This document shows positions 1 through 64,000 of a DNA stretch of 64,000 nt, piece after piece (position 1 is the stretch's first letter; every line of letters starts with the position of its first letter). This DNA is from Candidatus Kaiserbacteria bacterium. GTDB lineage: Bacteria > Patescibacteriota > Minisyncoccia > Phycocordibacterales > UBA2100. The position numbers and the translations under genes are program-made. The notes below the pieces were generated by a model, which had not been told where the DNA came from, searched no databases, and was given only the letters and a program-made list of their open reading frames with translations. Where the stretch lies: NCBI GenBank assembly GCA_016186695.1, contig JACPLC010000001.1, positions 174,706 to 238,705 of the forward strand. The letters are read 5' to 3'.

Positions 1-20
1 GAGTCGCGTTCCTTGCGGGG

Positions 21-635
21 GTGTACGCACGTGTCGCTGCGCTCGGGCTCGCACTGCTTTGGCTTGCGAGCATACCCCTCGCCGGAGTGATCGCGATACT
101 CGAAGACGTTTGGGTGCTTTCGACCGCACTCTTCGTGCTCATCATGGGGAGCGATTACTTCAGCCTTGTGCCGTGGCGGGCGTTCGCGCACCTGACGCGC
201 CGTTACCACGAATATGCCTTGCCGCTCTTGAGACTCGGCACGGGTGCAACGCTCCTCGTGCTCGGCTTTTCGGAAAAGATCCTTCGTCCCGAGCTCGGCA
301 TCAACTTTCTTGCACAACATGATTGGAATTTCATGCAGCTTCTCGGGTTCGAATGGTATTCCGACTACCTCTTCGTGCTCTCTGCGGGCGCGGTCGAATC
401 TCTGCTCGGCCTCATATTCATTCTCGGCGTTGTCACGCGCTTGAATGCACTCGTCCTCGCAATCTTTTTCACTATCCCAATGTTCATCTTAGGACCGATA
501 GAGCTCGCGGGGCATCTGCCGCATTTCGCGGCCGTAGTTCTACTCCTTCTCTTTGGCGGGGGAAATAGGCTGAAGATCAGTCAAAAGCTACGCGCTCATC
601 GTAGACGGACAGCATTATCCGCGGGTGCTGGCTGA
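21..635 (+). CDS. DoxX-family-like polytopic membrane protein; may be 5'-truncated by the window edge
   Basis: 204-aa ORF with four or five hydrophobic helices (LALLWLASIPLAGVIAIL, GATLLVLGF, LLGLIFILGVV, ALVLAIFFTIPMFILG). The topology resembles DoxX/ DoxD small membrane proteins. No catalytic motif recognised. Confidence 0.45.
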   Translation: MYARVAALGLALLWLASIPLAGVIAILEDVWVLSTALFVLIMGSDYFSLVPWRAFAHLTRRYHEYALPLLRLGTGATLLVLGFSEKILRPELGINFLAQHDWNFMQLLGFEWYSDYLFVLSAGAVESLLGLIFILGVVTRLNALVLAIFFTIPMFILGPIELAGHLPHFAAVVLLLLFGGGNRLKISQKLRAHRRRTALSAGAG

Positions 636-675
636 GCAAGGTGCCGCACGACGCAACCGAAGCTATAATTGGCCC

Positions 676-3600
676 ATGGCACGGCGCGCGTACGCGGCAG
701 CTTTCGCTGTCGTCGTATTTGCAGGATTTGTGGCGTGGACATATGAGTGGTCGGCTGCAGCAGTGCCGACCGCCCAAACAGCCTCAGCTGCAAGACCGGC
801 AGCAGAAGGCGAAGCGACGAACACCTACTGTCGGAAGGCTGCGAAGATAGTGGCACCAAGTGAACTCACTGCGCTGAAATGCTCTGCTTCGCTCGGCAAC
901 TCCTCTCATGTTCGGGCAGTACGCGGGGACTGTACGCTGAACGGAACGTGCAAGGCCGTGGAGTATCAAGGTCAAGACGACGAATGGGTGAAGATCGGAG
1001 ACGCAGATACTTCAAAGTTTTCATCGGAGAGTAGTATACCGACGGCTGTGGGGGAGTACGCGAGGTCGCAGAAAACACTTGATGCGCTCTATGGAAGGGC
1101 GGATGCGCTTCAGCAGGAGCAGGCCAATATTGCTCCGATCGGCGACGTGCTTTCGCCCGAGAAGCAAGCAGAACTCATTTCCCTTGAGCGCGCGATACAA
1201 AACGAGGAGTCTGTATTCTCCAAAATCGCGATGTTTGCGAGCGGGGAGGAGCAGACTCGTGACGTCGGTGCTACTGAGAGCGGAGGGGCATTCTCCGGTG
1301 CGTCTCCTGCAGGCCCGGTTGCTCTGAATCCGGACACTGCCGGGTCACCGACGAATCTAGGAGACAGAAGTGGTTCTCCTCGGAGTGCGGAATCCAGCTT
1401 CGGCGATGGTATAGCAGTTCCATATTTCAATGAAACGAAGCACTTGATGCAAGAAACCGGATTCGGACAGAATCCGGATGGAGCGCCCAGTGACGTCCGC
1501 GCCGTCCAACAAACGTTGCCGGAGCTTTCGCGGGCCGCTGAAGATCAGACGGGAGTGCGCGCATACTACCTTCCGACGGAGTTTACACTGCGTGATCCGG
1601 AGCGGCCCCTTACGTCTTCTGTCGATGCTAACCCAGATTCCCGGCAACTCGTTACGGTATTCGGCACGAAGGAGGAAGCAGATCGTGCTGTGGCAGCCTA
1701 CGTTGCTGCACAAACCTACCTTGCCCGAAATGAAGCGAGCGTAGCACAACGCGAGGCAGCGGTTTCAGAAGCATTCTCGGAGGATGCCAATAAGCCAGCG
1801 TTCTATGTTCCGCGTGGCGGACCTGAGCCACTATCGCATTTACGCGAGCAAAATGAGCAGATACGAGCAGCCTCTGAGGCATTTCTTGTGGGCGATCCAG
1901 CGTTCATGCAACGACTCTCAAAAATCGATGGGAGTCAACGTGAACTGCAGGGACCGGGCATTCTCTCAACGCTTCAACAGACGCTCCATGAGTATGGACA
2001 GACATCGGGCGATTGGGCCGGGGCTTGGAATTCTCTTAAAGAGGGAGACATTATCGGCGGGGTAACCAAGCATTGGTCAAACGTTTTGCAAGCGGTGCCC
2101 CGTACCATGGCAGCGAATCTCGATCGTGCGCTCGGCAATGATGCCGAGACCTCCTATCTTGGGGTGTTCTGCCAGTCGTGTGAGGCAGATATTGTGCGAT
2201 CGGCTCGCATCCAAGCTGGCATGGATATTGCGATGACGGGACTTCTGGGCAGAGAAGCACCTACGCTTCTCGCACGAGCGGGACAGGAGGTCTGGTCTTT
2301 GGCGCGGCCTCTCGGAGAGGATGCCGCGGTCCTATTTCGCAATGAGGGTTTTGCGTCACTCCTTGAGGGAACAGGTATAGAGGTACGGTCAGCAGGCTTG
2401 CTCGAATCTCCTCTCTCAAGCGGCAATGTACTCGATCTCGCCTATAACGCGCGAACAGGAGCATTCGAAATTTCAAACGTTGCCGAGAGAGCCGTAGTTC
2501 CCAGCAATGAGGGATTTCTCGCAGGTACGGAAATTCCTCTTGCGCCAGCAGTAGATTCAATCGGTTTAGAGACTCTTGTACCTCGCGTCGGGGTCGATGC
2601 ATTGGCAAGCGAATCCGGACTGTCTGCTCGCTTCGGCGGCCCAAGAGAACTTGGCATGACCTATGAAGGGAGAGGCACTGGTCTTGTACCAAGCACAGCA
2701 GTCGGGCTTGAACTGCCGCCCGGAACAGCAGCGCGCTTCGAGAGCTCGCATCCGATCCTCACGGGTCCCTCTGTTCCTGGGCTCGATCGTGCCGTTTTTT
2801 CTGAGCCACTTGCGGATAAACCGCCGCTTTCCTCCGATAATATCGCGATTGAAAAGGAATCAACATTGCCAACAAGCGCGACGTCATACACAGACGAACG
2901 ACTGGCTACCCTATATCGTCTACCAGAAAACGTTAATCTGGCGGCTGTCAGAGACATTCTTCCTTCTCCACCCGACCCTTTTCCTGTGAGTTTGCCTGAG
3001 ACAGACGATATATTGTTTCGGGTACCTGCTCGCAGTCTGACTGATGGGCAGATTGATGAAATTGTCGGTCGGACGACCTCTGCACTGAATGACTATTGGG
3101 CGCAGGAATTTACCGAGCGAGGGGAAGTGTACAATCCAGCAAACGTCGTGACGTACGGAGGCAAGTCACCAATCAGTGACCCTTCCGTCCCTATCCCACC
3201 TCCGGAAGAATATGGTCCCTATGGCGATCCAAGAACCGGAATTACGTACATCGATAGGCAAGCTATTAGAGATCTCAATTCGTTGTGGGTTCATTCTCGG
3301 GGTGAGCAAGTGCAAATGGTCGTGGCTCACGAAATAGCTCACGACGTCGCAAGACAGTTGGGAATCTACAACAACTTCGACACGGCCGCCAACTCCTCGC
3401 TTATGGAGCAGCAGGCACAATATCTTGCTGGAGCGAGCCTTCGAGAGGCTGGTTTGTTGCGTGAGGGCTATCCGGAACAGTTCTATTACTCTTCAGCAGC
3501 GTATGGACAGGATTTCAAACAATTAACAGAATTAAGCGCTAGCCTCAATGAGAGCTATTATACGTATCCGACAGGTAAGGAAATGGCTCAATCAATTTAT

Positions 3601-3861
3601 GCGGGCATGGCCGAAGCCAACGTCGATAAAGGATTCTCGATGCTCGGTGGAGAATCTCGTGTCCGCGCCCCAGATATATTAAGTGTTTCTGAGCCATCTC
3701 CTCCCTCATCTTGGTACGACACGGCGAGGACTACTGCAACGAACTTCATAGATGCCACGCAAACGAACATTGCACGCGGACTTGAGGCAGTGTATGAACG
3801 GCTTGGTATACCCAGCTCTGCATTACCCACATGGGCGTCCAAACGTTTGCTAAGGCGCTAG
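676..3861 (+). CDS. Large N-terminally membrane-anchored extracytoplasmic protein with a C-terminal HExxH (zincin-like) motif
   Basis: The ORF track gives 625..3861. Start moved to internal Met (MARRAYAAAFAVVVFAGFVAWTYEW), which gives a single TM/signal anchor. About 1000 aa are predicted outside, with low-complexity Ala/Ser/Pro regions. Near the C-terminus is VVAHEIAHDVARQLGIYNNFDTAAN, a HExxH followed by a downstream D/E typical of zincin folds. No named family recognised. Confidence 0.6.
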   Translation: MARRAYAAAFAVVVFAGFVAWTYEWSAAAVPTAQTASAARPAAEGEATNTYCRKAAKIVAPSELTALKCSASLGNSSHVRAVRGDCTLNGTCKAVEYQGQDDEWVKIGDADTSKFSSESSIPTAVGEYARSQKTLDALYGRADALQQEQANIAPIGDVLSPEKQAELISLERAIQNEESVFSKIAMFASGEEQTRDVGATESGGAFSGASPAGPVALNPDTAGSPTNLGDRSGSPRSAESSFGDGIAVPYFNETKHLMQETGFGQNPDGAPSDVRAVQQTLPELSRAAEDQTGVRAYYLPTEFTLRDPERPLTSSVDANPDSRQLVTVFGTKEEADRAVAAYVAAQTYLARNEASVAQREAAVSEAFSEDANKPAFYVPRGGPEPLSHLREQNEQIRAASEAFLVGDPAFMQRLSKIDGSQRELQGPGILSTLQQTLHEYGQTSGDWAGAWNSLKEGDIIGGVTKHWSNVLQAVPRTMAANLDRALGNDAETSYLGVFCQSCEADIVRSARIQAGMDIAMTGLLGREAPTLLARAGQEVWSLARPLGEDAAVLFRNEGFASLLEGTGIEVRSAGLLESPLSSGNVLDLAYNARTGAFEISNVAERAVVPSNEGFLAGTEIPLAPAVDSIGLETLVPRVGVDALASESGLSARFGGPRELGMTYEGRGTGLVPSTAVGLELPPGTAARFESSHPILTGPSVPGLDRAVFSEPLADKPPLSSDNIAIEKESTLPTSATSYTDERLATLYRLPENVNLAAVRDILPSPPDPFPVSLPETDDILFRVPARSLTDGQIDEIVGRTTSALNDYWAQEFTERGEVYNPANVVTYGGKSPISDPSVPIPPPEEYGPYGDPRTGITYIDRQAIRDLNSLWVHSRGEQVQMVVAHEIAHDVARQLGIYNNFDTAANSSLMEQQAQYLAGASLREAGLLREGYPEQFYYSSAAYGQDFKQLTELSASLNESYYTYPTGKEMAQSIYAGMAEANVDKGFSMLGGESRVRAPDILSVSEPSPPSSWYDTARTTATNFIDATQTNIARGLEAVYERLGIPSSALPTWASKRLLRR

Positions 3862-3906
3862 AAGTCGAACGCACTGTTCGTTTCTCTCTTTTGATACTAT
3901 AGGTCG

Positions 3907-4548
3907 ATGAAAGGCCGTAAGTATGTGCTTTTTGATTTCGATGGTGTCATTGCGGATTCGTATGCTGTCGCATGGTCGACAGCCAAAAAGCTATGCGCGC
4001 GCCTTACAGACGGTGAATATCGCTCACTTTTTGAAGGCAATGTGTATGAGACGCACGACGCGCTCCTCTCGGAGCCGCATGGGCCGGAATGTAGTCACGA
4101 TCTCGATTGGTTTAGCATCTTCACGCCAGCATTTGAAGAACAGGCGACATTGTTTGCGGGCATGCGCGAGGTTATTGAAAATCTTTCGCATACGTATGTG
4201 CTCGTTATCGTCTCCTCTACGCTCACGAGTCCGATTCAAGGATTTCTCGAGAAGCACCACATCGGCCGCTACTTTTCGGAGGTGATGGGAGCCGACGTGC
4301 ACACAGGGAAGCGCGAGAAAATCCACATGATCTTCGAAAAGTACGACATAACCGCTCCTCTGTGTGTCTTTATTACCGACACCTTGGGCGACATGCACGA
4401 GGCAAAGGCCGCGGGCGTCGGCGCGATAGGCGTCTCGTGGGGCTTCCACCCGCGCGAGACACTGCAAAAAGGAGAACCCTTCCGCATTGTCGACCGTCCC
4501 AAAGAAATTCCCGCAGCCGTCTCGGATTATTTTACCCGCTCGAACTAG
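3907..4548 (+). CDS. HAD-superfamily hydrolase (phosphoglycolate/ sugar-phosphatase-like, subfamily IA)
   Basis: N-terminal motif I VLFDFDGVIADS (DxDGx nucleophile). Motif II S/T is present in VIVSSTL. The C-terminal FITDTLGDMHEAKAAG matches motif IV (DxxxD). 213 aa, typical size. Confidence 0.75.
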   Translation: MKGRKYVLFDFDGVIADSYAVAWSTAKKLCARLTDGEYRSLFEGNVYETHDALLSEPHGPECSHDLDWFSIFTPAFEEQATLFAGMREVIENLSHTYVLVIVSSTLTSPIQGFLEKHHIGRYFSEVMGADVHTGKREKIHMIFEKYDITAPLCVFITDTLGDMHEAKAAGVGAIGVSWGFHPRETLQKGEPFRIVDRPKEIPAAVSDYFTRSN

Positions 4549-4557
4549 AGGGTAATA

Positions 4558-6057
4558 TTGAAACGCTATGTACGTCTTATGAGTATGAAACTTGCACGCG
4601 CTTTTGTCGTTGGTGTTTTTTTGCTTGTGCCATTTGCGGCAGAGGCAGCGATGCAGAAATCATTCGAAGTTTCGGGGTGGATTCCGTACTGGCGGGTGGC
4701 GACCGGCACTGCCGATGTGCTCCCGAATATTTCCACGCTCACGGAAGTGAACCCGTTCGTGTATACGCTCGTCGAGGATGGCGCACTTATCGATAACGGT
4801 CTCATCGACCAAGAGCCGTGGCTCTCGCTTCGGAGAGATGCGAGTAGTAAAAATATCCGCTTTATTCCGACGGTCATGACCGGCAACAGTGAACTCGTTC
4901 ACGCGCTTTTGAGCAATACGCAATCGCGCATCGCGCTTGAGGATACACTCGCAAACCTTGTGAAAGAGAGCGGGTTCGATGGCATCGATATCGACTTTGA
5001 GGGGAAAAAAGCGGAGACGAGAGACTACTACTCTACGTTTCTGAAAGGGCTCAAGATGCGCCTCAAGGATAAGTGGCTCATGTGCACCATCGAATCGCGA
5101 ACACCCATCGCCGACCGCTACTTCGGCACAACGCCGCCGCCGGACGCGACGACCTATGCAAACGACCTCAAGGCAATCGGGAAATACTGCGATCGCGTGC
5201 GCATCATGGCCTACGACCAGCAGGGTATCGACCTCAAACTCGCCGACGAGGCGGCAAAAGCCGGTCTTCTTTACGCGCCTGTCGCGGATCCGCGCTGGGT
5301 CGAAAAAGCCATACTTTTAGCCGCAAAAGACATTCCGAAGAATAAGCTCATGATCGGCGTTCCCACCTACGGCTATGAGTACGACGTCACTGCGTACGCC
5401 AACAATGAGTACGTGTACGACATCCTCTGGTCGTTCAATCCCGGTTACGCGATGCCTATCGCCGCATCTGCCGGCATCACGCCACAACGAGGGTATTGGG
5501 GAGAGATATTCTTCACCTATACGGGAGCGGGTACCTCCTCGCCGCCGCTCACAGACACGAACAACTCCGCACTCGTTGCTGCGACGAGCGCCTCGACGAT
5601 CGCGAGCACGACCAACTCAAACCTCACGTTCCGTATGATGGTCTGGCCCGACGCGGAATCCGTGCGGCAGAAAGTTGAGCTTGCGAAGCGTCTCGGCGTG
5701 CGCGGTATTTCCATCTTCAAACTCGACGGAGGACAGGATCCCGCAATTTGGAATGTGCTCGCGACGAGTGCGAAAGCGCCCGCGCGCGCTGCGCTCGCGC
5801 GGGCGCTCAAGCTCGGCTCTGTGGGCGAAGACGTGCGCACACTCCAGATGATACTGAATGCCGATGCGGCGACACAGATAGCAGCAAGCGGCACGGGTTC
5901 ACTGGGGAGTGAAACTACCCGCTTCGGCGCTCTCACCAAGCGCTCAGTACAAAAATTCCAGGAGAAGTACGGACTTTCGAAGCGCGGGGCTGCTGCCTAT
6001 GGATTCGTCGGCCCTAAAACTCGCGCGAAGCTGAACGAACTCCTGCAGACGCTCTAA
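4558..6057 (+). CDS. Secreted glycoside hydrolase family 18 (chitinase/ peptidoglycan-hydrolase-like) fused to a C-terminal peptidoglycan-binding (PG_binding_1-like) domain
   Basis: Signal peptide [30 protein letters not shown]. The GH18 catalytic signature DxxDxDxE is present as [11 protein letters not shown]. The C-terminal about 90 aa ([18 protein letters not shown]...[16 protein letters not shown]) is the same module found at the C-termini of the 2353-aa protein and of the 22685..23761 ORF. Confidence 0.75.
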
Positions 6058-6200
6058 AACCACATTTAGGCTATACACAGGTTTGCACCTTGCCGGCAAA
6101 TAGTGCACTAGCCCCGTGCCTATAATGGACGTATTAGGCGCTCGTTGTCGCGTGCGTCGCATTAATCGGGGTAGTTTTTATACATTTCATTAACAATCAT

Positions 6201-9200
6201 ATGGATATTTCACTCGTGCGCCATCAGGCGAAAGTTTTCGCATTTGTATTGTTTACTGCTCTCATCCTGCTCGTCGTACTCTTGACGTCCATTGCGCGCG
6301 GTGCCGTGGGCACGCTCACGACAAGCGATCTCACGAGCACAGGCCAAACCATCAAGGCCTCGTCAGCGGCGACCGCCGTCATCGGCATCAACGTCGTCGT
6401 TTCGGCGAGCGAAACGATGGCCTCGACTTCGCTCATGATCGCAGGCACGGGTGGCTTTGTCGCCGCGGATGATCTCGCAGCGCTCGGCACCGCAACTTCC
6501 TCGGGCATCGCTATCTATCGCGACGACGCGGTCTCAGGAACAAACGGCAGCTTCGATTCCACAGATGACGTCATACCTCTCGCATCCGCACCTACATTTT
6601 CCGGTGCGACGACGACATTGACGTTTGCAGGCGTCGAGGCCTTGCCCGCGAACAACACGGGCGACAACGAGGGAAGCGACTACTTCATCGTCGTCCAAAC
6701 CTCCGCAGCGGCGACAAACGCCCGCTTGTTCACCGTCTCGCTCTACCCCGGCGAGGTCGGCTTCAACGTCGTGCGACAGAGCACACCCACCGCGCTCACA
6801 ACGAAGTCGGTCACGATCGACACCGTCGCACCCACCGTGAACACAAACACGACGGGCCCTGCGAGCGGCTCCACGAACGTGCCCGTTTCGACCTTCATTC
6901 ACATGGGTTTTAGCGAAAATCTTGACCAATCTACGCTGAATTCGAACAACATCATCTTTACCCAAAACGGCTCCGCGGTGGGTGCCGGCATCCGGCCGTT
7001 CCCTGATGGCTTCGACATCGTGGTCTCCAACCCGCCTACCTACACGGCGAGCACGAAGTTTGCGAAAGTGACGACCGTCTCGACGGGCTTCTACAATGTC
7101 TCGGGCACAAATGCCATCACGCCGCAGGGCGCCTACACCGCACCTCTCTACGGTGACATCGTCTATACGCAGTTCGGCACGTTCCCGCCGGAAGTCGGCG
7201 TTATCACCAACAGCGTTCTTACCTCGGGCACCTTCGCCATCAATGGAAACGCCCTGTTTAGCCCATCGCAGGTGACGAAGTTCGCGTCTCCCGCGTTTGC
7301 GACAACGACGGGTACGGGAAGTCCCGTCGGTATCGGGGATCTCGTTGTCACCAATACAAGTGCGAACCCCGCCGACGTCCGCTACGGCTGGCACATTGTC
7401 ACCACGGGAGCAAGCATCAACGGCTCGGGCCTGCGGCTCGATGGCGCGAGCGGTCAGCCCACCTATCCTGCCTCGACGACGCTCTCGAAGATCCTGCCTG
7501 CCGCGACCTCCACCATGGATGCTTCAGGCCGGCTGAACGCGACAACGACCTTTTCTGCCGGTGACCTCGTCTTTGCGAGAGTCGACAGAAACGGTGATCA
7601 CAACGATACGTACTCTTGGCACCTCGTCACGACGGGGGAGACCATTAATGGTCTCTTGGGATCCGGCGCAACACCGGGTACGACCTCGGCACTGCGACTC
7701 GACAGCGGTAACGGCGCGCCGCACTTCGCCCCCTCGTCTGCATTTGCAAAGATCACCACCTCCGCGACCGGTGCTATCGACTCGGGCGCGCAGAATGCGA
7801 CCGTCTTTTCTCTCGGGGACATGCTCTTTGCGAGGACGACCGCCGGCGCCTCGAATCTCGATGCGTACAACTTCCATCTCGTCTCGGGAGGCGCGACCGG
7901 TGCGACCTCGACCGCGCTCCGGCTCGACAACGCCTCCTCGAACCTCGCGACCTCAACGACATACGTCGTGACCGCCAAACCCGGCGTCACGGATAGCGCG
8001 GGGAACGCGCTTGCTGCCTCCTCGACGCTCTCCTTCACGACCGGCGGTACGGGTGGAACCAACATCTCGCCGCCCTATGTGCAAAGCAGCCAGCCGCAAG
8101 GAGGGAGCCAGAGTCACCCCATCAACGGTCCTATCAAGCTCACGTTCTCCGTAGCCATGAAGAGCGACGGCGGCGCAAACGCCGTCACGAACACCGCGGT
8201 CGTCAAACTCTCGACTGACGTGAATGGCCAGCCCGGCGTGGCGGTCACCTCGACCAACACGTACGATTCCACCACGAACACGGTCACGGTCACGCCGAGC
8301 GCGAACCTCACGGCATCCACCAACTATGTCGTGCTGGTCATGACGACGGCGCAAAGTACCAACAACATCGGCCTGCCGAATGAATACCGACTCTACTTCC
8401 GAACCTCGAGCGGCGCTGATTCTACGGCGCCGACGGTGCTGGGCGTGAATCCGACCAACAATTCGACGAATATCTCGCTCGGTCCGGTATTTACTGCCGG
8501 CTTCTCCGAAGACATGGACCCTTCGACGGTAACGAACTCGACCCTGAAGCTCGCGACACAGATCGGGGGCACTGCCGTTTCCGGCAATGTCACCTACAAC
8601 CAGCAGAGCCGCTCCGCGTCGTTTGCGCCCTCGACCGCACTTTCCGCAAGCACGGGATACAAATTCACGGTCGGCGCAGGCTTGACAGGCCCAGCGGACC
8701 TCTCGGGTAATCGCCTCGCCGCCACTTCGACGACATTCGCAACAACGACCGCGACGGCCGACACATCGGCGCCATCGGTGCAGTTCGCAAGTGCAGACAA
8801 CTTCGGTATCGCTATCACGTTCTCCGAGACAATGAAGACGGGTGGCGGACCGAACGCGGCCGACAACGTCGCCAACTACACACTCGAGAGCCCTCTTGGC
8901 ACCTCGATCGGTTTAGGTGGCAAAACGGTGACATACGACGGCATGACAAAGACCGCCCGCATCTCCGGGCTTTCACTCTCGAACGGCAGCCAGTTCAAGG
9001 CGACGGTTGCTACCCCCGTACAGGACTTGGCAGGGAACGGCATCTCGACATCGGGGACGCCCGCGGGCAACATCGCGGTCGGCACGGTGCAAAATTCTTC
9101 GCAAACAGGCGGCCAGCTCGGCCCCGGCACGGGCACTATCGATCAAAGCGTGCAGGGCATGAATCCGACACAGCTCATGCCGATGGTCCGCATGGCAGGC

Positions 9201-12200
9201 GCCATATCCGACTATCGGGTTAACTTCCTTGCAGGGACTTCTATCCCCTCGGGCGGGCAGATCATTGTCACCTTCCCTTCAGGCTTCGACGTGTCGCGTG
9301 CTTCTACCACACCCGCAGCCTCGTCGCTCTGCAACAACGACATCAATGGCACACAGTTCAGCGGGCCCGCGAGCTTGCCTGTGATCGCATCGGCATCTGC
9401 GAATTCTGATGCCGGCACGGTCACCATCACGACTGCGGGCGACGCGACCGGCGCGAACACATTCATCTGTCTCGAGCTTACCGGTATCATCAACTCGACC
9501 GTGCCCTCGAGCTCCGGCTATACCGGCGACATCAAGACGCGCGACACGGCCGCGAACAATCGCGCTATTCTCGAGACGAAGACCACCTCGCCGTTCTTCC
9601 TCGGAGCGGCGGGCACTCGCACGCTCACGGTCAACGTCTTCAATGATGGAAATGCGAACAGCACCAACAACGCAAACGAAGGCATCGCCGCAGTGAAAGT
9701 CTTCCTCTTCTCGCCCGCGACTGGTGGCAACTCAACGACCACCAACGCCTCCGGTGTCGCCTCCTTCACCTCCCTTGCCGACGGTGACTACATGGTCGGT
9801 ATCGATCCGGGCACGCTTGCCTCGGCGTCTTCGACGGTTGTATACAACTCGTCTCCCCAGCCCATAACCATCTCTGCGACGAACCTCACGAAGAACATCA
9901 TCGTCTCCGGAGGGGGCAGTACCATCGCGCTTTCGGGTACAGTGACCGGCCCTAACGGCACCGATGTCGACATATTCGCTTCTTCGGGGCAGGGCTTCAC
10001 GAAGGTCGTGAAAACGATGACAGGAAGCGCCGTTTCCTACTCGCTCCGCATCTCGCCGAGCACGATATATAGCGTCGGCGTCGGCCCGGGGATGCCCGAT
10101 TCATTCTTCATTCCGGGAGGTCCACCGCCAAAGCCCCCGACCTTCACCTTCATGCCGCCGCCGAACGTGACGGTCATCGCAACGACGACGAACGTCACCG
10201 GAGTGAACTTCACGCTCTCCTCCGCGGATAAAACCATCACGGGCACCGTCGTCGATTCTGCAGGTAGCGCGGTATCGAATGCGGGAGTCTTCGCACGGCC
10301 AATCTCCAACACCACGTCTGGGGGTGGTCCCACCTCCGATCTCGGCTTCGGAAGCGGCGGCCAGACAGACACCTCTGGCGCCTTCTCCATCAATGTGGTC
10401 GCGGGCACGTACCTCGTCGGCGTCTTCAAGCCAGGCATGCCGAGCGTTCCCGACCAGCAGATAACCGTCCCCTCGAGCGGCGCGAACACGCCGAGCTCGC
10501 TTGCGTTCAAACTTGGCACCGCCTCGACGCTCACCATTTCCGGTACCGTGAAGGACGATAACGGCAACGCGATTCCGTACGCCGGCGTCGGCGGACGCAA
10601 GGTCGTCTCTACTGCCGACACGACGCCGATAGGCGGCGGTCAGGGTAACTTCGTGGGCGGCCCGACGGACGCCAACGGCGCATACACGCTCTATGTCACC
10701 AACGGCGTATGGCAGATCGAGGCGTACGCTCCCGGCTTCGGCAAGCTCGGCTCAAAAACGGTCACCGTCTCCGGTTCCTCCCTATCAGGGCAGGACTTCT
10801 CCGCGCAGACACTCTCCCTCGGCACTGTTACGGGAACGACGACCAAGGCGGCAGTCGCAGTGCAGGGCGTCATGGTACATGCCGAAGGAGCAAACGGCCG
10901 CAACTTTGGTGTTTCTGATGCAGACGGCGTGTACTCACTGAAGCTGCCTGCCGGAAGTTACACGCTCACCTGCTTCTTCCCGGGGATCGGCGATTCAACA
11001 CCGATCGACGTCACTTCTACCGCAGATACGACGAGCTACAGCAACAACTGCGCACTCGCTGCGCCGATCACCGTGACCGTCAACCTCACCGACGGCACGA
11101 ATCCGATCACGAACGCATACGTTGACGCGCGTACCTCTACGGGGCGCGGCAACGGCACGAGCGAGAGCACGAGTTCGGGTGCGAACGCCACCTACACCCT
11201 CACGCTCTCGCCCGGCACTTACACCGTTCGCGCGGGACACCCGGCCTTCGGCCCCATCGGTTCGACGGGAAGCGTTTCCTCCACACAGACCATTACCTAC
11301 ACCGCGCCCACGCTCTACAGCGTGACCGGCACGGTGAACTCCTCGGGCGTCGGCACGAACAATGCGTTTGTCTCTCTTACCGGAAGACCCACTGGGCAGA
11401 CGAACACCATCATGGTCGGCGCACAGACAAATGACAGTGGCGCCTACACGATTAGCGCGCCAAAAGGCTCGTACCAGCTCCGCGCCGATAAACCGGGCTA
11501 CATCCTTTCCGAGCCGGTCTCCGTCACTGTCGCGGGCAACACGACGGCTACGGAAGTCTCGCTCCGCGCGGCTTCGCGCACGATTTCCGGCACCGTCTCT
11601 CTCTCAAGCTCCGGCGTCTCGGGCGCGTTCGTGGATGCGACCGACGGCTCGGGAGGATTCGCAGTTGCACAAACCGACTCCGCCGGCGCCTACTCCTTGA
11701 GCGTGACACCCGCAAGCTGGGTCGTGACGGCGCGCTCTATCGGCTACCATGCCTCGACGACCGTTGATGTGACGAGTGCCTCCGCAAGCGGCCAGAACAT
11801 TACGCTCGCGGCGATCTCCGGATTCACACTTACTGCCGAGCGGCAGGAGACCATAACGCCGACGGCCGGCGGATTCGTCACCAACTCCGACATCGGTTCA
11901 AACTTCAAACTGACGATTCCTGCAAACGCGCTTGGCACCGGTTCGAATGCCGGTACCGTGAAGACGCAGGCGAACACCGCAGTGCCGGGTATCGCGAACG
12001 GCACCGTACTCTCGAAGAATGCGGTAACGATCTCAGCGGTTGACTCCTCGGGGCAGCCCGTCAAGAGCCTCAATGACGCGGTGACGGTCGTCGTGCCGTA
12101 TACCGAGGCAAGCGTTCCAAGCGGAACATCGGAGGCCGATCTGCAGCTCGGTGTATGGAACGACGCGACGCAGGCCTACGACATGCTCCCCACAACAGTC

Positions 12201-13262
12201 GACGTGACGAACAATACGCTCACGGCGAACGTGTCGCACTTCTCGGACTTTGCGCCGATTTCACCCGCGCAATCCTCTGGCTCTGCGGCGAGCACCGGAA
12301 GTACCGGGAGCTCCGGAAGCAGTGGAGGAGGCGGTGGCGGTGGAGGAGGGAGTGGCGGCAGCATCGTGAATCCTCCTGCAAAGACGATAGCGAAGGCCCA
12401 GATCATCTATCCCGACGGCACCGTGACGTACGTCGACCAAAACCTCGGTGTTGCGACGGGGGCGGCAGCTGCAGGAGCGGCACGAGGGAGTGCAGCGGGT
12501 GGAGCACGCTTCAGTGTCCTTCTCCGACAAGGCTCCAAGCATGCTGATGTGGCGCGACTCCAGAAAGCGCTCGGCGTTGATCCAACAGGGTACTTCGGGC
12601 CACTCACGCGTGCTGCAGTGGAGGCGTTCCAAGTAAAGCATGTAATAGCGAAGCGGGGCGACCCCGGATTCGGAACCCTTGGTCCGAAGACGCGTGCGAA
12701 GTTGAACGAACTCTTCGGCGAAGGTACTGGTGTTGCCGCGCCACAAGCCTCTGCGCAAGGTCAGGCACAAAGCGGACAGGCTGCAGTGACTTCTGGAACA
12801 CTCACGCGTGCCGTCAAGGTCGGCTCGTCTGGAGACGACGTGAAGCTTCTCCAGGTCGTACTCAACACGGACGCCGATACACGCATTGCCCTCTCCGGTG
12901 CTGGTTCTCCCGGAAACGAAACGACGCTCTTCGGGCGTCTCACTCTTGTCGCGATTCAGCGCTTCCAAGTGAAGCATGGCATCGTAAAGCCCGGCGGGGA
13001 GGGCTATGGAAACGTCGGTCCAAAGACGCGCGCGAAGCTAAACGAGATTCTCGCGGCGTGGCTTGCAGCAACTACCCCCGCGCCGGCTCCTACACCAGAA
13101 CCAACTCCGGCGCCGACACCCTCACCTGTCGCGACCTCAACGGATGCGACTGCAACGACGACCGCGAGTGTTTCTGCCGATGCAACGGCGACAACTACCT
13201 CGTCGACAACCAGCACAACAACGGTGACTGTAAGTGTTAGCGCGACTACCACTTCTTACTAA
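6201..13262 (+). CDS. Giant (2353 aa) cell-surface protein: N-terminal signal anchor, many Ig-like/ beta-sandwich (Big / carboxypeptidase-regulatory-like) repeats, Gly/Ser linker, three PG-binding modules, Thr/Pro-rich C-terminal tail
   Basis: Single uninterrupted 7 kb ORF. N-terminal TM is FAFVLFTALILLVVLLTSIA. The sequence is dominated by T/S/G/V/A-rich beta-strand repeats with recurring VTxxxVAPTV, TYTxTxSxxGY and GxYxVxxxxPGF segments of the kind seen in bacterial Ig-like and CarboxypepD_reg domains. A poly-Gly/Ser linker lies at about 12280..12360. There are three copies of the [10 protein letters not shown](L/I) PG-binding module, and the tail reads TPAPAPTPEPTPAPTPSP. Confidence 0.8.
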   Translation: MDISLVRHQAKVFAFVLFTALILLVVLLTSIARGAVGTLTTSDLTSTGQTIKASSAATAVIGINVVVSASETMASTSLMIAGTGGFVAADDLAALGTATSSGIAIYRDDAVSGTNGSFDSTDDVIPLASAPTFSGATTTLTFAGVEALPANNTGDNEGSDYFIVVQTSAAATNARLFTVSLYPGEVGFNVVRQSTPTALTTKSVTIDTVAPTVNTNTTGPASGSTNVPVSTFIHMGFSENLDQSTLNSNNIIFTQNGSAVGAGIRPFPDGFDIVVSNPPTYTASTKFAKVTTVSTGFYNVSGTNAITPQGAYTAPLYGDIVYTQFGTFPPEVGVITNSVLTSGTFAINGNALFSPSQVTKFASPAFATTTGTGSPVGIGDLVVTNTSANPADVRYGWHIVTTGASINGSGLRLDGASGQPTYPASTTLSKILPAATSTMDASGRLNATTTFSAGDLVFARVDRNGDHNDTYSWHLVTTGETINGLLGSGATPGTTSALRLDSGNGAPHFAPSSAFAKITTSATGAIDSGAQNATVFSLGDMLFARTTAGASNLDAYNFHLVSGGATGATSTALRLDNASSNLATSTTYVVTAKPGVTDSAGNALAASSTLSFTTGGTGGTNISPPYVQSSQPQGGSQSHPINGPIKLTFSVAMKSDGGANAVTNTAVVKLSTDVNGQPGVAVTSTNTYDSTTNTVTVTPSANLTASTNYVVLVMTTAQSTNNIGLPNEYRLYFRTSSGADSTAPTVLGVNPTNNSTNISLGPVFTAGFSEDMDPSTVTNSTLKLATQIGGTAVSGNVTYNQQSRSASFAPSTALSASTGYKFTVGAGLTGPADLSGNRLAATSTTFATTTATADTSAPSVQFASADNFGIAITFSETMKTGGGPNAADNVANYTLESPLGTSIGLGGKTVTYDGMTKTARISGLSLSNGSQFKATVATPVQDLAGNGISTSGTPAGNIAVGTVQNSSQTGGQLGPGTGTIDQSVQGMNPTQLMPMVRMAGAISDYRVNFLAGTSIPSGGQIIVTFPSGFDVSRASTTPAASSLCNNDINGTQFSGPASLPVIASASANSDAGTVTITTAGDATGANTFICLELTGIINSTVPSSSGYTGDIKTRDTAANNRAILETKTTSPFFLGAAGTRTLTVNVFNDGNANSTNNANEGIAAVKVFLFSPATGGNSTTTNASGVASFTSLADGDYMVGIDPGTLASASSTVVYNSSPQPITISATNLTKNIIVSGGGSTIALSGTVTGPNGTDVDIFASSGQGFTKVVKTMTGSAVSYSLRISPSTIYSVGVGPGMPDSFFIPGGPPPKPPTFTFMPPPNVTVIATTTNVTGVNFTLSSADKTITGTVVDSAGSAVSNAGVFARPISNTTSGGGPTSDLGFGSGGQTDTSGAFSINVVAGTYLVGVFKPGMPSVPDQQITVPSSGANTPSSLAFKLGTASTLTISGTVKDDNGNAIPYAGVGGRKVVSTADTTPIGGGQGNFVGGPTDANGAYTLYVTNGVWQIEAYAPGFGKLGSKTVTVSGSSLSGQDFSAQTLSLGTVTGTTTKAAVAVQGVMVHAEGANGRNFGVSDADGVYSLKLPAGSYTLTCFFPGIGDSTPIDVTSTADTTSYSNNCALAAPITVTVNLTDGTNPITNAYVDARTSTGRGNGTSESTSSGANATYTLTLSPGTYTVRAGHPAFGPIGSTGSVSSTQTITYTAPTLYSVTGTVNSSGVGTNNAFVSLTGRPTGQTNTIMVGAQTNDSGAYTISAPKGSYQLRADKPGYILSEPVSVTVAGNTTATEVSLRAASRTISGTVSLSSSGVSGAFVDATDGSGGFAVAQTDSAGAYSLSVTPASWVVTARSIGYHASTTVDVTSASASGQNITLAAISGFTLTAERQETITPTAGGFVTNSDIGSNFKLTIPANALGTGSNAGTVKTQANTAVPGIANGTVLSKNAVTISAVDSSGQPVKSLNDAVTVVVPYTEASVPSGTSEADLQLGVWNDATQAYDMLPTTVDVTNNTLTANVSHFSDFAPISPAQSSGSAASTGSTGSSGSSGGGGGGGGGSGGSIVNPPAKTIAKAQIIYPDGTVTYVDQNLGVATGAAAAGAARGSAAGGARFSVLLRQGSKHADVARLQKALGVDPTGYFGPLTRAAVEAFQVKHVIAKRGDPGFGTLGPKTRAKLNELFGEGTGVAAPQASAQGQAQSGQAAVTSGTLTRAVKVGSSGDDVKLLQVVLNTDADTRIALSGAGSPGNETTLFGRLTLVAIQRFQVKHGIVKPGGEGYGNVGPKTRAKLNEILAAWLAATTPAPAPTPEPTPAPTPSPVATSTDATATTTASVSADATATTTSSTTSTTTVTVSVSATTTSY

Positions 13263-13325
13263 TACGTAGCAGGTAAAAAGCCGCGCTCCGCATTCCTGCG
13301 GAGCGCAGCATGCTACACTTTTGCG

Positions 13326-13814
13326 ATGACAAAACGCTCAATGCCGCAGACAGAAGAAGAGTGGAACCCCGAAGCAGAGCAGAGCTCGCTACGGGGCAGG
13401 GAAGATGCTCACGGTGAGGAGTATTGGAGACAGAAGCTGACTCCGGAACAATTTCGTGTCATGCGTGAGAAGGGGACCGAGCCGGCGTTTACGGGGCAGT
13501 ATGTGCACGAGAAGGCAGACGGCACCTACGAGTGCCGCGCATGTGGGAATCCGTTGTTCGATTCGACTGCGAAATTCGATTCCGGCACGGGCTGGCCATC
13601 GTTCGACTCCGCACTTCCGGGAGCAGTTGAATATCACAAGGAATTGTCACACGGAATGCCTGCCCTCCGTAGCCTTGGCGAAGGAGGGGAGCGCACCGAA
13701 ATCACGTGCGCCCGCTGTGGTTCGCATCTCGGCCACGTCTTTGACGACGGCCCGACAAAAACGGGGAAACGGTACTGTATAAATTCTGTGTGCCTCGACC
13801 TCGAAGAGAAGTAG
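13326..13814 (+). CDS. msrB: Peptide-methionine (R)-S-oxide reductase MsrB
   Basis: Two CxxC zinc knuckles (YECRACGNP ... CARCGSHLGHVF) and the catalytic RYCINS motif. 162 aa. Confidence 0.85.
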   Translation: MTKRSMPQTEEEWNPEAEQSSLRGREDAHGEEYWRQKLTPEQFRVMREKGTEPAFTGQYVHEKADGTYECRACGNPLFDSTAKFDSGTGWPSFDSALPGAVEYHKELSHGMPALRSLGEGGERTEITCARCGSHLGHVFDDGPTKTGKRYCINSVCLDLEEK

Positions 13815-13860
13815 ATCCTTCCTCAATACTTCATACTCTATACTTCATACTTTCTATCGT

Positions 13861-14046
13861 ATGGCCAGATACGGTACATATGCAGGGCAAAAGGTTCGTC
13901 GCGCGATGCGCGAGATGAAGCAGGGCAAGCTCCGCTCCGGCAGGAGCGGGAAGCGCGTGACCTCGCGCAAACAGGCGATCGCAATCGGGCTTTCGGAAGC
14001 GCGACGCGCAGGTGGCAAGGTGCCGCGTGCTCCGCGAAGCCGCTAG
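13861..14046 (+). CDS. Small basic conserved protein (resembles the about 60-aa DUF6496-type proteins)
   Basis: 61 aa, MARYGTYAGQKVRRAMREMKQGKLRSGRSGKRVTSRKQAIAIGLSEARRAGGKVP. The KxGxLxSG..G.KVTSRKQAIAIGLSEAR pattern matches a widespread small-protein family that I recall as DUF6496. This identification is from memory only. Confidence 0.45.
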   Translation: MARYGTYAGQKVRRAMREMKQGKLRSGRSGKRVTSRKQAIAIGLSEARRAGGKVPRAPRSR

Positions 14047-15968
14047 AACTGAAAGAATCCCGCGAGTAGATAGAAGACAGATGCGACGAACCGTGCGGCG
14101 GCACTTGCGTGCGGCGCATCACTCGGTGGCGGTGGAGGCGGTTGTTGGGATGTCCCTCCATCAGGCGGAGGTTGCATCATCCCTCCATCGGGTGGTGGCA
14201 TCATGCCGCCACCGTCAGGGGGTGGAACAAAGCCTCCACCTTCGGGCGGATGATATTCTCCGGGCGGGAGCATGCCGCCTTCAGGCGGCCGAAATTCTCC
14301 GGGCGGAGGCATAAATTGCTGTGACTGCTGTTGATACTGTTGTTCGTACTGTCGCTGGTACTCCTGTTTGTACTGCTCTTGATATTGCTGCTGATACTGT
14401 TGTTGAAATTCTGCGGGCTGCCCTTCGGGTGAATGGCGGAAGCTTTCGGGCGGCATCATTCCTTCGGGCTGGTATTGTTTCCCTTCGCCCGGCGGAGGTC
14501 CCCTGAAGTCCATCGGTTGCCGATTTTCCTGCATGAATTTCTGTCGCTCCTCCTCGCTCATGTTCTTAATCTTTTCCGCATCCGGTCCTCCCATGCCAGG
14601 CTCTCCACGAAATCCGTGCTGCTGAAATTTTTCGCGGCACGCTTCCGGGTTTTGCTTGCACTCTTCCATGAGTCCGGGCGGGATCTGAAAACCGCGCTGT
14701 TCCATCGCACGCTCCTGGCCCGTCGCGTGATCCGGCCCCTGGCCTTCCGGACCTCCACCAAATCCGCGCTCTTTCGCGAATGCCTGGCACTCCTCTCGGT
14801 GCGCAGGGTCATCGCAAAACGTGCGGCACTCTTCTCCCTTGCATCCGCCCGGGCCCGTCATGTTTCCCATTTCTTTCATCCGCGATGCATCTTCCTCGCT
14901 CATGAGACCGTTTTCGATTGCGAATTGCATGCAGGCTTCCTGATGCGCCTGATCGTCGCAGTAGCGGCGACACGCTTCTCCGCGGCATCCTCCCGGACCC
15001 GGCTTGTTGCCGATTTTTCGCGCCTGCGCTGCCTCCTCTTTCGACATCATCCCGTTTTCTTCCGCAAACGCGATGCACGCGTCCATGTGCTCCGGATCTT
15101 CGCAGTAGGTCTCACACGCTCTTCCGATGCACCCTCCGGGCCCCGCCTTTCCTGCAAATTTCTTCGCCCGTTCCAATTCTTCGGGCGACATGAGGCCGTT
15201 CTCTTCCGCAAACTGCAGACATTCGTTCATGTGCGCAGGATCGTCGCAATACGTCTTGCATGCCTCGCGCCGACATCCGCCCGGTCCCGGCTTGTCGCCC
15301 ATTTTCTTTGCCATCGTCGCCTCCTCCGCGCTCATGAATCCGTTCTCTACCGCGAAGTTCACGCATTCATCCATGTGCGCAGGATCGTCGCAATACGTCT
15401 TGCATGCCTCGCGCCGACATCCGCCCGGTCCCGGCTTGTCGCCCATTTTCTTTGCCATCTCCAGCTCTTCTTTCGGTATCAAATTGTGCTTTTCGGCAAA
15501 CGCGATGCACTCCTCGAAGTGCCCGTCGGCGTCGCAATAGGCGCGGCACTCCTTCTCGCTCTTGCAGCCGCCGGGACCGCCCTTCGTGCGAACTTCTTTG
15601 GCGATCGCCACCTCCTCGGGAGGAATGAGCCCGTTTTTCTCGGCGAAGGCCAGACATTCGTCAATATGTGCATCGTCATCGCAATACGCTTTGCACTGCA
15701 GCCCCACGCAGCCGCCGGGCCCTTTCGCGCTCCCGATCTTACGGGCGATTGCCGTCTCTTCCTCGCTCATCAAGCCGTTTTCTTCGGCAAAATCAATGCA
15801 TTGTTCGTGGTTTGCAGGATCTTCGCAGTACGTGTGACATGCCTCTTTCGATTCACATCCGCCCAATTCCGGGATAGGGAACGTAATGGTATCTTCTTGC
15901 GCAAATGCAACACCGGCTGCAAACAATATTCCCGCTGCAGCCGTTGCTATCAGTGTTTTTGTATTCAT
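14043..15968 (-). CDS. Secreted tandem-repeat protein: eight about 48-aa four-cysteine repeats (GPGGC-x4-C-x3-CDDxAHxxEC-x-FAxENGLMSxEE), then a Gln/Tyr-rich and Pro-rich tail ending in a C-terminal hydrophobic segment
   Basis: The ORF track gives 14043..15989 with a GTG start. Internal ATG at 15968 chosen because it gives a clean signal peptide MNTKTLIATAAAGILFAAGVAFA|QED. The repeats are very regular. Repeats 3 and 4 are identical over 33 aa, which corresponds to an exact about 140-bp DNA duplication (15241..15318 equals 15381..15458 on the + strand). The tail carries QQQYQQQYQEQYKQEYQRQYEQQYQQQ, then MPPPGEF/PPEGG repeats, then FVASVFYLLAGFFQF. No known family recognised. Confidence 0.8.
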   Translation of the reverse strand: MNTKTLIATAAAGILFAAGVAFAQEDTITFPIPELGGCESKEACHTYCEDPANHEQCIDFAEENGLMSEEETAIARKIGSAKGPGGCVGLQCKAYCDDDAHIDECLAFAEKNGLIPPEEVAIAKEVRTKGGPGGCKSEKECRAYCDADGHFEECIAFAEKHNLIPKEELEMAKKMGDKPGPGGCRREACKTYCDDPAHMDECVNFAVENGFMSAEEATMAKKMGDKPGPGGCRREACKTYCDDPAHMNECLQFAEENGLMSPEELERAKKFAGKAGPGGCIGRACETYCEDPEHMDACIAFAEENGMMSKEEAAQARKIGNKPGPGGCRGEACRRYCDDQAHQEACMQFAIENGLMSEEDASRMKEMGNMTGPGGCKGEECRTFCDDPAHREECQAFAKERGFGGGPEGQGPDHATGQERAMEQRGFQIPPGLMEECKQNPEACREKFQQHGFRGEPGMGGPDAEKIKNMSEEERQKFMQENRQPMDFRGPPPGEGKQYQPEGMMPPESFRHSPEGQPAEFQQQYQQQYQEQYKQEYQRQYEQQYQQQSQQFMPPPGEFRPPEGGMLPPGEYHPPEGGGFVPPPDGGGMMPPPDGGMMQPPPDGGTSQQPPPPPPSDAPHASAAARFVASVFYLLAGFFQF

Positions 15969-16009
15969 GTATTTGTATGTACTACGCACTACTCACTACT
16001 AACTACATA

Positions 16010-16237
16010 CTACTCAAACGGATTCGTCTTCACGCCTCCGTACGGATTCGTCTTCACGTCTTCGAGCGGATTCGTCGTCATGTCCTCGAAGGGGTTCACG
16101 GCCTGCTCCTCGGAGGCTTGTTGCGCCGTGAGCGCAGCGGCCGATTTCTCCCAGCCAATGTCGTAGCCGAAGTAAAAGCCTGCGGCGGCTCCGAGGGCAA
16201 GTCCAGCGACGATCCCGATAATGAGCTGTTGGTTCAT
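16010..16237 (-). CDS. Small single-TM protein with C-terminal NPxE/TNP(F/L/Y) mini-repeats, immediately upstream of and co-oriented with the Cys-repeat protein
   Basis: The ORF track gives 16010..16288. Start moved to Met18 (MNQQLIIGIVAGLALGAAAGFYFGY), giving a 75-aa protein of one TM helix plus NPFEDMTTNPLEDVKTNPYGGVKTNPFE. There is a 40-bp gap to the downstream gene on the same strand, which suggests a two-gene operon. Confidence 0.5.
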   Translation of the reverse strand: MNQQLIIGIVAGLALGAAAGFYFGYDIGWEKSAAALTAQQASEEQAVNPFEDMTTNPLEDVKTNPYGGVKTNPFE

Positions 16238-16374
16238 AGTGTGGTGGGTAAATAGTATTGACCTCATTATAGGCACGTTTCGGGGCAATCGGCCGCCCCG
16301 TGTTGATAACCCTCGCTATTTTCATCCACATTTTTTCCACCTTTTTTCCCCAGTTCTTGCCTACTATGCGCGGT

Positions 16375-16401
16375 TTGACACAGTTCAGCGCTTGCTAAAA
16401 T
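16375..16401 (+). promoter_or_regulatory. Sigma70-like promoter (TTGACA - 15 nt - TAAAAT)
   Basis: Exact TTGACA at 16375..16380 and TAAAAT at 16396..16401. It sits in a 640-bp ORF-free region and is followed by hairpins and a short terminator. Confidence 0.4.
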
Positions 16402-16407
16402 CCTCGG

Positions 16408-16500
16408 CGGTGTGGCGATCTCACGATTGCCACACCTTTCTCTCTGCGGGGAGGCCGCACTCGAAGTGGCTGATACGCAGAGGCCCCAGCGGGGTTTTGG
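16408..16500 (+). ncRNA. Candidate small RNA or leader, about 90 nt (two hairpins plus a GC-stem/T-run terminator)
   Basis: Downstream of the promoter is a hairpin GGTGTGGC-gatctcacgatt-GCCACACC. A second stem CTCTGCG...CGCAGAG follows, then GGCCCCAGCGGGGTTTT. No ORF with plausible composition covers it. Family unknown. Confidence 0.3.
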
Positions 16501-16925
16501 GAGTCTTTGAAAGCGGGTAGTTCCGCGGTCACAGGTTCCGAAGATTCTATCGCCTAGTGGCAAGGGGAGTGGCGATTCTCTCGTGAAGACAAGTCTGCGT
16601 GAGAAAGAAACTCCTTCGAGCTTCAAACCGGTGGGGTTATGTACGCTCTTATCGCAGGTGGGAATATGAGGACGTAAAAGGGTTTGGTAGCCCTCCTTGC
16701 AGGTCCGGGCGCTTGTCCGCTCGAAAACTGCGAAGGCGACTCAACGACTAGGAAGAAAGGAGTGTAACGGCGAAAGGTGCCCGCCAAGGCACCTTTTCGT
16801 TATGCATACAAGTATAGCAGCGCGTGCTTGCACCGAGCGAGCGAAGCGAGTCGAGGTGTGGACAAGTGTTTTTCTTTGTTTTCTAACCCAAGCGAGGGGG
16901 AAGTTGTATGCAATGATGGATACAT

Positions 16926-17534
16926 ATGGCGAAATACTTCATCGGTGCGATCGTTATTCTTATCATCGCAATTACCGGCTATTACGCGTGGCAAAATTTC
17001 GGTGCCGCACCCGCTCCCTCTCCTACGCCGGAAGCGCCGATCATGAGCACGTATGCGACCTCTACCTTCTCGATCGCATATCCTTCGACCTACGCTCTCG
17101 ACGACACCTACGCGTACGATCAGTTTGAGGGCAAACCGATTGCAGGAGTGAAGTTCAGCGTACCCATCGCCATGATCGAGGGTACGAATCTTTCAAGCGA
17201 CAGTGGTATATCAGTAGAGTGGCTTCCGCGCGCGAAGAAGTGCACGGGCGACATTTACATTCCCGCCAATGTGAAAGCGTTAGAACTTACCGTCGGCTCG
17301 ACGACGTACTCCGTCGCGACAACAACCGGTGCCGCCGCAGGGAATATCTACGAGGAGCAGGTCTTTGCGGTGAAAGGCAGCTCGCCCTGCACTGCCGTGC
17401 GCTATCTTCTGCACTCGGGGAACATCGGCAACTACCCGCAGGAAGGCGAAGAGGGCGCCGTACGCGAGTTTGACCGCGCGGCACTCTTGCGTGAATTCGA
17501 CTCCATCCGCGATGCACTGGTGTTGATTCCCTAA
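16926..17534 (+). CDS. Hypothetical membrane-anchored or secreted protein
   Basis: N-terminal TM MAKYFIGAIVILIIAITGYYAW, then a 180-aa soluble domain. No motif recognised. Confidence 0.55.
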   Translation: MAKYFIGAIVILIIAITGYYAWQNFGAAPAPSPTPEAPIMSTYATSTFSIAYPSTYALDDTYAYDQFEGKPIAGVKFSVPIAMIEGTNLSSDSGISVEWLPRAKKCTGDIYIPANVKALELTVGSTTYSVATTTGAAAGNIYEEQVFAVKGSSPCTAVRYLLHSGNIGNYPQEGEEGAVREFDRAALLREFDSIRDALVLIP

Positions 17535-17536
17535 GA

Positions 17537-18427
17537 ATGCGCGGCCTTCAATTCTCTACCTCCTCGGCCGCGCTCGTCTTTGCTATCGCACTCGCGTCAC
17601 TCTTTTGGATTGCGCTTTCGGTGAGCGCGATGGAGTCCGACGTTCCGATACCTGTTGAGATCGAAGAGGTGGCCGTGCCCAACACTGCGCACTTTCCGCC
17701 GGCGCAGGATCTGCATGAGTACATCGAGGTGATGGAAGGGTGCAATTACGCCTACGCGGGGGAGTGCGTGCGCTCGTATGCGGGGCCGGGGAGAGAATAC
17801 GCAACGGTCAACCGTCTGCGAAAAGGAATCGTGCTGAAGGTCGGGGGCTCGGTCTTGAACGACCTGCGTGTGTGGTACCGAATTATTTTTGACGAGCCTC
17901 TGCGCTATCCAGAACGAGTTGCGCGGGCGCAGTACGTTGCCGCCGAAGACGTGCGGCACTTTTACAGCAACGGCGTACAGACGCGCGGCTCGCAGGGGAG
18001 TGCCACCCATTCGACTCAGCTCAGGGTCGAGGCATCGACAAGCTCAGCCTCGACGAAGCACATACTCGTCGATCGCTCGGAGCAAATGCTCTATGCCTAC
18101 GAGGGCGAGACGCTCTTTATGCAAGTTTCCATCTCCACGGGTATTCAACTCACTCCGACGCCCCGCGGCGTCTTCACCATTTATAAAAGGACACCCACCC
18201 GCTACATGCAGGGTCCCCTGCCGGACATCAGCGAAAAATATTACGACTTGCCGGGCGTGCCATGGAATCTCTACTTCACCAACGAAGGCGGCGTTATTCA
18301 CGGCGCGTATTGGCACAAAAGTTTTGGCACAAGGTGGTCGAACGGCTGCGTGAACCTCCCGCTTGCCGAGGCGCGCACGCTCTACGAATGGGCCGAAGTC
18401 GGCACCAAAGTCCTCGTCCGCGACTGA
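17537..18427 (+). CDS. L,D-transpeptidase (YkuD/ ErfK family)
   Basis: N-terminal signal anchor. The C-terminal catalytic domain contains the His...Ser-x-Gly-Cys signature (HGAYWHKSFGTRWSNGCVNLP). Confidence 0.8.
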   Translation: MRGLQFSTSSAALVFAIALASLFWIALSVSAMESDVPIPVEIEEVAVPNTAHFPPAQDLHEYIEVMEGCNYAYAGECVRSYAGPGREYATVNRLRKGIVLKVGGSVLNDLRVWYRIIFDEPLRYPERVARAQYVAAEDVRHFYSNGVQTRGSQGSATHSTQLRVEASTSSASTKHILVDRSEQMLYAYEGETLFMQVSISTGIQLTPTPRGVFTIYKRTPTRYMQGPLPDISEKYYDLPGVPWNLYFTNEGGVIHGAYWHKSFGTRWSNGCVNLPLAEARTLYEWAEVGTKVLVRD

Positions 18428-18431
18428 ACCA

Positions 18432-18457
18432 CCGATTCCCCAAACCCAAGATTTGTG
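18432..18457. repeat. Direct repeat copy 1 (ccgattccccaaacccaagatttgtg), second copy at 18994..19019
   Basis: Read directly from the sequence: an identical 26-mer. The match extends to about 30 bp with one mismatch. The two copies bracket the tspO gene. Confidence 0.85.
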
Positions 18458-18464
18458 AGATGAT

Positions 18465-18881
18465 TTGCGGACGATGGGTATGTATGCGTGGTATGCGACG
18501 CTCATAAAGCCTTCGTGGGCGCCGCCTGCGTGGCTTTTCTCGCCGGTGTGGACGGTCCTCTACGCCATCATCGCAGTCACCTTCGGCTATGTATTCTACA
18601 AAGCATTCACGAAGCAGCTACCATGGATGGTCGCGCTGCCATTCGCACTCAATCTCATTTTCAACTTTGCTTTCACGCCGCTCCAATTCGGTTTCCAAAA
18701 CAATCTTCTTGCCGCGGCCGACGTCCTGCTCGTTCTCGCGACGCTCGTCTGGGCGTTTACCCTGCGAAGCGCGTTGCGCGAAGCAGGGCTCGGCTGGGTA
18801 CTGTATGCCAACATTCCGTATCTCCTCTGGGTCTCCTTTGCCACGGTACTCCAACTCACCGTCACCTATCTGAATCTCTAG
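18465..18881 (+). CDS. tspO: TspO/MBR family tryptophan-rich sensory protein
   Basis: WYATLIKPSWAPPAWLFSPVWTVLYAIIAVTFGYV matches the TspO signature (PxWxPPxWxFxPVWxxLY). About five TM helices, 138 aa. Confidence 0.8.
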   Translation: MRTMGMYAWYATLIKPSWAPPAWLFSPVWTVLYAIIAVTFGYVFYKAFTKQLPWMVALPFALNLIFNFAFTPLQFGFQNNLLAAADVLLVLATLVWAFTLRSALREAGLGWVLYANIPYLLWVSFATVLQLTVTYLNL

Positions 18882-18993
18882 TGTGATGTTCAAACATTTT
18901 GCAAAATGTTGAAATGAAAGATGGGGTGCAGGTGGGGTGCATGGTGGAGGCGCGGGCGTGGGGCGGGGAGGGGTGAGTGGGGATAGCAAGAGC

Positions 18994-19019
18994 CCGATTC
19001 CCCAAACCCAAGATTTGTG
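18994..19019. repeat. Direct repeat copy 2 (ccgattccccaaacccaagatttgtg)
   Basis: Identical to 18432..18457. It lies just upstream of the probable real start (19048) of the methyltransferase gene, at the left edge of the low-GC RM island. Confidence 0.85.
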
Positions 19020-19047
19020 GGATTGGGCATATGATAAAATCGAGTTA

Positions 19048-19887
19048 ATGCCGATACTCACCCAACCACAGAAAGGCAACAAGATCCTCTCGTCTGTTCC
19101 AATAAAGCCATATTTCAAACAAGATAACTTTGTGCTTTATCACGGCGATTCAATTTCGTTGCTCAGTTCGTTGCCGGAAAACTCAATTGACATGATTTTT
19201 GCAGATCCCCCATACAATCTTTCCAACGGAGGGTTCAGTGTTCACGCGGGGCGACGTGTCAGCGTGAATAAAGGAAACTGGGACAAAAGCAATGGATTTA
19301 AAGACGATTACGAGTTTCATTATCGTTGGTTAGAAGCGTGCAGACGCATACTAAAACCACACGGAACCCTCTGGGTGAGCGGCACATATCATTCCATCTA
19401 TCAGTGTGGACACGCCTTGCAGTCACTCGGCTATCACATCCTCAATGACATTTCGTGGTTTAAGCCAAACGCTTCTCCAAATCTCAGCTGCAGATTTTTT
19501 ACTGCAAGCCACGAGACGCTCATTTGGGCCCGAAAAGAAAAGAAAGCAAAACACCATTTTGATTACGATTTAATGAAAGAGGGAGATTGGAGGAGAGATT
19601 TTCTAAAGAAGCCGGGATTACAGATGCGTTCGGTATGGTCAATCGGCACACCTAGACCGGAAGAAAAGAAATACGGGAAACATCCGACTCAAAAACCGCT
19701 GGAGTTATTAAGACGAATTGTACTTGCAAGCACAAAGGTGGACGATATAGTCTTGGATCCATTCACGGGTAGCTCTACAACAGGATTGGCAGCTTCAATG
19801 AATAAGCGAAAATTCATAGGAGTTGATCTTGAAAAAAGCTATCTGGAACTTTCTGTAAAAAGATTTAATGACACGAACAAAACCTGA
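19048..19887 (+). CDS. Type II DNA methyltransferase, beta-class N6-adenine/N4-cytosine (DPPY) methylase
   Basis: Motif IV DMIFADPPYNL precedes motif I VLDPFTGSSTTGLAA (FxGxG), which is the beta-class order. HPTQKPLELLRRIV is typical of N-4/N-6 MTases. The ORF track starts at 18937; internal Met 19048 preferred because upstream is Gly/Arg-rich and overlaps the repeat. The gene is about 42% GC against about 60% for the flanks. Confidence 0.8.
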   Translation: MPILTQPQKGNKILSSVPIKPYFKQDNFVLYHGDSISLLSSLPENSIDMIFADPPYNLSNGGFSVHAGRRVSVNKGNWDKSNGFKDDYEFHYRWLEACRRILKPHGTLWVSGTYHSIYQCGHALQSLGYHILNDISWFKPNASPNLSCRFFTASHETLIWARKEKKAKHHFDYDLMKEGDWRRDFLKKPGLQMRSVWSIGTPRPEEKKYGKHPTQKPLELLRRIVLASTKVDDIVLDPFTGSSTTGLAASMNKRKFIGVDLEKSYLELSVKRFNDTNKT

Positions 19888-19899
19888 CATTCTTTTCGC

Positions 19900-20544
19900 A
19901 TGCAAATAATTACGCGCCCGGTGGCTGTTGAAAATTTGCGCAAGTATATCGGCCAAAATCTGAGAACTTTAGCTGCGGGATTCGGTATCACGACCTACGA
20001 AACTGGCAAACAAAATAAAGGCTGGAAAGGGTTGGTTCTCGAGCGATTAGCGGGGTTGAGCACAAACGTTACCAAAGCTCCGAATGGTCTGACTTTCGAA
20101 CTTAAGTCGGTGGCTTTTCGATTTGTTGGGAAAGATCTTGTTCCTAAGGAGACGATGGCAATAACGATGATTAATCCGGAGGAATTGAAAGCCCACTCAT
20201 TCTTTGAAAGCCATGTTTGGGCAAAACTCAAAGTGGTTGTATTTTGCGCTGTTGAGTGGAGTGGACAAAATGCTCAAAGTGCCAAACTTTTACATGTCGC
20301 TAGTTTAGATTTTGCGGAGGACGACGCACTTATACAGGAAATAAAGGCTGACTACGACCTCATTCGAAATAAGCTCATCAAGCAAGGGTTCAAGGCATTG
20401 ACTGGTAGAGATGGGAAGTGGATTCAGGCACGAACGAAAGGAGTCGGGGGAATAAATCCTCGAACTGGCGCTCGTCGACCGATTACCCGCGCATTTTATG
20501 CTCGAACAAGTTTAGTAAAGAAGATTTTTGAGATAGCGAGTTAG
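19900..20544 (+). CDS. Restriction endonuclease of the MutH/Sau3AI family (GATC-type specificity likely)
   Basis: A MutH-like pattern runs along the length. NKGWKGLVLERLAGL aligns with MutH DKGWIGVLLEIWLG. TFELKS aligns with ELKT. GKWIQARTKGVGG aligns with GEYLQIRPKAANA. RAFYARTSLVKKIF aligns with RGFYLKKNFTSALL. It lies 12 bp downstream of the MTase and has the same low GC. Confidence 0.7.
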   Translation: MQIITRPVAVENLRKYIGQNLRTLAAGFGITTYETGKQNKGWKGLVLERLAGLSTNVTKAPNGLTFELKSVAFRFVGKDLVPKETMAITMINPEELKAHSFFESHVWAKLKVVVFCAVEWSGQNAQSAKLLHVASLDFAEDDALIQEIKADYDLIRNKLIKQGFKALTGRDGKWIQARTKGVGGINPRTGARRPITRAFYARTSLVKKIFEIAS

Positions 20545-20564
20545 GTTATGATAGGCTTGGGAGG

Positions 20565-21434
20565 ATGAATAAACTCGTTGTTGTTGTGGTGGTGCTCGTC
20601 GCACTCGTCGGCGGATTTTTTTTGTTCAGTTCTTCCGTCTCCCAAGAAAAACAAGGTTCAGACGATAAAGATGCCGAGTCTTTGACAGACGGAGCATCCG
20701 CAGTCTCGCCTCCACCCACGAGCGCTTCCGTACAGAAAGACCAAATCCTTCCGCCTCCTCCATCCCCAAAGCCGGCAGTGCAGCAACAGCACTTCACTCC
20801 GCAACCTCCGAGCCCTCAAACAAATTCCGATGAACCGCCTTTGAAATTGAAAGGTATCGGCGTCAATTTTGAGGATTTTACATTCACGAAAGAGAAGCTT
20901 CAATTTGGCCGGCTTTTTATGGGCTTTGGTTTTGTTATTCCCGGAAGCAGCTCAAGCTCGGGCCAAGATAAATCGAATCCCCAGCCGACCTATGTACTGC
21001 CCCTAGGGACGCCCGTGCGCTCAATCGTAGATGGGGTAGTGGCGGCTATTCCGACGCTCTGGAGCGGAGATGTATCCATTCAGGTCACTGCAAACGGGAA
21101 AATGGAAAAATGGGTCTATGAGACGGAGCATCTTATTAATCCGAAGGTTGCGGTGGGCGACAAGGTCGTCGCCGGTCAGATAATCGGGGAGGTGGGTTCT
21201 TTCGGCAACGGGGATCCTCCCGGATACGGAGCCGTGGAGATCGGATTAGTGAAAGGAGGTCAAACCCCACAGCATGTGTGCCCGTTTGCATATCTTGATG
21301 ATTCGATTCGAGAGGCAACGTTTGCAAAGATGAGAGACCTTTTCCAATCATGGGAAGAGTATGTGGGAGACCAAACGCTGTATTCCGATACGCAAATTCC
21401 CGGGTGCGTCACACTCAATCCGATCGAAGGATGA
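20565..21434 (+). CDS. Secreted protein with a Pro-rich linker and a degenerate (probably non-catalytic) LytM/ M23-like domain
   Basis: N-terminal anchor MNKLVVVVVVLVALVGGFFLF. PPPPSPKPAVQQQHFTPQPPSPQ linker. The C-terminal topology DGVVAAI...YETEHL...VAVGDKVVAGQIIGEVGSFG follows the M23 beta-barrel, but the HxxxD and HxH zinc ligands are not evident. Confidence 0.45.
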   Translation: MNKLVVVVVVLVALVGGFFLFSSSVSQEKQGSDDKDAESLTDGASAVSPPPTSASVQKDQILPPPPSPKPAVQQQHFTPQPPSPQTNSDEPPLKLKGIGVNFEDFTFTKEKLQFGRLFMGFGFVIPGSSSSSGQDKSNPQPTYVLPLGTPVRSIVDGVVAAIPTLWSGDVSIQVTANGKMEKWVYETEHLINPKVAVGDKVVAGQIIGEVGSFGNGDPPGYGAVEIGLVKGGQTPQHVCPFAYLDDSIREATFAKMRDLFQSWEEYVGDQTLYSDTQIPGCVTLNPIEG

Positions 21435-21487
21435 GTGTGGCAGCTCTGGAGGAGAGTTGTTTGATGCGTTTGTGTTAGCATCACCGC

Positions 21488-22465
21488 ATGTTAGTGGACG
21501 AGGTAACGATGACGCTACGCGCGGGGCGCGGCGGGCGCGGCGCAGTCGCGTTCAATAAGGTAAAGCTGATGCAGGGACCCACCGGTGGCGACGGCGGTCG
21601 GGGCGGCTCTATCTATTTCGAAGGTATCCCGGACATCAATGCGTTGAAGCCGTTTGCGAGTCGCAAGGAGATACAAGGGAAAGACGGCGGCAACGGCCGC
21701 GGGCAATTTATCGACGGCCCCGATGCGCCAGACACGGTGCTCAAGGTGCCCACCGGCACGAGCATTGTCAATACAGAGAGCGGCTATACGCGTGAGCTCA
21801 CGCGCGCGGGCGAGCGGATTCTTGCGGCAGGCGGGGGAGAGGGCGGGCGCGGTAATTTTAAATTCCGCTCGAGCACTAACACCTCGCCGAAAGAATTTGA
21901 AGAGGGGACGGAGGGCGACGTGGCGACCTACCGACTCGAACTGCGTCTTATTGCCGACGTAGGATTAGTGGGGCTCCCGAATGCGGGCAAATCGAGCCTC
22001 GTGAACGAGCTCACGGCCGCTGCGGCCAAGGTGGGTGATTATCCCTTCACGACACTGGAGCCGAATCTCGGTGCGTATTATGGCCTCATCATTGCCGACA
22101 TTCCGGGGCTCATCGAAGGAGCCTCGGAGGGGAAGGGGCTTGGCGTCAAATTCTTGAAACACATCGAGCGCACGAAGACACTTTTCCATCTGGTCTCGGC
22201 AGACTCTGTCGACGTCGTGCGCGACTACCAGATAATTCGTGACGAACTACAGAAGTACAATCCGAAATTACTGGAAAAAAGCGAGCACGTCTTTCTCTCC
22301 AAGTGCGATACCGTTTCTCCCGAGGAGGTAAAAGCAAAGCTCGCAGCGCTTAAGAAAAAAAAGATCACCGCGCTACCGATATCAGTCCTCGACGAAAGCT
22401 CGCTTAAGGAAGTGAAGAAGATACTCAATGAGATCAAAGATGTTCAGGGGATTGAAACAGGCTGA
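21488..22465 (+). CDS. obg: GTPase Obg/CgtA
   Basis: Gly-rich Obg fold at the N-terminus (RAGRGGRGAVAFNK...GGDGGRGGSIYFEG). G1 motif GLVGLPNAGKSSL. G3 is DIPGLIEGA. 325 aa. Confidence 0.85.
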   Translation: MLVDEVTMTLRAGRGGRGAVAFNKVKLMQGPTGGDGGRGGSIYFEGIPDINALKPFASRKEIQGKDGGNGRGQFIDGPDAPDTVLKVPTGTSIVNTESGYTRELTRAGERILAAGGGEGGRGNFKFRSSTNTSPKEFEEGTEGDVATYRLELRLIADVGLVGLPNAGKSSLVNELTAAAAKVGDYPFTTLEPNLGAYYGLIIADIPGLIEGASEGKGLGVKFLKHIERTKTLFHLVSADSVDVVRDYQIIRDELQKYNPKLLEKSEHVFLSKCDTVSPEEVKAKLAALKKKKITALPISVLDESSLKEVKKILNEIKDVQGIETG

Positions 22466-22684
22466 CTGTTGCACGGGAGTTGTTTGATACCGAGACAGTT
22501 CTTGCAGAATGAATGCTCGATCGTCCCTCAAGAAACGCGCCTCGTGTAATCCGCTTTCTGGGGAAAAGAGGCGGCTTGGCCCCGTTTAGCTGGTAATATT
22601 TCTTATGTACGGCCGTCTTCACACTCCGTACACCCGCCAAAAGGCGGTTTACATTAGCCATTAACAATTAATACACAGAGCTAT

Positions 22685-23761
22685 ATGCAGAGATTATCCA
22701 TAGCCGCGGGCACGATCATCGTGAGCGCGGTACTTTTGTTTGGAGGCGCATTCGCCTATGCCGAATCGAACGATTCGAGGGGCAACAGCGATGCCGCCAA
22801 GAAGAACGTTGAAATTCTTCAGGAGCAGATAAAGAAGCTCAATGAGCAGATAAAGGAGCTCATGAAGAAACAGCAGGAGGCAGTGAAGGATTTCCGCAAG
22901 TCTCTCGTCGACGATGACGATGATGATGGCGATGACGACTCGCGTACGGGCACGAGCACGCGTGCCGCAGTGAAGGAGTTTCGCTCCGACCTTGAGGCAA
23001 CAAGGAGCGAACTCAAGTTCCTCCGGTCGCTCCGGCGCGGTATGTCGGGAGACGACGTGCGCGACCTGCAGGAACTTCTCTCGCAGGACTCGGACATATT
23101 TCCCTCCGGCCTTATCACCGGATTCTTCGGTGCGCTCACCGAACAGGCGGTGAAGAGGTTCCAGGAAAAGCACGGCATCGAAAGGTTGGGCATCTTCGGC
23201 CCGAAGACGCAGGCGAAGATCCTCGCGCTCTTCGTCGGCCGTGAACTGCCACCGGGCATCATCAAGCGACTCGGCCTCGGAACGAGTACGACGACCCCCG
23301 GCGCGGGCGTCGTGACGATCTGCCACAAACCTGCCGGCGCCTCGCCGCAGACTATCGTGATAGCGGTGCCTGCGCTCGGCGCGCACCTAGCGCATGGCGA
23401 TACGGCAGGCATCTGCCCCGGAGCGGCAACGACGACACCTCCGACATCACCACCACCCCCGCCGGCAGACACGACCGCGCCGGTCATCTCCGGCCAAGCG
23501 GTTTCCGGCATCTCGTCGACGACCGCAATGCTCTCGTGGAGCACAAACGAGACAGCAACGGGCAAGGTCTACTACTCGACGAGTGTGCCGGTCAACCTCG
23601 CGACGGCGCTCACGGTGAGTTCGGCCTCGGCAACCACGAGCCACGCCCTCACGCTCACGGGCCTTACCGCGAGCACGACCTACAGCTACGCGCTGGAAGC
23701 GAAGGACGCCGCGGGCAATACCGCGACGACATCGGCGCAAAGCTTCGTGACGATAAATTAG
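22685..23761 (+). CDS. Secreted protein: coiled-coil, acidic stretch, PG-binding module, Pro-rich linker and a C-terminal Ig/Fn3-like beta domain
   Basis: Signal peptide MQRLSIAAGTIIVSAVLLFGGAFAYA. Coiled-coil is KKNVEILQEQIKKLNEQIKELMKKQQE. Acidic stretch is DDDDDGDDD. PG-binding-like segment is MSGDDVRDLQELL...FGPKTQAKILALF. TTPPTSPPPPP linker. The C-terminal region is T/S/A-rich (ISSTTAMLSWSTNETATGKVYYS). Confidence 0.6.
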   Translation: MQRLSIAAGTIIVSAVLLFGGAFAYAESNDSRGNSDAAKKNVEILQEQIKKLNEQIKELMKKQQEAVKDFRKSLVDDDDDDGDDDSRTGTSTRAAVKEFRSDLEATRSELKFLRSLRRGMSGDDVRDLQELLSQDSDIFPSGLITGFFGALTEQAVKRFQEKHGIERLGIFGPKTQAKILALFVGRELPPGIIKRLGLGTSTTTPGAGVVTICHKPAGASPQTIVIAVPALGAHLAHGDTAGICPGAATTTPPTSPPPPPADTTAPVISGQAVSGISSTTAMLSWSTNETATGKVYYSTSVPVNLATALTVSSASATTSHALTLTGLTASTTYSYALEAKDAAGNTATTSAQSFVTIN

Positions 23762-23778
23762 CGGGATTGTGCAGATGA

Positions 23779-23816
23779 TGCAGCCGCCGGCCTTTAGCCG
23801 GCGGCTGCATTTTTTC
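23779..23816 (+). terminator. Rho-independent terminator
   Basis: GCAGCCGCCGGC-ctttag-CCGGCGGCTGC followed by TTTTTT, immediately after the 22685..23761 stop. Confidence 0.75.
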
Positions 23817-23817
23817 A

Positions 23818-24315
23818 GTGTATGATTTCCTGATGCAGGCGACATATTTTCGTAATTTTGTTTTTGGTGTCGAAGATAGTCTCGTCTCGACGGTGGGGCT
23901 CCTCTCGGGAGTTGCGATTGCAGGCGTTGCGCGGGAGACGATACTGCTCACCGGCATAGTTCTCATTTTCGTGGAGGCGTTCTCGATGGCTGCGGGGAGT
24001 TTTCTTTCGGAAACTTCGGCGGAGGAATATACGACTAAGCGCGAGGCCGTGGCATCGGACTCGTTCTTCGCGGGCACAGTCATGTTTGCCTCGTACTTCG
24101 TTGCGGGTTTCGTCCCGCTTTTTCCGTATGTAGTTGTTGCAGGCACCAATGCCCTCCCCCTCTCCATCGCCTCATCAGTGCTCGCACTTTTCATACTCGG
24201 GCTTGTAAGCGGCACGCTTTCGAAGACGTCTCTCCTCAGAAGTGCACTGCGCATGACGATCGTAGGCGGCATCGCGATAGCGGTTGGCGTCACCGTCGGC
24301 TCTCTCCTCGGTTAA
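23818..24315 (+). CDS. VIT1/CCC1-family (iron/manganese transporter-like) membrane protein, short form
   Basis: FGVEDSLVSTVGLLSGVAIAGV matches the VIT family FGxxDGLVSxxxLxxGVAGA motif. Three or four TM helices, 165 aa. Confidence 0.6.
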   Translation: MYDFLMQATYFRNFVFGVEDSLVSTVGLLSGVAIAGVARETILLTGIVLIFVEAFSMAAGSFLSETSAEEYTTKREAVASDSFFAGTVMFASYFVAGFVPLFPYVVVAGTNALPLSIASSVLALFILGLVSGTLSKTSLLRSALRMTIVGGIAIAVGVTVGSLLG

Positions 24316-24377
24316 TGTCCCAATTTGTATAAGTGGATAACCGCTTGTTAGGTTTCGAGAGTCGGTACAATAAGGGC

Positions 24378-24548
24378 ATGGCAAAGAATGCGAAAAAAGG
24401 GCGCGGCCGAAGGGGCGAGGTAAACAAACGCTCGCAGGTTCTCTCGCCGCGCAACAAGCGCTGGACCAAGGTCAATAATAAAACCGGCCGATTCATGGAT
24501 CAGATGAAGCGAATGGGCCGGGCTTTCAAAGGCGTGCGGATGAAGTAG
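24378..24548 (+). CDS. Small very basic protein (56 aa), hypothetical
   Basis: The ORF track starts at 24333; internal ATG at 24378 (MAKNAKKGRGRRGEVNKRSQVLSPRNKRWTKVNNKTGRFMDQMKRMGRAFKGVRMK) preferred. About 40% K/R, like a ribosomal or nucleic-acid-binding protein, but no family recognised. Confidence 0.35.
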   Translation: MAKNAKKGRGRRGEVNKRSQVLSPRNKRWTKVNNKTGRFMDQMKRMGRAFKGVRMK

Positions 24549-24611
24549 CGCACCTAAGCGGCGTTTTGCCCGCACTTGCTCTGTGCCGGAGTTTGGCATA
24601 GAAAGTATGGG

Positions 24612-25214
24612 ATGAAAGGGTACAGCCTCACGTTTTTTGTCGCGATCGGCATGGTTCTCGGGATCGTTGTGTTCGTTTCGACGATGACGGGCGCGCTCTG
24701 GTATACGCCGGATTCTGAGGTTCCCGCGCCTGCTCTCGAAGGACTCGCGGAGCAGACTGCCTCTGCTGAAGACTATCCTGTCCGTCTCAAGATACCGGCG
24801 ATCGCGGTCGACGCGACAGTTCAGTATGTGGGAGTGAATGCGAAGGGCAACATGGCAGCACCCTCAAACTTTACCGACGTGGGATGGTACAAGTACGGCA
24901 CCGTGCCCGGTTTTGTGGGGAGCGCCGTGGTGACAGGGCACGTCGACAACGCACTCGCCCTGCCGGGAGTTTTTAAAAATCTCCACGCCTTGAAGGTCGG
25001 CGACGAGATTTATATGGAGAGTAAAGACGGCAGTGAGCTGCGTTTCAGGGTTGCTGAAATTCAAACATATCCCTACACACACGTTCCGCTGAAAACTCTT
25101 TTCTCGCGGCGTGATCTCCCGCGCCTCAACCTCATTACCTGCAAAGGCGCGTGGCTTCAAAGCGAGCGGAGCTACGACGAGCGCCTCGTCGTCTACGCGG
25201 AGCTTGTTTCGTAG
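24612..25214 (+). CDS. Sortase-family transpeptidase
   Basis: N-terminal TM MKGYSLTFFVAIGMVLGIVVFV. Active-site motifs: VVTGHVD (His) and LNLITCKG (TLxTC Cys). The ORF track starts at 24576; Met 24612 is a plausible start. Confidence 0.7.
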   Translation: MKGYSLTFFVAIGMVLGIVVFVSTMTGALWYTPDSEVPAPALEGLAEQTASAEDYPVRLKIPAIAVDATVQYVGVNAKGNMAAPSNFTDVGWYKYGTVPGFVGSAVVTGHVDNALALPGVFKNLHALKVGDEIYMESKDGSELRFRVAEIQTYPYTHVPLKTLFSRRDLPRLNLITCKGAWLQSERSYDERLVVYAELVS

Positions 25215-25245
25215 TAGTCGCGCTATACTTTCGAGGACTCTCGAT

Positions 25246-26274
25246 ATGAGTTTCTACCGAGCGTTTGTTCGTCCGACAATAGATCTGTTTTCAGGTTTCG
25301 ATCGGGAACGCGCGCACTACATTGCGCTGTATGCGCTTCGCTCGTACGGCACTCTTTTTCGATTTGGCGGTGTTCGCAACGAGGTGAGAGCGTTTGGCGT
25401 TACGTTCCCGAATCCGGTCGGTGTTGCCGCCGGCTTTGATAAGCACGCGATCGCACTTGCCGGCTTGGAGGCGCTCGGGTTTGGCTTTGTCGAAGTGGGC
25501 ACGGTCGTACCGCTGCCGCAGGAGGGGAATCCGCGCCCGCGTCTTTTCCGACTTACCGAGGATCGGGCAATCATCAATCGCATGGGATTCAACAGCGAAG
25601 GAGCAGCGGCGCTCGCGAAGCGTCTTTCTGCCCATCGGGTACATCGTATCCCGATCGGCGTGAACATCGGGAAAAACAAGGACACGCCACTCGCGCAGGC
25701 AGCCGATGATTACGAGAAATGTATTGAGAGACTCTACCCACACGCCGATTATTTCACCGTCAACGTGAGCTCGCCGAATACGAAAGACCTTAGACAGCTT
25801 CAGGAGAAACAACAACTCGAAACACTACTTGCGCGCGTCCAAAGGAAAATACATGAATGTGCGCAAGGCGCAAAAATAAAGCCGATGCTCCTCAAGATCG
25901 CGCCGGATCTCTCGCAGAGCGAACAGGACGACATCCTCTCGGTCGCGGCATCCCGCGTGCAGGGACTCGTGATCTGCAATACGACGGTTGCGCGGCCGCC
26001 ATCTCTCCGCTCTCGGCATCGGGCGGAAACCGGAGGCTTGAGCGGGAAGCCTCTGCAAGCGCGCGCTCTTGAGCTCGTGCGGTACGTGCACACGCGGTTG
26101 CCCACCATGCCCATCATCGGAGTCGGAGGCATTCTTTCGCCTGACGATGCGCTGCGCATGTTCGATGCCGGCGCGTCGCTCGTTCAGCTCTACACCGGTC
26201 TTATTTTTGAGGGTCCGTTCCTTCCGTATCGCATCAATCGCGCACTCGCGGCGCGCGCGAGCCGCTCGAATTGA
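25246..26274 (+). CDS. pyrD: Dihydroorotate dehydrogenase (quinone), class 2
   Basis: FPNPVGVAAGFDKHA, GFGFVEVGTVVP, GVNIGKNK and the class 2 catalytic-Ser motif VNVSSPNT. The ORF track starts at 25111, overlapping the sortase; internal Met 25246 (MSFYRAF...) gives a canonical length. Confidence 0.8.
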   Translation: MSFYRAFVRPTIDLFSGFDRERAHYIALYALRSYGTLFRFGGVRNEVRAFGVTFPNPVGVAAGFDKHAIALAGLEALGFGFVEVGTVVPLPQEGNPRPRLFRLTEDRAIINRMGFNSEGAAALAKRLSAHRVHRIPIGVNIGKNKDTPLAQAADDYEKCIERLYPHADYFTVNVSSPNTKDLRQLQEKQQLETLLARVQRKIHECAQGAKIKPMLLKIAPDLSQSEQDDILSVAASRVQGLVICNTTVARPPSLRSRHRAETGGLSGKPLQARALELVRYVHTRLPTMPIIGVGGILSPDDALRMFDAGASLVQLYTGLIFEGPFLPYRINRALAARASRSN

Positions 26275-26286
26275 TATACTGCCGGA

Positions 26287-27357
26287 ATGCTCCATGCGCC
26301 GTTCTACGATCCAAGCAAAACGTACTACGAGAATTGGGAAGAGGGGCCGTTCGGTGATTTTCGAGACGGCGTGAAGGTGCCTCAAAGTGCGCCGCGGTTT
26401 GATTTCCTCGGTCAAAAGATTTCGTATCCGATCGGAATTCCGGCGGGACCGCTTTTGAACAGCCGATTCGTCAAGGCGGCCTTCGACAAAGGTTTCGATG
26501 TCGTCGTTTACAAAACGGTGCGGACGCGTGAATATCGCGCGCATCCGTGGCCAAATATCTTGGGCGTACAGCTCGAAGGAGATCTCACGATCGAGCGCGC
26601 GAAAGAGCCCGTCGTCGTAAAGAACGAATATAAAGAGCCGCTTTCCATCACGAATTCGTTCGGTGTGCCATCGTATCCGCCCGAGGTGTGGAAGGACGAT
26701 CTTACAGAAGCGATCAGCTATGCAAAAGACGGGCAGCTCGTCATCGGAAGCTTCGAAGGGACATCGTGGGAGGGCACATCTGCAGACGGGTACATCGACG
26801 ATTGGGCAGAGGTTGCAGAGATGGTCGTTGCCCGCGGCGCGAAGGTCATTGAGGGAGATTTTTCTTGTCCAAATGAGGGCGGCGCAGGATTGCTTTGCTT
26901 CGACGTGCCGAAAATGAAATTGATAGCTGCGCGCATCAGAGAGCGGATCGGTAGCGTGCCGCTCCTCGCGAAGCTTGCATACTTCGAAGATTCCGCGCTT
27001 CGCGAGCTCGTACAGGAATTGGGCGATCTTGTCGACGGCTACTGTGCGATAAACACTATCTCCGCAGTTGTTGTGAATCCGGATGGAACACAGGCATTGC
27101 CGGGGCAAATGCGAAAGAGGAGCGGCATCTGCGGAACGGCGATCAAGTGGGGCGGCCTCGACATGGTTCGAAGGCTACGCTCGCTCCGCGAGGAGCTTGG
27201 TATGAACTATGCAATCGTAGGCGTCGGCGGTGTCATGGCCCCGAAGGATTTCAAAGAATACCGCGATTCTGGCGCCGATGTCGTTATGAGCGCGACCGGC
27301 GCAATGTGGAACCCCTACCTCGCAAAGGAGATCAAGGAAGCGTATCCAGACGCATAG
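26287..27357 (+). CDS. Class-1-type dihydroorotate/ dihydropyrimidine dehydrogenase-family TIM-barrel flavoenzyme (paralog of pyrD)
   Basis: IGIPAGPLLNS, GFDVVVYKTVRT and the catalytic-Cys motif GDFSCPNEGG (class 1 N-x-SCPN). 356 aa, 12 bp downstream of pyrD. Confidence 0.6.
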   Translation: MLHAPFYDPSKTYYENWEEGPFGDFRDGVKVPQSAPRFDFLGQKISYPIGIPAGPLLNSRFVKAAFDKGFDVVVYKTVRTREYRAHPWPNILGVQLEGDLTIERAKEPVVVKNEYKEPLSITNSFGVPSYPPEVWKDDLTEAISYAKDGQLVIGSFEGTSWEGTSADGYIDDWAEVAEMVVARGAKVIEGDFSCPNEGGAGLLCFDVPKMKLIAARIRERIGSVPLLAKLAYFEDSALRELVQELGDLVDGYCAINTISAVVVNPDGTQALPGQMRKRSGICGTAIKWGGLDMVRRLRSLREELGMNYAIVGVGGVMAPKDFKEYRDSGADVVMSATGAMWNPYLAKEIKEAYPDA

Positions 27358-27412
27358 TCTCTGATCCGGTATCTGAAGTTTTTGCAACAAATGTGCTACA
27401 TTGTGCCTCTAA

Positions 27413-29245
27413 TTGGCTATGTGCGGAATATTTGCATACACGGGGAAGGGGACGAAAGATGCGGGAAAGGTGCTTTTGCATGGCTTGACCGCTCTTGAGT
27501 ATCGCGGCTACGACTCTGCGGGAATTTATACGCCTGAAAGCGGAAGTATAAAAACGCCGGGAGCGGTTGCCGAGCTCAAGAAAAAAGTCCCGAAAAAGTT
27601 CAATGGAAAAAGCGGCATCGCGCACCTTCGATGGGCGACGCATGGCGAGCCGACGAAAATAAATGCGCATCCGCATTCCGATTGTCAGGGCGAGCTCTGG
27701 ATCGTACACAATGGCATCATCGAAAATTTCAAGGAGCTGAAGGAAAAGCTTGTGAAAGCGGGGCATACATTCGTATCGGAGTCCGACACGGAAGTCTTCG
27801 CGCATCTTGTCGAGGAACATATGAAGAAAACAAAAGACTTCGAAAAAGCTGCCATTGCCGCGCTCAAAGAGATCCGCGGCACATACGGCATGGCGATTCA
27901 GTACAAGGGTGAGCCTGAGAAACTGATTGCGGCGCGCATGGGCTCCCCGATAGTGCTCGGCGTGGGCAAGCATGAGCATTTCATCGCCTCGGATGCTTCA
28001 CCGATCCTTCCCCATACGAAAAAGGTTGTATTTCTTGAAGACGGAGAGATCGCCGTCATTACACCCGAGACACACACGGTCTACAAACTCGAAGGAAGCC
28101 GTGTCACACGCGCTCCGGAGGAAATTGAGTGGAGTGCGGAAGAGGCACAGAAAGGCGGACACGAGCACTTCATGCTGAAGGAAATCATGGAGGGTGCCGA
28201 AGTAATCGAGAACACATTGCGCGGCCGCCTGATTCCGGAAAAAGGGCTCGCGAAGCTCGGAGGCTTGGAGGGTGTCACGAAGAAATTGGCGAAAATAGAT
28301 CGCATCATCATCGTAGCCTGTGGCACCGCCTACTATGCCGGCTTGGTGGGCGAGTACATGCTCGAGGAACACGCGGGGATCCCTGTTGAGGTTGAGCTTG
28401 GGAGTGAATTCCGCTACCGGAAACCTGTTATCAATGAGAAGACGATCGTGCTTGCGATTTCGCAATCCGGAGAAACACTGGACACACTTGAGGCGATACG
28501 AGAGGGGAAGCGACGTGGGGCGCTCACACTCGGTATCGTGAACACCGTGGGCTCCACTATCGCGCGCGAAACAGACGCCGGCGTCTACAACCACGCCGGT
28601 CCCGAAATCGGGGTTGCTTCCACCAAGGCGTTCGTTTCCCAGCTCGTCGCGCTTGCGCTTCTCACCATCTTTTTGGGAAGACAGCGGGGTATGTCTCTCG
28701 TGGAGGGAAAGAAAATCGCAAAGGAGCTGAAAGCGCTTCCTGCAAAGGTCCAGAAGATATTTGAAGAGAAAGGGGCGATCGAGAAACTGGCTCGCAAATA
28801 TTCGGGAGCGAGAGATTTTCTCTTTATCGGACGCAAGTATAGTTATCCGGTTGCTTTTGAAGGCGCGTTGAAGTTGAAAGAAATCTCATACATTCATGCG
28901 GAAGGATGCGGGGCGGGGGAAATGAAGCACGGTCCTTTGGCGATGATAGACGAAAAATTCCCTACAGTGGCGCTCGCACCCTCGGATTCTGTGTACGAGA
29001 AAGTATTCTCTGCGATCCAGCAGATAAAGGCGCGCAGGGGTCCGGTGATCGCGCTCGCAACGGAGGGAAACAGGGAAGTTGAAAAGATAGCCGACGACGT
29101 CCTGTATATTCCTGAAACACTCGAGATGCTCACGCCAATCCTTTCCGTGATCCCACTCCAGCTCTTCGCCTACTACTTCGCGCGCAACAAAGGCTACAAC
29201 GTCGACCGCCCTAGAAATCTTGCTAAATCAGTAACGGTTGAGTAA
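27413..29245 (+). CDS. glmS: Glutamine--fructose-6-phosphate aminotransferase (isomerising)
   Basis: N-terminal MCGIFAY (Cys2 nucleophile). Ntn glutaminase domain followed by two SIS domains. 610 aa, canonical. Confidence 0.9.
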   Translation: MAMCGIFAYTGKGTKDAGKVLLHGLTALEYRGYDSAGIYTPESGSIKTPGAVAELKKKVPKKFNGKSGIAHLRWATHGEPTKINAHPHSDCQGELWIVHNGIIENFKELKEKLVKAGHTFVSESDTEVFAHLVEEHMKKTKDFEKAAIAALKEIRGTYGMAIQYKGEPEKLIAARMGSPIVLGVGKHEHFIASDASPILPHTKKVVFLEDGEIAVITPETHTVYKLEGSRVTRAPEEIEWSAEEAQKGGHEHFMLKEIMEGAEVIENTLRGRLIPEKGLAKLGGLEGVTKKLAKIDRIIIVACGTAYYAGLVGEYMLEEHAGIPVEVELGSEFRYRKPVINEKTIVLAISQSGETLDTLEAIREGKRRGALTLGIVNTVGSTIARETDAGVYNHAGPEIGVASTKAFVSQLVALALLTIFLGRQRGMSLVEGKKIAKELKALPAKVQKIFEEKGAIEKLARKYSGARDFLFIGRKYSYPVAFEGALKLKEISYIHAEGCGAGEMKHGPLAMIDEKFPTVALAPSDSVYEKVFSAIQQIKARRGPVIALATEGNREVEKIADDVLYIPETLEMLTPILSVIPLQLFAYYFARNKGYNVDRPRNLAKSVTVE

Positions 29246-29299
29246 CAACGTGCTCCGCCAGCTGGCGGACTCGCGAAACCGGTAGCTGTCGAATAGTGT

Positions 29300-30364
29300 C
29301 TAGATTTTGATGATTTCCTCCCACGGGCGTCCCGCGACACCGAAGTGCCCGTAGGTGGCGGTCTCACGATAGATAGGGCGGCGCAGGTCGAGCCGCTCAA
29401 TGATGGCCTGCGGCCTGAAATCGAAATTCTTGGTCACGATTTTGGTAAGATTCTTTCCTTTTTCGTCGAACGCTTCGATCATCACGGGCTCGGCGCGACC
29501 GATCGCGTAGGCGACCGATACGAGCGCTTTTTTGGCGTAGCCGTTGGCCACCAAATTCTTTGCGACGAATCGGCACATATATGCCGCAGAACGGTCCACT
29601 TTCATCGGCTCCTTGCCCGAAAAACAACCACCCCCGTGTGGCATAAGCCCTCCGTACGTGTCGACTTGTATCTTCCGCCCGGTAAGTCCCGCATCGGCCT
29701 CGAAGCCGCCCTGCACAAACCTTCCCGTCGGATTTACGAGGATCTCGATGTTTTTTGTCGAGCCGAGCACGGGCGTGAAAAGATGCTTAATGAGTTTCTC
29801 GCGGATTTCTTCCTGCGAGACTTTTTTGTCGTGCTGTGTCGAGCACAGCGCGGTAATTACCTTGCCGTCGGCTATCGTGACCTGGGTCTTACCGTCAGGT
29901 CGTAGCCATTTCAGTGTCCCGTCTCGTCGCAATTTCTCGAGCCTGCGTGCGAGCGCATGCGCGAGGACGACGCCGAGCGGGAGCATCTCTTTTGTTTCGT
30001 CGGTCGCATAACCATACATGATGCCCTGATCGCCGGCGCCTCCCGTATCCACTCCCATGGCGATGTCGGGCGACTGTTGCGCCACCGTCTCGATAATCTT
30101 CAGTTTCTCCTTGTAGCCGATGTCTTTGTACACTTGTGCCGCGATTTTTTTGAAATTTACCTTCGCTTTCGTCTTCACTTCGCCGCCGATCATGAGCGTT
30201 CCGTGGCTTCCGAATACCTCAACACCTGCGCGACTGAAGGGGTCTTGCTTGAGCATCGCATCAAGAATAGCGTCCGATATCTGGTCGCAGGTCTTGTCGG
30301 GATGTCCGCACGTGACGCTTTCTACTGTGTACCTATTCAATAAATGGAACATGTATAAAACCAA
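29300..30364 (-). CDS. metK: S-adenosylmethionine synthetase
   Basis: GHPDKTCDQISDAILDA, GAGDQGIMYGYATDET, GGGCFSGKEPMKVDRSAAYMCR. The true start may be Met5 (30352). Confidence 0.9.
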   Translation of the reverse strand: MVLYMFHLLNRYTVESVTCGHPDKTCDQISDAILDAMLKQDPFSRAGVEVFGSHGTLMIGGEVKTKAKVNFKKIAAQVYKDIGYKEKLKIIETVAQQSPDIAMGVDTGGAGDQGIMYGYATDETKEMLPLGVVLAHALARRLEKLRRDGTLKWLRPDGKTQVTIADGKVITALCSTQHDKKVSQEEIREKLIKHLFTPVLGSTKNIEILVNPTGRFVQGGFEADAGLTGRKIQVDTYGGLMPHGGGCFSGKEPMKVDRSAAYMCRFVAKNLVANGYAKKALVSVAYAIGRAEPVMIEAFDEKGKNLTKIVTKNFDFRPQAIIERLDLRRPIYRETATYGHFGVAGRPWEEIIKI

Positions 30365-30588
30365 ATATCTCCCCTACGGGAGATTATTAGTAAGTGGTAT
30401 CTTGCCCGTTGGGCCGGATGGAGCACATTACTCTTCTCGAGCACGCTGCTGGTGGGTCGTCGAGCCGGAACTCTACCCACACTCTTGATACGATATTCAG
30501 TTGTGCGTTCAGTATATGGTCTCCTTCAAATTACGCAAGAACGCTTCGTTGCCAACGTCTGCTGGGCAATATACAGTAGTCGGATTGC

Positions 30589-31536
30589 ATGAAGAAGATT
30601 GTCACGATAGGAGGAGGCACGGGCAGTTACGTCGTCTTGCGCGGACTTAAGGAGTATCCGTTCTCCATCACCGCGGTCATCTCGATGTTCGATTCCGGCG
30701 GCTCGTCCGGCGTCTTGCGTGATGAATTTGGCATTTTGCCTCCGGGCGATATCAGGCGTGCGCTCGTCGCGCTCTCGGAGGGCACACGGGCGGAGATTCT
30801 CCGTGAGCTTTTCAATTTTCGCTTCGAGAACGGCGGAACGCTAAAGGGGCACAGTTTCGGCAACCTCTTTCTTGCGGCACTCTCTTCTATCTACGGCAGT
30901 GACATAGAGGCAATCAGAAAGGCGTCGGAACTTCTCGATATAAAGGGGAAAGTCTTGCCGGTCTCGCTCGACAATTCCAATCTTCATGCGATTCTCGAGG
31001 ACGGGAGTGAGATCGTCGGCGAGACGAACATCGACGTTCCCAAACACGACGGGAGCCAAAAGATAAAGAAAGTGTTTCTCGATCCTCCCGCGCGACTTTT
31101 TGAGGAGACTGCCGAAGCGATCATGGAAGCCGACACGATCGTCATAGGCCCCGGGGATCCGTATACCTCTGTCATTCCCAACCTGCTCGTGGGTGGCATG
31201 AAAGAGGCAATAGTAAAAAGTAAGGCAAAAAAAGTATTTGTATGCAACCTGCTTTCGAAGTGGGGAGAAACCCACGATAACGTTGCTTCCGACATCGCGC
31301 AGTCGGTGCTTTCATATAGCGGTCTTCCGAAATTCGACTATGCCATCTGCAACACCGCTGCTATGGAGCCGAAGCTTGTTGCCGCATATGAAAAGGAGAA
31401 GAAGTATCCTATCCATTGCGACGACAAACTCTCCGAGTACACGACGAAGGTCATCACGGGCGACTTTTTCTCCGAAGCCGACATAGCGCGCCACGATTCC
31501 GCAAAAATTGCAAAAACCATATCGGAGTTACAATAG
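30589..31536 (+). CDS. YvcK/ CofD-like (UPF0052, gluconeogenesis-factor family) protein
   Basis: MKKIVTIGGGTGSYVVLRGL...ITAVISMFDSGGSSGVLRDEFGILPPGDIR is the family signature. Confidence 0.8.
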   Translation: MKKIVTIGGGTGSYVVLRGLKEYPFSITAVISMFDSGGSSGVLRDEFGILPPGDIRRALVALSEGTRAEILRELFNFRFENGGTLKGHSFGNLFLAALSSIYGSDIEAIRKASELLDIKGKVLPVSLDNSNLHAILEDGSEIVGETNIDVPKHDGSQKIKKVFLDPPARLFEETAEAIMEADTIVIGPGDPYTSVIPNLLVGGMKEAIVKSKAKKVFVCNLLSKWGETHDNVASDIAQSVLSYSGLPKFDYAICNTAAMEPKLVAAYEKEKKYPIHCDDKLSEYTTKVITGDFFSEADIARHDSAKIAKTISELQ

Positions 31537-31540
31537 CAGT

Positions 31541-31993
31541 ATGCAAATCAAACTCGTGATAGCAATTGTCGTCCTTTTCATCGTCGTCGTACTCGGTGCT
31601 GTGCTCATCGCGACACCAACTCCCGCGCTTTCTCCCACGCTGACTCCTAGCGGCAGCGATGCAGAACCCTTTGTTTCCGAGAACGTGATTGTGACGGAAC
31701 CGCTCCCAGGTGGTTCGGTGCACAAAACCTTTACCGTACGAGGAGAGGCGCGCGGTACATGGTACTTCGAGGCATCGTTCCCGATCAAAATCCAAGATCC
31801 GAGCAACAACCAAGTGGGCCTCGGAATCGCACAGGCTGAGAGTGATTGGATGACGACGGAGTTCGTTCCGTTCCGCGCCGCCGTCACCGTTGAGAACTAT
31901 TCGGGTCCTGCGACGCTCGTTCTTGTCAAAGACAATCCGTCCGGTCTTCCGGAGAATGACGATGCCGTGGAATTTCCTATCGTGATACAGTAG
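31541..31993 (+). CDS. Small secreted protein with an Ig-like (Gmad2-type) beta domain
   Basis: The ORF track starts at 31508, inside the previous gene. Met 31541 (MQIKLVIAIVVLFIVVVLGAVLIA) gives a signal anchor. The C-terminal 100 aa has the VTEPLPG...VRGEARGTWYFEASFPI pattern seen in Gmad2/GerMN Ig-like domains. This identification is from memory only. Confidence 0.45.
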   Translation: MQIKLVIAIVVLFIVVVLGAVLIATPTPALSPTLTPSGSDAEPFVSENVIVTEPLPGGSVHKTFTVRGEARGTWYFEASFPIKIQDPSNNQVGLGIAQAESDWMTTEFVPFRAAVTVENYSGPATLVLVKDNPSGLPENDDAVEFPIVIQ

Positions 31994-31997
31994 AAAG

Positions 31998-32321
31998 ATG
32001 GAGAAAAATTCTGGCGAGGAATCTGTTCAAGATCAGATTTTTCGGCGCGAATTGGGTGATTTTGTTCACCTCTGTAATGAATACTGGGGAAAAAAGTTTG
32101 CAGTACTTCAAGCAAATCGCGATAAGGGGACTGAGGGTGACGAAGTATCGGCGGCTCGGGCGAAGCGCTTCGATAGAGAATATGCTGAATTCAAAGCAGA
32201 TCACATCGCCCTGCTGGGATTATTCAATAGATCAAGTTTCCGACGATTGACTGCCGATACAAAAGAAGAATATGAACGCCTAAAGCGGGGGTTGGAAAAT
32301 TTCATGCAAGGGCACCCATGA
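31998..32321 (+). CDS. Hypothetical protein
   Basis: 107-aa ORF with coding-like composition. It ends 1 bp before the nth start. No motif recognised. Confidence 0.4.
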   Translation: MEKNSGEESVQDQIFRRELGDFVHLCNEYWGKKFAVLQANRDKGTEGDEVSAARAKRFDREYAEFKADHIALLGLFNRSSFRRLTADTKEEYERLKRGLENFMQGHP

Positions 32322-32322
32322 T

Positions 32323-32988
32323 ATGTTAACCAGTTCGAAACTATTGCAGCGCCAAGCGCGTGCGCGAAGAATCCTCGCCTACCTCAAAAAGACATACCCA
32401 AAACCAAAGAGTGAGTTGAAGTACAAAACACCATTTCAGTTTGTCGTGTCGGTGGTTCTTTCAGCGCAATGCACCGATAAGGTCGTAAATCGTGTTACAG
32501 AGCCGCTCTACAAGAAGTACAAGACTGCACACGACTTTGCGAAGGCTAAACCGCACGTCTTTGAGAAAGAGATCTCGTCCGTCCCATTTTTCAGGAACAA
32601 AGCTAAAGCGATACGTTCGGCAGCGAAGGACATTGTGAAAGATTTCGGCGGGCGCATTCCCCGCACTGCTGGGGAACTGCAGGCATTGCACGGCGTGGGA
32701 TACAAAACGGCGCACGTCATCCTCGGCGAACTTTTTGGTATTTGGGAAGGCATTCCTACGGACACCCATGTAAAACGCTTCGCACGCCGCTTCGATCTAT
32801 CCACTCACACCGACCTCAAAAAGATTTCACACGATCTCGAAGCACTCGTTTCAAAAAAGGACTGGAAGTATGTCAATAATGGCCTCGTGCTCTATGGCCG
32901 CTACGTCTGTTCTGCGCGAAAGCACGATTGTTCAAAGCATCCCTTAACTAAACTCTGGCCGCCGGCTGCCATTCGTTGGCCGAAGTGA
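32323..32988 (+). CDS. nth: Endonuclease III (HhH-GPD DNA glycosylase/AP lyase)
   Basis: FQFVVSVVLSAQCTD, HhH LHGVGYKTAHVILGELFG, catalytic D in IPTDTHV. C-terminal Cys cluster CSARKHDCSKHP. Confidence 0.8.
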   Translation: MLTSSKLLQRQARARRILAYLKKTYPKPKSELKYKTPFQFVVSVVLSAQCTDKVVNRVTEPLYKKYKTAHDFAKAKPHVFEKEISSVPFFRNKAKAIRSAAKDIVKDFGGRIPRTAGELQALHGVGYKTAHVILGELFGIWEGIPTDTHVKRFARRFDLSTHTDLKKISHDLEALVSKKDWKYVNNGLVLYGRYVCSARKHDCSKHPLTKLWPPAAIRWPK

Positions 32989-33114
32989 ATCTTTTCTAGT
33001 TTCAGCGAGTCGGGTATATGCAGCTTTGGAGTCTTCGCGCAGGCCGACGGGCCGAGCGGGAGTGATTTTTCAGCAGAAAAATACGCGACTCCAAACTGCA
33101 TATGCCCGCGAGCG

Positions 33115-35487
33115 TCAATATCCTTTGTTTTTGATGAGTGTTTCGAGCAATTCGCGAGGATATATCGGCGAATTTTCTGAGAGGGCTTGATGGTAGAGCA
33201 CGGTCGAAGGCGTGAGACCGGGGAGGGTATTCACTTCAATAATGAGGAGTTCGCCGGTGCGGATGTGCGCGAAGGCATCGATACGCGAATATCCCTCTAT
33301 GCCGATCTCTTTGGCGAATGTTTCGACGCGCCGACGTATTTTTTCAACGATGGCCGGCTTCATAACCGAGGGTGGTGGAGGGGTCAGATTTATGCCGGTC
33401 CCGCCCTGAAACTTCTCCTCTACCGAGAGCACCTCGCCTTCGGCGATGGTTATTGAAGGGTTGAGCGCATGGATGCGGCGATCCTGTTCAATGACGCCAA
33501 TGGTTATCTCAACGAAACCCGTCTTCTTTGTGTGTTTAAGCGCGTTATTCCGCACGCGGAGGATGTCCGTTTCCACAAACGCTTCAAACAGCAAAAACTC
33601 CGGCGGCTCGGGCGGCATCTCGATGATCCCGGCCTGACCTTTAAACGTGAGCGGCGCTGCGTGCGGTGCTTTTTCACGAAGAAGTGTCAGGTATGCGCGG
33701 AGATCACTGGCCGAATACAAGTGGACGACGCCGGTGGAGCATCCGTCGCTCCGTGGCTTCACGACGAGCGAGCGCGCGGCGAGTGATTTTTTCGTCCCAT
33801 TCCAGAACTTTCCGAGACCGGTGTCGTTCATCTGAAGAAGGGTTTTTGTGGCGGCGATCGTTCCTACGGTCGCTGATACTCCCTCGATATTCGCGCGCCG
33901 GATGTGCTCGGCGGTTGCCCATTTGTCCATGCAGAGTTTCGAGGTGCGCGCTTCCGGTCCGTTGAAGCGTATGTGCCTCTGCGCAAGCTTCATCTGGAGC
34001 GTGCCATCCTCGCCTTTGCCTCCGTGAAGCGCATTGAAAAGAAATGCGCGCTCATTCAATAGCTCATCGAGCGACATCTTCTGCGGCTCAAAGAATTCGC
34101 GCGGATCTTTTTTTGCCGAGAAACCGAGATGCAGTCGCGCGCGCTCTTCGTAGAGCGCAAGTCGTTCTTTTGCCGCTTCGTAGTTCCTGCAATTTTCGGC
34201 AATCTCTTCGACCGTATGGTTCAGCGTAAGATGGTAGGGAAGTTTCCACACGGTCTCCCCGTCGGTGTCCAAAAGAAACGGGCGAGGTTCGTATAGCTTT
34301 GAGTTGCGCAGTTTGAGCCACACATTAGTGCCGCTCATTAAGGAGACCTGCCGCTCGGAAGTTCCGCCGCCGAAGAGGACCGAGACAGGTTTTCGCTTGA
34401 TGTGTTCGGCCGCAGAGTCGTTTGTCGGAAGACTTAACGAATAGCGCCTGCGGGCGCTTTCGAGAATGTAGCGTAGAGCATCGTGGTGGGTGAGACCTAC
34501 CCGAGCGCTCTGCTGGAAAAGAAAGCTGTTTTGCTCCATGCCCGAGACGATGTTGAAGTCGGAAAACCATATGTCGCCCGAGGGCAGGATCCATCCATCG
34601 AATCGCGCGAAGTCGCGCATGCCGAACAGCGCAAAGAGCTGTTCGGCATGCGCCTGAATGCGCTCGATCGAAAAATCGTCAAAGCGAGGTGGGCTGTGAT
34701 AGGTAACGTGGCGCGTCGGCAGATATTTCTTTCTGAAATCGAATATCTGGTGCTCGGTGTAGTCAGTCTCGATCTCCGTCGGCGGGAGTGCAACGGGGAT
34801 GCCGAATCGATTTTGCAGGATGATAACCGTAAATTCGCGTCCTTCGGCGAATTGCTCGATGACCACGCGCGTGTCCATTCGCTTTGAAAATATAAGGTCG
34901 GCTTTTTCTATTGCTTCTTCGGGTGTGGAAACGGAAAAAACGCCGATGGAAGAGCCGCCGCTGGCGGGTTTCACGATGGCGCGTTTGATACTGTACTTTT
35001 TGAAGAAATCGCGTGCGATCGCGAGGTGGTCCTTCGCATAAATTTTCAAAAGCGCCGATGGCATTGTAAAGAAGCCTTTTTCCTGTATGAATTGATTGCT
35101 TATGAACTTGTCGAACGCCTCTCTGCAGCTTTTTGAGCCGGAGCCAACAAAGGGGATATCGTACTTTTCAAGGAACTGCTGAATTTTGCCATCTTCGCCG
35201 TATGGCCCATGCATGACAGGAAACACAATGTCGGTCTTTTTCAGCGCACGAACGAACTGTTTTGTCGTGAGCGGAGCCGAGGCGTTCTTCAACTTGAAAT
35301 CAAAGTCAGAGGGCGTGTTGCTGTAAAGTTGCCCCGTGGAAATGTGATAGGCGTTTTTCTTTTGGTCGAGATAGAACGGCACGATTTCGATTCCGTCAGA
35401 ACTCAAATGGTCGAGGACTGAACGCGCGGAATTGAGGGATATACCCCGTTCAAGGGAAGGGCCGCCGCATATGAGTCCGATTTTCAT
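33115..35487 (-). CDS. Tandem fusion of two D-alanine--D-alanine-ligase-like ATP-grasp enzymes (790 aa)
   Basis: The first half starts MKIGLICGGPSLERGISLNSARSV and ends ...DFNIVSGME (Ddl EINTxPG). The second half starts KPVSVLFGGGTSERQVSLMSGT and ends ...LIIEVNTLPGLTPSTVLYHQAL. Both halves carry the Ddl N-terminal GG-S-E and C-terminal (E/D)xN(T/I)xPG motifs. Confidence 0.75.
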   Translation of the reverse strand: MKIGLICGGPSLERGISLNSARSVLDHLSSDGIEIVPFYLDQKKNAYHISTGQLYSNTPSDFDFKLKNASAPLTTKQFVRALKKTDIVFPVMHGPYGEDGKIQQFLEKYDIPFVGSGSKSCREAFDKFISNQFIQEKGFFTMPSALLKIYAKDHLAIARDFFKKYSIKRAIVKPASGGSSIGVFSVSTPEEAIEKADLIFSKRMDTRVVIEQFAEGREFTVIILQNRFGIPVALPPTEIETDYTEHQIFDFRKKYLPTRHVTYHSPPRFDDFSIERIQAHAEQLFALFGMRDFARFDGWILPSGDIWFSDFNIVSGMEQNSFLFQQSARVGLTHHDALRYILESARRRYSLSLPTNDSAAEHIKRKPVSVLFGGGTSERQVSLMSGTNVWLKLRNSKLYEPRPFLLDTDGETVWKLPYHLTLNHTVEEIAENCRNYEAAKERLALYEERARLHLGFSAKKDPREFFEPQKMSLDELLNERAFLFNALHGGKGEDGTLQMKLAQRHIRFNGPEARTSKLCMDKWATAEHIRRANIEGVSATVGTIAATKTLLQMNDTGLGKFWNGTKKSLAARSLVVKPRSDGCSTGVVHLYSASDLRAYLTLLREKAPHAAPLTFKGQAGIIEMPPEPPEFLLFEAFVETDILRVRNNALKHTKKTGFVEITIGVIEQDRRIHALNPSITIAEGEVLSVEEKFQGGTGINLTPPPPSVMKPAIVEKIRRRVETFAKEIGIEGYSRIDAFAHIRTGELLIIEVNTLPGLTPSTVLYHQALSENSPIYPRELLETLIKNKGY

Positions 35488-35525
35488 GTTTTTTGCAATA
35501 GTTATATGGTGTAATAGTCTTTATT

Positions 35526-36353
35526 TTGAGCCATGAAATTGCATCCAGCCTCCGTACACAGATCAAAGATAACACCTCTTGCACGAAAGGTATAGTACGT
35601 ATCCCCAGTGGCAGCCGCTCTGGTAGGATAAGGAGCGTGGCAAACAGGAAGCGAGTTTACCCTGAGCGAAGTCGAAGGGTAGCGGTATTTGATGTCGACG
35701 GTACAATGTTTCGCTCGAGCCTTTTGATACAGCTCGTCGGAAGGTTGATCGAGGATGGCGTGTTTCCGAAGGAGGCACGAAGTGTCTACGAGAGAGACTA
35801 CGAAAAGTGGCTCAATCGCGAGGGGGACTATCAGGAATACATCAACGCCGTTGTTCAGGCATTCAATAAATATCTCAAAGGTGTGCACTACGGTGCGCTT
35901 GCGGATGCCGCAGAAGAGATCGTCGAGGAACAGTGGAAACGAGTCTACCGCTACACGCGCGATCTCATTAAAGATCTAAAGAAGCGCGACTACTATCTTC
36001 TCGCCGTCTCGCATTCTCCAAAAACGGTGCTCGACAAATTTTGTCCGCGTATGGGTTTCGACAAAGCGTATGGCATCGTCTATGAGATAGGCCCGCAGGA
36101 ACTCTTTACAGGCAAAATGCTGGAAGAGCATCTCATTCTCAACAAGGCCGCGATCTTGAAACGCGCTGTCGATAAAGAAAATCTCACGCTCGAACATTCA
36201 ATCGGTGTCGGCGATACCGAAACCGACATCTCGTTTTTGGAAATGGTTGCCGAACCGATTTGTTTTAATCCCAACATGAAACTCTACACGTACGCGAAGC
36301 GGATGAAGTGGAAAGTGGTGGTCGAGCGGAAGGATGTAATATACGAGATATGA
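35526..36353 (+). CDS. HAD-superfamily hydrolase, subfamily IB-like
   Basis: Motif I VAVFDVDGTMF. The C-terminal GVGDTETDISFLEM matches motif IV. The annotated N-terminal 45 aa look non-native, so the true start is probably an internal or GTG codon just upstream of VAVFDVDG. Confidence 0.6.
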   Translation: MSHEIASSLRTQIKDNTSCTKGIVRIPSGSRSGRIRSVANRKRVYPERSRRVAVFDVDGTMFRSSLLIQLVGRLIEDGVFPKEARSVYERDYEKWLNREGDYQEYINAVVQAFNKYLKGVHYGALADAAEEIVEEQWKRVYRYTRDLIKDLKKRDYYLLAVSHSPKTVLDKFCPRMGFDKAYGIVYEIGPQELFTGKMLEEHLILNKAAILKRAVDKENLTLEHSIGVGDTETDISFLEMVAEPICFNPNMKLYTYAKRMKWKVVVERKDVIYEI

Positions 36354-37405
36354 AATTCGAGCAAACGCCGCGGCGAGAAGCACCGAAAGGCGGCAGAGAG
36401 GGGTTTGACGCGGACACGGAAAACAAGCGCGTCGCGTTCTTAGAAGATGCCGCGAAAAAATATTTAGAAGAAGATGTTGTTACTGTCGAATGGGTGGAAA
36501 ATATATTGGAGAAGGTCGATTTCAAGGAGGTGCGAAATATCTTCGCAGAGCATGCCCGCCACGCTGGTGTACCTGATGAAAAACTTAACTTTGTATGGCC
36601 GGATAGATTTTTTGTCCTGTCTGACGAACATGCCTCATCTACATTTCTATACGATCCGTTCGCAAACGCTGTGGTAATAAGTGGTAGCTTATTCAGATCT
36701 CAACTTGAGTCCAAGCAAGATGACGAGAACATCGCGCAGTACTTTCTCTTCGGTTTGTTTCATGAACTGGCACACATCACTGCGGAAAATCGGTTGCAGA
36801 TCACCGACGAAAAGCAAGGAGAACATTCAAAAATGCTGAACTACGCCGACGTGGGGATTATCTGTCGGTCCGGATTTAATAAGATTAATGTCTCTGATCG
36901 AGCAGCTTCCTTCGTAATGTTTGAAGAGGCAATTACGCAGGCAGTGGCAACAGAAGTTGGGAGGGAATATCTGAGGCGTCGTCCGCTAGATGTATTCGAC
37001 AATCGAATTTCCAGCACAAAATACGACGAATTCTGCAAAAGCGGGGTCGAGCGAAAAATGCCGCGAGTACTTGCCGGCCAAATGAGACATTTCCGTGCCG
37101 CACAGGGTTTTTTTGAACGGTTATCTGAACACGTAGCGAAAGAGTGCGGAGTCCCTAAGGATATCGCGAACCGTGCGTTTATAGCAGCGCATTATTCGGG
37201 ATCCGACCTTACTCCCGAACTGCGCGAACTCATTGACGGTATTGTCGGGCAAGGATTTATCGAACGTCTGGCTGGCGCGCAGACAAAGTCGGATTTTGAA
37301 CACATAGCGCGGACATATAAGTTCGCCCCCATCAGCGATTCCATGAGTAAGAAGGTCCTCAGATTCTTTGGATTTGCGCTCGAAAGCAATGAAAAAAACA
37401 GATGA
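36350..37405 (+). CDS. Hypothetical zincin-like protein (HELAH motif)
   Basis: The ORF track starts at 36308. ATG 36350 overlaps the upstream stop (ATGA), which suggests translational coupling with the HAD gene. It contains LFGLFHELAHITAENR (HExxH). No named family recognised. Confidence 0.5.
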   Translation: MKFEQTPRREAPKGGREGFDADTENKRVAFLEDAAKKYLEEDVVTVEWVENILEKVDFKEVRNIFAEHARHAGVPDEKLNFVWPDRFFVLSDEHASSTFLYDPFANAVVISGSLFRSQLESKQDDENIAQYFLFGLFHELAHITAENRLQITDEKQGEHSKMLNYADVGIICRSGFNKINVSDRAASFVMFEEAITQAVATEVGREYLRRRPLDVFDNRISSTKYDEFCKSGVERKMPRVLAGQMRHFRAAQGFFERLSEHVAKECGVPKDIANRAFIAAHYSGSDLTPELRELIDGIVGQGFIERLAGAQTKSDFEHIARTYKFAPISDSMSKKVLRFFGFALESNEKNR

Positions 37406-38225
37406 TCGATCAAATATACGGACGTTTCGCACTTCCGTTTTAAAGCATTGGCGCGAATACGGGCGGCACGATTTGCCGTGGCGGCAGACGAATGATCCGT
37501 ACAAAATTCTTGTTTCGGAAGTGATGCTTCAGCAGACGCAGGTGCATCGCGTCGTTCCGAAGTACAAGGAATTTTTGAAAACGTTCCCGACGGTCCGTCA
37601 TTTGGCAAGGTCTCACCTTGCCGATGTTTTGAGGGCTTGGAGCGGACTCGGGTACAACAGGCGGGCAAAATTCCTTCGTGATGCTGCGGTGCAGATCGTC
37701 GAAAAACTCGGCGGCAAGATCCCGCGTGACTACGAAACACTTCGTGCACTCCCGGGCATTGGCGATTACACAGCGAGAGCTATCCGTGTCTTTGTTTTCA
37801 ACGAGCCCGACATCCTCATCGAAACCAATATCCGCACAGCTTTCATTCATCATTTCTATTCTAGTATTTTGCAAAATACTGCAATAGCGGATGCCGATAT
37901 TTTTGCTTTGGCGAGTCAGACGGGGGAGGGGCAGGATCCGAGAGAATGGCACTGGGCGCTCATGGATTATGGAGCGTATCTCAAGCGCTCCGGTGTGCGC
38001 ACCAATCACCGAAGCGCACATTATGCGAAGCAATCGAAATTCGAGGGAAGTTTACGGCAGGTGCGGGGACAGGTTCTCCGCAATCTAATGAAAGGGGCGA
38101 AGGGGAAGAAAGGGGAGAAATGGGTAGAAGCGCTCGCTTCGCTCGTGCAAGATGGACTCGTCGTTGAGCAAAAAGGGTCCACCCGAGGCGGATCGGCCTT
38201 GGGCCGAAAGTGGCGCATTGCATAA
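37389..38225 (+). CDS. A/G-specific adenine glycosylase-like HhH-GPD protein (MutY N-terminal domain only, no Fe-S cysteine cluster)
   Basis: WREYGRHDLPWRQTNDPYKILVSEVMLQQTQVHRVVPKYKEFLKTFPTVRHLA is a close match to the MutY N-terminus. HhH is LPGIGDYTARAI. The C-terminal 80 aa lack the CX6CX2CX5C cluster and there is no NUDIX domain. Confidence 0.65.
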   Translation: MKKTDDRSNIRTFRTSVLKHWREYGRHDLPWRQTNDPYKILVSEVMLQQTQVHRVVPKYKEFLKTFPTVRHLARSHLADVLRAWSGLGYNRRAKFLRDAAVQIVEKLGGKIPRDYETLRALPGIGDYTARAIRVFVFNEPDILIETNIRTAFIHHFYSSILQNTAIADADIFALASQTGEGQDPREWHWALMDYGAYLKRSGVRTNHRSAHYAKQSKFEGSLRQVRGQVLRNLMKGAKGKKGEKWVEALASLVQDGLVVEQKGSTRGGSALGRKWRIA

Positions 38226-38278
38226 AAGACAAGGCGGCAAGGTTGTTGCCACCTTGTTGTTTCCGCCCCGTTGGATTA

Positions 38279-38557
38279 TCAGCCTTGCTGACAGAACCAT
38301 TGTGGTACGGCTTGGAGCGCGTCGACGACGTTTCGTACGTTACCATAACAGATCACTGTCGGTAACATAGCGAAGGCCGCAAATAAGACAACCGCTGTGA
38401 CGAGACCGATAATAAAGCCGAAACTCGACGGCTTTGGAATGAGCCAACAAAGAGTGAAGGCAAAGATCGCAGCAAGCATGACGTTTCCTTTCCCCTCTGC
38501 TTGAGGGCTGGTAGCAAGCTGTACCGCGAGTAAATAACGTCTGTGACCCAAAGTCAA
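38279..38557 (-). CDS. Small two- or three-TM membrane protein, hypothetical
   Basis: 92 aa, hydrophobic helices (MLAAIFAFTLCWLI, GLVTAVVLFAAFAML). Sits immediately downstream of RNase J on the same strand. Confidence 0.3.
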   Translation of the reverse strand: MTLGHRRYLLAVQLATSPQAEGKGNVMLAAIFAFTLCWLIPKPSSFGFIIGLVTAVVLFAAFAMLPTVICYGNVRNVVDALQAVPQWFCQQG

Positions 38558-40419
38558 ACACTGACAATAACCGGAATTACTATCGGTCTTTTCATTGTGC
38601 GCTGGAGAAGGAAGCGGGAGACGGATTCCGCGAGGTCGTCGCGGGCGGCGTCGAGGTCGGCCGAGCGGGGGTTGCGCAGCGATGTCTCAACCGATTTGCG
38701 GATGATGAGGCGCGTCTGATCCATCAGCTCTTTGTTGTCTCGCAGATACACGAATCCGCGCGAGATGATGTCGGGCGATTTGTGCAACCGGCCGGTGCGC
38801 CTGTCGATAGTCGCGACGACGACACAAAAGCCTTCCTGTCCGAGCGCTTTCCTGTCGCGCATGAGCACGTCCGAAAGTTCGGTCACCGTGTGACCTTCGA
38901 CGACGCGCATCTCCGAAGGAGCTTTCATCGGTAGCTTCACGATCTTTTCTCCTTTTTGTATCTCGATGACAGAGCCGTTGTCGGGGATAGCGATGTTTTT
39001 CGCATTCACTCCTTGCTCTATCGCAAGGTCGGCATGTACGCGAAGCATGTAATGGTAGCCGTGAACGGGGATGAAGAATTTCGGTTTGACCTGCCGGTGG
39101 ATCCACGCGGCTTCCTCGCGGTTGCCGTGGCCGGAAGCGTGCACATCGGAAGCGTGATAGGTGATGATGTGCGCGCCCTGCCGCGAGAGATTGTCTTTCA
39201 GTTTTTGCACGGCGCGTTCGTTCCCCGGGATGACGGATGAGGAAAGGACAACGGTGTCGGTCGGCGTGAGCCGGATGTATTTGTGCGTTTTGTTGCCGAT
39301 GCGGGCGAGCGAGGCGAATTCGTCACCCTGCGCGCCTGTCGCGAGGATAATTATCTTTTCGGGGGGAAAATGTCCGAGGTCCTCGACGTTGATGACGGTC
39401 TCGTCTTTGTACTTGATGAGTCCGATCTCCCGTGCGATCTCGATGTTCGTGCGCATGCTTCTTCCGTCGATGACGACTTTCTTGCCGTACTCTTCGGCGA
39501 AATGCATGACGCGGATGAGGCGCTCGAGGTGTGAGGCGAACATCGCGACGATGAGGCGCCCAGAACTCCCGCGGATTATCCCATCGAGCGTGCGATATAC
39601 GATTGATTCCGGTATAGAGAAACCGGGCTGCCAGACATTCGTGGAGTCCATAAGGAGAAGGAGGACATTCCGCTTCTTGAAGATGGAAAATTCCTGATGT
39701 TCCTCCTCCGTCGGCTCGCCGTTCTCGTGATCGAGCTTGATGTCGCCGGTAAAGACGACGTCTCCCCACGGCGTCTCCAGTATGATGCCCATCGAATCCG
39801 GAACGGTGTGGGTCACAGAAAAGAACCGGACCGTCGCTTGCCCTAGCTTTATGGTTTCGTCGGCCTCGACTTCGCGGATATTGACCTGCGTCGACTGCGC
39901 AAATTCCTCTTGTCGCTTGCGGATCATCTTGCCGGTGAGGCGGCGTGTGTAGATCGTCGGGTTTCCGATGCGGTCGATGATGTAGGGAATGCCGCCGATA
40001 TGGTCGAGGTGGCCGTGCGAGATGAGGAGGCCGCGGATCTTGTCGCGCCGCTCTTCGAGGTAGCTCGTATTAGGGAGGATGTAATCGACGCCCGGCGTTT
40101 CCTCCTCGCGGAACTGGAAGCCGCAGTCGAGGATGAAGATGTCCCCGCCATACTCCACAGCCGTCATGTTGCGGCCGATCTCCTCGACTCCTCCGAGCGG
40201 GATGATGCGGACGGTGTCTGTTCCCGGCTCCGGTATCATGCTGCGGGCCTCGCGCGGGGCGCTCGAGCGGTGTTCGACGCGGACGCGTCCGCCGCGCCCG
40301 CCACGCGGGCGCGGCGGATACGCGCGACCGCGACCACCTCGCCCGGAGCGTCCACGTGTTGGCATGGGCTCGCGGCGGAGATGCGGCTGTGACTGGGGGT
40401 TGTTATCTGATGGATGCAT
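38554..40419 (-). CDS. rnj: Ribonuclease J with an N-terminal Arg/Gly-rich extension
   Basis: Metallo-beta-lactamase motif ISHGHLDHIGGIPYI, beta-CASP and C-terminal domains. Total length fits RNase J. The N-terminus reads PTRGRSGRGGRGRAYPPRPRGGRGGRVRV. The ORF track starts at 40497; Met 40419 used so it does not overlap the upstream gene. Confidence 0.8.
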   Translation of the reverse strand: MHPSDNNPQSQPHLRREPMPTRGRSGRGGRGRAYPPRPRGGRGGRVRVEHRSSAPREARSMIPEPGTDTVRIIPLGGVEEIGRNMTAVEYGGDIFILDCGFQFREEETPGVDYILPNTSYLEERRDKIRGLLISHGHLDHIGGIPYIIDRIGNPTIYTRRLTGKMIRKRQEEFAQSTQVNIREVEADETIKLGQATVRFFSVTHTVPDSMGIILETPWGDVVFTGDIKLDHENGEPTEEEHQEFSIFKKRNVLLLLMDSTNVWQPGFSIPESIVYRTLDGIIRGSSGRLIVAMFASHLERLIRVMHFAEEYGKKVVIDGRSMRTNIEIAREIGLIKYKDETVINVEDLGHFPPEKIIILATGAQGDEFASLARIGNKTHKYIRLTPTDTVVLSSSVIPGNERAVQKLKDNLSRQGAHIITYHASDVHASGHGNREEAAWIHRQVKPKFFIPVHGYHYMLRVHADLAIEQGVNAKNIAIPDNGSVIEIQKGEKIVKLPMKAPSEMRVVEGHTVTELSDVLMRDRKALGQEGFCVVVATIDRRTGRLHKSPDIISRGFVYLRDNKELMDQTRLIIRKSVETSLRNPRSADLDAARDDLAESVSRFLLQRTMKRPIVIPVIVSV

Positions 40420-40439
40420 ATAGTATTGAGTACTTGTTT

Positions 40440-42251
40440 TTATTCTGAAGTGCGGCTTGTAAAGAAGTTCCAGACGCGTTCGGTGTCCGTGTACCACTCG
40501 TGTACGTTGAGATACCGCTCTGATGGAGTTGTGAGAGCGCCGAGTTCGACGCCACCGAGAAGCGCGGGAACGACATAAATAAATTCGGGCGCATAGAGAA
40601 ACACAGCGGGCGTATCGTTTGCGACAAGCTCTTGCAACTGCCCGTAGAGTTTCTCGCGCTCTCGCATGCTCGTCGTTTCGCGCGCGCGCGTCAAGAGCGT
40701 GTCGGCACGGCTATTCGCGTAGAGAGCGAGATTCAATCCGGGGTCGTTGCGCTGCGAGGAGTGCCAGAAGGCGAAGAGGTCGAGCGATCGCCCCACAACT
40801 TCTCCAAAAAGTACCGCCTCATAGTTTCGCGGTCGAAGCACCACCGAGTTTAGTTCCGAAAGTGAGTAGACTTGCACGTTTACTTTGATGCCGGCTGCCT
40901 CCCACATGCTCGCGAGCATCTCTGCTGTTGCCGAAAGCTCCGGTTCGTCTGCCGTCGCGAGCGTGAATTCGAGGATAGTTTTTTTCTTCATCCAAACGCC
41001 TGCTGTCTCATCGAATGTCCAGCCTCCCCGCGAAAGAATATTTCGCGCAGCTTCCGCGATTCCTTCCGATCTCGCGTCTTCTGCCTTGCCGTCAGCAAAT
41101 GGGGCGGGCGTCGCAGGAGAAACGGTACCGAGTATTCCCGGCGGAATAGGTCCGTCGAGTGGAACGCCGTATCCTTTCAAAACCTCGTCAATAAGGCGTT
41201 CCTTGTCGACAGCAGCATCCAAGGCGGAGCGGACGGCAGGCTCCGCTAGCACCGTATTCTTGCTTTGGTTCAGGAAGACGCCAAATGTGCGCGGAAGTGC
41301 AGCGCGCGCCATAGAGGCACCATTTGTTTTGAGAGTTTCTACTGCGGAAGGCGAGACGCTTGCAATACTGTCGATCCGTCCGGCGTTAAATGCCGCGATG
41401 AGGTCATCTTCATTTGAAAAGAAAAGAAAGGTGATTGTGTTGAGGTACGGTCGCCCAAGCGCAAAGTTGTCAAATGAGGATAATTCGTAGCGCGTTGCCG
41501 AACCGGTCGAGCTCGTTTTGAGATCGTCGACGCGGTATGGTCCGCTTCCGATGGGTTTTGTGTTTAACGTATGGAACGGAAACTCTTCCGCGGACACATC
41601 ACTCCACCGCGCTTTCGGCAAGATCCCGAGTGTTGCGTTTTCAAGGAAGGGAGCGTACGCGTGGGGCAGTGTGAATAAAACGGTCACCGGATTTGGCGCC
41701 GAGACCGAGACGCCCTCCCAGTCGGCGCGTCGCGCGCTCTTGATGTCAGGGTTTTGTGCCTGCTGTATCGTGAAGAGCACATCGGCCGAAGTGAGCGATG
41801 AACCGTCGTGGAATGTCAGTCCATCGCGTAGCGTGAAAGTGTAGACGGTACCATCCTCCGAAATGTCGTAGTGATCGGCAAGATCGGGAATAAGATTCCC
41901 CTCCGGAGTTGCGCGCATGAGACCGGAATAAACCAAAGCGGTAAGGTCTTTGTCCGGCCCGGAAAGCGAAAGCAAAGGATTCACGAATCGCGCGGGGCCG
42001 ATGACACCTTCGGTGAGCGTTCCTCCATGCGAAGGAACTTGCACCGAAACTGCGCCGGTCAAACCCACGATGATGGTAAGCACACTTATGACGAGTAGTC
42101 CCGCGAGTATTGAGACGAGAAGATGTTCGCCAGGCGAAAGTGCGCGGCGCACATGCTCGTATCGCGAAAGATGTGGCACATGGCGGTGCTTGAATAACTT
42201 GGTTTTAAGGTTCTCGGTATCTCTCCGAGAGGAGTCGAAATCGGAAATCAT
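40440..42251 (-). CDS. ABC transporter substrate-binding protein, family 5 (peptide/ nickel), membrane-anchored
   Basis: 603 aa, N-terminal TM LLVSILAGLLVISVLTIIVGL. Length and composition fit SBP_bac_5 (…GPYRV..., …LNLALYANS…). Confidence 0.7.
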   Translation of the reverse strand: MISDFDSSRRDTENLKTKLFKHRHVPHLSRYEHVRRALSPGEHLLVSILAGLLVISVLTIIVGLTGAVSVQVPSHGGTLTEGVIGPARFVNPLLSLSGPDKDLTALVYSGLMRATPEGNLIPDLADHYDISEDGTVYTFTLRDGLTFHDGSSLTSADVLFTIQQAQNPDIKSARRADWEGVSVSAPNPVTVLFTLPHAYAPFLENATLGILPKARWSDVSAEEFPFHTLNTKPIGSGPYRVDDLKTSSTGSATRYELSSFDNFALGRPYLNTITFLFFSNEDDLIAAFNAGRIDSIASVSPSAVETLKTNGASMARAALPRTFGVFLNQSKNTVLAEPAVRSALDAAVDKERLIDEVLKGYGVPLDGPIPPGILGTVSPATPAPFADGKAEDARSEGIAEAARNILSRGGWTFDETAGVWMKKKTILEFTLATADEPELSATAEMLASMWEAAGIKVNVQVYSLSELNSVVLRPRNYEAVLFGEVVGRSLDLFAFWHSSQRNDPGLNLALYANSRADTLLTRARETTSMREREKLYGQLQELVANDTPAVFLYAPEFIYVVPALLGGVELGALTTPSERYLNVHEWYTDTERVWNFFTSRTSE

Positions 42252-42293
42252 GGCGCGTTACACGCGCAGCGCAAACCCAGAAGGTGCGCAACG

Positions 42294-42536
42294 TTAGCTT
42301 ATTAGTAAATTGAGTACTGCCGACAAAACGAAGAGTATCGCAAGGCCAATCGTAGCATAGAAGAGGGTCTTTTCCAAACCACGGCGGGTGTGGAAACCGG
42401 AGCTGAAATTGTCGGCTCCGAAGGCGCCGCCTAGGGATGCTCCCGTGCGCTGCAGGACGACCGCGCCGATTAATAGAATCGAAAGCACGATTTGCACGTA
42501 CGGCAACACCGAAAGGAGAAAACCCATCCACGCCAT
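42294..42536 (-). CDS. secG: Preprotein translocase subunit SecG
   Basis: Two TM helices flanking LQRTGASLGGAFGADNFSSGFHTRRGLEKTL, the SecG Gly-rich loop. Start moved to Met10. Confidence 0.65.
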   Translation of the reverse strand: MAWMGFLLSVLPYVQIVLSILLIGAVVLQRTGASLGGAFGADNFSSGFHTRRGLEKTLFYATIGLAILFVLSAVLNLLIS

Positions 42537-42628
42537 CCTATCATAGGTCCTTACAATAAGCAACCTTGACCTGAACGTATGTCTTCACGTATATTGTCGT
42601 CACCAGTTAGCAACTTTCACGTCACGAT

Positions 42629-42949
42629 ATGAAAAAAGAGTCCAAAAAAACAAACACCCGTGTTACACCAATCGGCGACCGAGTTTTGGTAAAGCCGTTT
42701 GAAGCGGACGATGAGAAGTCTCCTGCAGGTATCATTATTCCCGACACGGCGCAGAAGGAAAAGCCGGAGCGGGGGAAGGTGGTCGCGGTAGGGGAGGGAA
42801 AGCGGGGCGACGACAACGAACTCATTCCCGTATCGGTGAAGGTTGGCGATACCGTTATCTTTTCGAAGTACGGCTACGATGAGGTAAAGATTGGCGATGA
42901 GGACTACTACATTATCTCGGAGTCCAACATTCTCGCCATCATTAAATGA
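42629..42949 (+). CDS. groES: Co-chaperonin GroES
   Basis: TPIGDRVLVKPFEADDEKSPAGIIIPDTAQKEKPERGKVVAVGEG, the mobile loop, and the cpn10 fold. Confidence 0.9.
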   Translation: MKKESKKTNTRVTPIGDRVLVKPFEADDEKSPAGIIIPDTAQKEKPERGKVVAVGEGKRGDDNELIPVSVKVGDTVIFSKYGYDEVKIGDEDYYIISESNILAIIK

Positions 42950-42990
42950 ATCTTCTAACCACTATCCACTAAACACTACTCACTTCTCTT

Positions 42991-44646
42991 ATGGCCGGAA
43001 AAAAAGTCATATTCGATCAGGAAGTTCGCACTTCCCTCAAGCGCGGCGTCGATATCGTCGCGGGTGCGGTGAAAGTCACGCTCGGTCCCAAGGGCCGCAA
43101 TGTCGCCCTGGGGAAATCATGGGGCGGTCCTACCATCACCAACGACGGCGTTTCTATCGCCAAGGAAATATCGCTTGAAGACAAATTCGAGGACATGGGC
43201 GCGAGCATTGTAAAAGAGGTGGCGACGAAAACGAATGACAAGGCCGGCGATGGCACCACGACCGCGGTTGTGCTTACGCAAGCGATCGTGCACGAGGGCC
43301 TGAAGCGCACGGCACTTGGTGCAAACGCGATGCTCGTGCGCCGCGGCATCGAGGCGGCGGCAAAAGACGCTGTTGAAGAACTTAAGAAAATGGCAAAGCC
43401 TATCAAGGGCAAGAGCGACATACGGCAGGTTGCCATGATCGCAGCAGAATCCGAAGAGCTTGGCAAAACCATTGCGGAGGTTGTCGAGAAGGTCGGCAAG
43501 GACGGTGTTGTCACCGTAGAGGAAGGCCAGACCACCGCCATCGACTACGAATATGTGGAAGGCATGGAGTTCGACAAGGGCTACGTTTCCGCATACATGA
43601 TAACGAATCCGGAGCGCATGGAGGCTGCGATCAAGGATGCGCCGATACTCATCACTGACAAGAAGATCTCCGGTATCAAAGAGATACTTCCGCTGTTGGA
43701 AAAAATTGCACAATCGGGCGACAGAGATCTCGTCATCATCGCCGACGACGTCGAGGGCGAAGCGCTCGCGACCTTCATCGTCAACAAACTGAAAGGCGCC
43801 TTCAACGTTCTTGCGGTGAAAGCGCCGGGTTATGGCGATCGTAAGAAAGAAATGCTGCAGGATGTCGCGATCACCGTCGGCGGGGAGGTCGTCTCCGAAG
43901 ATCTCGGAACAAAGCTTGAGAATGCCGAGCTCTCCACGCTCGGGCATGCGAATCGCGTCGTTGCCACCAAGGACTCGACGGTCATCGTTGGTGGGAAGGG
44001 GAAGAAAGCCGACATCGAAGCACGCGTCATGTCTTTGCGAAAGCAGCTTGAAAACACCGACTCGAAATTCGATCGCGAGAAATTGGAAGAGCGAATCGCA
44101 AAACTTTCCGGCGGTGTGGCGGTCATCCGCGTCGGTGCTCCGACGGAAACAGAAATGAAATATCTCAAAGACAAGATAGAAGACGCGGTGAACGCGACGA
44201 AGGCAGCGATTGCCGAGGGCATCGTTCCCGGCGGAGGAGCAGCGCTTGCGAAAGTCGCCGAGAAACTTTCAAAAAAGATAAATCCCAAGGAGCACGACGA
44301 ATACACGATTGGCTACCGGATCCTTCTCACCGCGCTTTCCGCTCCGCTCTTGCAGATCGCGGAAAACGCCGGTCGGCAGGATTCCGCGGTCGTTTTGCAG
44401 GAAGTCGTGAAGAAAGGAGGCAGCTTCGGCTTCAATGCGCTCGCCGAATCCGATGAGGAGTCAATCGTCGATATGTACGAAGCGGGCATTATCGATCCGG
44501 TGAAAGTGGCGAGAAGTGGTGTCGAAAACGCCGCCTCCGCCGCTGCCGTACTTCTCACCACAGAAGCAGCCGTCGCCGAAATCCCCGAGAAAAAGAGTAT
44601 GCCCGCAGGAGGCGGAATGCCGGGAGGAATGGGTGACATGGAGTAA
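42991..44646 (+). CDS. groEL: Chaperonin GroEL
   Basis: 551 aa with canonical cpn60 motifs (GPKGRNV, DGTTTA, AVKAPGYGDRKK). C-terminal GGM-type tail (GGGMPGGMGDME). Confidence 0.95.
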   Translation: MAGKKVIFDQEVRTSLKRGVDIVAGAVKVTLGPKGRNVALGKSWGGPTITNDGVSIAKEISLEDKFEDMGASIVKEVATKTNDKAGDGTTTAVVLTQAIVHEGLKRTALGANAMLVRRGIEAAAKDAVEELKKMAKPIKGKSDIRQVAMIAAESEELGKTIAEVVEKVGKDGVVTVEEGQTTAIDYEYVEGMEFDKGYVSAYMITNPERMEAAIKDAPILITDKKISGIKEILPLLEKIAQSGDRDLVIIADDVEGEALATFIVNKLKGAFNVLAVKAPGYGDRKKEMLQDVAITVGGEVVSEDLGTKLENAELSTLGHANRVVATKDSTVIVGGKGKKADIEARVMSLRKQLENTDSKFDREKLEERIAKLSGGVAVIRVGAPTETEMKYLKDKIEDAVNATKAAIAEGIVPGGGAALAKVAEKLSKKINPKEHDEYTIGYRILLTALSAPLLQIAENAGRQDSAVVLQEVVKKGGSFGFNALAESDEESIVDMYEAGIIDPVKVARSGVENAASAAAVLLTTEAAVAEIPEKKSMPAGGGMPGGMGDME

Positions 44647-44685
44647 GGCGCGCGACGCGGCCTTACGTAGTGCGACTAGGCGATT

Positions 44686-44955
44686 TCACCTGTATGCACT
44701 GCCGCGAAAATCGATGACATCAACGAAGATCGTGCGAGCCTGTGTGTCTATGGAAAAAATTATACGCACCTTGCGGATTCGAATACGGTAGAATCCTTCC
44801 CAGGCACCTGTCAGCCGCTTGATGTTTACCGCAACGTTTTCACCCGATAGTTTTCGAACGGCTTTTCTCACAGACCCGAGCACATAATCGTCTTGTAAAT
44901 GATGATTGGCGAGAAATTTGCTCGCCCTTCTTGAAAGTGATATCTGCCAATCCAC
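44686..44955 (-). CDS. Type II toxin-antitoxin system toxin, RelE/ParE family
   Basis: 89 aa with KFLANHHL...LTGAWEGFYRIRIRKVRIIFSID...IFVDVIDFRG, which is the RelE/ParE fold pattern. About 48% GC, lower than the flanks. Confidence 0.6.
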   Translation of the reverse strand: MDWQISLSRRASKFLANHHLQDDYVLGSVRKAVRKLSGENVAVNIKRLTGAWEGFYRIRIRKVRIIFSIDTQARTIFVDVIDFRGSAYR

Positions 44956-44958
44956 GGT

Positions 44959-45153
44959 CTAGAATCGAGTGCGGATCGATCGCTCGGCGCGGTGTGAGGG
45001 CTTCTTATAGAGTTTTTCGATTTCCCGTTGCTCCTTTTTTGACACGAGCGGCAGGAGCATGCCTCGAATCCGAGCCATCTCTGCCTCGAGCGCTTCGTGC
45101 ACGCTTTTATGTGCCAGCCGTCGTATTTCGTTTTTCAGTGTCGTAGTAGTCAT
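44959..45153 (-). CDS. Putative cognate antitoxin
   Basis: 64-aa ORF immediately upstream of the toxin on the same strand, with a 3-bp gap. Helical, charged. Canonical antitoxin-toxin order. Confidence 0.45.
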   Translation of the reverse strand: MTTTTLKNEIRRLAHKSVHEALEAEMARIRGMLLPLVSKKEQREIEKLYKKPSHRAERSIRTRF

Positions 45154-45330
45154 AATAGTTGCAGTATAGCGTATTTAGATTGTTGTGTCATCTGAATTTC
45201 TCTAAACTGAAATACTCGTTCTCTTTGGAAAACATACATAATCTGTATCTCGCCATGGCATCTCGGCCGAGTCATGGCGACATGGGGCCCCCCTGCCTAC
45301 TGGCAGGCAGGCGTTAAAGATGCGCGATGC

Positions 45331-45348
45331 GCTATCTCATGGGGTTAT
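45331..45348. repeat. Direct repeat copy A (gctatctcatggggttat); copy B at 50318..50335
   Basis: 17 or 18 of 18 bp identical to gctatctcatgg-gttat at 50318..50335. Both are preceded by gcg(n)g. The two copies bracket the 1572-aa ORF. Confidence 0.8.
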
Positions 45349-45549
45349 CCCCTCGGAGTTTAGCCAAAATGTGTCGAAGTCACGCTACTATATTGACGTA
45401 TGCCCGGTAGTGTAATGTGCCTTAGGCTTATACAAACCACGAAAACAAACCACGAACGTATCCAAAGTGCAATAAGTGAGACTTGGTCGCTCACGCCGCG
45501 GCAGCCATGCATGCAGGCCTGCCGCAAAGGCACATTCTACTAACCGGGT

Positions 45550-48500
45550 ATGCCCTCCTCTCGTGTTGCGGCAGGAGTTTTCCTGTTAGCTCCTCTTTTT
45601 TTGGCAGCGGTGCTCGTGCCGCTCCTTGCAGATGCTGCAGGCGATGTGTGTGATACGGCAAGCGAAGCGGCAAAGGGGAAGGTGACTAACGACTGCATCG
45701 CATGCATTACGGTCGTCGAGAACGGCCAACAAGTAAAGAAAGAAGTCGGTGCGATATGCAAAGTAACAGGCGGCGGTGATAAAACTGCCGCGAATTGTGT
45801 GCCCGGCACCAGCCCCACAAATCCTCCTCCCGGTACATGCAAGACGAAATATTGCGTCGGCACAAAATGTTTCGACGCAAATCTGACGACAAAGCCGACG
45901 GAAGGAAGCTGGATTCCGCAGAACACCTCGGACCTCTCGAAGCTCCACAACGACCTTTCGTGGGGAGGCGTGTCGGTGTCGCCGATTTCCTCTGATCAGA
46001 GTCCCATACCGGACAAGTCTTTCTTCGATTCCGCTCAATATTCTGGGTCGGATTTCCAAGGAGCAGACCCATTCAGTCAACCAGACGCGACATCGAAGTA
46101 TTTGCAAGATCTACAAGATCAAGTGGATCGGGCGCAGGCGAACACGCCGAATCCTTCACTCAATCAACCCGCGGAGCCGACAAATTATATTCAGGAAGCT
46201 CTCAGGCGACTGGGTGTCTCGTTTCCGGGCTTGGATGAGCAAGCTGCACAGCTCGAAGCGGTGAGCGATAAGAGTCAGCTGGAGCAGATGGCCAAGCAGC
46301 AGCCGGTTCCTACGCAGAGTACAGGCTTCACTGCATCGGAGATTGACACCAAGCCTCCTGCCGAGCCGGCATGGTTTGATTCTGCCCGCAGATGGATTGC
46401 TCAGCAATTGGGAATCGGGGCTGAGGCTGCAGTACCTAGATTGGTGCCAGACGGGAAAGGGGGTTACCGTCTAGCCCCCGGAACTAACTTTTCAGAAGCG
46501 GATAAAAATCCTCCCCGCTCTAGTGCGAATCAAATCCAAGGATTGGACGGCCCCGCCGTTTACAAGTCTACACATTATAAGAACCCCTCGGGTCTCACTG
46601 GTTCGGGAGCGAAATTTGATGATATTACAATAGCTTGCAATGCGTGTCCCATGGGAACGTCGGGCCAACTTGATTTTCTTGATAAAAGTGGAAATGTCGT
46701 CTACAGCAAACAAATGGTTGTGAAAGAGTGGGGTGACCTTCAGCCAGGAGTCGGAATTGATATTAATACACAAACTGTCCGCGATGCTCAAGCGAAAACG
46801 GGCATTCCTTTTTTGCAGGAAGGTGTCACAGGAACTACACACAGCGGAGGAGTGCGGTTCACACCCGAGGCCGTTTTTCAAGGACGAATTCCCGGTGATG
46901 GGTGGTATGCGGATCGTGCAGCCGTTCAAGTTGCAGAGCAGTACGCGAATGCGCGGAATGCGGGCTATTCTCCCGCTGAAGCCATATCGCAATTGACCAG
47001 TGGACAGGTCACCTACAAGTCGGCGTATGTTTTTGGCAGTGAAGTCCCTTCGCCATTTACGCTCGCGTCTGCAGCACCGGCGCCAAGCGACAGCTATGCG
47101 CCATCGTGGATCGCTTCGACGCCTGGCTTTATTGCTGCGAACACGGCCGGCTCACCAGATGTATCTCCGTTCTCTGCAACGTATGACATCACATCGTACG
47201 GTCCAGCCGCACCGCCTGCCAGCGAAAGTTATCTGCCATCGTGGATAGCGTCGATACCGGGGTTTGATAGCGGCGTCCCTTCTTACGTCACTCCTTTTTC
47301 GCCTAGTGCAGACATCGCCGAGTACGAACTATCGCCCGAATATTTCGGTCCGAGTGGAGCAGAAAACATTAGCGTAGTGTTGCCTGATCAATTTCCTGAC
47401 AGTTTGATGCACGGCGACACTGCTGAAGCGATGCGTCTGATCGAGGAAGGAGCTTTAGGAAAGTTGCCCGAGCCACAGATTGTTGCTCAATTGTCGGGTG
47501 GAACCACGCGGGGCATCGGCCTTTTGAGGTCAGATGCTTCAGGACTTCCTGCGAATTTCGATTCGTCCGCCTTTGATTCCGGAGTTTCTCTTACCCAGGA
47601 GGAAGTTCAGACGGCACTGGACACAGCTGAAGCCACGCGGCTTGCCGAGAGCGACGCGCTCGCTTCAGGGTTTCCAGGTCTTACTCCCCTTACTCCGCAG
47701 GAGATTTCGGATGCTTACGAACGGTATGGCAAAGAACAGGCGCGACTTGCTCTCGAAGGCTACAAGGCTCAAGACCTAGCACTCGATACTGGAAGCGGGA
47801 TAAGCTATCCGATAGATTGGGACAAACTCGCGTTCACCGACAGTGGATTCGACAAGCCGCAGGATTTTGCAGGCATAACGGCAGATGAATCCCAGCGTAC
47901 GACCCGCGATCTCGCAAATTTCACTATTGATGAGTCACAACGAACAGCTCCGTCAACACCATATGATGTCGCCGGAGTGAATGCCGATGAGTTTCAACGA
48001 ACGTCGCAGGATCTCGCGGCTATCACAGAAGACGAGTCTCAGCGAACAGCGCGGCAGGAACCAGACCTGCGAGGGATTACGGAGGATGAATCTCAACGAA
48101 CTGCTCCCCAAGAATCAAAGGTTGCCGATTTAACTAAGTGCGCAAGCGAGTCGTGTGTCGGGGGAGAGATAATAGGAGACGAAAGAAGTGTTCCTCTGAC
48201 AGATGAGCAGTTAGCCGCGAAGGTCGCGGCAGAGGAGGAACGAATTTTTAATGAAGAGCAAGCGCGACTCGCGCAGATCGTCGAGAAGGCACAAAAGGCA
48301 GGGGACGACGTTAAGGCGGCGGCGGAGAAAGTAAAAGCTGCAGGCAAAGATTTTCTTGCCGGAGGAAGCCCCCAAGGTTTAATTGATGCTGGAAATGAGC
48401 TTAAAGCGAAAGTGGCAGAATATGAGAAGGCGTACAAGGAACTGAAATCCTCGGGAGTACTCTCAAGCAGCGAACTAAAAAAAATTGATGCTGATCGAGC

Positions 48501-50268
48501 GTTAGTTCAGAACGACCTCAATGAAATCTCTACGTGGAAAGGGCGTCTTGAAACGGCTGTCAACGTAGCGAGTAAAGTATCAATTGCGGGGGACAGATTC
48601 GGCTCGACATTTGGAAATCCCGAGTTGGGTCGCCAAGCCTACGAGCAGGCGGTGGAGACTGTCAGACAAAACCTCAGGAAACCCGAAAATCAGGCGCAGA
48701 TCAATTCTGCAACTGAAAGAATCATGGGACCCGTAGGTCGATTGGCGGCGATTCCTTCGTACGAACCTAAGTCCTACGTCCCTCCGCCCTCGTCGGAACT
48801 TCAATTGGCTGCAAACCCCGGTGGCCCGACATTCGTGTTTACGGATCCGTACGAATCGACTTCCGACAGTCCACCACTCGACTTTTCTTCCGGAGCGGTT
48901 GCCCAAGAGACGCCTATTCCGCCGCTAAGTCTTGATTATGACGATTACGGATTGGCCGAAATCCGACAATACCAGGCCGAGCAAGCGGCATCCCAGTACG
49001 ATTCCTATGGCGACGAGGCAATTCGACAGTACTACGCCGAACAAATCAGAGAAAATCAGGAGGCCTACGTAGCATTCAGCAAAGTAGAGTTTCCCAAGAC
49101 TTGGCCGTATCCGATAAGCGAGATGCCCGACTACTTTGCGGAAAGTGGCCGCCCCACACCAGCGTTGTCCTTGCTCGACCAGTATGCAGAGGGTGGCGCG
49201 CCGGACTTGGCGCAGATCGCGCGCGACGCAGGGCTGGCACAGGAAGACTTGAGAGACTCAAGCTCTGGCCTGCTTTACCCTCCGGCTGAGAGTTCGGAAG
49301 AAAGAAAATGGCCGGTTCTCGTGTACACCGATCCAGACGCTGAATATAACGTAGCCGCGCAGAAAGCTGGGGAAGAACGTGCGATAGCTCTGGCGGACGC
49401 AGAAGAGAAATCCGCGTTCGATAGGTGGTACGAGAACCTTGTCTTGGATGGCAAATATGATCCGAGTCCATACGAAGTGCCGGCGGGAGCAGTCTCGCTT
49501 CCGGAGGAGATTTGGGATCGAGTAGCCCTCAATCGACCTTCGTCAGATCATGAGTCGGATGAACCATATCGACCCTCTTCCGAACCTGGGCGGGATGCGC
49601 CGAGCCCAGAATTTCTTAGGCAACAGGAACAAATTGCACTCGGCCTCAACCCATCTGAAGGATTCCAAAGGGGAGGTCTCGAGCCTGGCATTACTCCTAC
49701 CAAAGTTGTGCCTGAATTAGTATCGCGGCAAGTTCCAGAAAACATAGAATCGACGCAAGCCGATGGAACGCCAAAATCCCCTCTGTCGTTGGCTGCAGCG
49801 CAACCCTCGACAGCACCAACCAGATCTGCCGACGCGAAGCCTGTGGAGGCGCGCGCTCCGCTGCCGATCGAGGTCCCTACCGTTGGCGATGCGAAGACTC
49901 CATATGACTTGTGGGGGAAAGATCTGCCCTCCAAGGAAATTAGAAGCAAGTTGTACAACCAGCTTGCGGAGGAGGGATTTGTCAACGTCGAGCGCTACAC
50001 AGGAACGGGCGACCAGAACCGCGCTTTAATAGACGGCCTGAAAGAAAGACAGCAAGCGACTGCCGTTCCGAATCCCTATGCGCGCGCTCAGAAAGTCTAT
50101 TCGGAAGGAGATTCGATCGTTGACTTCTTGAGCGCAGGCAACATGAAGAGTGATTTTGGGAGCCGAAGATCGTTGTTCGACAGCGTGGTTGGCTACGGTA
50201 CGTATACCGGCACGGCGTCACAAAACCAAGCGCTTCTTGAACTCTTACGCAAGAGAGGAGATCAGTAA
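45550..50268 (+). CDS. Giant (1572 aa) secreted protein, hypothetical: N-terminal Cys-rich module, internal (D/E)ESQRT x5 repeats, coiled-coil segment, C-terminal tandem YTGTxxQNxAL motifs
   Basis: Signal peptide MPSSRVAAGVFLLAPLFLAAVLVPLLADA. Ten Cys in the first 90 mature residues. SYxPSWIASxPGF appears twice. ADESQRT, IDESQRT, ADEFQRT, EDESQRT and EDESQRT lie at about 47880..48110. The coiled-coil AAKVAAEEERIFNEEQARLAQIVEKAQKAG lies at about 48230..48330. The C-terminus carries YTGTGDQNRALIDGLKERQ and YTGTASQNQALLELLRKRG. GC is about 46-53% against about 60% for core genes. Confidence 0.75.
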   Translation: MPSSRVAAGVFLLAPLFLAAVLVPLLADAAGDVCDTASEAAKGKVTNDCIACITVVENGQQVKKEVGAICKVTGGGDKTAANCVPGTSPTNPPPGTCKTKYCVGTKCFDANLTTKPTEGSWIPQNTSDLSKLHNDLSWGGVSVSPISSDQSPIPDKSFFDSAQYSGSDFQGADPFSQPDATSKYLQDLQDQVDRAQANTPNPSLNQPAEPTNYIQEALRRLGVSFPGLDEQAAQLEAVSDKSQLEQMAKQQPVPTQSTGFTASEIDTKPPAEPAWFDSARRWIAQQLGIGAEAAVPRLVPDGKGGYRLAPGTNFSEADKNPPRSSANQIQGLDGPAVYKSTHYKNPSGLTGSGAKFDDITIACNACPMGTSGQLDFLDKSGNVVYSKQMVVKEWGDLQPGVGIDINTQTVRDAQAKTGIPFLQEGVTGTTHSGGVRFTPEAVFQGRIPGDGWYADRAAVQVAEQYANARNAGYSPAEAISQLTSGQVTYKSAYVFGSEVPSPFTLASAAPAPSDSYAPSWIASTPGFIAANTAGSPDVSPFSATYDITSYGPAAPPASESYLPSWIASIPGFDSGVPSYVTPFSPSADIAEYELSPEYFGPSGAENISVVLPDQFPDSLMHGDTAEAMRLIEEGALGKLPEPQIVAQLSGGTTRGIGLLRSDASGLPANFDSSAFDSGVSLTQEEVQTALDTAEATRLAESDALASGFPGLTPLTPQEISDAYERYGKEQARLALEGYKAQDLALDTGSGISYPIDWDKLAFTDSGFDKPQDFAGITADESQRTTRDLANFTIDESQRTAPSTPYDVAGVNADEFQRTSQDLAAITEDESQRTARQEPDLRGITEDESQRTAPQESKVADLTKCASESCVGGEIIGDERSVPLTDEQLAAKVAAEEERIFNEEQARLAQIVEKAQKAGDDVKAAAEKVKAAGKDFLAGGSPQGLIDAGNELKAKVAEYEKAYKELKSSGVLSSSELKKIDADRALVQNDLNEISTWKGRLETAVNVASKVSIAGDRFGSTFGNPELGRQAYEQAVETVRQNLRKPENQAQINSATERIMGPVGRLAAIPSYEPKSYVPPPSSELQLAANPGGPTFVFTDPYESTSDSPPLDFSSGAVAQETPIPPLSLDYDDYGLAEIRQYQAEQAASQYDSYGDEAIRQYYAEQIRENQEAYVAFSKVEFPKTWPYPISEMPDYFAESGRPTPALSLLDQYAEGGAPDLAQIARDAGLAQEDLRDSSSGLLYPPAESSEERKWPVLVYTDPDAEYNVAAQKAGEERAIALADAEEKSAFDRWYENLVLDGKYDPSPYEVPAGAVSLPEEIWDRVALNRPSSDHESDEPYRPSSEPGRDAPSPEFLRQQEQIALGLNPSEGFQRGGLEPGITPTKVVPELVSRQVPENIESTQADGTPKSPLSLAAAQPSTAPTRSADAKPVEARAPLPIEVPTVGDAKTPYDLWGKDLPSKEIRSKLYNQLAEEGFVNVERYTGTGDQNRALIDGLKERQQATAVPNPYARAQKVYSEGDSIVDFLSAGNMKSDFGSRRSLFDSVVGYGTYTGTASQNQALLELLRKRGDQ

Positions 50269-50317
50269 AATCGCTGCGAGTGGGCCGAGGGGTGCTATAC
50301 CCCGTGAGGTGACGCGG

Positions 50318-50335
50318 GCTATCTCATGGGTTATA
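50318..50335. repeat. Direct repeat copy B (gctatctcatgggttata)
   Basis: See 45331..45348. It lies 11 bp upstream of the lemA start codon. Confidence 0.8.
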
Positions 50336-50345
50336 CTGGCTGTCT

Positions 50346-50909
50346 ATGACGACGACAGGGTGGATTATTTTTGGGATCGTGGCGGTGGGTGTGCTCTGGG
50401 TCATCTGGGCATACAATCGTTTCGTACAGCTTACCAATCGCTCGGAGGAGGCATGGTCTGACATCGACGTGCAGCTGAAGCGCCGCTACGACCTCATTCC
50501 AAATATCGTCGAGACGGTGAAAGGCTACATGCAGCACGAGGCGGGAACGCTCCAGAAGGTGACTGATGCCCGCACAAAGGCAATGGGTGCGCAGAGTGTC
50601 GGCGAGCACGCAGCCGCCGAGAACATGCTCACGGGTGCGCTGAAGACCCTGTTTGCGGTCGCAGAAAATTATCCCAACCTGAAGGCGAACGAGAACTTCG
50701 TAGAGCTCCAGCGAGAGCTTTCGGATACCGAGAACAAAATTCAGGCGGCACGTCGCTTCTACAACAGCGTCGTGATTGATCTGCAAAACGCACTCGAACA
50801 ATTTCCCACGAATCTCATCGGCAATACGTTTGGCTTCAAGACGCGCGAATTCTTCCAGCTCGAGGCAGGGGAGGAGGCTGCGCGCCAGCCGGTCAAGGTT
50901 AGTTTCTAG
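50346..50909 (+). CDS. lemA: LemA family membrane protein
   Basis: N-terminal TM GWIIFGIVAVGVLWVIWAYNRF, then the LemA helical signature (WSDIDVQLKRRYDLIPNIVETVKGYMQHE). Confidence 0.8.
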   Translation: MTTTGWIIFGIVAVGVLWVIWAYNRFVQLTNRSEEAWSDIDVQLKRRYDLIPNIVETVKGYMQHEAGTLQKVTDARTKAMGAQSVGEHAAAENMLTGALKTLFAVAENYPNLKANENFVELQRELSDTENKIQAARRFYNSVVIDLQNALEQFPTNLIGNTFGFKTREFFQLEAGEEAARQPVKVSF

Positions 50910-51501
50910 TAAGTCTCTTCGGGAGCGGGGGTGGATCAGCGTAGAACGTGTGTTTGCCAACCTCGCCCACGCGGACCAATGAGCGGAACATTGCTTTCGT
51001 CTTTTCACTCATGTGCGGATGAGGAGTCATCGCAAACTCATCCCAATCGGTGCGCTTATAGTAGTACGTACGTATCGGGATGCCAGTCAGCTTCGAAAAT
51101 TCTTGCACTACGTACGCAGGATCTTTTCCCTTAATGCGGCGGGCAAATATTGCCTTGAGTTCCGCGAGATCGTGCAACTCTTTTTGTGTGAGCGGAGGTG
51201 GCTCCTTAGTCCAAGAGAACTGATTCTTTGCAAACACCACTGCCGGAATTGTTGAACCGAATCGCTTCGAGAGAAGGCGCGCGAGCGTTACTTGGGCAAC
51301 CGCGAGCTGCCCTTTGGGCGATTCGCTGCGAGCCTCATAAAAAACATTCTCAGCGAGTACGTCGGTATCGAGAAAGGAGAGGTTTTCAGATTGCGCCTGC
51401 GGGGCCGATAGCGATCTGATGCTGATAGATTGTGCCGCTCCCTCACTTGGGGCGGCGCTCAGCGCTGCCGCTGTAAGCGCGATGCGCGCTCCTTTTTTCA
51501 T
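50899..51501 (-). CDS. SleB-family cell-wall hydrolase (Hydrolase_2 domain), secreted
   Basis: The ORF track gives a 400-aa ORF, 50899..52101, whose first 200 aa run antisense to htpX. Start reassigned to Met201 at 51501 (MKKGARIALTAAALSAAPSEGAAQS, a signal peptide). The domain reads ENVFYEARSESPKGQLAVAQVTLARL...GSTIPAVVFAKNQFSWT, the SleB/CwlJ pattern. Confidence 0.65.
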   Translation of the reverse strand: MKKGARIALTAAALSAAPSEGAAQSISIRSLSAPQAQSENLSFLDTDVLAENVFYEARSESPKGQLAVAQVTLARLLSKRFGSTIPAVVFAKNQFSWTKEPPPLTQKELHDLAELKAIFARRIKGKDPAYVVQEFSKLTGIPIRTYYYKRTDWDEFAMTPHPHMSEKTKAMFRSLVRVGEVGKHTFYADPPPLPKRLTRN

Positions 51502-51630
51502 GTCTTCTGCTGTCGGCGGTTTTCCGGATGAGGTCTCGTCAGTGACGAATGCCTTGGCAAGGTCTTTGAGATTCTTCGGACGCTCCGGCTCCATTCTCAT
51601 TTCCACTCGTCCAGTATACCGCGTTGCTTC

Positions 51631-52563
51631 ATGCTGGATTCCGATACTCCTTTCCAGTATCATTGCTTGCCTATGGCTTCTCTCTACACGGAACAAGGAA
51701 AAAACATCCGCCGCACGTGGCTTTTGATGACAGTTTTTCTCGTCATGATCATTGCGATCGGCTACTTCATCGGCTGGTATCTGAATGACCCCTCGATTCT
51801 CTACATCGCTATCGTCTTCTCGCTCTTTATGAATGTCACCGCCTACTGGTTCTCCGACAAGGTAGCGCTTGCCGCGACGGGCGCGAAGGAAGCCGACGAG
51901 CGGCAATATCGCGAGCTGCATCGCGTTCTCGAAAACCTTGCGATTACCGCGGGCCTCCCGAAGCCGCGACTCTACGTGATAGACGATCCTGCACCAAATG
52001 CATTTGCTGCCGGAAGAAATCCGAAGCACGCGGTTGTTGCGGTGACCACCGGCCTTCTTTCGCAGCTCGAACGTTCGGAATTGGAAGGGGTCATCGCGCA
52101 TGAACTCTCACACGTCGGGAATCGCGACATCTTGGTAATGACGGTCGCGGTTGTGCTTGCGGGATTCATCGCGATCATCGCTGACATCTTTCTGCGGGTG
52201 AGCTTCTTCGGGGGCAATAATCGCGAGGGGAGAAATCCGATTCTTGCAATAGCGGGAATTGTTGCCATCATTCTTGCGCCGTTTGCTGCACAGCTCATCC
52301 AGCTTGCAGTCTCACGCAAACGTGAGTTTTTGGCGGATGCTTCCGGCGCGCTCCTCACACGCTATCCCGACGCACTCGCTTCTGCGCTTCAGAAGATAAG
52401 TTCGTACCAAGCGCCGATGCGCCGTGCGAACCATGCGACCGCGCACCTCTTCATCTCAAACCCCTTTGGTGCACACGAAGCAGGAAAATTCATCGCAAGA
52501 ATTTTCTCGACTCACCCGCCGGTAGAGGAACGCATCGCCGCGCTCACGCAGATGCGAGTCTAG
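51631..52563 (+). CDS. htpX: Zinc metalloprotease HtpX (peptidase M48)
   Basis: Four TM helices. VIAHELSHVGNRD (HExxH) with a downstream E. C-terminal FSTHPPVEERIAAL is typical of HtpX. The true start may be Met 51673. Confidence 0.8.
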   Translation: MLDSDTPFQYHCLPMASLYTEQGKNIRRTWLLMTVFLVMIIAIGYFIGWYLNDPSILYIAIVFSLFMNVTAYWFSDKVALAATGAKEADERQYRELHRVLENLAITAGLPKPRLYVIDDPAPNAFAAGRNPKHAVVAVTTGLLSQLERSELEGVIAHELSHVGNRDILVMTVAVVLAGFIAIIADIFLRVSFFGGNNREGRNPILAIAGIVAIILAPFAAQLIQLAVSRKREFLADASGALLTRYPDALASALQKISSYQAPMRRANHATAHLFISNPFGAHEAGKFIARIFSTHPPVEERIAALTQMRV

Positions 52564-52599
52564 TTTTTTTGGAACCGATGTCTATGCGATATGTTCAAT

Positions 52600-52617
52600 A
52601 TGGCGATATATCGCCAT
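52600..52617. promoter_or_regulatory. Perfect 18-bp palindrome ATGGCGATATATCGCCAT (candidate operator), just downstream of the yerC-like stop
   Basis: Read directly; it is its own reverse complement. A near-identical copy is at 53041..53058. Confidence 0.5.
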
Positions 52618-52623
52618 GTCGAG

Positions 52624-53070
52624 TTAGCTAGGCTTCCGCCCTGTGCGCAACATATCGAGTCGTTTCTGATGTCTCGGGCCAGCTCTCGATGGAAGTCCTG
52701 CGGAGAGGAAGAGTTCAAGATAGTCCAGAAGAGAAAGATTCCTATTAAAGATACGGCAAAGAGGATCAAAGTGACCCGCGAGGAGTCTTCTATGAAGTCT
52801 TCGTACTGTTGACCGACTCACGTTTAGTGTTTGCTCGATGCGGTAGTACGACTCGTCCTTGTCCAGCATCAAGATAACTGCTAGCCGCTTTGCGAGCATG
52901 ATGCGCTCGGTTGACGTCAGGATTGAATATATTCGAGCCTTTCCACGAGTGGCGCTTGTGGAGAAGAGTGATCGCATGAAAGCTTCGACTATTTTTCGCT
53001 CAACACTCTGCGGAATCTTATATTTGGAAACATGGGTCATATGACGATATATCGCCATAGTACCATACAT
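52624..53070 (-). CDS. TrpR-like DNA-binding protein, YerC/YecD family
   Basis: ERIMLAKRLAVILMLDKDESYYRIEQTLNVSRSTVRRL matches the Trp-repressor-like HTH of YerC/YecD proteins. 148 aa. The N-terminus MYGTMAIYRHM is encoded by the palindrome. Confidence 0.55.
   Translation of the reverse strand: MYGTMAIYRHMTHVSKYKIPQSVERKIVEAFMRSLFSTSATRGKARIYSILTSTERIMLAKRLAVILMLDKDESYYRIEQTLNVSRSTVRRLHRRLLAGHFDPLCRIFNRNLSLLDYLELFLSAGLPSRAGPRHQKRLDMLRTGRKPS
53041..53058. promoter_or_regulatory. Near-perfect 18-bp palindrome ATGACGATATATCGCCAT (candidate operator) overlapping the yerC-like start codon
   Basis: 17 of 18 identical to 52600..52617. It overlaps the start region of the regulator gene on the minus strand. 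Confidence 0.5.
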
Positions 53071-53112
53071 TCATTGAGCAAAGGGGTGAATCTCTATATA
53101 CTCTTTATGTAC

Positions 53113-53197
53113 GGAGGGTTCGCATAGTGGTCTAGTGCGCCGCTTTGGAGAAGCGGTGTGCCGCAAGGCACCGAGAGTTCGAATCTCTCACCCTCCG
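53113..53197 (+). tRNA. tRNA-Ser (anticodon GGA), long variable arm
   Basis: GGAGGGT acceptor stem pairs with ACCCTCC, followed by discriminator G. D-loop AGTGGTCTAGT. Anticodon stem-loop CCGCT-TTGGAGA-AGCGG gives anticodon GGA. A 16-nt variable arm (TGTGCCGCAAGGCACC) and T-arm GAGAGTTCGAATCTCTC. No encoded CCA. The ORF track reports spurious ORFs 53135..53491 and 53145..53474 over it. Confidence 0.8.
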
Positions 53198-53204
53198 CCC
53201 CGAT

Positions 53205-53474
53205 ATGGAAGAACAGATTCAAAATCTAGAAAAAGAAATTGCTGCGCTCAAGGAGCGCAATCGGCGCGTGGAGGGAGACAAGGCGTGGGAGACGAGCTAC
53301 TTCAGGGTGAGCGTGGTAGCTATCATTGTCTACATCGTTGTTGCAATTTTCCTGTATGTCATTGGTGTGCAAAACTTTCTCCTTGCCGCACTCGTGCCAC
53401 CGGTCGGTTATTTTCTCTCAACGCGTTCGCTGCCGGCGATCAAGCGCTGGTGGATAAAAACTTTTTTGCAGTAG
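53205..53474 (+). CDS. Small membrane protein (coiled-coil N-terminus plus two TM helices), hypothetical
   Basis: In-frame internal Met of ORF 53145..53474, chosen to lie just past the tRNA. MEEQIQNLEKEIAALKERNRRVEGDKAW then VSVVAIIVYIVVAIFLYVIGV and LLAALVPPVGYFL. Confidence 0.4.
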   Translation: MEEQIQNLEKEIAALKERNRRVEGDKAWETSYFRVSVVAIIVYIVVAIFLYVIGVQNFLLAALVPPVGYFLSTRSLPAIKRWWIKTFLQ

Positions 53475-53483
53475 TTTCCGTCA

Positions 53484-54461
53484 TCAGTTGACGCCCATTT
53501 TTCTCTTTTTGAGGACAAAGACAATGCTGTCATCGACGGTTCCGAGCGGAAGATCAGTCTTCCATTTGAGGGGTTCTTTCGCGCCGGCTGGCGTATAGGT
53601 AATCGTTCCAGTCTCGTCGTTCATCGTTCCGCCGTTTTCCGTTGCTTCTTTGAGAAGCGCTTTATAATTGTCGAGCACCTGCTGCGTTTTTTCGCCCGTC
53701 GGTTTGTTTGCCGCATTGAGCGCATCGATTGCCTCCCGATAGGTAACCATCGTGCCGCCAGGAGGTAGCTTCTCCGAGGCGGCTTTGAACTCCGCATCCG
53801 TCTTTACTGCGTGTTCCCAGTAATCCTCACGCCGGCTTTTTTCGACCTGCGCTGCGGGCGCGCCTTTCTGGAGCGTGCCTATCGCTCTGAAATCGCCCGA
53901 ATTTTCAAGGATCTCTTTGGCCATCGGGCCCCGGCAAAGCAGAAGGCCCCCCGCTGCGATGTTTCTGCAGAATTTCCATGTTGCTTCCGCACTCTCGTCG
54001 TAGAAAGCGAACATGACGTCTACACGATCGTCCATGAGGTGCGTCTCCGGATCACACTTCTTGGTCGGCACGCCGAGTTTCTCCATTGCGTCGGCTTCCG
54101 CTTGTGTCTCGACGAGTCCGAAGATATCCGCGTTCTTGAAGACGAACTGCGCCTCCACGTGTCGCCCCGGATTCACCACAGCCATCCTTGGTTGCTCCCC
54201 GAATTGCGCGAGCTCGCGCTTGTATTGGACACGAAAATCGTCGAGCAGTTTTACATTGCTCTTGAATATATTGAGATGCGGACCGCTGCCGAGTTTGCGA
54301 ACTGTATCGGGAATAGTTCCAAACTGTTTTTCGAATTCCTGTGTATCTTTATCTAAGTTGTCATTTACGGCATCACGCTCGAATTTCTTGTTGTCGTTCG
54401 CGATTTTGAACTGCGGCTCCGATGCAATGTGAATTTTTTGTTTCCGAAGCGGATCTGCCAT
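53484..54461 (-). CDS. Hypothetical soluble protein (325 aa), no recognised family
   Basis: Long ORF with coding-like composition. Start moved to MADPLRKQK (54461); the track starts at 54497. Lys/Glu-rich, no TM, no motif recognised. Confidence 0.5.
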   Translation of the reverse strand: MADPLRKQKIHIASEPQFKIANDNKKFERDAVNDNLDKDTQEFEKQFGTIPDTVRKLGSGPHLNIFKSNVKLLDDFRVQYKRELAQFGEQPRMAVVNPGRHVEAQFVFKNADIFGLVETQAEADAMEKLGVPTKKCDPETHLMDDRVDVMFAFYDESAEATWKFCRNIAAGGLLLCRGPMAKEILENSGDFRAIGTLQKGAPAAQVEKSRREDYWEHAVKTDAEFKAASEKLPPGGTMVTYREAIDALNAANKPTGEKTQQVLDNYKALLKEATENGGTMNDETGTITYTPAGAKEPLKWKTDLPLGTVDDSIVFVLKKRKMGVN

Positions 54462-54540
54462 GCATAAATTATAGCAGAGAGAAATTTGCATGTGCACAAG
54501 GCCCGCTGGACGGGTCTAATCACTCAGATACCATGTATAC

Positions 54541-54945
54541 ATGATCGAAGTCGAATTCCTGCCCATTTTTTTCGCGGGCGTTGTTTCAGTTGTCATCGGA
54601 TTCATTTGGTATCATCCGAAAGTATTCGGTTCCGCGTGGGTACGACTCACGAATCTTTCACCGGAGGCGGTTGAGAAAGGAAAGAAGCGGATGCCACTGA
54701 TGGCATTCATCGGATTGTTCGCGAGCATGTTTGTGGCGTACGTGATGAATTACTTCGGCATCGCATGGGGTGTTTATGATGTGATAGGTGCGATCGAGCT
54801 CGGCTTTTGGTGTTGGATCGGATTTGTCGCGCCAACGATGCTCGGAATAGTTCTCTGGGAGCAGAAAGCATTCAAGCTCTACCTCATCAATTCGCTCTAT
54901 TGGCTGGTCTCATTCGTCATAATGGCGATCATCCTCGTATTTTGA
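54541..54945 (+). CDS. DUF1761-family membrane protein
   Basis: Four TM helices. The N-terminal LPIFFAGVVSVVIGFIWYHPKVFGSAW matches the DUF1761 signature. Confidence 0.6.
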   Translation: MIEVEFLPIFFAGVVSVVIGFIWYHPKVFGSAWVRLTNLSPEAVEKGKKRMPLMAFIGLFASMFVAYVMNYFGIAWGVYDVIGAIELGFWCWIGFVAPTMLGIVLWEQKAFKLYLINSLYWLVSFVIMAIILVF

Positions 54946-54957
54946 TTTAATAGCGGG

Positions 54958-55437
54958 ATGAAACGAACCATAACGATCGCGCTCATCCTCGCCGCGTGCG
55001 CGTTCCTCATTTCGCTCATATACGTTGAGCTCCCATTCTCTTCTCCGAGCGGCGACTCCGTCGCGAACGAACAGCTGCTGTCAGCTTCATCGACCATCCA
55101 GATAAAGGATCGTACCATCAGGGTCGAGATCGCAGATACTTCCGGCGAGCGGGAGAGGGGACTAAGTGGGAAAGAGGGACTCGCGGAAGATGAAGGGATG
55201 CTTTTTGTTTTTGAAGAAGACGGTCGCCCCGCGTTTTGGATGAAGGACATGCTCTTTGCTATTGACATCCTATGGATTTCCTCCGATGGTGCAATAGTCC
55301 ATATCGAAGAAAATGTCGCGCCGGAAACATATCCGACTGCGTTTGCTCCGAGAAACGAGGCGAGATACGTAGTAGAGCTTCCCGCAGGGTACGTAGCAAA
55401 GTATACTGTGCGACCCGGCGACATTGTGCGACTCTAG
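54958..55437 (+). CDS. DUF192-domain protein (secreted)
   Basis: Signal anchor, then the DUF192 pattern: RVEIADTSGERERGLSGKEGLAEDEGMLFVFEE...FWMKDMLFAIDILWISSDGAIVHI. Confidence 0.7.
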   Translation: MKRTITIALILAACAFLISLIYVELPFSSPSGDSVANEQLLSASSTIQIKDRTIRVEIADTSGERERGLSGKEGLAEDEGMLFVFEEDGRPAFWMKDMLFAIDILWISSDGAIVHIEENVAPETYPTAFAPRNEARYVVELPAGYVAKYTVRPGDIVRL

Positions 55438-55521
55438 GATCCGGCAGGCAGGGTTTTCCACAGCTCGCTGAATAGAAATCTTTGAAAAGGCGGGGGTACA
55501 ATGGACGTCCGTTAAAAACTA

Positions 55522-57780
55522 ATGTCAATGCGCATGACAAAAACGATCAGAGAGCGAGTAGCGAGACCGGGAGCTCAAACAGCACGCGTGAGTATCGTTG
55601 GAGATAGTGCCGCCATGCGCGTATACAAAAAATACCTGCCTCAAATCCAGAAGCGCGATGGCAGGATCGTACCATTCGAGCTTTCAAAGATCGTGAGTGC
55701 CATCGAAAAAGCGATGAAAGCCTCGAACGAAGGCTCGGGAGATGAGGCGATGGTGTTTGCACACAAAGTTGCGAGCGAAATGATGCGCATTGCGAAGACC
55801 TACAAGAACTTTTTGCCCACTGTCGAAGGTTGTCAGGACGAAGTCGAGCGTCAGTTGATGCTGAGCGACTACGTTGCAACCTCGAAATCGTACATTTTGT
55901 ATCGTGCGGAGCGAAGCAAGATCCGCAAAGAGCAGGGCGAGGTACCCGAGCATGTACGAAAGCTTTCTGAGGAGAGCAAAAAGTATTTCAAAAACAATCC
56001 GCTCGGCGAATTTGTATATCTCCGCACCTACGCGCGCTGGATCGAGAGCGAGCAGCGTCGCGAGACGTGGATCGAGACCGTCGATCGCTATGTAAATTTC
56101 ATGCGTGAAAATCTCGGCGACAAACTTAACGTACGGGAGTACGGGCAGGTGCGCGAAGCGATCCTCAAGCAGGAGGTGATGCCCTCGATGCGCGCGATGC
56201 AGTTTTCGGGAGATCCCGCGCGCAAGTGCAACACGTGTTTCTACAACTGCTCGTTCATCGCACCGCGCAAGCTCGAAGATTTTGCGGAGATCATGTACCT
56301 CTCGATGCAAGGGTGCGGTGTCGGCTACGCTGTCGAAAGTTACAACATCCAGCAGCTCCCGCAGATAGAAAAACAGACCGGAGAAAAATTGCCGATGCAT
56401 GTCGTCGCAGACACGAAAGAAGGTTGGTGCGATGCCTTGACTCTCGGTCTCAAGAACTGGTACAGCGGTAAGGACATCGAATTTGATTTTTCGCTCATTC
56501 GTCCCGCAGGCGCGCGCTTGAAGACAATGGGAGGGAAAGCATCGGGGCCGGAGCCGCTCCGCTCGCTGCTTTCGTTTGCACGCGAGCGGATATTGAAGCG
56601 ACAGGGAAGACGCCTCCGCAACATCGATGCGCACGATATCATCTGCAAGGTAGGTGAGTGCGTGGTTGCGGGTGGCGTGCGCCGCACCGCAATGATTAGT
56701 CTCTCGGACTTGGACGATGTCGAGATCCGCGATGCCAAAAAAGGCCAGTTTTTCCTCACCGATCCGTACCGAAGCGTTGCCAATAACTCCGCAGTCTATG
56801 AGACAAAGCCCACGAATGCCGAATTGATGGACGAGTGGGTCGCACTTATGAAGAGCGGTACCGGAGAGCGTGGTATTTTCAACCGCGGAAGCCTTCCCTC
56901 TACGCTACCGAAGCGTCGTCTCGAATATCTTCGCAAAAAGTACGGTAAGAAGAACGGATTCATCGGCCAGCTTGGCACGAATCCCTGCGCGGAGATCATT
57001 CTGCAGTCACACGAGTTTTGCAACCTATCGGAAGTTATCGCGCGGCCGCACGACACTGAAGCGACGCTTTTGAGAAAGACGAAGCTCGCGACACTTCTCG
57101 GTACCTATCAATCAACACTTACCAACTTCCGCTATATTTCGGAAGACTGGAAGAAGAATTGCGAAGCAGAACGGCTTCTCGGTGTTTCCATCACCGGCCA
57201 GTGGGACTCGGGGGCTGTGAGAAATCCTGCCACCTTGCGGAAGATGCGGCAGACCTCGATCAAAACGAACCAGACGTATGCGAAGCGCTTCGGCATTAAT
57301 CCTTCGCACTCGATCACCTGCGTGAAGCCTTCGGGAACCGTCTCGCAGACATTTGATTGCGCTTCGGGCATTCATCCGCGTCACTCGCAATACTATATCC
57401 GCCGCATCAGAATTTCCGCGACCGACTCACTCTACAAGATGATGCGTGATCAGGGCGTGCCGCATCACCCGGAAGTGGGGCAGGTAGCGGGCGAAGCGAA
57501 CACGTACGTCTTGGAATTTCCGGTGAAAGCACCGACAGGCTCTGTGTTTAAAGATGATCTCTCCGCGATCGAACAGCTTGAATATTGGAAAACAGTGAAG
57601 CTGAATTTCACGGAGCACAACCCTTCGGCAACGATTTCTGTAGGTGATGAGGAGTGGGTGCAGGTTGTCGCGTGGCTGTATGAAAACTGGGAGATCATCG
57701 GAGGGCTTTCGTTCCTCCCGAGAACAAACCACGTGTATCGTCTCTCGCCTTATGAAGCGATAGACAAAAAAAACGTATGA
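55522..57780 (+). CDS. nrdJ: Adenosylcobalamin-dependent (class II) ribonucleotide reductase with N-terminal ATP-cone; reading frame appears to continue in +1 to 57901
   Basis: ATP-cone is KRDGRIVPFELSKIVSAIEKAM. The RNR 10-stranded barrel includes NPCAEIILQSHEFCNLSEV (thiyl-radical Cys loop). The called stop at 57778 follows an A8 run (57756..57763). The +1 frame, 57782..57901, encodes QRVARFPQIDFSKLIIYERTDETEQAKELACAGGTCEIV, which looks like the C-terminal redox-active Cys-x-x-Cys tail of class II RNRs. Confidence 0.8.
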   Translation: MSMRMTKTIRERVARPGAQTARVSIVGDSAAMRVYKKYLPQIQKRDGRIVPFELSKIVSAIEKAMKASNEGSGDEAMVFAHKVASEMMRIAKTYKNFLPTVEGCQDEVERQLMLSDYVATSKSYILYRAERSKIRKEQGEVPEHVRKLSEESKKYFKNNPLGEFVYLRTYARWIESEQRRETWIETVDRYVNFMRENLGDKLNVREYGQVREAILKQEVMPSMRAMQFSGDPARKCNTCFYNCSFIAPRKLEDFAEIMYLSMQGCGVGYAVESYNIQQLPQIEKQTGEKLPMHVVADTKEGWCDALTLGLKNWYSGKDIEFDFSLIRPAGARLKTMGGKASGPEPLRSLLSFARERILKRQGRRLRNIDAHDIICKVGECVVAGGVRRTAMISLSDLDDVEIRDAKKGQFFLTDPYRSVANNSAVYETKPTNAELMDEWVALMKSGTGERGIFNRGSLPSTLPKRRLEYLRKKYGKKNGFIGQLGTNPCAEIILQSHEFCNLSEVIARPHDTEATLLRKTKLATLLGTYQSTLTNFRYISEDWKKNCEAERLLGVSITGQWDSGAVRNPATLRKMRQTSIKTNQTYAKRFGINPSHSITCVKPSGTVSQTFDCASGIHPRHSQYYIRRIRISATDSLYKMMRDQGVPHHPEVGQVAGEANTYVLEFPVKAPTGSVFKDDLSAIEQLEYWKTVKLNFTEHNPSATISVGDEEWVQVVAWLYENWEIIGGLSFLPRTNHVYRLSPYEAIDKKNV

Positions 57781-57940
57781 GCAACGGGTCGCGCGTTTCC
57801 CCCAGATCGATTTCTCGAAACTCATCATCTACGAGCGCACCGACGAGACGGAGCAGGCGAAAGAGTTGGCCTGCGCGGGCGGGACGTGCGAAATAGTCTA
57901 GAACAGTAAGTAGAAAGTAGTTAGTAGTCAGTAGAAAAAG

Positions 57941-57980
57941 AAAGCGCCCGACGAACCGAAGCTCGCCGGGAGCTTTCTTG
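57941..57980. terminator. Imperfect GC-rich hairpin between convergent genes (candidate bidirectional terminator)
   Basis: AAAGCGCCCGACGA-accgaagc-TCGCCGGGAGCTTT, with 12 of 14 stem pairs. It lies between the nrdJ end and the minus-strand ORF 57997..58329. Confidence 0.35.
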
Positions 57981-57996
57981 ATTCGTCGGGTTGTTC

Positions 57997-58329
57997 CTAC
58001 CGTTTGTTGACCCTCACCTTCAAGTGTCTGGTCTCGGTGTTCCAATCCGTAATCGTGAATTTACGCCGAGCTTCCTCAGGGCTGTTGATAATCATAAACA
58101 CGCCGGTCGATGCCACCGCAGCTTGGGCAATCAGTCCAAAAAGCGGTTCATCGGCGGGATCGAATGTCAGAGTTCCGCCTTCCTCGATCTCAATCGTGAT
58201 CTTCTTCTGGGGCTCTGGGATTAATCCGCCGACATCAATGCCGAACGGGTTTGCTTTTTTGGGCCACCACATTGCGCTTCCCTTTCTTCTTCGATGAACG
58301 CCGTCGGAACTATACGTTCTATAGACCAC
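57997..58329 (-). CDS. Hypothetical small protein (110 aa)
   Basis: The ORF fills the 450-bp gap between nrdJ and rnpB. Globular-looking composition (…GIDVGGLIPEPQKKITIEIEEGGTLTFDPADEP…). No family recognised. Confidence 0.3.
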   Translation of the reverse strand: MVYRTYSSDGVHRRRKGSAMWWPKKANPFGIDVGGLIPEPQKKITIEIEEGGTLTFDPADEPLFGLIAQAAVASTGVFMIINSPEEARRKFTITDWNTETRHLKVRVNKR

Positions 58330-58352
58330 TTGTCAATTGGAGTGTATATTAC

Positions 58353-58692
58353 ACGTCTGCGTTAGGCAGTCGCTGTGTGCCGCAAGGCGCATAGAGGAAA
58401 GTCCGGACACAGGCTCCTCAAAGGAGCAGCAGGGTAGCGGGTAACGCCCGTCCGCCGCGAGGCGAGAGATGCGAACAGTGACGCCAAGGCTGAAAGGCCA
58501 AGGGCTCCTCCGGGAGTAATCACATCGAAAGGTGTGGGTGCAACGGCAAAACTCTTACTTCTGTGCAAGGCCGTGTCCAGCCGCAATTTTCAATTGAAAT
58601 TGCTGCTGGAAGAGCCGCTTGACCCTGAGAGTAATCGAAGGGCTAGATAGATGATTGTCCTCGACAGAATCCGGCTTAATTACGCAGACAAA
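58353..58692 (+). ncRNA. rnpB: RNase P RNA (bacterial type A)
   Basis: The universally conserved P4 strands are present: GAGGAAAGTCCGGACAC at about 58394..58410 and ACAGAATCCGGCTTA at about 58665..58679. P1 pairing joins ACGTCTGCGT (58353..58362) with ACGCAGAC (58682..58689). A GNRA-rich core (GGTAACGCCC, GCGAGAGATG) lies between. A terminator hairpin follows. Confidence 0.8.
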
Positions 58693-58716
58693 ATCCCCCG
58701 CAAGGGGGATTTTGTA
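58691..58716 (+). terminator. Rho-independent terminator after rnpB
   Basis: AAAATCCCCCGCAAGGGGGATTTTG: a CCCCC-gcaa-GGGGG stem with a T-run. Confidence 0.7.
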
Positions 58717-58717
58717 T

Positions 58718-61012
58718 ATGCTATACTCTTTCTCGATGCAGTATTTTGCCCGCGCAGAATCAGTGGTTCGGTGGTCAGTCTTTCTTCTCTTCCTGCTCGC
58801 TCCATTTTTCTTCATCCCCGTTCCGTGGGTGAGCGTCGTGCAGGCAAAAATGCTTTTGTCGGTCGTTGTTATCACCGTCTGTTTTCTTGCATGGATCGCG
58901 ATGTCTCTCAAAGATTCTGAGATCCGGATCCCGCGAAGCTGGCTCCTCATCGCAGCGCTTTCTATTCCGCTTGCGTATCTCATCTCCGCACTTGTGTCAG
59001 GGCCTTCGTGGAGTTCGCTCATTGGTGAGGGTGGAGGGCAGGATACGGTCGTCGGGTTTGTCATTTGGTACGTGGCGCTCTTTCTTTCGGCAGTCATTCT
59101 CGGCGCACAGGCGAATAGACCGGCTCTTGCGGTTCGACTCCTCATGTTGAGCACCGCTGTCATCATCGTGGTTCAAGCAATGCGCCTTCTTCTTCCCGCG
59201 TTTACGTTTGGTGGGGTGCTATCTCTCCCCGCGACCTCTGTCGTGGGGAGTTGGCACGATCTCGGCATTTATCTTTCTCTCGCGCTTTTCCTTTCGCTTG
59301 CCCTCCTTTCCACCTCAGTATTCGAGGGCGCATGGCGCTACGTCGCACTTGCTGCTCTCGTTGGCGCCGCGGTACTCCTTGTCGTCGTCAACTATTCGGA
59401 TGTATGGCTTGCGCTCGCGGGAGTTAGTCTCTTGTACGCTCTTTTTCGCTTTCGTATGCCACCAGCCGGTGCGCGTTTCGGAGGATACAAACTTTCGCTC
59501 TTGTGGCTTCTCATCGCGCTTCTTGCGGGTGCGATGTATTTCGTAGGACCCGCGCTTCAGCGCGCGCTTCCAGCATCCCTCCAGATCACGCAAGTCGAAG
59601 TGCGGCCCTCTTGGAAAGGCACCTTCGCCATCGGTCGGGAAGTGTTTGCAGAACCGACGCAGATCCTATTTGGCTCGGGTCCCAACACCTTTCCGCGGGA
59701 GTGGGGCCGCTATAAGCCGCTTTCGGTCAACACCACGCAATTCTGGAATACCGATTTTTATTACGGGGTCGGATTTATTCCGACGTCGCTCGTGACGACC
59801 GGTATATTGGGCCTTATCGCATGGATCGCTATGTGCGGAGCTCTTCTCATACGTGTCGTTCGGCTGTTCCGCGAAAGCTCCAGCGCATCACTCCTGCGCG
59901 CCGCACTCGTCTTCTCGGCGGTATTCCTGACCGTCTACCATATTCTCTACGTTCCCGGTCCGGCGCTTTCTCTTCTCACATTCCTCCTCTTTGGTGCCGT
60001 CGTAGCCGAAGAGGTCCTCACCGGCTCGATCTCACGCTCCGTCATATCAGTCTCGTGGGATCTCTGGAAGGGGAGAGCGGCCGCGCTCGCGCTTTCTCTC
60101 GCCGGACTCGTTCTATTTTTTGGCGGTGTGCAGTCGACGCGCGCACTTGTCTCAGACGTGCTCGTGAATCGCGCGATCGTGCAATATCAATCCTCACAAG
60201 ACATCGGTAAAGCATCTCGATCAATCGCACTTTCAATTATCGTATTGCCCGGAAGTGATCGGGCGAACCGCGCCGGCGTCGAGCTCGGCATTTTGCAGCT
60301 TGCCGCTCTTGCGTCGAGCTCGGACGGCAGCTCCGGTGCACAGGCGGAGCTGCAGGGTACGTTGAATGCGACTATTCAGCACGGACTCGCAGCGGTCGCT
60401 ATAGATAGTCGTAACTATCAAAATTGGCTCACACTCGCGCGGCTCTACGGAGAACTCGCGGGTGCAGGGGTAACGGGCGCGGAAGAAGCAGCGCGCGAAG
60501 CGTACAAAGAGGCAGCGTCTGCGAGTCCCACTAATCCACTTTCGTACCTTGGTCTCGCACAGCTCGATATTGTGAAGGGAGACGATGCAAGCGCGCGCAA
60601 AAATCTCGAGACGGCAATCGGGATCAAGCCGGATCTTGCAGCTGCGCACTTCTTGCTCTCGCAGATTTTTGCGCGCGCAAATGCACTTCCCGATGCGAAA
60701 CAACACGCGGAGACAGTTGTACAGATCGCACCGCAGGATGCACTCGGCTGGTATAACCACGGCACTGTCATGTATGCGTTGCAGGACTATGAAAATGCCG
60801 TGCTCTCTTTTGAACACGCGGTCAGCATTGAGAGTAACTACGCGAATGCCCTCTTTCTTCTGGGACTCTCGTATTACCGGCTTGACCGAAGCGATGATGC
60901 ACTGAGGGTCCTACGGGCTGTCGCAGCCACGAACCCAGACGATGCTGCACTGCGCGACACAATAGAGGACATCGAGGCTGGCCGGGATCCATTCGCCCCC
61001 TCGGCGAGGTAG
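58718..61012 (+). CDS. Polytopic membrane protein with O-antigen-ligase/ Wzy-like core and C-terminal TPR repeats
   Basis: The ORF track starts at 58655, inside rnpB. Met 58718 (MLYSFSMQYF...) is used instead. There are about 10-12 TM helices with a large loop, as in the Wzy_C/O-antigen ligase family. The C-terminal 200 aa contain TPR repeats (…NYQNWLTLARLYGELAG…, …ALGWYNHGTVMYALQDYENAVLSFEHAVSIESNYANALFLLGLSYYRLDRSDDALRVL…). Confidence 0.6.
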   Translation: MLYSFSMQYFARAESVVRWSVFLLFLLAPFFFIPVPWVSVVQAKMLLSVVVITVCFLAWIAMSLKDSEIRIPRSWLLIAALSIPLAYLISALVSGPSWSSLIGEGGGQDTVVGFVIWYVALFLSAVILGAQANRPALAVRLLMLSTAVIIVVQAMRLLLPAFTFGGVLSLPATSVVGSWHDLGIYLSLALFLSLALLSTSVFEGAWRYVALAALVGAAVLLVVVNYSDVWLALAGVSLLYALFRFRMPPAGARFGGYKLSLLWLLIALLAGAMYFVGPALQRALPASLQITQVEVRPSWKGTFAIGREVFAEPTQILFGSGPNTFPREWGRYKPLSVNTTQFWNTDFYYGVGFIPTSLVTTGILGLIAWIAMCGALLIRVVRLFRESSSASLLRAALVFSAVFLTVYHILYVPGPALSLLTFLLFGAVVAEEVLTGSISRSVISVSWDLWKGRAAALALSLAGLVLFFGGVQSTRALVSDVLVNRAIVQYQSSQDIGKASRSIALSIIVLPGSDRANRAGVELGILQLAALASSSDGSSGAQAELQGTLNATIQHGLAAVAIDSRNYQNWLTLARLYGELAGAGVTGAEEAAREAYKEAASASPTNPLSYLGLAQLDIVKGDDASARKNLETAIGIKPDLAAAHFLLSQIFARANALPDAKQHAETVVQIAPQDALGWYNHGTVMYALQDYENAVLSFEHAVSIESNYANALFLLGLSYYRLDRSDDALRVLRAVAATNPDDAALRDTIEDIEAGRDPFAPSAR

Positions 61013-61015
61013 CGC

Positions 61016-62713
61016 ATGATGCGGGAAACCTTGAGATTTCTCGCCTCACCGGTGCGGGGTCTGCAGGCAGCGGTGTACGTATTAGCTGCCTCGGCACTTC
61101 TCTCCTCTCTTCTTGCGCTTGTTCGCGACCGCTTGTTTGCAGGGAGCTTTGGTGCCGGAGCGGAGCTCGACATCTATTACGCTGCATTCCGTATACCGGA
61201 TTTTCTTTTTGTGATGACCGGCGCACTCGTTTCCGTCTATATACTGATTCCCGAACTTTTGCGGCGCTCATCTGAAAAGCAAAAGGATTACATCGACACG
61301 GTGCTCTTGGGGTTCAGCGCTCTTGCGGTTGTTCTCTCTTCAATCGCGGCGCTCCTTGCGCCCTCGCTCTTAGTGATGCTCTTTCCGGATTTTGCCGCAC
61401 GCGGCTATCTACCGACCTTGACCGTGCTCACCCGCATCATGCTCTTACAACCGATCCTTTTGGGACTCTCCAACATTCTCGCGAGTATCACGCAGGCGCG
61501 TGGGCGCTACATCTTGTACGCGGCATCGCCGCTCCTTTACAACCTCGGCATTATCTTCGGACTTCTCGCGCTCTACCCATACTTCGGGATAGCTGGTCTC
61601 GCGTGGGGAGTGGTGCTCGGTGCCGCACTTCACCTCGGAGTACAGCTTCCCTCGATTGTAGGCGAGGGGTTTTTCCGCTCACTTCCTAGCTTTAGCGAGC
61701 GCTCTGCGCTATTGCAGACAGCAGCAATATCGATTCCGCGTGCGCTCACACTCTCGATGAACCAGATCACGTTTACCGGATTGACTGCTCTTGCTTCCGG
61801 ACTTTCCACAGGGTCGATCGCAGTATATATCTTCGGATTCAATCTCATGAGTGTTCCTCTTTCTGTCATCGGCGCTTCTTACTCTGTTGCTGCCTTTCCG
61901 ACGCTCGCCTCTGCGCTCGCGGAAGGCCGCGCGCGGGAATTCATCGAGTATGTATCGACCGCTGCCCGCTACATACTCTTCTGGTCGCTTCCCGTCATAG
62001 GGCTCATCATTGTGCTTCGCGCACATATTGTGCGTGTGATCCTCGGGAGCGGCTCCTTCGACTGGACCGATACACGTCTCACTGCTGCGGTCTTCGCACT
62101 TCTCTCCATATCGCTTGCAGCGCAAGCGCTTATGCTCCTCCTCGCACGCGCCTATTACGCCGCGGGCCGAACATTCGTACCTTTTTTTATCGCGGTAGCG
62201 TCGACGGCTCTCACGATGTACCTCGCAATCCTTTTCACGGGTCAGCTTGCAGAAACAAGTGTGCTTCGCTTTGTCGAGCGCGTGATGCGTCTCGAAGATG
62301 TTTCAGGAAGCGCGATCGTGGCTCTGCCGATCGCGTTTTCGCTAGTCTCCATCGGCGGAGTCGTCGCGCTTATCGTTCATTTCGAACAGCGTTTCGGCGG
62401 ATTCTTCTCCCTGATAAAAGTTTCTCTCATGCAGGCTGTGCTTGCCGGCATTGGCGCGGCACTTGCCGCCTATGCCACGCTTGTCGTTGTGGGACCTCTG
62501 ACACTTTCCTCAACGCTCGCGTCAGTTTTTATCCGGGGACTTGCTGGGGGGATTGCAGGGGTTTGTGCGGCCGTGCTCGTGTATGCCATCTTGAGGAATC
62601 GTGAGTATGAGGAAACAGTTTCCGCAATTCATGGGAAACTCTGGAAGTTGCCACTTCCAAAAGCCCAGCCCATCGCATCAGCTGAGGAGATTAGTGCTTC
62701 AAGTCCCCAATAG
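61016..62713 (+). CDS. murJ: Lipid II flippase MurJ (MviN)
   Basis: LVRDRLFAGSFGAGAELDIYYAAFRIPDFLFVM matches the MurJ N-terminal signature. 14 TM helices, 565 aa. Confidence 0.8.
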   Translation: MMRETLRFLASPVRGLQAAVYVLAASALLSSLLALVRDRLFAGSFGAGAELDIYYAAFRIPDFLFVMTGALVSVYILIPELLRRSSEKQKDYIDTVLLGFSALAVVLSSIAALLAPSLLVMLFPDFAARGYLPTLTVLTRIMLLQPILLGLSNILASITQARGRYILYAASPLLYNLGIIFGLLALYPYFGIAGLAWGVVLGAALHLGVQLPSIVGEGFFRSLPSFSERSALLQTAAISIPRALTLSMNQITFTGLTALASGLSTGSIAVYIFGFNLMSVPLSVIGASYSVAAFPTLASALAEGRAREFIEYVSTAARYILFWSLPVIGLIIVLRAHIVRVILGSGSFDWTDTRLTAAVFALLSISLAAQALMLLLARAYYAAGRTFVPFFIAVASTALTMYLAILFTGQLAETSVLRFVERVMRLEDVSGSAIVALPIAFSLVSIGGVVALIVHFEQRFGGFFSLIKVSLMQAVLAGIGAALAAYATLVVVGPLTLSSTLASVFIRGLAGGIAGVCAAVLVYAILRNREYEETVSAIHGKLWKLPLPKAQPIASAEEISASSPQ

Positions 62714-62875
62714 AGGAGGCGCTCGGGGGTATTGCATTGTTCGGGTCGCGTCGTCGCGTGCTCGCGCCGCGCTCCCGCTCGGCCTCATCGGCCTGCGCGA
62801 AGACCCTCACAACGCAATACCCCCTCGCTGGAAAAAAGCGGAACACCTCTTTATTTGCTAGGATAGTGAATCGAT

Positions 62876-64000
62876 ATGAACATCCGGAATTTTTCCATCA
62901 TTGCACATATTGATCATGGAAAGTCGACGCTTGCCGACCGGATGCTTGAGATGACAGGCACGATCGAGCCACGGCGCATGCAGGAACAGGTACTTGATAG
63001 GATGGAGTTGGAGCGCGAGCGGGGCATCACCATCAAAATGGCGCCCGTACGCATGGTATGGAAATACAAGAATCAAGAATCAAGAATCAAGAATCGTGAT
63101 TCGGCATTCGATATTCGTGATTCGTCGGATTCAGAATATATTCTGAATCTGATTGATACGCCGGGACATGTCGATTTTTCATATGAAGTTTCGCGGGCGC
63201 TCTCCGCCGTAGAAGGCGTCGTGCTTCTTGTGGATGCAACACAGGGTGTGGAGGCCCAGACGCTCTCAGTGCTTTCGGTAGCGCGTTCACTCAATCGTGT
63301 AATCGTACCGGTTGTTTCGAAAATCGATGCGCCGAACGCACGGGTAGGTGAGATCGTGAGCGAACTCTCGCTTCTTCTCGGGTGTCCGGAGGAGCATGTA
63401 TTAAAAGCTTCCGGAAAGACGGGAGAAGGCGTGCGCGATATCCTCGAAGCGATAGTCGTGCGGATCCCGGAGCCGCGATCGTCCGGACAAAAACCCCAAG
63501 CACTCGTATTCGACTTCGGCTATTCGGACCATCGGGGCGTCATTGTGTATGCACGCGTTTTCGGCGGGGCTCTGAAAAAGGGCGATACGCTCCGTCTTGT
63601 TGCGGCCGACGCATCATTTACTGCGCTTGAGGTCGGCATACTTACACCGGATGACGTGCCGTGTCCGGAACTTGCAGAAGGAGAGATCGGCTACATCGTG
63701 ACGGGTATCAAAAAACCCGGAGTCGCTTCTGTGGGCGACACCGTGACATCCGCGCGCGATAGCGCGCCGGCGCTTCCCGGCTACCGTGCACCGACTCCGG
63801 TCATCTGGGCATCGGTCTATCCGGAGTCGCAGGATGATTTGCCCGTTCTGCGGCAATCGCTCGAGCGTTTGCGTCTTTCCGATTCTTCGCTTTCGTACGA
63901 AGAGGAGAGTTCCGGCATCATGGGGAAGGGTTTCCGCTGCGGTTTCTTGGGAATGCTCCATCTCGAAATTGTTATCGAGCGGCTACGACGTGAATTCAAC
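62876..64000 (+). CDS. lepA: Elongation factor 4 (LepA), 3'-truncated by the window end; carries an 18-aa low-complexity insertion in the G domain
   Basis: MNIRNFSIIAHIDHGKSTLADR (G1), DTPGHVDFSYEVSR (G3), SKID (G4). It is not in the ORF track because no stop lies in the window. The insertion NQESRIKNRDSAFDIRDSSDSE is encoded by (caagaat)x4 plus gattcg repeats at 63067..63130. Confidence 0.9.
   Translation, partial: MNIRNFSIIAHIDHGKSTLADRMLEMTGTIEPRRMQEQVLDRMELERERGITIKMAPVRMVWKYKNQESRIKNRDSAFDIRDSSDSEYILNLIDTPGHVDFSYEVSRALSAVEGVVLLVDATQGVEAQTLSVLSVARSLNRVIVPVVSKIDAPNARVGEIVSELSLLLGCPEEHVLKASGKTGEGVRDILEAIVVRIPEPRSSGQKPQALVFDFGYSDHRGVIVYARVFGGALKKGDTLRLVAADASFTALEVGILTPDDVPCPELAEGEIGYIVTGIKKPGVASVGDTVTSARDSAPALPGYRAPTPVIWASVYPESQDDLPVLRQSLERLRLSDSSLSYEEESSGIMGKGFRCGFLGMLHLEIVIERLRREFN

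Follow-up and report, generated by a model that had tools for sequence, protein, structure and literature searches.

The segment from 45154 to 50345 of the window, by which we mean the whole 64,000-nucleotide stretch of DNA that was analysed, is likely to be a resident, rapidly diversifying locus of Candidatus Kaiserbacteria and not a recently integrated island, with promoter-motif repeats, an inserted toxin-antitoxin (TA) pair and an element at the start codon of its giant gene. This gene, originally predicted as an ORF of 1572 aa bracketed by groEL and lemA, is present, with GroES and GroEL encoded upstream and LemA downstream, and would encode this genome's form of a large secreted protein whose gene lies between groEL and lemA across a Kaiserbacteria clade.

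42991..44646, plus strand: groEL, a conserved gene that anchors the slot upstream (Pfam Cpn60_TCP1; synteny)
45550..50268, plus strand: giant ORF, 1572 aa, positional orthologue of the Kaiserbacteria groEL-lemA slot proteins
50346..50909, plus strand: lemA, a conserved gene that anchors the slot downstream (Pfam LemA, E = 3e-59; synteny in 80 loci)

Synteny and mosaicism of the slot proteins are established by a LemA-anchored scan of 80 loci, for which groEL-lemA gaps and module matches were tabulated. The same GroES-GroEL-X-LemA-M48 slot is filled by homologous, mosaic giant genes in eight further Kaiserbacteria-like loci, always between groEL and lemA and without a change of strand; in L003-L007 the gene order reads RNase J, SBP5, SecG, GroES, GroEL, giant gene, LemA and M48. 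The core domain is common to the occupants of L003/L004, L005 and L006/L007, those of L008 and L009 (GroEL 92-93% identical) have N- and C-terminal modules in common with the window protein, and those of L010, L011 and L018 are linked via other modules. The occupants are signal-peptide proteins of 832-2315 aa that combine, in differing ways, a signal peptide and eight-Cys N-module, an RlpA-like double-psi beta-barrel (DPBB) core, PG_binding_1 and C-terminal helical modules, separated by long low-complexity linkers; a Zeta-toxin-like stretch occurs once among them. The groEL-lemA gap is 28-700 bp in about 30 more distant Paceibacteria and in L014, where GroEL identity is 84%, the same as for L003, yet the slot is empty, so that the gene was lost or gained within the wider clade. 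The slot is variable on a deep timescale, and modules or whole occupants may be exchanged horizontally between relatives.

The original prediction had taken the giant gene, perhaps together with the TA pair, for a horizontally acquired cassette of low GC in surroundings of about 60%, with the repeats as a duplicated att site or recombination scars, a reading that we now regard as very improbable. The GC content of the giant ORF is 0.537, compared with 0.548 for the window, 0.558 for groEL and 0.557 for lemA, which places it at the 42nd percentile of all 4.7-kb windows; 500-nt windows within it range from 0.50 to 0.56, and the flanks from 0.54 to 0.57. Only GC3 is lower (0.512 versus 0.613 +/- 0.074, or -1.4 sd), with several other genes as low, and the distance in synonymous codon usage is an ordinary 0.132 versus 0.138 +/- 0.036. 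The dip in GC3 is common to the occupants of all nine genomes examined (1.3-3.2 sd) and tracks each genome's own GC, and the occupants in relatives have an overall GC equal to or above that of their neighbours as well as normal codon-usage distances. A cassette would account for the bracketing repeat pair, the low GC3, the adjacent TA pair, a core domain that is almost unique in public data and the adjacency of groEL and lemA in many Paceibacteria and L014. However, the eight related loci are occupied at the same place by homologues, the ORFs checked from 40.4 to 53.1 kb include no integrase or relaxase, and the repeat is absent from all relatives' slots checked. The two observations named beforehand as speaking against acquisition, namely homologues of uniform GC at the same locus and recurrence of the repeat motif upstream of unrelated genes, are thus both made.

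The direct repeat, initially described as 17-18 bp long, consists of an exact 13-mer, GCTATCTCATGGG, at 45331 and 50318, and the TTAT that follows matches only after a 1-nt indel (a 13+4-nt repeat).

45331..45348, plus strand: motif copy A (GCTATCTCATGGGGTTAT), with a degenerate -10 (TTATCC) behind it and no nearby ATG
50309..50337, plus strand: lemA promoter-like site, GTGACG-17-TATACT, which ends 8 nt before the ATG and contains motif copy B (50318-50335)

Since the window has 86 maximal exact direct repeats of at least 13 nt, an exact 13-mer repeat alone is unremarkable. Within 2.14 Mb of related sequence, TATCTCAYGGG is observed 24 times versus 2.04 expected (12-fold), and the motif CTATCTCAYGGG(G) mostly runs straight into a -10 box, with an ATG 6-10 nt further on, in several genomes and at unrelated genes; instances precede an oxidoreductase, a GH1 enzyme, an OMP-decarboxylase-like gene, an amidinotransferase and LemA, and at least eight are followed by TAnnnT-N5-12-ATG and then a long ORF. 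Judged by this sequence context, the repeat pair is a lineage-typical promoter-context motif with a leaderless-type ATG and not an att scar, which agrees with the shared regulatory element that had been offered as the alternative. Copy B would be part of the lemA promoter, and copy A, 5' of the giant gene, would be a degenerate instance. That the two copies match purely by chance and have no function in common appears unlikely: the abundance of such repeats in the window, the lack of a proper -10 or start codon at copy A and the lack of conservation of the motif at the orthologous positions in L008 and L009 are consistent with such a coincidence, whereas the 12-fold enrichment, the ATGs and long ORFs behind the instances and the extended form CTATCTCATGGG in both window copies argue for a shared motif. 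The similarity between copies A and B could still be owed partly to chance.

At the groEL-proximal edge of the slot lie the TA pair and a spacer.

44686..44955, minus strand: ParE/RelE-type toxin gene, 89 aa (Pfam ParE_toxin, 23.3 bits versus a cut-off of 23.0; GC 0.47)
44959..45153, minus strand: putative antitoxin gene, 64 aa, 3 nt upstream of the toxin gene (from gene arrangement only)
45154..45399, no strand: spacer from the TA pair to the ancestral start of the giant gene, partly ancestral, with two stretches common to the L009 and L008 spacers (GC 0.49)

The predicted RelE/ParE assignment holds for the toxin, which just reaches the ParE_toxin cut-off and has only weak RelE/YafQ matches in NCBIfam, but its 64-aa partner has no Pfam or NCBIfam family; as for the lower GC ascribed to the pair, the toxin gene and the spacer are the only parts that are mildly AT-richer. 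In tblastn searches the toxin has no counterpart in any of 86 related loci, the putative antitoxin is likewise absent from the relatives, and L008 carries at the same slot edge a 74/81-aa overlapping pair with a weak ParE match that is unrelated to the window pair. The ParE-type pair is a genuine window-specific insertion, and we suggest that it entered this lineage only, as a small cassette. The spacer has AATCTGTATCTCGC...ATCTCGGC in common with L009, and GGTTATCCCCT...CGCTACTATAT...ATGCC in common with the start region of L008.

The giant protein itself is laid out as follows.

45550..45879, plus strand: signal-peptide-like N-terminus (residues 1-29), as read from the sequence, and eight-Cys N-module (residues 30-110)
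46432..47019, plus strand: conserved core (residues ~295-490), apparently a highly divergent RlpA-type DPBB, then a helical extension
47071..47265, plus strand: duplicated 60-nt unit coding for APxxSxSYxPSWIASxPGF (repeat family D1, 75% identity)
47884..48102, plus strand: five (D/E)E(S/F)QRT repeats (repeat family D2)
48187..48699, plus strand: Ala/Glu/Lys-rich stretch, probably helical or coiled-coil (residues ~880-1050)
49861..50265, plus strand: C-terminal tandem helical module, 2 x ~65 aa, YTGTxxQNxAL

Of the motifs originally noticed in the translation, the Cys-rich N-module (eight Cys within residues 34-107) and the duplicated YTGTxxQNxAL are borne out, and the (D/E)ESQRT repeats do number five, except that one reads DEFQRT and four DESQRT. 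The eight-Cys module is a family signature found in the L008 and L009 occupants and P0010, and weakly in P0004/P0005, whereas the C-terminal module is represented by one copy in the occupants of L008, L009 and L013 (46-52% identity by tblastn and BLASTP) and matches DUF3597 below threshold (E = 0.071). The protein was first described as lacking a recognisable family; this is so for Pfam, where neither the whole protein nor six segments give a match, but a divergent DPBB core emerges from profile comparison. No PDB sequence match was found, and AF2 models of two modules reach pLDDT values of 38 and 41, the latter for the C-terminal module and unusable. Word-indexed homologues number only five, and the core family has only four members among 1.84e9 representatives in the profile search.

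The conserved core, the only one in the window protein, is 46% identical to P0002-P0006, and the best non-family matches of its profile across the library are the DPBB_1 proteins P0007 (E = 2.4e-5) and P0009 (E = 1.3e-4). These DPBB_1 profile matches are remote, at about 40 bits, and show the core to be a very divergent, distantly related RlpA-type DPBB domain. The Asp of the VND(R/W)G motif, which from the Pseudomonas RlpA literature we take to be the catalytic residue, is retained in the relatives and in RlpA-type proteins but is Glu in the window protein, so that catalysis is uncertain. PG_binding_1 is present in the L009 occupant (E = 1e-18), the L008 occupant has an obvious DPBB-like stretch that is 59% identical to one in L010, and a Hydrolase_2 cell-wall hydrolase gene adjoins lemA. 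Because its slot homologues carry PG_binding_1 or clearer DPBB domains, the giant protein is probably a secreted surface protein that binds or cleaves peptidoglycan. Such a protein would be exported via Sec and retained at the cell surface or wall, where the DPBB module may bind or cleave glycan strands of the bacterium's own peptidoglycan or that of a host cell, the bacterium being presumably episymbiotic and living on its host; the variable remainder of the protein would reflect diversifying pressure.

A role other than that of a peptidoglycan-directed enzyme, as an adhesin, an S-layer-like scaffold or a polymorphic toxin for neighbouring cells in which the DPBB-like core is merely structural or binding, is possible but on the whole doubtful. 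It is suggested by the Glu at the candidate catalytic position, by the low-complexity, repeat or helical sequence without homologues that makes up more than 60% of the protein, by the Zeta_toxin match of the homologue P0004 (E = 2.8e-6) and by a constant N-terminus and variable C-terminus that recall polymorphic toxins. The Zeta-like stretch is, however, partial and confined to that one protein, the window gene is not followed by an immunity-like gene, as lemA comes directly next, and the accessory domains that recur in slot occupants are the cell-wall modules PG_binding_1 and DPBB.

The start of the giant gene is interrupted by a palindromic element.

45383..45402, plus strand: ancestral leaderless-type promoter and start context of the giant gene (TACTAT-N8-ATG), homologous to CGCTACTATATAGGCATATG
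45400..45549, plus strand: 150-nt structured inverted-repeat element between the duplicated ATG (inverted repeat I4)
45400..45543, plus strand: upstream ORF through the element, 47 codons, in frame with the giant ORF, with a TAA 6 nt before the giant ATG

CGCTACTATATAGGCATATG stands directly 5' of the coding sequence of the L008 occupant, and the orthologous genes in L008 and L009 have empty, element-free sites. In the window, GTATGCCC is duplicated at 45398 and 45548, a covariance model matches 45399-45555 with 157 bits, and Logan assemblies break at 45428 and 45525 (confirmed at k = 31). The original start at ATG 45400, behind the TACTAT box, would thus have been split from the coding sequence by the element, with the second ATG at 45550. 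Co-transcribed, the element would form the 5' end of the mRNA, where its RNA is predicted to fold with an MFE of -58.8 kcal/mol (z = -4.5), sequestering the first two bases of the start codon, and the first AUG of the 25-bp outer helix would pair with the bases immediately before the real AUG. Ribosomes in the upstream frame could unwind the helix and then re-initiate at the real AUG, in which case the insertion would be tolerated.

The element belongs to a family that has probably not been described so far, with no match in Rfam and none found in the literature. More than 100 copies occur in groundwater metagenomes, with at least 120 loci in the metagenome scan, and the family is multi-copy and patchy: the window has one copy, L011 has two diverged ones and none turned up in the 81 other Paceibacteria loci searched (1.35 Mb including the window and L011). 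Among 77 non-redundant copies the orientation is fixed and the junctions are at ATG, the position of the duplicated ATG being a true start codon in about 93% of copies. The ORF downstream is long in 66 of 73 copies, and its starts correspond to the true N-termini of housekeeping proteins, namely S13, SecY, RNase III, MreB, FtsZ, ClpB, SecA, NusG, SHMT and RuvX, at leaderless-type promoters as well as inside operons. The distance from ATG to ATG is 146-153 nt; the upstream frame is arranged as in the window in 35/65 copies, with a stop 9 nt before the real ATG, and overlaps it as ATGA in 9 more (44/65 open), the other 21/65 having early stops.

Across the alignment, 96.6% of cells are paired, compared with 30-42% when the partners are slid, and double changes are seen in 8 pairs and 60 cells, a level reached in 0/500 shuffles; the search pattern dictated the 10 innermost base pairs of the helix, which are therefore uninformative. 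A single protein that recognises both ends of an inverted repeat can likewise make the two arms covary. We consider the element to be MITE-like and selfish, surviving at start codons because it regenerates them, although no autonomous transposase-bearing partner was seen. Less probable, but to be entertained, is a primarily functional cis-acting RNA (a 5' leader, thermosensor, processing site or ribosome-landing module) that controls translation of many genes including the giant gene. The fixed orientation towards true start codons, the compensatory changes in the outer helix and internal hairpin, three conserved G.U pairs that are valid on the mRNA-sense strand only, the very stable fold over the start codon and up to 4 co-oriented copies within 6.3 kb would all befit such an RNA. 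Its downstream genes, however, form no coherent regulon and it lacks an Rfam family, and the patchy distribution, the empty sites at orthologous genes of relatives with 92-93% GroEL identity and the near-identical arms with differing flanks within the same samples are hallmarks of a mobile repeat.

The locus resembles genomic islands and integrative elements with att repeats in its conserved flanking genes, short direct repeat, adjacent TA pair and a slot that is empty in many distant relatives, but differs in having no integrase, no compositional deviation, a repeat that is a promoter motif and occupants that are homologous across the clade. With type II ParE/RelE cassettes, the TA pair shares an 89-aa threshold toxin, a 64-aa gene 3 nt away, lineage specificity and a slightly AT-richer composition; its antitoxin, in contrast, has no recognisable family, the toxin score is marginal and nothing was found that ties the pair to movement of the giant gene.

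Motif by motif, the giant-protein core can be aligned with the RlpA-family DPBB (DPBB_1, PF03330) of lytic transglycosylases and expansin-like proteins: Y...G.TGSGEKF with Y...G.TASGE.F, AS.LYPIGT with AH..YPFGT, VNDWG with VNDRGP and ADL with LDLS. Secretion, as predicted for the giant protein, and a cell-wall gene context are further likenesses. Unlike RlpA proteins, the core falls below the Pfam threshold, has a conserved LVPDGKGGY N-extension (~60 aa) and a helical C-extension (~50 aa), sits inside a mosaic protein of 1500-2500 aa and, in the window, replaces the Asp of the VND motif by Glu.

Correia elements of Neisseria and ERIC are transcribed palindromic MITE-like repeats that enter TA or intergenic sites in both orientations. 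The start-codon element is similar in being ~150 bp long and multi-copy with long terminal inverted repeats, co-transcribed with its neighbours, folding into a long RNA hairpin, and found in some relatives but not in others; it is distinct in its single orientation, in that about 93% of its copies are framed precisely by a duplicated start codon, and in a helix that pairs the two AUGs. Mycobacterial interspersed repetitive units (MIRUs) and Rickettsia palindromic elements (RPEs) are tolerated in operons or genes via an in-register frame through the repeat, and the 44/65 element copies that keep the frame open from the upstream ATG recall this arrangement. Unlike MIRUs, the element is not tandem or VNTR-like; unlike RPEs, it contributes no residues to the host protein, owing to an in-frame stop ahead of the real ATG; and in contrast to both, its peptide frame is not conserved across indel variants.

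The giant gene is a genuine ORF encoding a protein of 1572 aa and lies between groEL (with groES beside it) and lemA, a position that we refer to as the slot and whose gene or protein we call the occupant. The features of the segment and of its downstream surroundings are as follows:

44686–44955, minus strand: 89-aa toxin-like ORF
45331: copy A of the direct repeat
45400–45549: start-codon element, a 150-nt inverted-repeat element between two ATGs
45550–50268, plus strand: giant gene
50318: copy B of the direct repeat
53112–53200: tRNA-Ser(GGA)
58354–58694: bacterial class A RNase P RNA (126 bits)

The segment had originally been predicted to be a horizontally acquired island of low GC content flanked by attachment-site repeats. 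Its composition is ordinary: the giant ORF has a GC content of 0.537, compared with 0.548 for the window, 0.558 for groEL and 0.557 for lemA, and stands at the 42nd percentile among all 4.7-kb windows. The synonymous codon-usage distance of the gene (0.132) also falls within the range of ordinary genes (0.138 ± 0.036). The GC content at third codon positions (GC3) is 0.512 versus 0.613 ± 0.074 across 38 ORFs, several genes being equally low. In all nine genomes where it could be measured, the slot gene has an overall GC content that is normal or higher than that of its neighbours, and a GC3 that lies 1.3–3.2 standard deviations under theirs and tracks the GC content of the respective genome. 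Since the dip is common to all nine occupants, it is a trait of the slot gene family rather than a sign of recent import, and GC3 is no marker of foreign DNA here.

The ORFs checked between 40.4 and 53.1 kb of the window include no integrase, recombinase or relaxase gene. In one related locus (L006), a serine recombinase is encoded 3 kb downstream (16796–18436), for which the window has no counterpart. Integration at a tRNA gene was considered and rejected, as the sole tRNA, which together with the RNase P RNA makes up all Rfam or ARAGORN matches across the window, is located 2.8 kb past the segment, beyond lemA, a hydrolase gene, an M48 gene and a regulator gene.

Relatives carry homologous occupants at the same locus, which likewise argues against an island. 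The exact giant protein is present in the annotation of a Candidatus Kaiserbacteria MAG, and a word-indexed search identified five homologues with 29–46% identity over part of the N-terminal third, around which the gene order is RNase J, SBP5, SecG, GroES, GroEL, giant gene, LemA and M48. A LemA-anchored scan of species-representative genomes yielded 80 loci, in which the window proteins were searched by tblastn. The groEL-lemA-M48 linkage is deep in Paceibacteria, with a groEL-lemA gap of between 28 bp and more than 9.8 kb. About 30 loci, namely L014 (84% GroEL identity to the window) and more distant lineages only, have an empty gap (28–700 bp); in the window and in the related loci L003–L011 and L018, the gap holds one large signal-peptide protein of 832–2315 aa, encoded on the lemA strand. 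Downstream of the giant gene in the window are genes for LemA, a Hydrolase_2 protein and an M48 peptidase. The neighbourhood of the slot differs from one relative to another, and two additional ORFs were observed next to giant genes there, a 329-aa Cys-rich secreted ORF ahead of the gene in L005 (8825–9814) and a 402-aa ORF after it in L006 and L007 (L006 13469–14677).

The occupants are mosaics in which modules are combined differently. The N-module and one C-terminal module of the window protein are also present in the occupants of L008 and L009, the loci with GroEL identities of 92–93%, and its core is common to the occupants of L003, L005 and L006. A different C-terminal module is common to L003, L005, L010, L011 and L018, and an internal domain is common to L008 and L010. 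The locus is thus syntenic and mosaic, with ordinary composition.

Within the giant protein, most of the predicted features stand: eight cysteines lie at residues 34–107 in the Cys-rich N-module, the (D/E)ESQRT repeats comprise five units of the form (D/E)E(S/F)QRT, and the C-terminal YTGTxxQNxAL motif is present twice. The N-terminus, read by eye, resembles a signal peptide (MPSSRVAAGVFLLAPLFLAAVLVPLLADA), and a repeat family within the ORF includes a 60-nt unit duplicated at 47071 and 47206. The protein had been described as having no recognisable family, which holds for Pfam, where a search with the whole protein and six segments at E ≤ 10 returned only a sub-threshold DUF3597 match at the C-terminus and noise, but not for its core, the profile of which is remotely homologous to DPBB_1. 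The gathering threshold of DPBB_1 (PF03330) is not reached by the whole protein, and the core segment has no match to it even at E ≤ 10. A PDB sequence search with the core and the C-terminal module gave chance matches only (E ~ 0.7–0.8), a word-indexed search found no homologue of the C-terminal module and a single 204-aa fragment (P0010) for the N-module, and the window contains no paralogue of the protein.

The remote relationship emerges from the core profile (A1), which was searched against 1.84 billion representatives and finds only four family proteins and three weak matches, such that the conserved core is confined to four clusters. Two of the weak matches, P0007 and P0009, are 'lytic transglycosylase' proteins with DPBB_1 in tandem; they match DPBB_1 themselves with E = 1e-50 and 1e-46 and the core profile with library-wide E = 2.4e-5 and 1.3e-4 at profile positions 49–151. 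In the alignment, TGSGEKF, LYPIGT, VNDWG and ADL of the slot-family core correspond to TASGERF, YPFGT, VNDRGP and LDLS, respectively, of RlpA-type DPBB domains. At the acidic position of the VNDRGP motif, the homologues P0002–P0006 have Asp (VNDWG) and the window protein has Glu (VKEWG). Among the other occupants, that of L009 contains PG_binding_1 (E = 1e-18) and that of L008 a plainer DPBB-like stretch (ATLYY...GDIIYIKNPDTGKS...VGDVCPAC...IDLTP). The 2546-aa slot homologue P0004 has a partial match to Zeta_toxin (PF06414, E = 2.8e-6, residues 1663–1754), which hints at toxin-like modules in some occupants. AF2 models of the core (from a four-sequence alignment, pLDDT 37.7) and of the C-terminal module (from a single sequence, pLDDT 41.1) were unusable.

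With moderate confidence, we regard the giant gene as a highly divergent relative of known secreted DPBB wall proteins that resides in a conserved variable slot. Again with moderate confidence, the product is probably secreted and associated with the surface or wall, and combines a divergent RlpA-like module that would bind or cleave glycans with a fast-evolving remainder; the non-DPBB part makes up 80% of the protein. Export and targeting to peptidoglycan are presumed for it. Kaiserbacteria keep a chromosomal slot between groEL and lemA-htpX that is filled by a single large mosaic protein, probably secreted and with modules that would be directed at peptidoglycan. In organisms thought to be attached to other cells, this makes it a candidate for host contact or for remodelling of the cell envelope.

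At the groEL-proximal edge of the slot, the predicted RelE/ParE pair is borne out for the toxin, whose ORF reaches the cut-off for ParE_toxin, but its partner has no recognised family. The toxin match is marginal (PF05016, 23.3 bits with a cut-off of 23.0), and matches to the NCBIfam RelE/YafQ models stay under their cut-offs. A 64-aa ORF located 3 nt upstream has an arrangement that fits an antitoxin and matches no Pfam or NCBIfam family. The pair is lineage-specific, with no counterpart detected by tblastn among the related loci. In L008, the closest relative (92% GroEL identity), the same edge is occupied by an unrelated, overlapping pair of genes encoding 74 and 81 aa (800–1266, plus strand), the toxin-like product of which has a weak ParE match (E = 0.049). 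This suggests that small cassettes of the addiction type are repeatedly inserted at the groEL-proximal junction, a hot spot for them.

Elsewhere in the window, the region 18937–20544 is the actual compositional outlier; it encodes a DNA methylase (N6_N4_Mtase, E = 2e-57) and a MutH/Sau3AI-like endonuclease, both with a GC content of 0.45 and a GC3 of 0.43–0.46. A 26-nt exact direct repeat (CCGATTCCCCAAACCCAAGATTTGTG) is situated near its left edge, at 18432–18457 and 18994–19019. If acquired DNA is sought in the window, this region is more likely to represent it than the giant-gene segment. We also note an 88-nt exact direct repeat (15228–15315 and 15372–15459, spacing 144 nt) within a 648-aa ORF (14043–15989, minus strand) that matches no Pfam family, as well as a tandem array of three CAAGAAT heptamers (63067–63088). 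Two further large ORFs, neither of them paralogous to the giant protein, encode 1078 aa with a Zn_peptidase match (625–3861; GC3 0.50, as low as that of the giant gene) and 2353 aa with Big_5, CarboxypepD_reg and PG_binding_1 repeats (6201–13262).

The direct repeats flanking the giant gene had been described as 17–18 bp in length and read as attachment-site duplications. The two copies share the 13-mer GCTATCTCATGGG exactly, but their TTAT aligns only after a 1-nt indel, and the window contains 86 maximal exact direct repeats of at least 13 nt. The 13-mer was not found around the giant genes of relatives, where the spacers are short, and the 18-mer has one match on viral contigs, within chance expectation. 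The motif TATCTCAYGGG occurs 24 times, versus 2.0 expected, in 2.14 Mb of related sequence, and the arrangement CTATCTCAYGGG(G)-TAnnnT-N5-12-ATG precedes long ORFs in five of the compared loci (L009, L112, L113, L122 and L180) as well as lemA of the window. By eye, the N-termini of four such ORFs resemble an FAD-type oxidoreductase, an OMP-decarboxylase-like protein, a GH1 glycosidase and an amidinotransferase. A promoter-like site, GTGACG-17-TATACT, ends 8 nt ahead of the lemA ATG and overlaps copy B; in copy A, the motif is followed by TTATCC and no ATG, and its 3′ half falls within a stretch conserved with the upstream region of L008. The repeat is therefore a recurrent promoter-context motif: recurrence before unrelated genes is the observation that the original prediction had itself set against attachment sites, and it supports the alternative raised there of a shared regulatory element. 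The prediction of a low-GC island with attachment-site repeats is not supported, and in these genomes a gene may be bracketed by short repeats that are simply promoter motifs.

The lemA and giant genes of relatives have a −10 box 6–10 nt before the ATG, a leaderless-type layout. The boxes read TACTAT, TATACT or TATAAT, and a Shine-Dalgarno sequence is absent.

Leaderless-type start sites in the window and in three related loci
Window: 45383–45402 and 50332–50348
L003: 16735–16757
L008: 1565–1586 and 5680–5686
L009: 7405–7426 and 9978–9997

It appears that genes in these genomes have no leader or almost none, and that they use a −10 box at this distance together with the upstream CTATCTCAYGGG. 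In L005 (25680–25710), the motif TTATCTCATGGGG runs straight into GGGGAGGAAAGTCCGG, which resembles the 5′ end of RNase P RNA. Because of this abutment, TATCTCAYGGG may mark transcription starts at the GGG, beyond being an upstream element.

The most interesting object in the segment is the start-codon element. When the spacers are aligned, window positions 45344–45402 correspond to the sequence directly before the L008 coding sequence (…CGCTACTATAT..ATG|CC…), but the window has a further 150 nt between this stretch and the real ATG at 45550. The element is bounded by the inverted repeats CCCGGTAGTGTAATGTGCCTT and AAGGCACATTCTACTAACCGG, with GTATGCCC on either side, has arms of 21–25 nt and a length of about 150 nt, and carries no transposase ORF. 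The corresponding starts in L008 and L009 lack it and represent empty orthologous sites. Six independent Logan assemblies that are 100% identical to the window end at 45428/45430 or begin at 45525. Since each Logan contig traces a path through a 31-mer graph (PMC12424806), breaks at these positions indicate that the same samples contain differently flanked copies that share the outer 30 nt at each end of the element.

When metagenomes were scanned for the inner 10+10-nt signature of the element, at least 120 loci matched. Among the matches listed there are 77 non-redundant copies, mostly with the same 120–123-nt core and all in the same orientation. To the left of nearly all of these listed copies is (T/C)ATG, in many instances preceded by a −10 box or located a few nucleotides past an upstream stop codon; to their right is GGG(T/C)ATG, and 66 of 73 then have a long ORF. 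At many left flanks the −10/ATG layout is that of the leaderless-type genes. On the right, CATG occurs only where the left is also CATG; the ATG belongs to the conserved helix as well, so that its presence on both sides would be expected from target duplication and from base pairing alike. According to Pfam, the downstream ORFs begin at true N-termini, including those of S13, SecY, RNase III, MreB, FtsZ, ClpB, SecA, NusG, SHMT and RuvX. Essential genes, among them secY, ftsZ, mreB, secA, rpsM and nusG, thus have the element exactly at the start codon.

A covariance model scores the window copy at 157 bits and finds, beyond the window, only two copies in 1.35 Mb of Paceibacteria loci, both in L011, compared with about 100 copies in 0.64 Mb of metagenome loci, where up to four are co-oriented within 6.3 kb. 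The element-bearing contigs resemble the window in GC content, and one shares with the window an orthologue that is 87% identical; no copy was found on viral contigs. At two ClpB genes (L125 9827–9981 and L147 3715–3873), both of which carry the element, the first 60 residues are ~87% identical, whereas the element interiors are far more diverged and differ in the sequence of the internal hairpin, which suggests that the element either evolves fast or was inserted at this start codon on separate occasions. Taken together, the copies form a structured family that is associated with start codons and for which orthologous sites exist in filled and empty form.

RNAalifold predicts a 25-bp outer helix that pairs the first AUG with a UAU overlapping the real AUG, as well as an internal hairpin. 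Across a 40-sequence alignment, 96.6% of cells are paired, compared with 30–42% for slid partners, and double changes are present in eight pairs (60 cells), a level reached by none of 500 shuffles; ten inner helix pairs are fixed by the search pattern and hence contribute no covariation evidence. In the two diverged L011 copies, the inner helix is different yet complementary. Three conserved G·U pairs are valid on the mRNA-sense strand only, and the window element folds with −58.8 kcal/mol (z = −4.5). The element thus has a covariation-supported structure at a fixed place and in a fixed orientation within 5′ leaders, as is characteristic of a cis-regulatory RNA. The downstream genes form no coherent set, spanning translation, secretion, division, chaperones and metabolism. 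No Rfam family matches the spacer or element at gathering level, and at E ≤ 10 the only match is a 13.9-bit Mg-II on the opposite strand.

In 35 of 65 copies, that of the window included, the frame from the upstream ATG is open as far as a TAA or TGA located 9 nt ahead of the real ATG; in nine more, it ends in an ATGA overlap. The encoded peptide is not conserved across indel variants, which shift the frame to give two different C-terminal peptides, and a conserved leader peptide was therefore rejected. The element has several features of a MITE: it is short, ends in inverted repeats, is present in many copies whose flanks are unrelated, and has both filled and empty sites; the breaks in the assembly graphs are consistent with this as well. 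An 8-bp target duplication (GTATGCCC), as in a classical MITE, was considered and dismissed, since the other copies have only (T/C)ATG in common and the CCC represents the first bases of the element coinciding with a Pro codon of the gene. No autonomous element, that is, a long version with the same ends, was found in 0.78 Mb of element-bearing loci. The right end had also been considered as native promoter sequence because it recurs in L011, but the covariance model reveals two diverged whole copies there.

The element is presumably transcribed from the ancestral promoter, and the downstream gene would be expressed either by translation through the element with re-initiation or by processing. 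It is possible, though we think it rather unlikely, that the element constitutes an undescribed class of start-codon repeat of leaderless-type genes, inserted or retained only between duplicated AUGs that are paired through the 25-bp helix, with expression via re-initiation from the upstream frame or via processing to a leaderless mRNA. If so, it would be a mobile, self-contained translation-initiation module spread over housekeeping genes in some Patescibacteria. A mobile element would show a route for selfish DNA into extremely compact genomes that does not kill genes, and a functional one would be a new kind of translation-initiation leader. Nothing comparable was found in the literature searched on Patescibacteria/CPR leaderless genes, MITEs, palindromic repeats and start codons. 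Overall, we rate the element as belonging to the bacterial MITE or structured-repeat kind, with a real chance that it is something more unusual.

Follow-up and report, generated by a model that had tools for sequence, protein, structure and literature searches.

The locus considered here lies within a 64-kb stretch of DNA that we analyzed at its full length (hereafter, the window), and is built around a small helix-turn-helix (HTH) gene of the TrpR family on the minus strand (52624..53040; 138 aa from a start reading MTHVSK, with its stop codon at 52624-52626). The regulator gene is convergent with htpX, which encodes an M48 peptidase on the plus strand (51631..52563; Pfam PF01435, E = 3.6e-37), and divergent from a tRNA-Ser(GGA) gene, also on the plus strand (53112..53200; called by ARAGORN and matched by the Rfam tRNA model at 54 bits). 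A copy of the same palindrome, which we treat as a putative operator belonging to neither strand, stands at each end of the regulator gene. Past the stop codon, in the space between the convergent regulator and htpX genes, ATGGCGATATATCGCCAT (52600-52617) is a perfect 18-bp palindrome separated from the stop codon by 6 nt. Directly upstream of the start codon, ATGACGATATATCGCCAT (53041-53058) is a near-copy with a single difference, G to A at 53044, and is palindromic at 17/18 positions. The positions of both copies, the perfection of the first, the one-base difference, and the 6-bp distance to the stop all agree with the original prediction for this DNA.

Compared as direct repeats, the two copies are similar over 20 nt (52598-52617 and 53039-53058; identity 95%, separation 441 bp), and the 3' palindrome has an imperfect extension spanning 52595-52622. 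At up to 3 mismatches, these two palindromes are the only matches in the whole 64 kb, against a chance expectation of 0.03 and with two or more matches in 0/100 shuffles; a count of weaker sites in the 64-kb window (a 12-mer at up to 2 mismatches) was at chance level. The peptide MAIYRH, which the palindromes were said to encode on both strands, is encoded in this way by the perfect copy only (the second copy gives MTIYRH on the plus strand), and is a trivial by-product of the palindrome sequence. As to origin or terminus context, the GC skew of the window is uninformative, with no switch at the regulator locus.

The longest open reading frame of the regulator runs to 53070 (148 aa), and is probably over-called. 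In our alignment, nearly all relatives begin with M-T/P-H-V/I-S-K, which corresponds to residue 11 of the 148-aa frame; because most homologues are 138-141 aa long and begin at MTHVSK, the true start is most likely the ATG at 53040, for a protein of 138 aa. With this start, the 5' palindrome is placed immediately upstream of the start codon and outside the gene, and it therefore abuts the start codon instead of overlapping the start region of the regulator as had been described. A few close relatives are annotated with the MAIYRH extension, which shows only that the same palindrome lies upstream of their genes.

The regulator passes the Pfam Trp_repressor model PF01371 (31.8 bits against a gathering threshold of 27; E = 1.6e-7), and a protein search recovered 59 relatives, mostly of 138-141 aa, of which all those listed carry PF01371 and the named ones belong to Candidatus Kaiserbacteria or to the Patescibacteria group. 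Its description as TrpR/YerC-like thus holds for the TrpR family and fails for YerC, since it scores 20.7 bits on the YerC/YecD model TIGR02531, below the cut-off of 42.2. Structural comparisons agree on a TrpR-like all-helical fold with an HTH: a PDB profile search returns 3kor, 3g1c, and 3frw at E = 5e-7 to 2e-6, an AF2 model is helical (pLDDT 72), and TrpR and HisR structures make up the top 20 PDB matches of that model in Foldseek (probability 0.97-1.0; target-normalised TM 0.55-0.70; E-values of only 0.1-1). A conserved C-terminal extension of about 45 aa, predicted to be helical, is absent from TrpR and HisR. There is also a weak HTH similarity to the N-termini of IS630-type transposases (19 bits against a cut-off of 100), and a Pfam search of the regulator found no catalytic or transposase domain. 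The gene is present as a single copy, with no paralogues in the 64-kb window. A profile search of 1.8 billion representatives yielded 1,290 clusters at E <= 1e-10, and the best 150 of these are nearly all 128-163 aa long. Taken together, the sequence and model comparisons point to a dimeric TrpR-family HTH protein of a Patescibacteria-wide subfamily distinct from YerC/HisR. In the literature we found no description of this subfamily in CPR, or of palindromes bracketing its gene.

We then consider how far this arrangement extends beyond the window. A scan of one genome per species gave 269 relatives, from which 80 loci were kept. The count that follows covers every locus with a usable gene call (79 genome loci, plus the window), and two copies were counted as the same palindrome when at least 12 of the 14 central nt were identical between the 5' and the 3' copy. 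Under this definition, the same palindrome is found on both sides of the regulator gene in 68/80 loci across Patescibacteria, its centre falling mostly 9-30 nt ahead of the ATG and 2-70 nt past the stop. For the closest loci, a palindrome with the core CGATATATCG occurs just upstream of the start in 13/13 and also just after the stop in 12/13. At 85-88% identity, relatives retain the pair, with an occasional single mismatch in one copy or the other, and a perfect 5' copy is seen at this level of identity. The cores differ by lineage (CGATA/TATCG, TGATA/TATCA, TCATA/TATGA, CGATT/AATCG, and others); the outer arms likewise vary between lineages, yet the two copies within one locus agree. Many copies in relatives are perfect palindromes of 24-40 bp, which exceeds what a 20-bp TrpR-type operator needs, and at some loci (e.g., L015) the outer arms are unlike between the two copies and each copy is still palindromic, a hint either of mutational palindrome correction or of a further constraint from a hairpin or cruciform.

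The surroundings of the 5' copy are those of a promoter. On the minus strand, an extended -10 element, TGGTACTAT (53060..53068), would form the regulator promoter, and it occupies the same register in Kaiserbacteria-type loci; no convincing -35 element was seen for this promoter. Throughout the Kaiserbacteria-type clade, the 5' copy is preceded by TGnTAnnAT (conserved as TGGTA(C/G)TAT), and the nearest relatives read TGGTAGTAT. The predicted transcription start (near 53051-53054, minus strand) falls inside the 5' palindrome and leaves a leader of only about 10 nt, such that the putative operator covers the last 2 nt of the -10 element together with the transcription start. Judged by this layout, the 5' copy occupies the classic position for promoter occlusion. 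For a broader view, we tallied occurrences of TGNTANNNT ending 5-14 nt 5' of the palindrome centre over 66 distinct 5' copies from all families. The motif is present in the sense orientation at 17/66 of the 5' copies and in antisense at 2, and the corresponding counts at the 3' copies are 2 and 0; antisense to the 3' copy or downstream of it, TGNTANNNT is essentially absent. One lineage, that of TCATATATGA, is an exception, with the promoter motif lying within the right arm of both copies.

An indication of which protein reads these palindromes comes from comparing the recognition helix with the half-site across lineages. Each of three helix motifs has a half-site of its own: CGATA accompanies V-S-x-S-T, TGATA accompanies x-Q-T, and TCATA accompanies M-S-[PY]-x-T. 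Among members of the CGATA class, positions -7/-6 read TA in 24/24 cases where x is P; they read GG where x is G, TG where it is I, and CG where it is D. Mutual information is maximal (1.0-1.1 bits) for x against bases -7/-6, with a second peak for the next helix position against bases -5/-4, and the observed values at these peak pairs were matched in 0/1000 shuffles. When nearest-neighbour protein pairs are tabulated by shared x against shared -7/-6, the counts are 26/3/8/16 (Fisher p = 3e-5, a value still inflated by shared ancestry). This covariation, in which the palindromes at the gene (18-24 bp) change along with the recognition helix, is strong support for the regulator reading the palindrome, not proof of it, and is partly confounded by shared ancestry. 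Together with the conserved extended -10 element, it supports the original prediction that the palindromes are operators of a dimeric HTH protein and that the 5' copy would be autoregulatory.

The 3' copy has a different set of surroundings from locus to locus. At loci that possess it, the downstream neighbour is convergent in 39 and co-directional in 27, and belongs to a range of families (HtpX 6, GyrB 5, ArgRS 5, RNase J 4, and others); in Kaiserbacteria-type loci, the M48 peptidase gene is the convergent downstream neighbour. In the window, a weak hairpin followed by a T7 run (52543-52572) belongs to htpX itself and precedes the 3' palindrome, a copy with neither a T-run nor a promoter motif. 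The suggestion that the 3' site gates read-through at htpX is not borne out, given that the 3' copy is found regardless of the neighbour or its orientation; by this comparison across loci, the copy belongs with the 3' end of the regulator gene itself and is not specific to htpX.

Sites of the same kind also occur away from the regulator gene. We scanned metagenomes with TAKGGCGATATATCGCCMTA, that is, the 20-mer of the window's 3' copy made fully symmetric, together with the GGG variant found in close relatives; at one end base, the sequence in the window does not match this symmetric 20-mer. The scan returned 62 stretches, nine of which adjoin a regulator gene. We set aside 14 of the 62 as coincidence, as they represent one unrelated AT-rich element beside a Cro/C1-type gene; the remaining stretches are on contigs resembling Kaiserbacteria. 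For example, the Kaiserbacteria genome Ga0075997, whose regulator is identical to that of locus L005, contains two regulator sites and four perfect sites on other contigs. A search for further genomic copies had been proposed as a check on the original prediction, and its outcome is split: the 64-kb window holds two only, and relatives carry a closely related 20-mer in copies on other contigs.

The solitary sites fall into three classes. Some lie 20-90 nt 5' of genes (Dus, a GNAT acetyltransferase, a SIS-domain protein, and DUF5654); others lie between convergent genes (L28 and an MBL-fold protein; HAD and a 90-aa ORF); and a third class is found in frame within coding regions, comprising those of LeuRS, ArgRS, a GlyRS-like class II synthetase, RsmA, Sua5, the N-terminus of ThrC, a reverse transcriptase, a beta-lactamase-fold protein, and, in L016, YbaK. 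In orthologues on different contigs, the 20-mer is intact and the flanks have diverged. One ArgRS site lies over an LNxAIY segment that is conserved, with lengths differing by 2 aa, and another (in L028) falls at a 7-aa insertion within a variable loop. Next to the sites examined we noted no his or trp genes; the neighbours include Dus, GNAT, SIS, aminoacyl-tRNA synthetases, RsmA, and others. Because the 64-kb window is free of further sites, and because its HAD orthologue lacks the site that a relative carries 3' of HAD, membership of the regulon appears to be fluid, and any regulon is a candidate only for the window's own genome. The extra sites in relatives fit a small regulon or a set of roadblocks.

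Our preferred interpretation, to which we assign a probability of roughly 0.6, is that the palindrome pair represents the regulator's own operators, with autorepression. A dimeric TrpR-family repressor would bind both palindromes as its own high-affinity operators. The 5' operator (53041-53058), reaching from the extended -10 element to the start codon and spanning the predicted transcription start and the short leader, would when occupied occlude RNA polymerase and so give negative autoregulation. We infer both the binding and the repression from sequence patterns; control by a ligand would follow from analogy with the tryptophan of TrpR and the histidine of HisR. The 3' operator (52600-52617) would be a second binding site tied to the 3' end of the gene, and may act as a protein roadblock or insulator, blocking read-through out of the regulator as well as convergent read-through into it, possibly in cooperation with the 5' site. 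This roadblock role, which we prefer over looping on the basis of the position of the site and of the intragenic and convergent-gene sites in relatives, is put forward tentatively, at odds short of even.

Comparison with the two best characterized branches of the family is instructive. The operators of TrpR and HisR are 20-bp palindromes, about half of hisR genes have such a site upstream, and Bacillus subtilis YerC is HisR, a histidine-dependent repressor whose operator consensus is lineage-specific (PMC9413887). The regulator described here resembles HisR (YerC) and TrpR: it is a small, helical protein with an HTH and a TrpR fold, its putative operator is a palindrome of about 20 bp with a lineage-specific consensus, and one copy of that putative operator stands at its own promoter, as operators do for trpR and about half of hisR genes. 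It differs from HisR in falling below the YerC/YecD cut-off and in being about 40 aa longer, and from both proteins in its putative operator, whose core CGATATATCG is unlike the HisR motif cacTTTAnnnnnnTAAAgtg and the TrpR motif TGTAcTnGTnnACnAgTACA. It also differs from both in that its family mostly has a second, identical putative operator past the stop, along with intragenic sites in relatives.

Among known systems, repression by transcription roadblock is familiar from CodY and CcpA in B. subtilis and from PurR in E. coli, acting at intragenic sites. The resemblance lies in the position of the sites, in or after coding regions, where only elongation could be affected; the intragenic sites here differ in being perfect 20-bp palindromes, and the roadblock is putative. 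This account explains only in part why some relatives have long perfect arms and why sites occur within genes.

An alternative use of the two operators would be looping, in which dimers at the 5' and 3' sites join (the C-terminal extension of about 45 aa may be the contact) and the gene is enclosed in a loop of about 440 bp, tightening autorepression. The logic would be that of lambda CI at OL/OR or LacI at O1/O2, and it accords with the two identical flanking sites in 68/80 loci (centre-to-centre spacing 419-726 bp over those 68) and with a conserved, predicted-helical extension that neither TrpR nor HisR possesses. As in lambda CI (OR, OL) and LacI (O1, O2, O3), identical or near-identical operators lie upstream and downstream, hundreds of bp apart; unlike in those systems, the downstream site is tied to the stop of a 0.4-kb gene, the fold of the protein is different, and no phasing is found. 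For periods of 9.5-12 bp, the operator spacing shows no helical phasing signal (largest Rayleigh n*R^2 2.05), although the test has little power and weak phasing is expected at such distances. Looping also leaves the solitary intragenic and convergent-gene sites unexplained, and we regard it as the main alternative to the roadblock role of the 3' operator, if an unlikely one.

A second alternative draws on those solitary sites. On this view, the protein would mark about ten perfect palindromes per genome, two of them at its own gene, as architectural or positional sites on the chromosome (following the logic of parS, matS, NBS, or SBS), with a role in nucleoid organisation, segregation, or division control, and not in promoter control. 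Perfect 20-mers are kept within housekeeping genes (LeuRS, ArgRS, GlyRS-like, RsmA, Sua5, ThrC) and between convergent genes while their flanks diverge, and single genomes have several such sites, spread over different contigs. The parS/ParB, matS/MatP, and NBS/Noc systems similarly have few perfect palindromes per genome, many of them intragenic and some in or near the gene of the binder. In B. subtilis, the parB (spo0J) gene carries sites for its own protein, much as the regulator's own gene bears sites here. Set against this interpretation, the fold is that of TrpR, unrelated to those proteins (not ParB, MatP, or TetR-like), and the 5' copy is joined directly to a promoter, in fixed register with the extended -10 element. 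Moreover, several solitary sites lie 20-90 nt 5' of genes, and genomes with paralogues of the regulator (L014, L016, L062) have different palindromes and apparent cross-sites, which resembles a regulator network. We consider the architectural interpretation improbable.

Still more doubtful is that the palindromes act as hairpins independent of any protein, with the 3' copy serving as a terminator or mRNA-stabilising stem-loop and the 5' copy as a leader stem masking the start codon. Within 48-nt contexts the copies do fold stably (-12.9 to -14.1 kcal/mol; the 3' copy in sense has z = -3.45), and the perfect palindromes of 24-40 bp in many relatives, together with arms that in some cases differ between copies and stay paired, would be in keeping with such hairpins. 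The 3' copy does not behave as a canonical intrinsic terminator, however, and that candidate is rejected: a terminator scan of the window made no call at the 3' palindrome, only 2/68 of the 3' copies have five or more T among the 8 nt at their 3' edge, and the internal mismatches of 3' copies, read on the sense strand (4 G.U, 4 A.C, 8 other), show no G.U preference. No Rfam family matches the palindromes. At the 5' copy, the conserved -10 element would start transcription within the palindrome, and the full stem is consequently not transcribed; the covariation of half-site bases with protein residues likewise counts against this reading.

The last alternative, that a small mobile cassette or MITE-like element carries the regulator and has the palindromes as its ends, is largely refuted and very unlikely, since the near-identical repeats around a single small gene, the faint transposase similarity noted above, and the coincidence of the L028 ArgRS palindrome with a 7-aa insertion are outweighed by a gene order of tRNA-Ser(GGA), regulator, and htpX that is kept in 12/13 of the closest genome loci and in relatives at 85-88% identity and persists from 88% down to 37% protein identity, by a single gene copy and two palindromes in 64 kb, by the absence of a catalytic or transposase domain and of relatives in a viral contig collection, and by ends that are each self-palindromic and not one arm of a terminal inverted repeat.

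Returning to the regulator and its operators, the locus is of interest in that almost nothing is known of how genes are regulated in CPR/Patescibacteria, given that almost none has been cultured. It offers a candidate protein-operator pair, with more than 60 natural variants pairing a recognition-helix residue with half-site bases, which can be tested in vitro using purified protein and synthetic DNA, with no need for culturing. It also presents an unusual conserved architecture, with identical putative operators at both ends of the regulator gene, and the sites within essential translation genes of relatives hint at regulation by roadblock. A far-reaching extension, which we judge to be a long shot, is that no other sequence-specific regulator of Patescibacteria is as widespread as this protein (about 1,290 clusters at 50% identity), and that it would work as a roadblock or insulator that senses a ligand, mainly through perfect palindromes at gene ends (those of its own gene included) and within genes and less through classical promoter operators, with the translation apparatus as its target. 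If true, translation capacity in these reduced genomes would be under global control, the targets being the sites within LeuRS, ArgRS, GlyRS-like, RsmA, Sua5, and YbaK, those 5' of Dus, and those beside tRNA genes, and a DNA-recognition code could be read directly from V-S-x-S-T. Aminoacyl-tRNA synthetases make up about 10/150 immediate neighbours of the regulator (loci that are not phylogenetically independent), where we take roughly 4-5 to be expected from a gene-content estimate, and this enrichment is suggestive only.

We note in addition that the regulator gene adjoins ArgRS, ThrRS, or tRNA-Ser, an observation cited for the translation-control reading. In the window, the tRNA-Ser(GGA) gene is preceded on the plus strand by a promoter-like site identified by consensus scan, TTGAGC-17-TATACT (53074..53102), which starts 16 bp beyond the 5' palindrome, and the TATACT and TTGAGA elements of this promoter are kept in relatives. 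The centre of the 5' operator lies about 60 bp upstream of the predicted tRNA-Ser transcription start.

Perfect copies of the operator palindrome, 18-28 bp long and each of its own lineage's type, also lie in frame within conserved housekeeping genes of the relatives, many of them related to translation. They occur in genes for LeuRS (loci L092 and L126), ArgRS (L102 and L028), a GlyRS-like protein (L099), RsmA (L106 and L136), Sua5 (L101), the N-terminus of ThrC (L138) and YbaK (L016, 2693-2720), and their translations include the peptides IGRYIAL, NRAIYRPI and YGDISPY. Among orthologues of these genes the flanks have diverged and the 20-mer is unchanged.

Several lineages have an aminoacyl-tRNA synthetase gene directly adjoining the TrpR-family regulator, with the operator in between. 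ArgRS lies immediately downstream of the regulator in L022, L024, L028, L035 and L036 and is the second gene downstream in L030, and ThrRS lies upstream in L015 and its cluster; in the Kaiserbacteria clade the neighbor is tRNA-Ser(GGA). Overall, synthetases account for roughly 10 of 150 immediate neighbors.

In genomes that hold several paralogues of the regulator, mixed palindrome sites are found, which suggests cross-regulation or heterodimers among the paralogues. Such sites occur at 4946-5475 in L016/L017, with the order in L016 being type B, type A, gene, type B, and at 4889-5500 in L062, where the halves of the 3' site match two different upstream palindromes. At 5500-5570 in L014, a palindrome of the TGATA half-site class adjoins the locus's own CGATA-type 3' site. 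The palindrome is lengthened to about 30 bp (CTTAnnnTATCATATATGATAnnnTAAG) in the TCATATATGA lineage (loci L031, L037, L039, L043, L048, L066, L068, L071 and L075), and its right arm contains an extended -10-like motif, TGnTAnnnT, in the 5' and 3' copies alike. Since the 3' copy also carries this motif, it could drive the downstream gene as well.

The palindromic 20-mer is also present in one AT-rich element common to 14 metagenome contigs (L082, L086, L090, L091, L093, L098, L105, L110, L117, L118, L123, L132, L134 and L141), at least one of which (L082) is labelled human gut. Here, TAGGGCGATATATCGCCCTA lies 61 nt 5' of a 79-aa Cro/C1-type HTH gene; the element is probably unrelated, and its use of the palindrome coincidental.

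Near the regulator in the window, a plus-strand gene directly 3' of tRNA-Ser (53205-53474) encodes a small predicted membrane protein of 89 aa without a confident family, whose N-terminal part is coiled; the close relatives L144 and L145 have a similar-sized gene (110 aa) at this position. A 1,572-aa plus-strand ORF (45550-50268), upstream of LemA (50346-50909), begins with a signal-peptide-like N-terminus and carries consecutive short repeats that contain DESQRT. The 400-aa minus-strand ORF at 50899-52101 overlaps htpX in the latter's 5' part and has probably been called too long. A weak resemblance to SleB-type cell-wall hydrolases is seen in the 3' part of this ORF (approximately 50899-51714), and L145 has a Hydrolase_2 gene at the matching position. 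It follows that the start of htpX, called at 51631, may be placed too early as well.

Follow-up and report, generated by a model that had tools for sequence, protein, structure and literature searches.

The nrdJ gene of the Candidatus Kaiserbacteria metagenome-assembled genome (MAG) studied here is interrupted near its 3′ end by one surplus adenine, which is very probably confined to a single MAG record (MBI2612437.1) and without any role as a decoding signal. Throughout, the window is the whole stretch of DNA that was analysed (64,000 nucleotides), and positions are counted along it. The Lys-Lys-Thr codons AAA AAA ACG of nrdJ ordinarily form an A7 tract lying 47 codons before the end of the gene, and the one A added in this record throws the final 44 codons (from the Thr codon ACG onwards), together with the CX4C redox-shuttle tail that they encode, out of frame. 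A reading made earlier from the sequence alone had pointed to a frame break near the 3′ end of a class II ribonucleotide reductase (RNR) gene, and this break is real: the ORF stops at 57780, and the +1 frame is open to 57901. Three features define it.

55534..57780, + strand: zero-frame part of nrdJ, for a monomeric class II ribonucleoside-triphosphate reductase whose N terminus carries an ATP-cone; start as in the gene calls of sister contigs; ends ...AIDKKNV before the stop

57766..57773, + strand: A8 homopolymer with a one-base excess in the window sequence, A7 (AAA AAA A-CG, Lys-Lys-Thr) being found in the same population and in relatives

57764..57901, + strand: open +1 frame encoding TKKTYEQRVARFPQIDFSKLIIYERTDETEQAKELACAGGTCEIV up to a stop, the conserved C-terminal tail with a CX4C pair followed by three residues, identified by translation, alignment to RTPR and 117 homologs

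At the break, the window reads ...TAT GAA GCG ATA GAC AAA AAA AAC GTA TGA, where the zero-frame TGA (57778..57780) closes a mechanical ORF of 752 aa (55522..57780), and translation of 57782..57901 in the +1 frame yields QRVARFPQIDFSKLIIYERTDETEQAKELACAGGTCEIV and a stop. Because a +1-frame TAG at 57761..57763 adjoins the 5′ side of the A run, the change of frame is confined to 57764..57777, the only interval over which the zero and +1 frames are jointly open, and this is essentially the run plus a few flanking bases. The sequence-only reading had placed the run at 57756..57763, 10 bases too low. Its expectation that an A7 run would give one continuous protein was borne out, as deleting one A from the A8 restores the conserved junction and tail in a single protein, ...PYEAIDKKTYEQRVARFPQIDFSKL..., reading ...AIDKKTYEQ...ACAGGTCEIV, with a length of 792 aa when counted from 55522 and of 788 aa when the ATG at 55534 is taken as the start. 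The A8 run is statistically ordinary (four A8/T8 runs in the window vs 3.3 expected from shuffles), and the oddity is that it falls just where the frame of a conserved gene is broken. No wider trouble with homopolymers or frameshifts was seen in the window, where the other 16 A/T runs of at least 7 bases lie within intact ORFs or intergenic DNA. Similarly, a Pfam analysis of overlapping same-strand ORF pairs revealed no split genes, with RNase J, a solute-binding protein, CofD and Gmad2 being separate complete genes.

The start of nrdJ has three candidates, namely 55522 (the mechanical ORF), 55534 (MTKTIRE, the gene calls of the sister contigs) and 55615 (MRVYKK, the NCBI protein). The last of these corresponds to MBI2612437.1, a protein of 721 aa from a 258,389-bp contig of a Candidatus Kaiserbacteria bacterium, which is identical to the window ORF from MRVYKK onwards and ends in DKKNV. 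This protein belongs to the cluster of the best homolog hit, and its identity places the window within that MAG record. The only strong solved relative of the restored protein is the Lactobacillus leichmannii RTPR (PDB 1L1L; E = 2.2e-48, three stretches). The alignment reaches the final residues (up to 738), pairs both tail cysteines with C731 and C736, and matches the junction AIDKKTYEQR of the restored protein to PIDKETYEKR. Together with the domains of the homologs, this match upholds the assignment to class II RNRs made in the sequence-only reading and specifies it as the monomeric RTPR type. The close homologs and sister loci carry PF02867, PF17975 and PF21995 (RNR catalytic barrel, class II insertion domain), while the best 120 homologs have the ATP-cone, RNR_Alpha, Ribonuc_red_lgC and class II insertion domains. 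Among NCBIfam families, TIGR02505 (RTPR) scored best by far, at 302.6 bits, which is below its equivalog cut-off of 340.05, and for this reason we treat nrdJ as divergent: judging from its sequence, it is an ATP-cone-bearing branch of the monomeric class II RNRs (NrdJm/RTPR type). Its Lys codons are balanced between AAA (26) and AAG (30).

The sequence-only reading had likened the +1-frame peptide to the Cys-pair C-terminal tail of class II RNRs, and this holds, since the peptide aligns to C731/C736 and is in frame in the sister contigs and in 116 of 117 aligned homologs. The same 116 homologs end in CxxxxCxxx, and the columns of the junction and tail are 90-100% conserved. L. leichmannii mutants at C731/C736, examined by Booker et al. 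in 1994, were reportedly active with DTT and inactive with thioredoxin. A tail-less NrdJ would be expected to escape re-reduction by thioredoxin. In monomeric NrdJ, the C-terminal Cys pair sits on a flexible tail, from which it reduces the disulfide of the active site again, and thioredoxin or glutaredoxin in turn reduces the pair (PMC5704485). Production of the tail in trans from a start of its own was ruled out, as the early +1 frame has no ATG, GTG or TTG. Beyond the tail lies one further element.

57947..57970, strand not assigned: GC-rich hairpin between the stop of the nrdJ tail and a convergent 91-aa ORF, recognized from sequence and folding

This hairpin looks like a terminator and would place the actual 3′ boundary of the nrdJ transcription unit beyond the tail. 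An Rfam scan of 55000..59200 found RNase P RNA alone, and no riboswitch before nrdJ at the gathering threshold.

The case for a private extra base rests above all on sister contigs, that is, per-run Logan assemblies of the same population retrieved by exact look-up of neighbouring small genes. Five of them (L015-L019; runs SRR12113424, -420, -431, -422 and -385) were recovered with the 91-aa ORF downstream of nrdJ (57997..58272, - strand). Over 1,018-2,351 bases within 56181..58655, each is identical to the window, with the sole difference of A7 for A8, and the nrdJ products called in them (144-572 aa, truncated only where the contig stops) read through without a break as far as the stop equivalent to 57901. 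Hence, the population has an undamaged nrdJ, and the additional A belongs to the MAG record alone. When the truncated product was looked up exactly, with the starts giving 752, 748 and 721 aa, it matched no contig on record; that of the ORF at 50899..52101 was likewise without a match. That the SRR runs and the MAG go together with BioProject PRJNA640378 is something that we infer from neighbouring accession numbers and from one paper tying SRR12113421 to PRJNA640378.

Four more sister contigs, each from a different run (L009-L012), match the window over 53169..56190 with a single difference.

55756, + strand: second record-private difference, T in the window vs G in the four sister contigs L009-L012, changing Val75 to Phe in the ATP-cone

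Phe occupies this position in none of the 117 homologs (V in 101, I in 14, L and A in one each). With the contigs L020-L023 included, the sister comparison totals 20,231 bases (16859..27457 and 53169..62800), in which the record differs outside nrdJ at five positions, two of them in the M23 peptidase gene (21269, 21284) and three in murJ (61681, 61684, 61687). All five are third-position changes that leave the amino acid unaltered, and they form two tight clusters, which are genuine haplotype differences and not errors. The MAG represents a slightly different strain, ~99.97% identical to the sister population. Of the private differences, both of those inside nrdJ (2/2) and none of those outside it (0/5) alter a protein (Fisher p ~0.05).

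Among relatives, we analysed the best 120 of thousands of relatives of the restored protein, all of them named ribonucleoside-triphosphate reductase of Candidatus Kaiserbacteria or Parcubacteria, with 80-94% identity and 94-100% query coverage (61% for three intein-bearing ones); the alignment of 117 (742-799 aa) excludes these three. Aligning NrdJ homologs across the junction had been proposed as a check in the sequence-only reading: the restored sequence matches all 117 there, 116 of them with the CxxxxCxxx end, and none of the best 120 homologs is interrupted, all being continuous across the junction. At the nucleotide level, the site reads GAC AAA AAA ACG, with A7, in the closest species (L001, 94% aa identity). 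Every related locus with an A tract here has this length, eight loci in total (L001, L004, L005, L006, L007, L008, L013 and L014). In two other loci, the tract is broken by AAG codons (GAT AAG AAA ACC in L002, GAC AAG AAG ACG in L003). A degenerate pattern that would accept either A7 or A8 had five matches, one in a GTDB species genome and four in JGI metagenome contigs; each has A7 and is in frame, and one of them is a distant low-GC homolog. In sum, A8 at this site was not found outside the window record in sister contigs, relatives, GTDB species genomes or JGI metagenomes.

The three causes put forward in the sequence-only reading fared differently: a sequencing or assembly error and a recent slip mutation both remain, while programmed transcriptional or ribosomal slippage is unsupported, because A7 is present in five assemblies, no homolog is interrupted, the tract-bearing relatives have A7, and the site has no stimulatory element. 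Programmed or selected recoding would require RNA polymerase slippage on A8/T8 (loss of one A) or a +1 tRNA-Lys slip on A_AAA_AAA_A to set the ratio of tail-less to full-length enzyme. The geometry would suit it, as the shift window is restricted to the A run and a +1 slip, or the loss of one A in the mRNA, gives exactly the conserved DKKTYEQ, and bacterial slippage at long A/T runs is documented (PMC5009743). However, a break that is not conserved, with 5/5 sister contigs, the best 120 homologs and 8/8 A-tract loci in frame and with codons containing AAG replacing the tract in L002 and L003, makes this reading very improbable. The run is also 8 bases long, whereas efficient slippage of bacterial RNA polymerase has been described at A/T runs of at least 9 (PMC5009743). 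No stimulatory RNA structure was found 3′ of the run, where the 97 nt downstream fold worse than 198 of 200 shuffles (z = +2.33), nor an SD-like element in the sequence upstream of it, CCTTATGAAGCGATAGAC. The site does not resemble a prfB-type +1 frameshift either, the A-site codon being an ordinary AAC, the stop lying two codons downstream and the upstream SD-like element being absent. Just as hard to credit is a phase-variable contingency locus, in which the A tract would act as an on-off switch for nrdJ in the population. Records of one population do differ in tract length, A7 or A8, but A7 is present in 5/5 other assemblies, the tract is short and is not conserved at the nucleotide level in relatives, and nrdJ encodes a housekeeping enzyme and not a surface or restriction-modification function.

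It is thus between an artefact and a real allele that the origin of the extra A has to be weighed. We favour a local assembly or consensus error, to which we assign about an even chance of being correct, and we lean this way because co-occurring close relatives tangle the metagenome assembly graph in the gene that holds the break. The 2.4-kb nrdJ contains eight Logan contig ends, and the tangle caused by co-occurring relatives shows, for example, in L002, which comes from the same run as L017. The MAGs of the project were obtained from 150-bp Illumina reads by MEGAHIT with IDBA-UD scaffolding, one assembly per filter (PMC7906910). A chimeric assembly with a co-occurring relative was ruled out as the source of A8 or of Phe75, neither variant being found in any relative. 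Quite possible, if on balance somewhat doubtful, is that A8 is real and arose very recently from A7, by replication slippage in the strain of the MAG, producing a tail-less NrdJ that thioredoxin could not recycle. Such an allele would be a young pseudogene or a crippled gene, possibly sustained in part by background slips of RNA polymerase or the ribosome on the A run, and the tail codons, still perfect, imply that the mutation, if real, is recent. In its favour, the record is a distinct haplotype by virtue of its five synonymous SNPs in two clusters over 20.2 kb, an Illumina/MEGAHIT consensus seldom miscounts an 8-base run, the 16 other long A/T runs of the window disrupt no gene, and the sister contig L022 agrees exactly with the record at two A8/T8 runs (20616 and 22355). 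Moreover, a second private and non-conservative change in nrdJ (V75F) would fit relaxed constraint, as would the concentration of protein-altering private differences in this gene (2/2 vs 0/5 elsewhere, Fisher p ~0.05). Against this, RNR is normally essential and its turnover with the physiological reductant depends on the tail Cys pair, so that a null allele should not reach a majority, and five other runs of the same site lack the A8 allele. Relaxed constraint or decay beyond these two changes was not seen in nrdJ: at columns with at least 95% conservation, 6 of its residues are atypical, compared to a median of 3, and 26 of the 117 homologs have at least 6. Finally, A8 may be both real and in the majority in the source sample, with background RNA polymerase slippage or a +1 slip of tRNA-Lys restoring a few percent of full-length NrdJ, a combination that we consider unlikely.

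MBI2612437.1 (721 aa, ending in DKKNV) lacks the catalytically required redox tail only through one extra A, while the population encodes a normal 788-aa enzyme. This protein should accordingly be taken for a full-length NrdJ whose record is wrong or deviant by one base, which is mainly a matter of data quality, and in metabolic inference for the MAG nrdJ should be counted as present. If, instead, A8 were real and dominant, an essential CPR gene would have been caught during its loss or while rescued by slippage, a small but useful case. Should rescue be the true explanation, a CPR episymbiont would be keeping an essential gene in use through adventitious 'corrective' frameshifting, much like the poly(A) rescue of insect endosymbionts.

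Compared with known systems, the restored enzyme shares with the L. leichmannii RTPR (1L1L) its catalytic barrel, its junction motif and its C-terminal CX4C followed by three residues, but it differs in having an N-terminal ATP-cone and in being ~50 aa longer, and its tail is out of frame in the window record only. The break itself superficially resembles the corrective poly(A) slippage of Buchnera and Blochmannia, in that an A run interrupts a gene whose downstream frame is intact, and the host is a symbiont with a small genome. However, in these endosymbionts the tracts are long, the frameshifts persist across lineages and 12-50% of transcripts are corrected (PMC5009743), whereas the nrdJ case consists of A8 only, in one record and at the level of DNA alone. 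A homopolymeric A/T run inside a coding sequence is likewise found in Thermus thermophilus dnaX (a run of 9) and in Shigella type III secretion genes, but those sites are conserved, are needed for the normal ratio of products and have at least 9 bases or a stimulatory context (PMC5009743). The closest parallel is provided by homopolymer-length indels in MAGs, which share with the nrdJ A8 the single-base change, the longest homopolymer class of the region, the restriction to one assembly and the undamaged downstream codons, and from which it shows no material difference. Thus, the nrdJ break belongs to an already known category, that of single-base homopolymer indels in metagenome-assembled genomes.

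In the roughly 20 kb (16859..27457 and 53169..62800) over which the record was compared with the sister contigs, assembled run by run from its own population, only one protein-altering difference was found besides the nrdJ frame break. This is a G-to-T change at 55756, private to the record, by which Val75 in the ATP-cone of NrdJ is replaced by Phe; four sister contigs carry G at this position, and none of the 117 aligned homologs has Phe at NrdJ position 75. The nrdJ gene of the window lacks an intein. Intein and homing-endonuclease domains (PF14890 together with either PF13392 or PF14528) are present in some close Kaiserbacteria NrdJ homologs from outside the window, namely P0012, P0039 and P0055 (1158-1275 aa).

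The assembled genome also departs from the per-run assemblies of its population at third codon positions, where synonymous changes gather in two tight clusters:

21269 and 21284: synonymous cluster in the M23 peptidase gene
61681, 61684 and 61687: synonymous cluster in murJ

Both resemble either small patches of recombination or a haplotype that co-exists, and one sister contig (L021) has an additional SNP at 59918.

On the 3′ side of nrdJ, three features follow one another:

57903..57936, directly 3′ of the nrdJ tail stop: short stop-rich stretch, AACAGTAAGTAGAAAGTAGTTAGTAGTCAGTAG
57947..57970, next after this stretch: GC-rich bidirectional hairpin, terminator-like
58354..58694, + strand: full-length bacterial class A RNase P RNA, scoring 126 bits against RF00010

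The TAA and TAG codons of the first of these fall in all three frames. The RNase P RNA gene sits between nrdJ and the TPR gene and, because of the span that it occupies, the mechanically assigned ORF start at 58655 falls within the RNA gene. The true start of the TPR gene is at about 58718 rather than 58655; it is there that the sister contigs call a 764-aa product.

Elsewhere in the window, the following ORFs were recorded:

18937..20544, + strand: N6/N4 DNA methyltransferase gene with a MutH-family endonuclease gene immediately after it (both called by Pfam on L022, a sister contig of identical sequence)
6201..13262, + strand: very large ORF, 2353 aa
45550..50268, + strand: very large ORF, 1572 aa

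The methyltransferase and the MutH-family endonuclease may constitute a restriction-modification pair. At 14043..16166, two long ORFs of 648 aa (− strand) and 577 aa (+ strand) overlap on opposite strands, neither of them with a match in Pfam, so that either could be the gene. As for the two very large ORFs, giant proteins are typically encoded by CPR bacteria, the group to which Candidatus Kaiserbacteria belongs.
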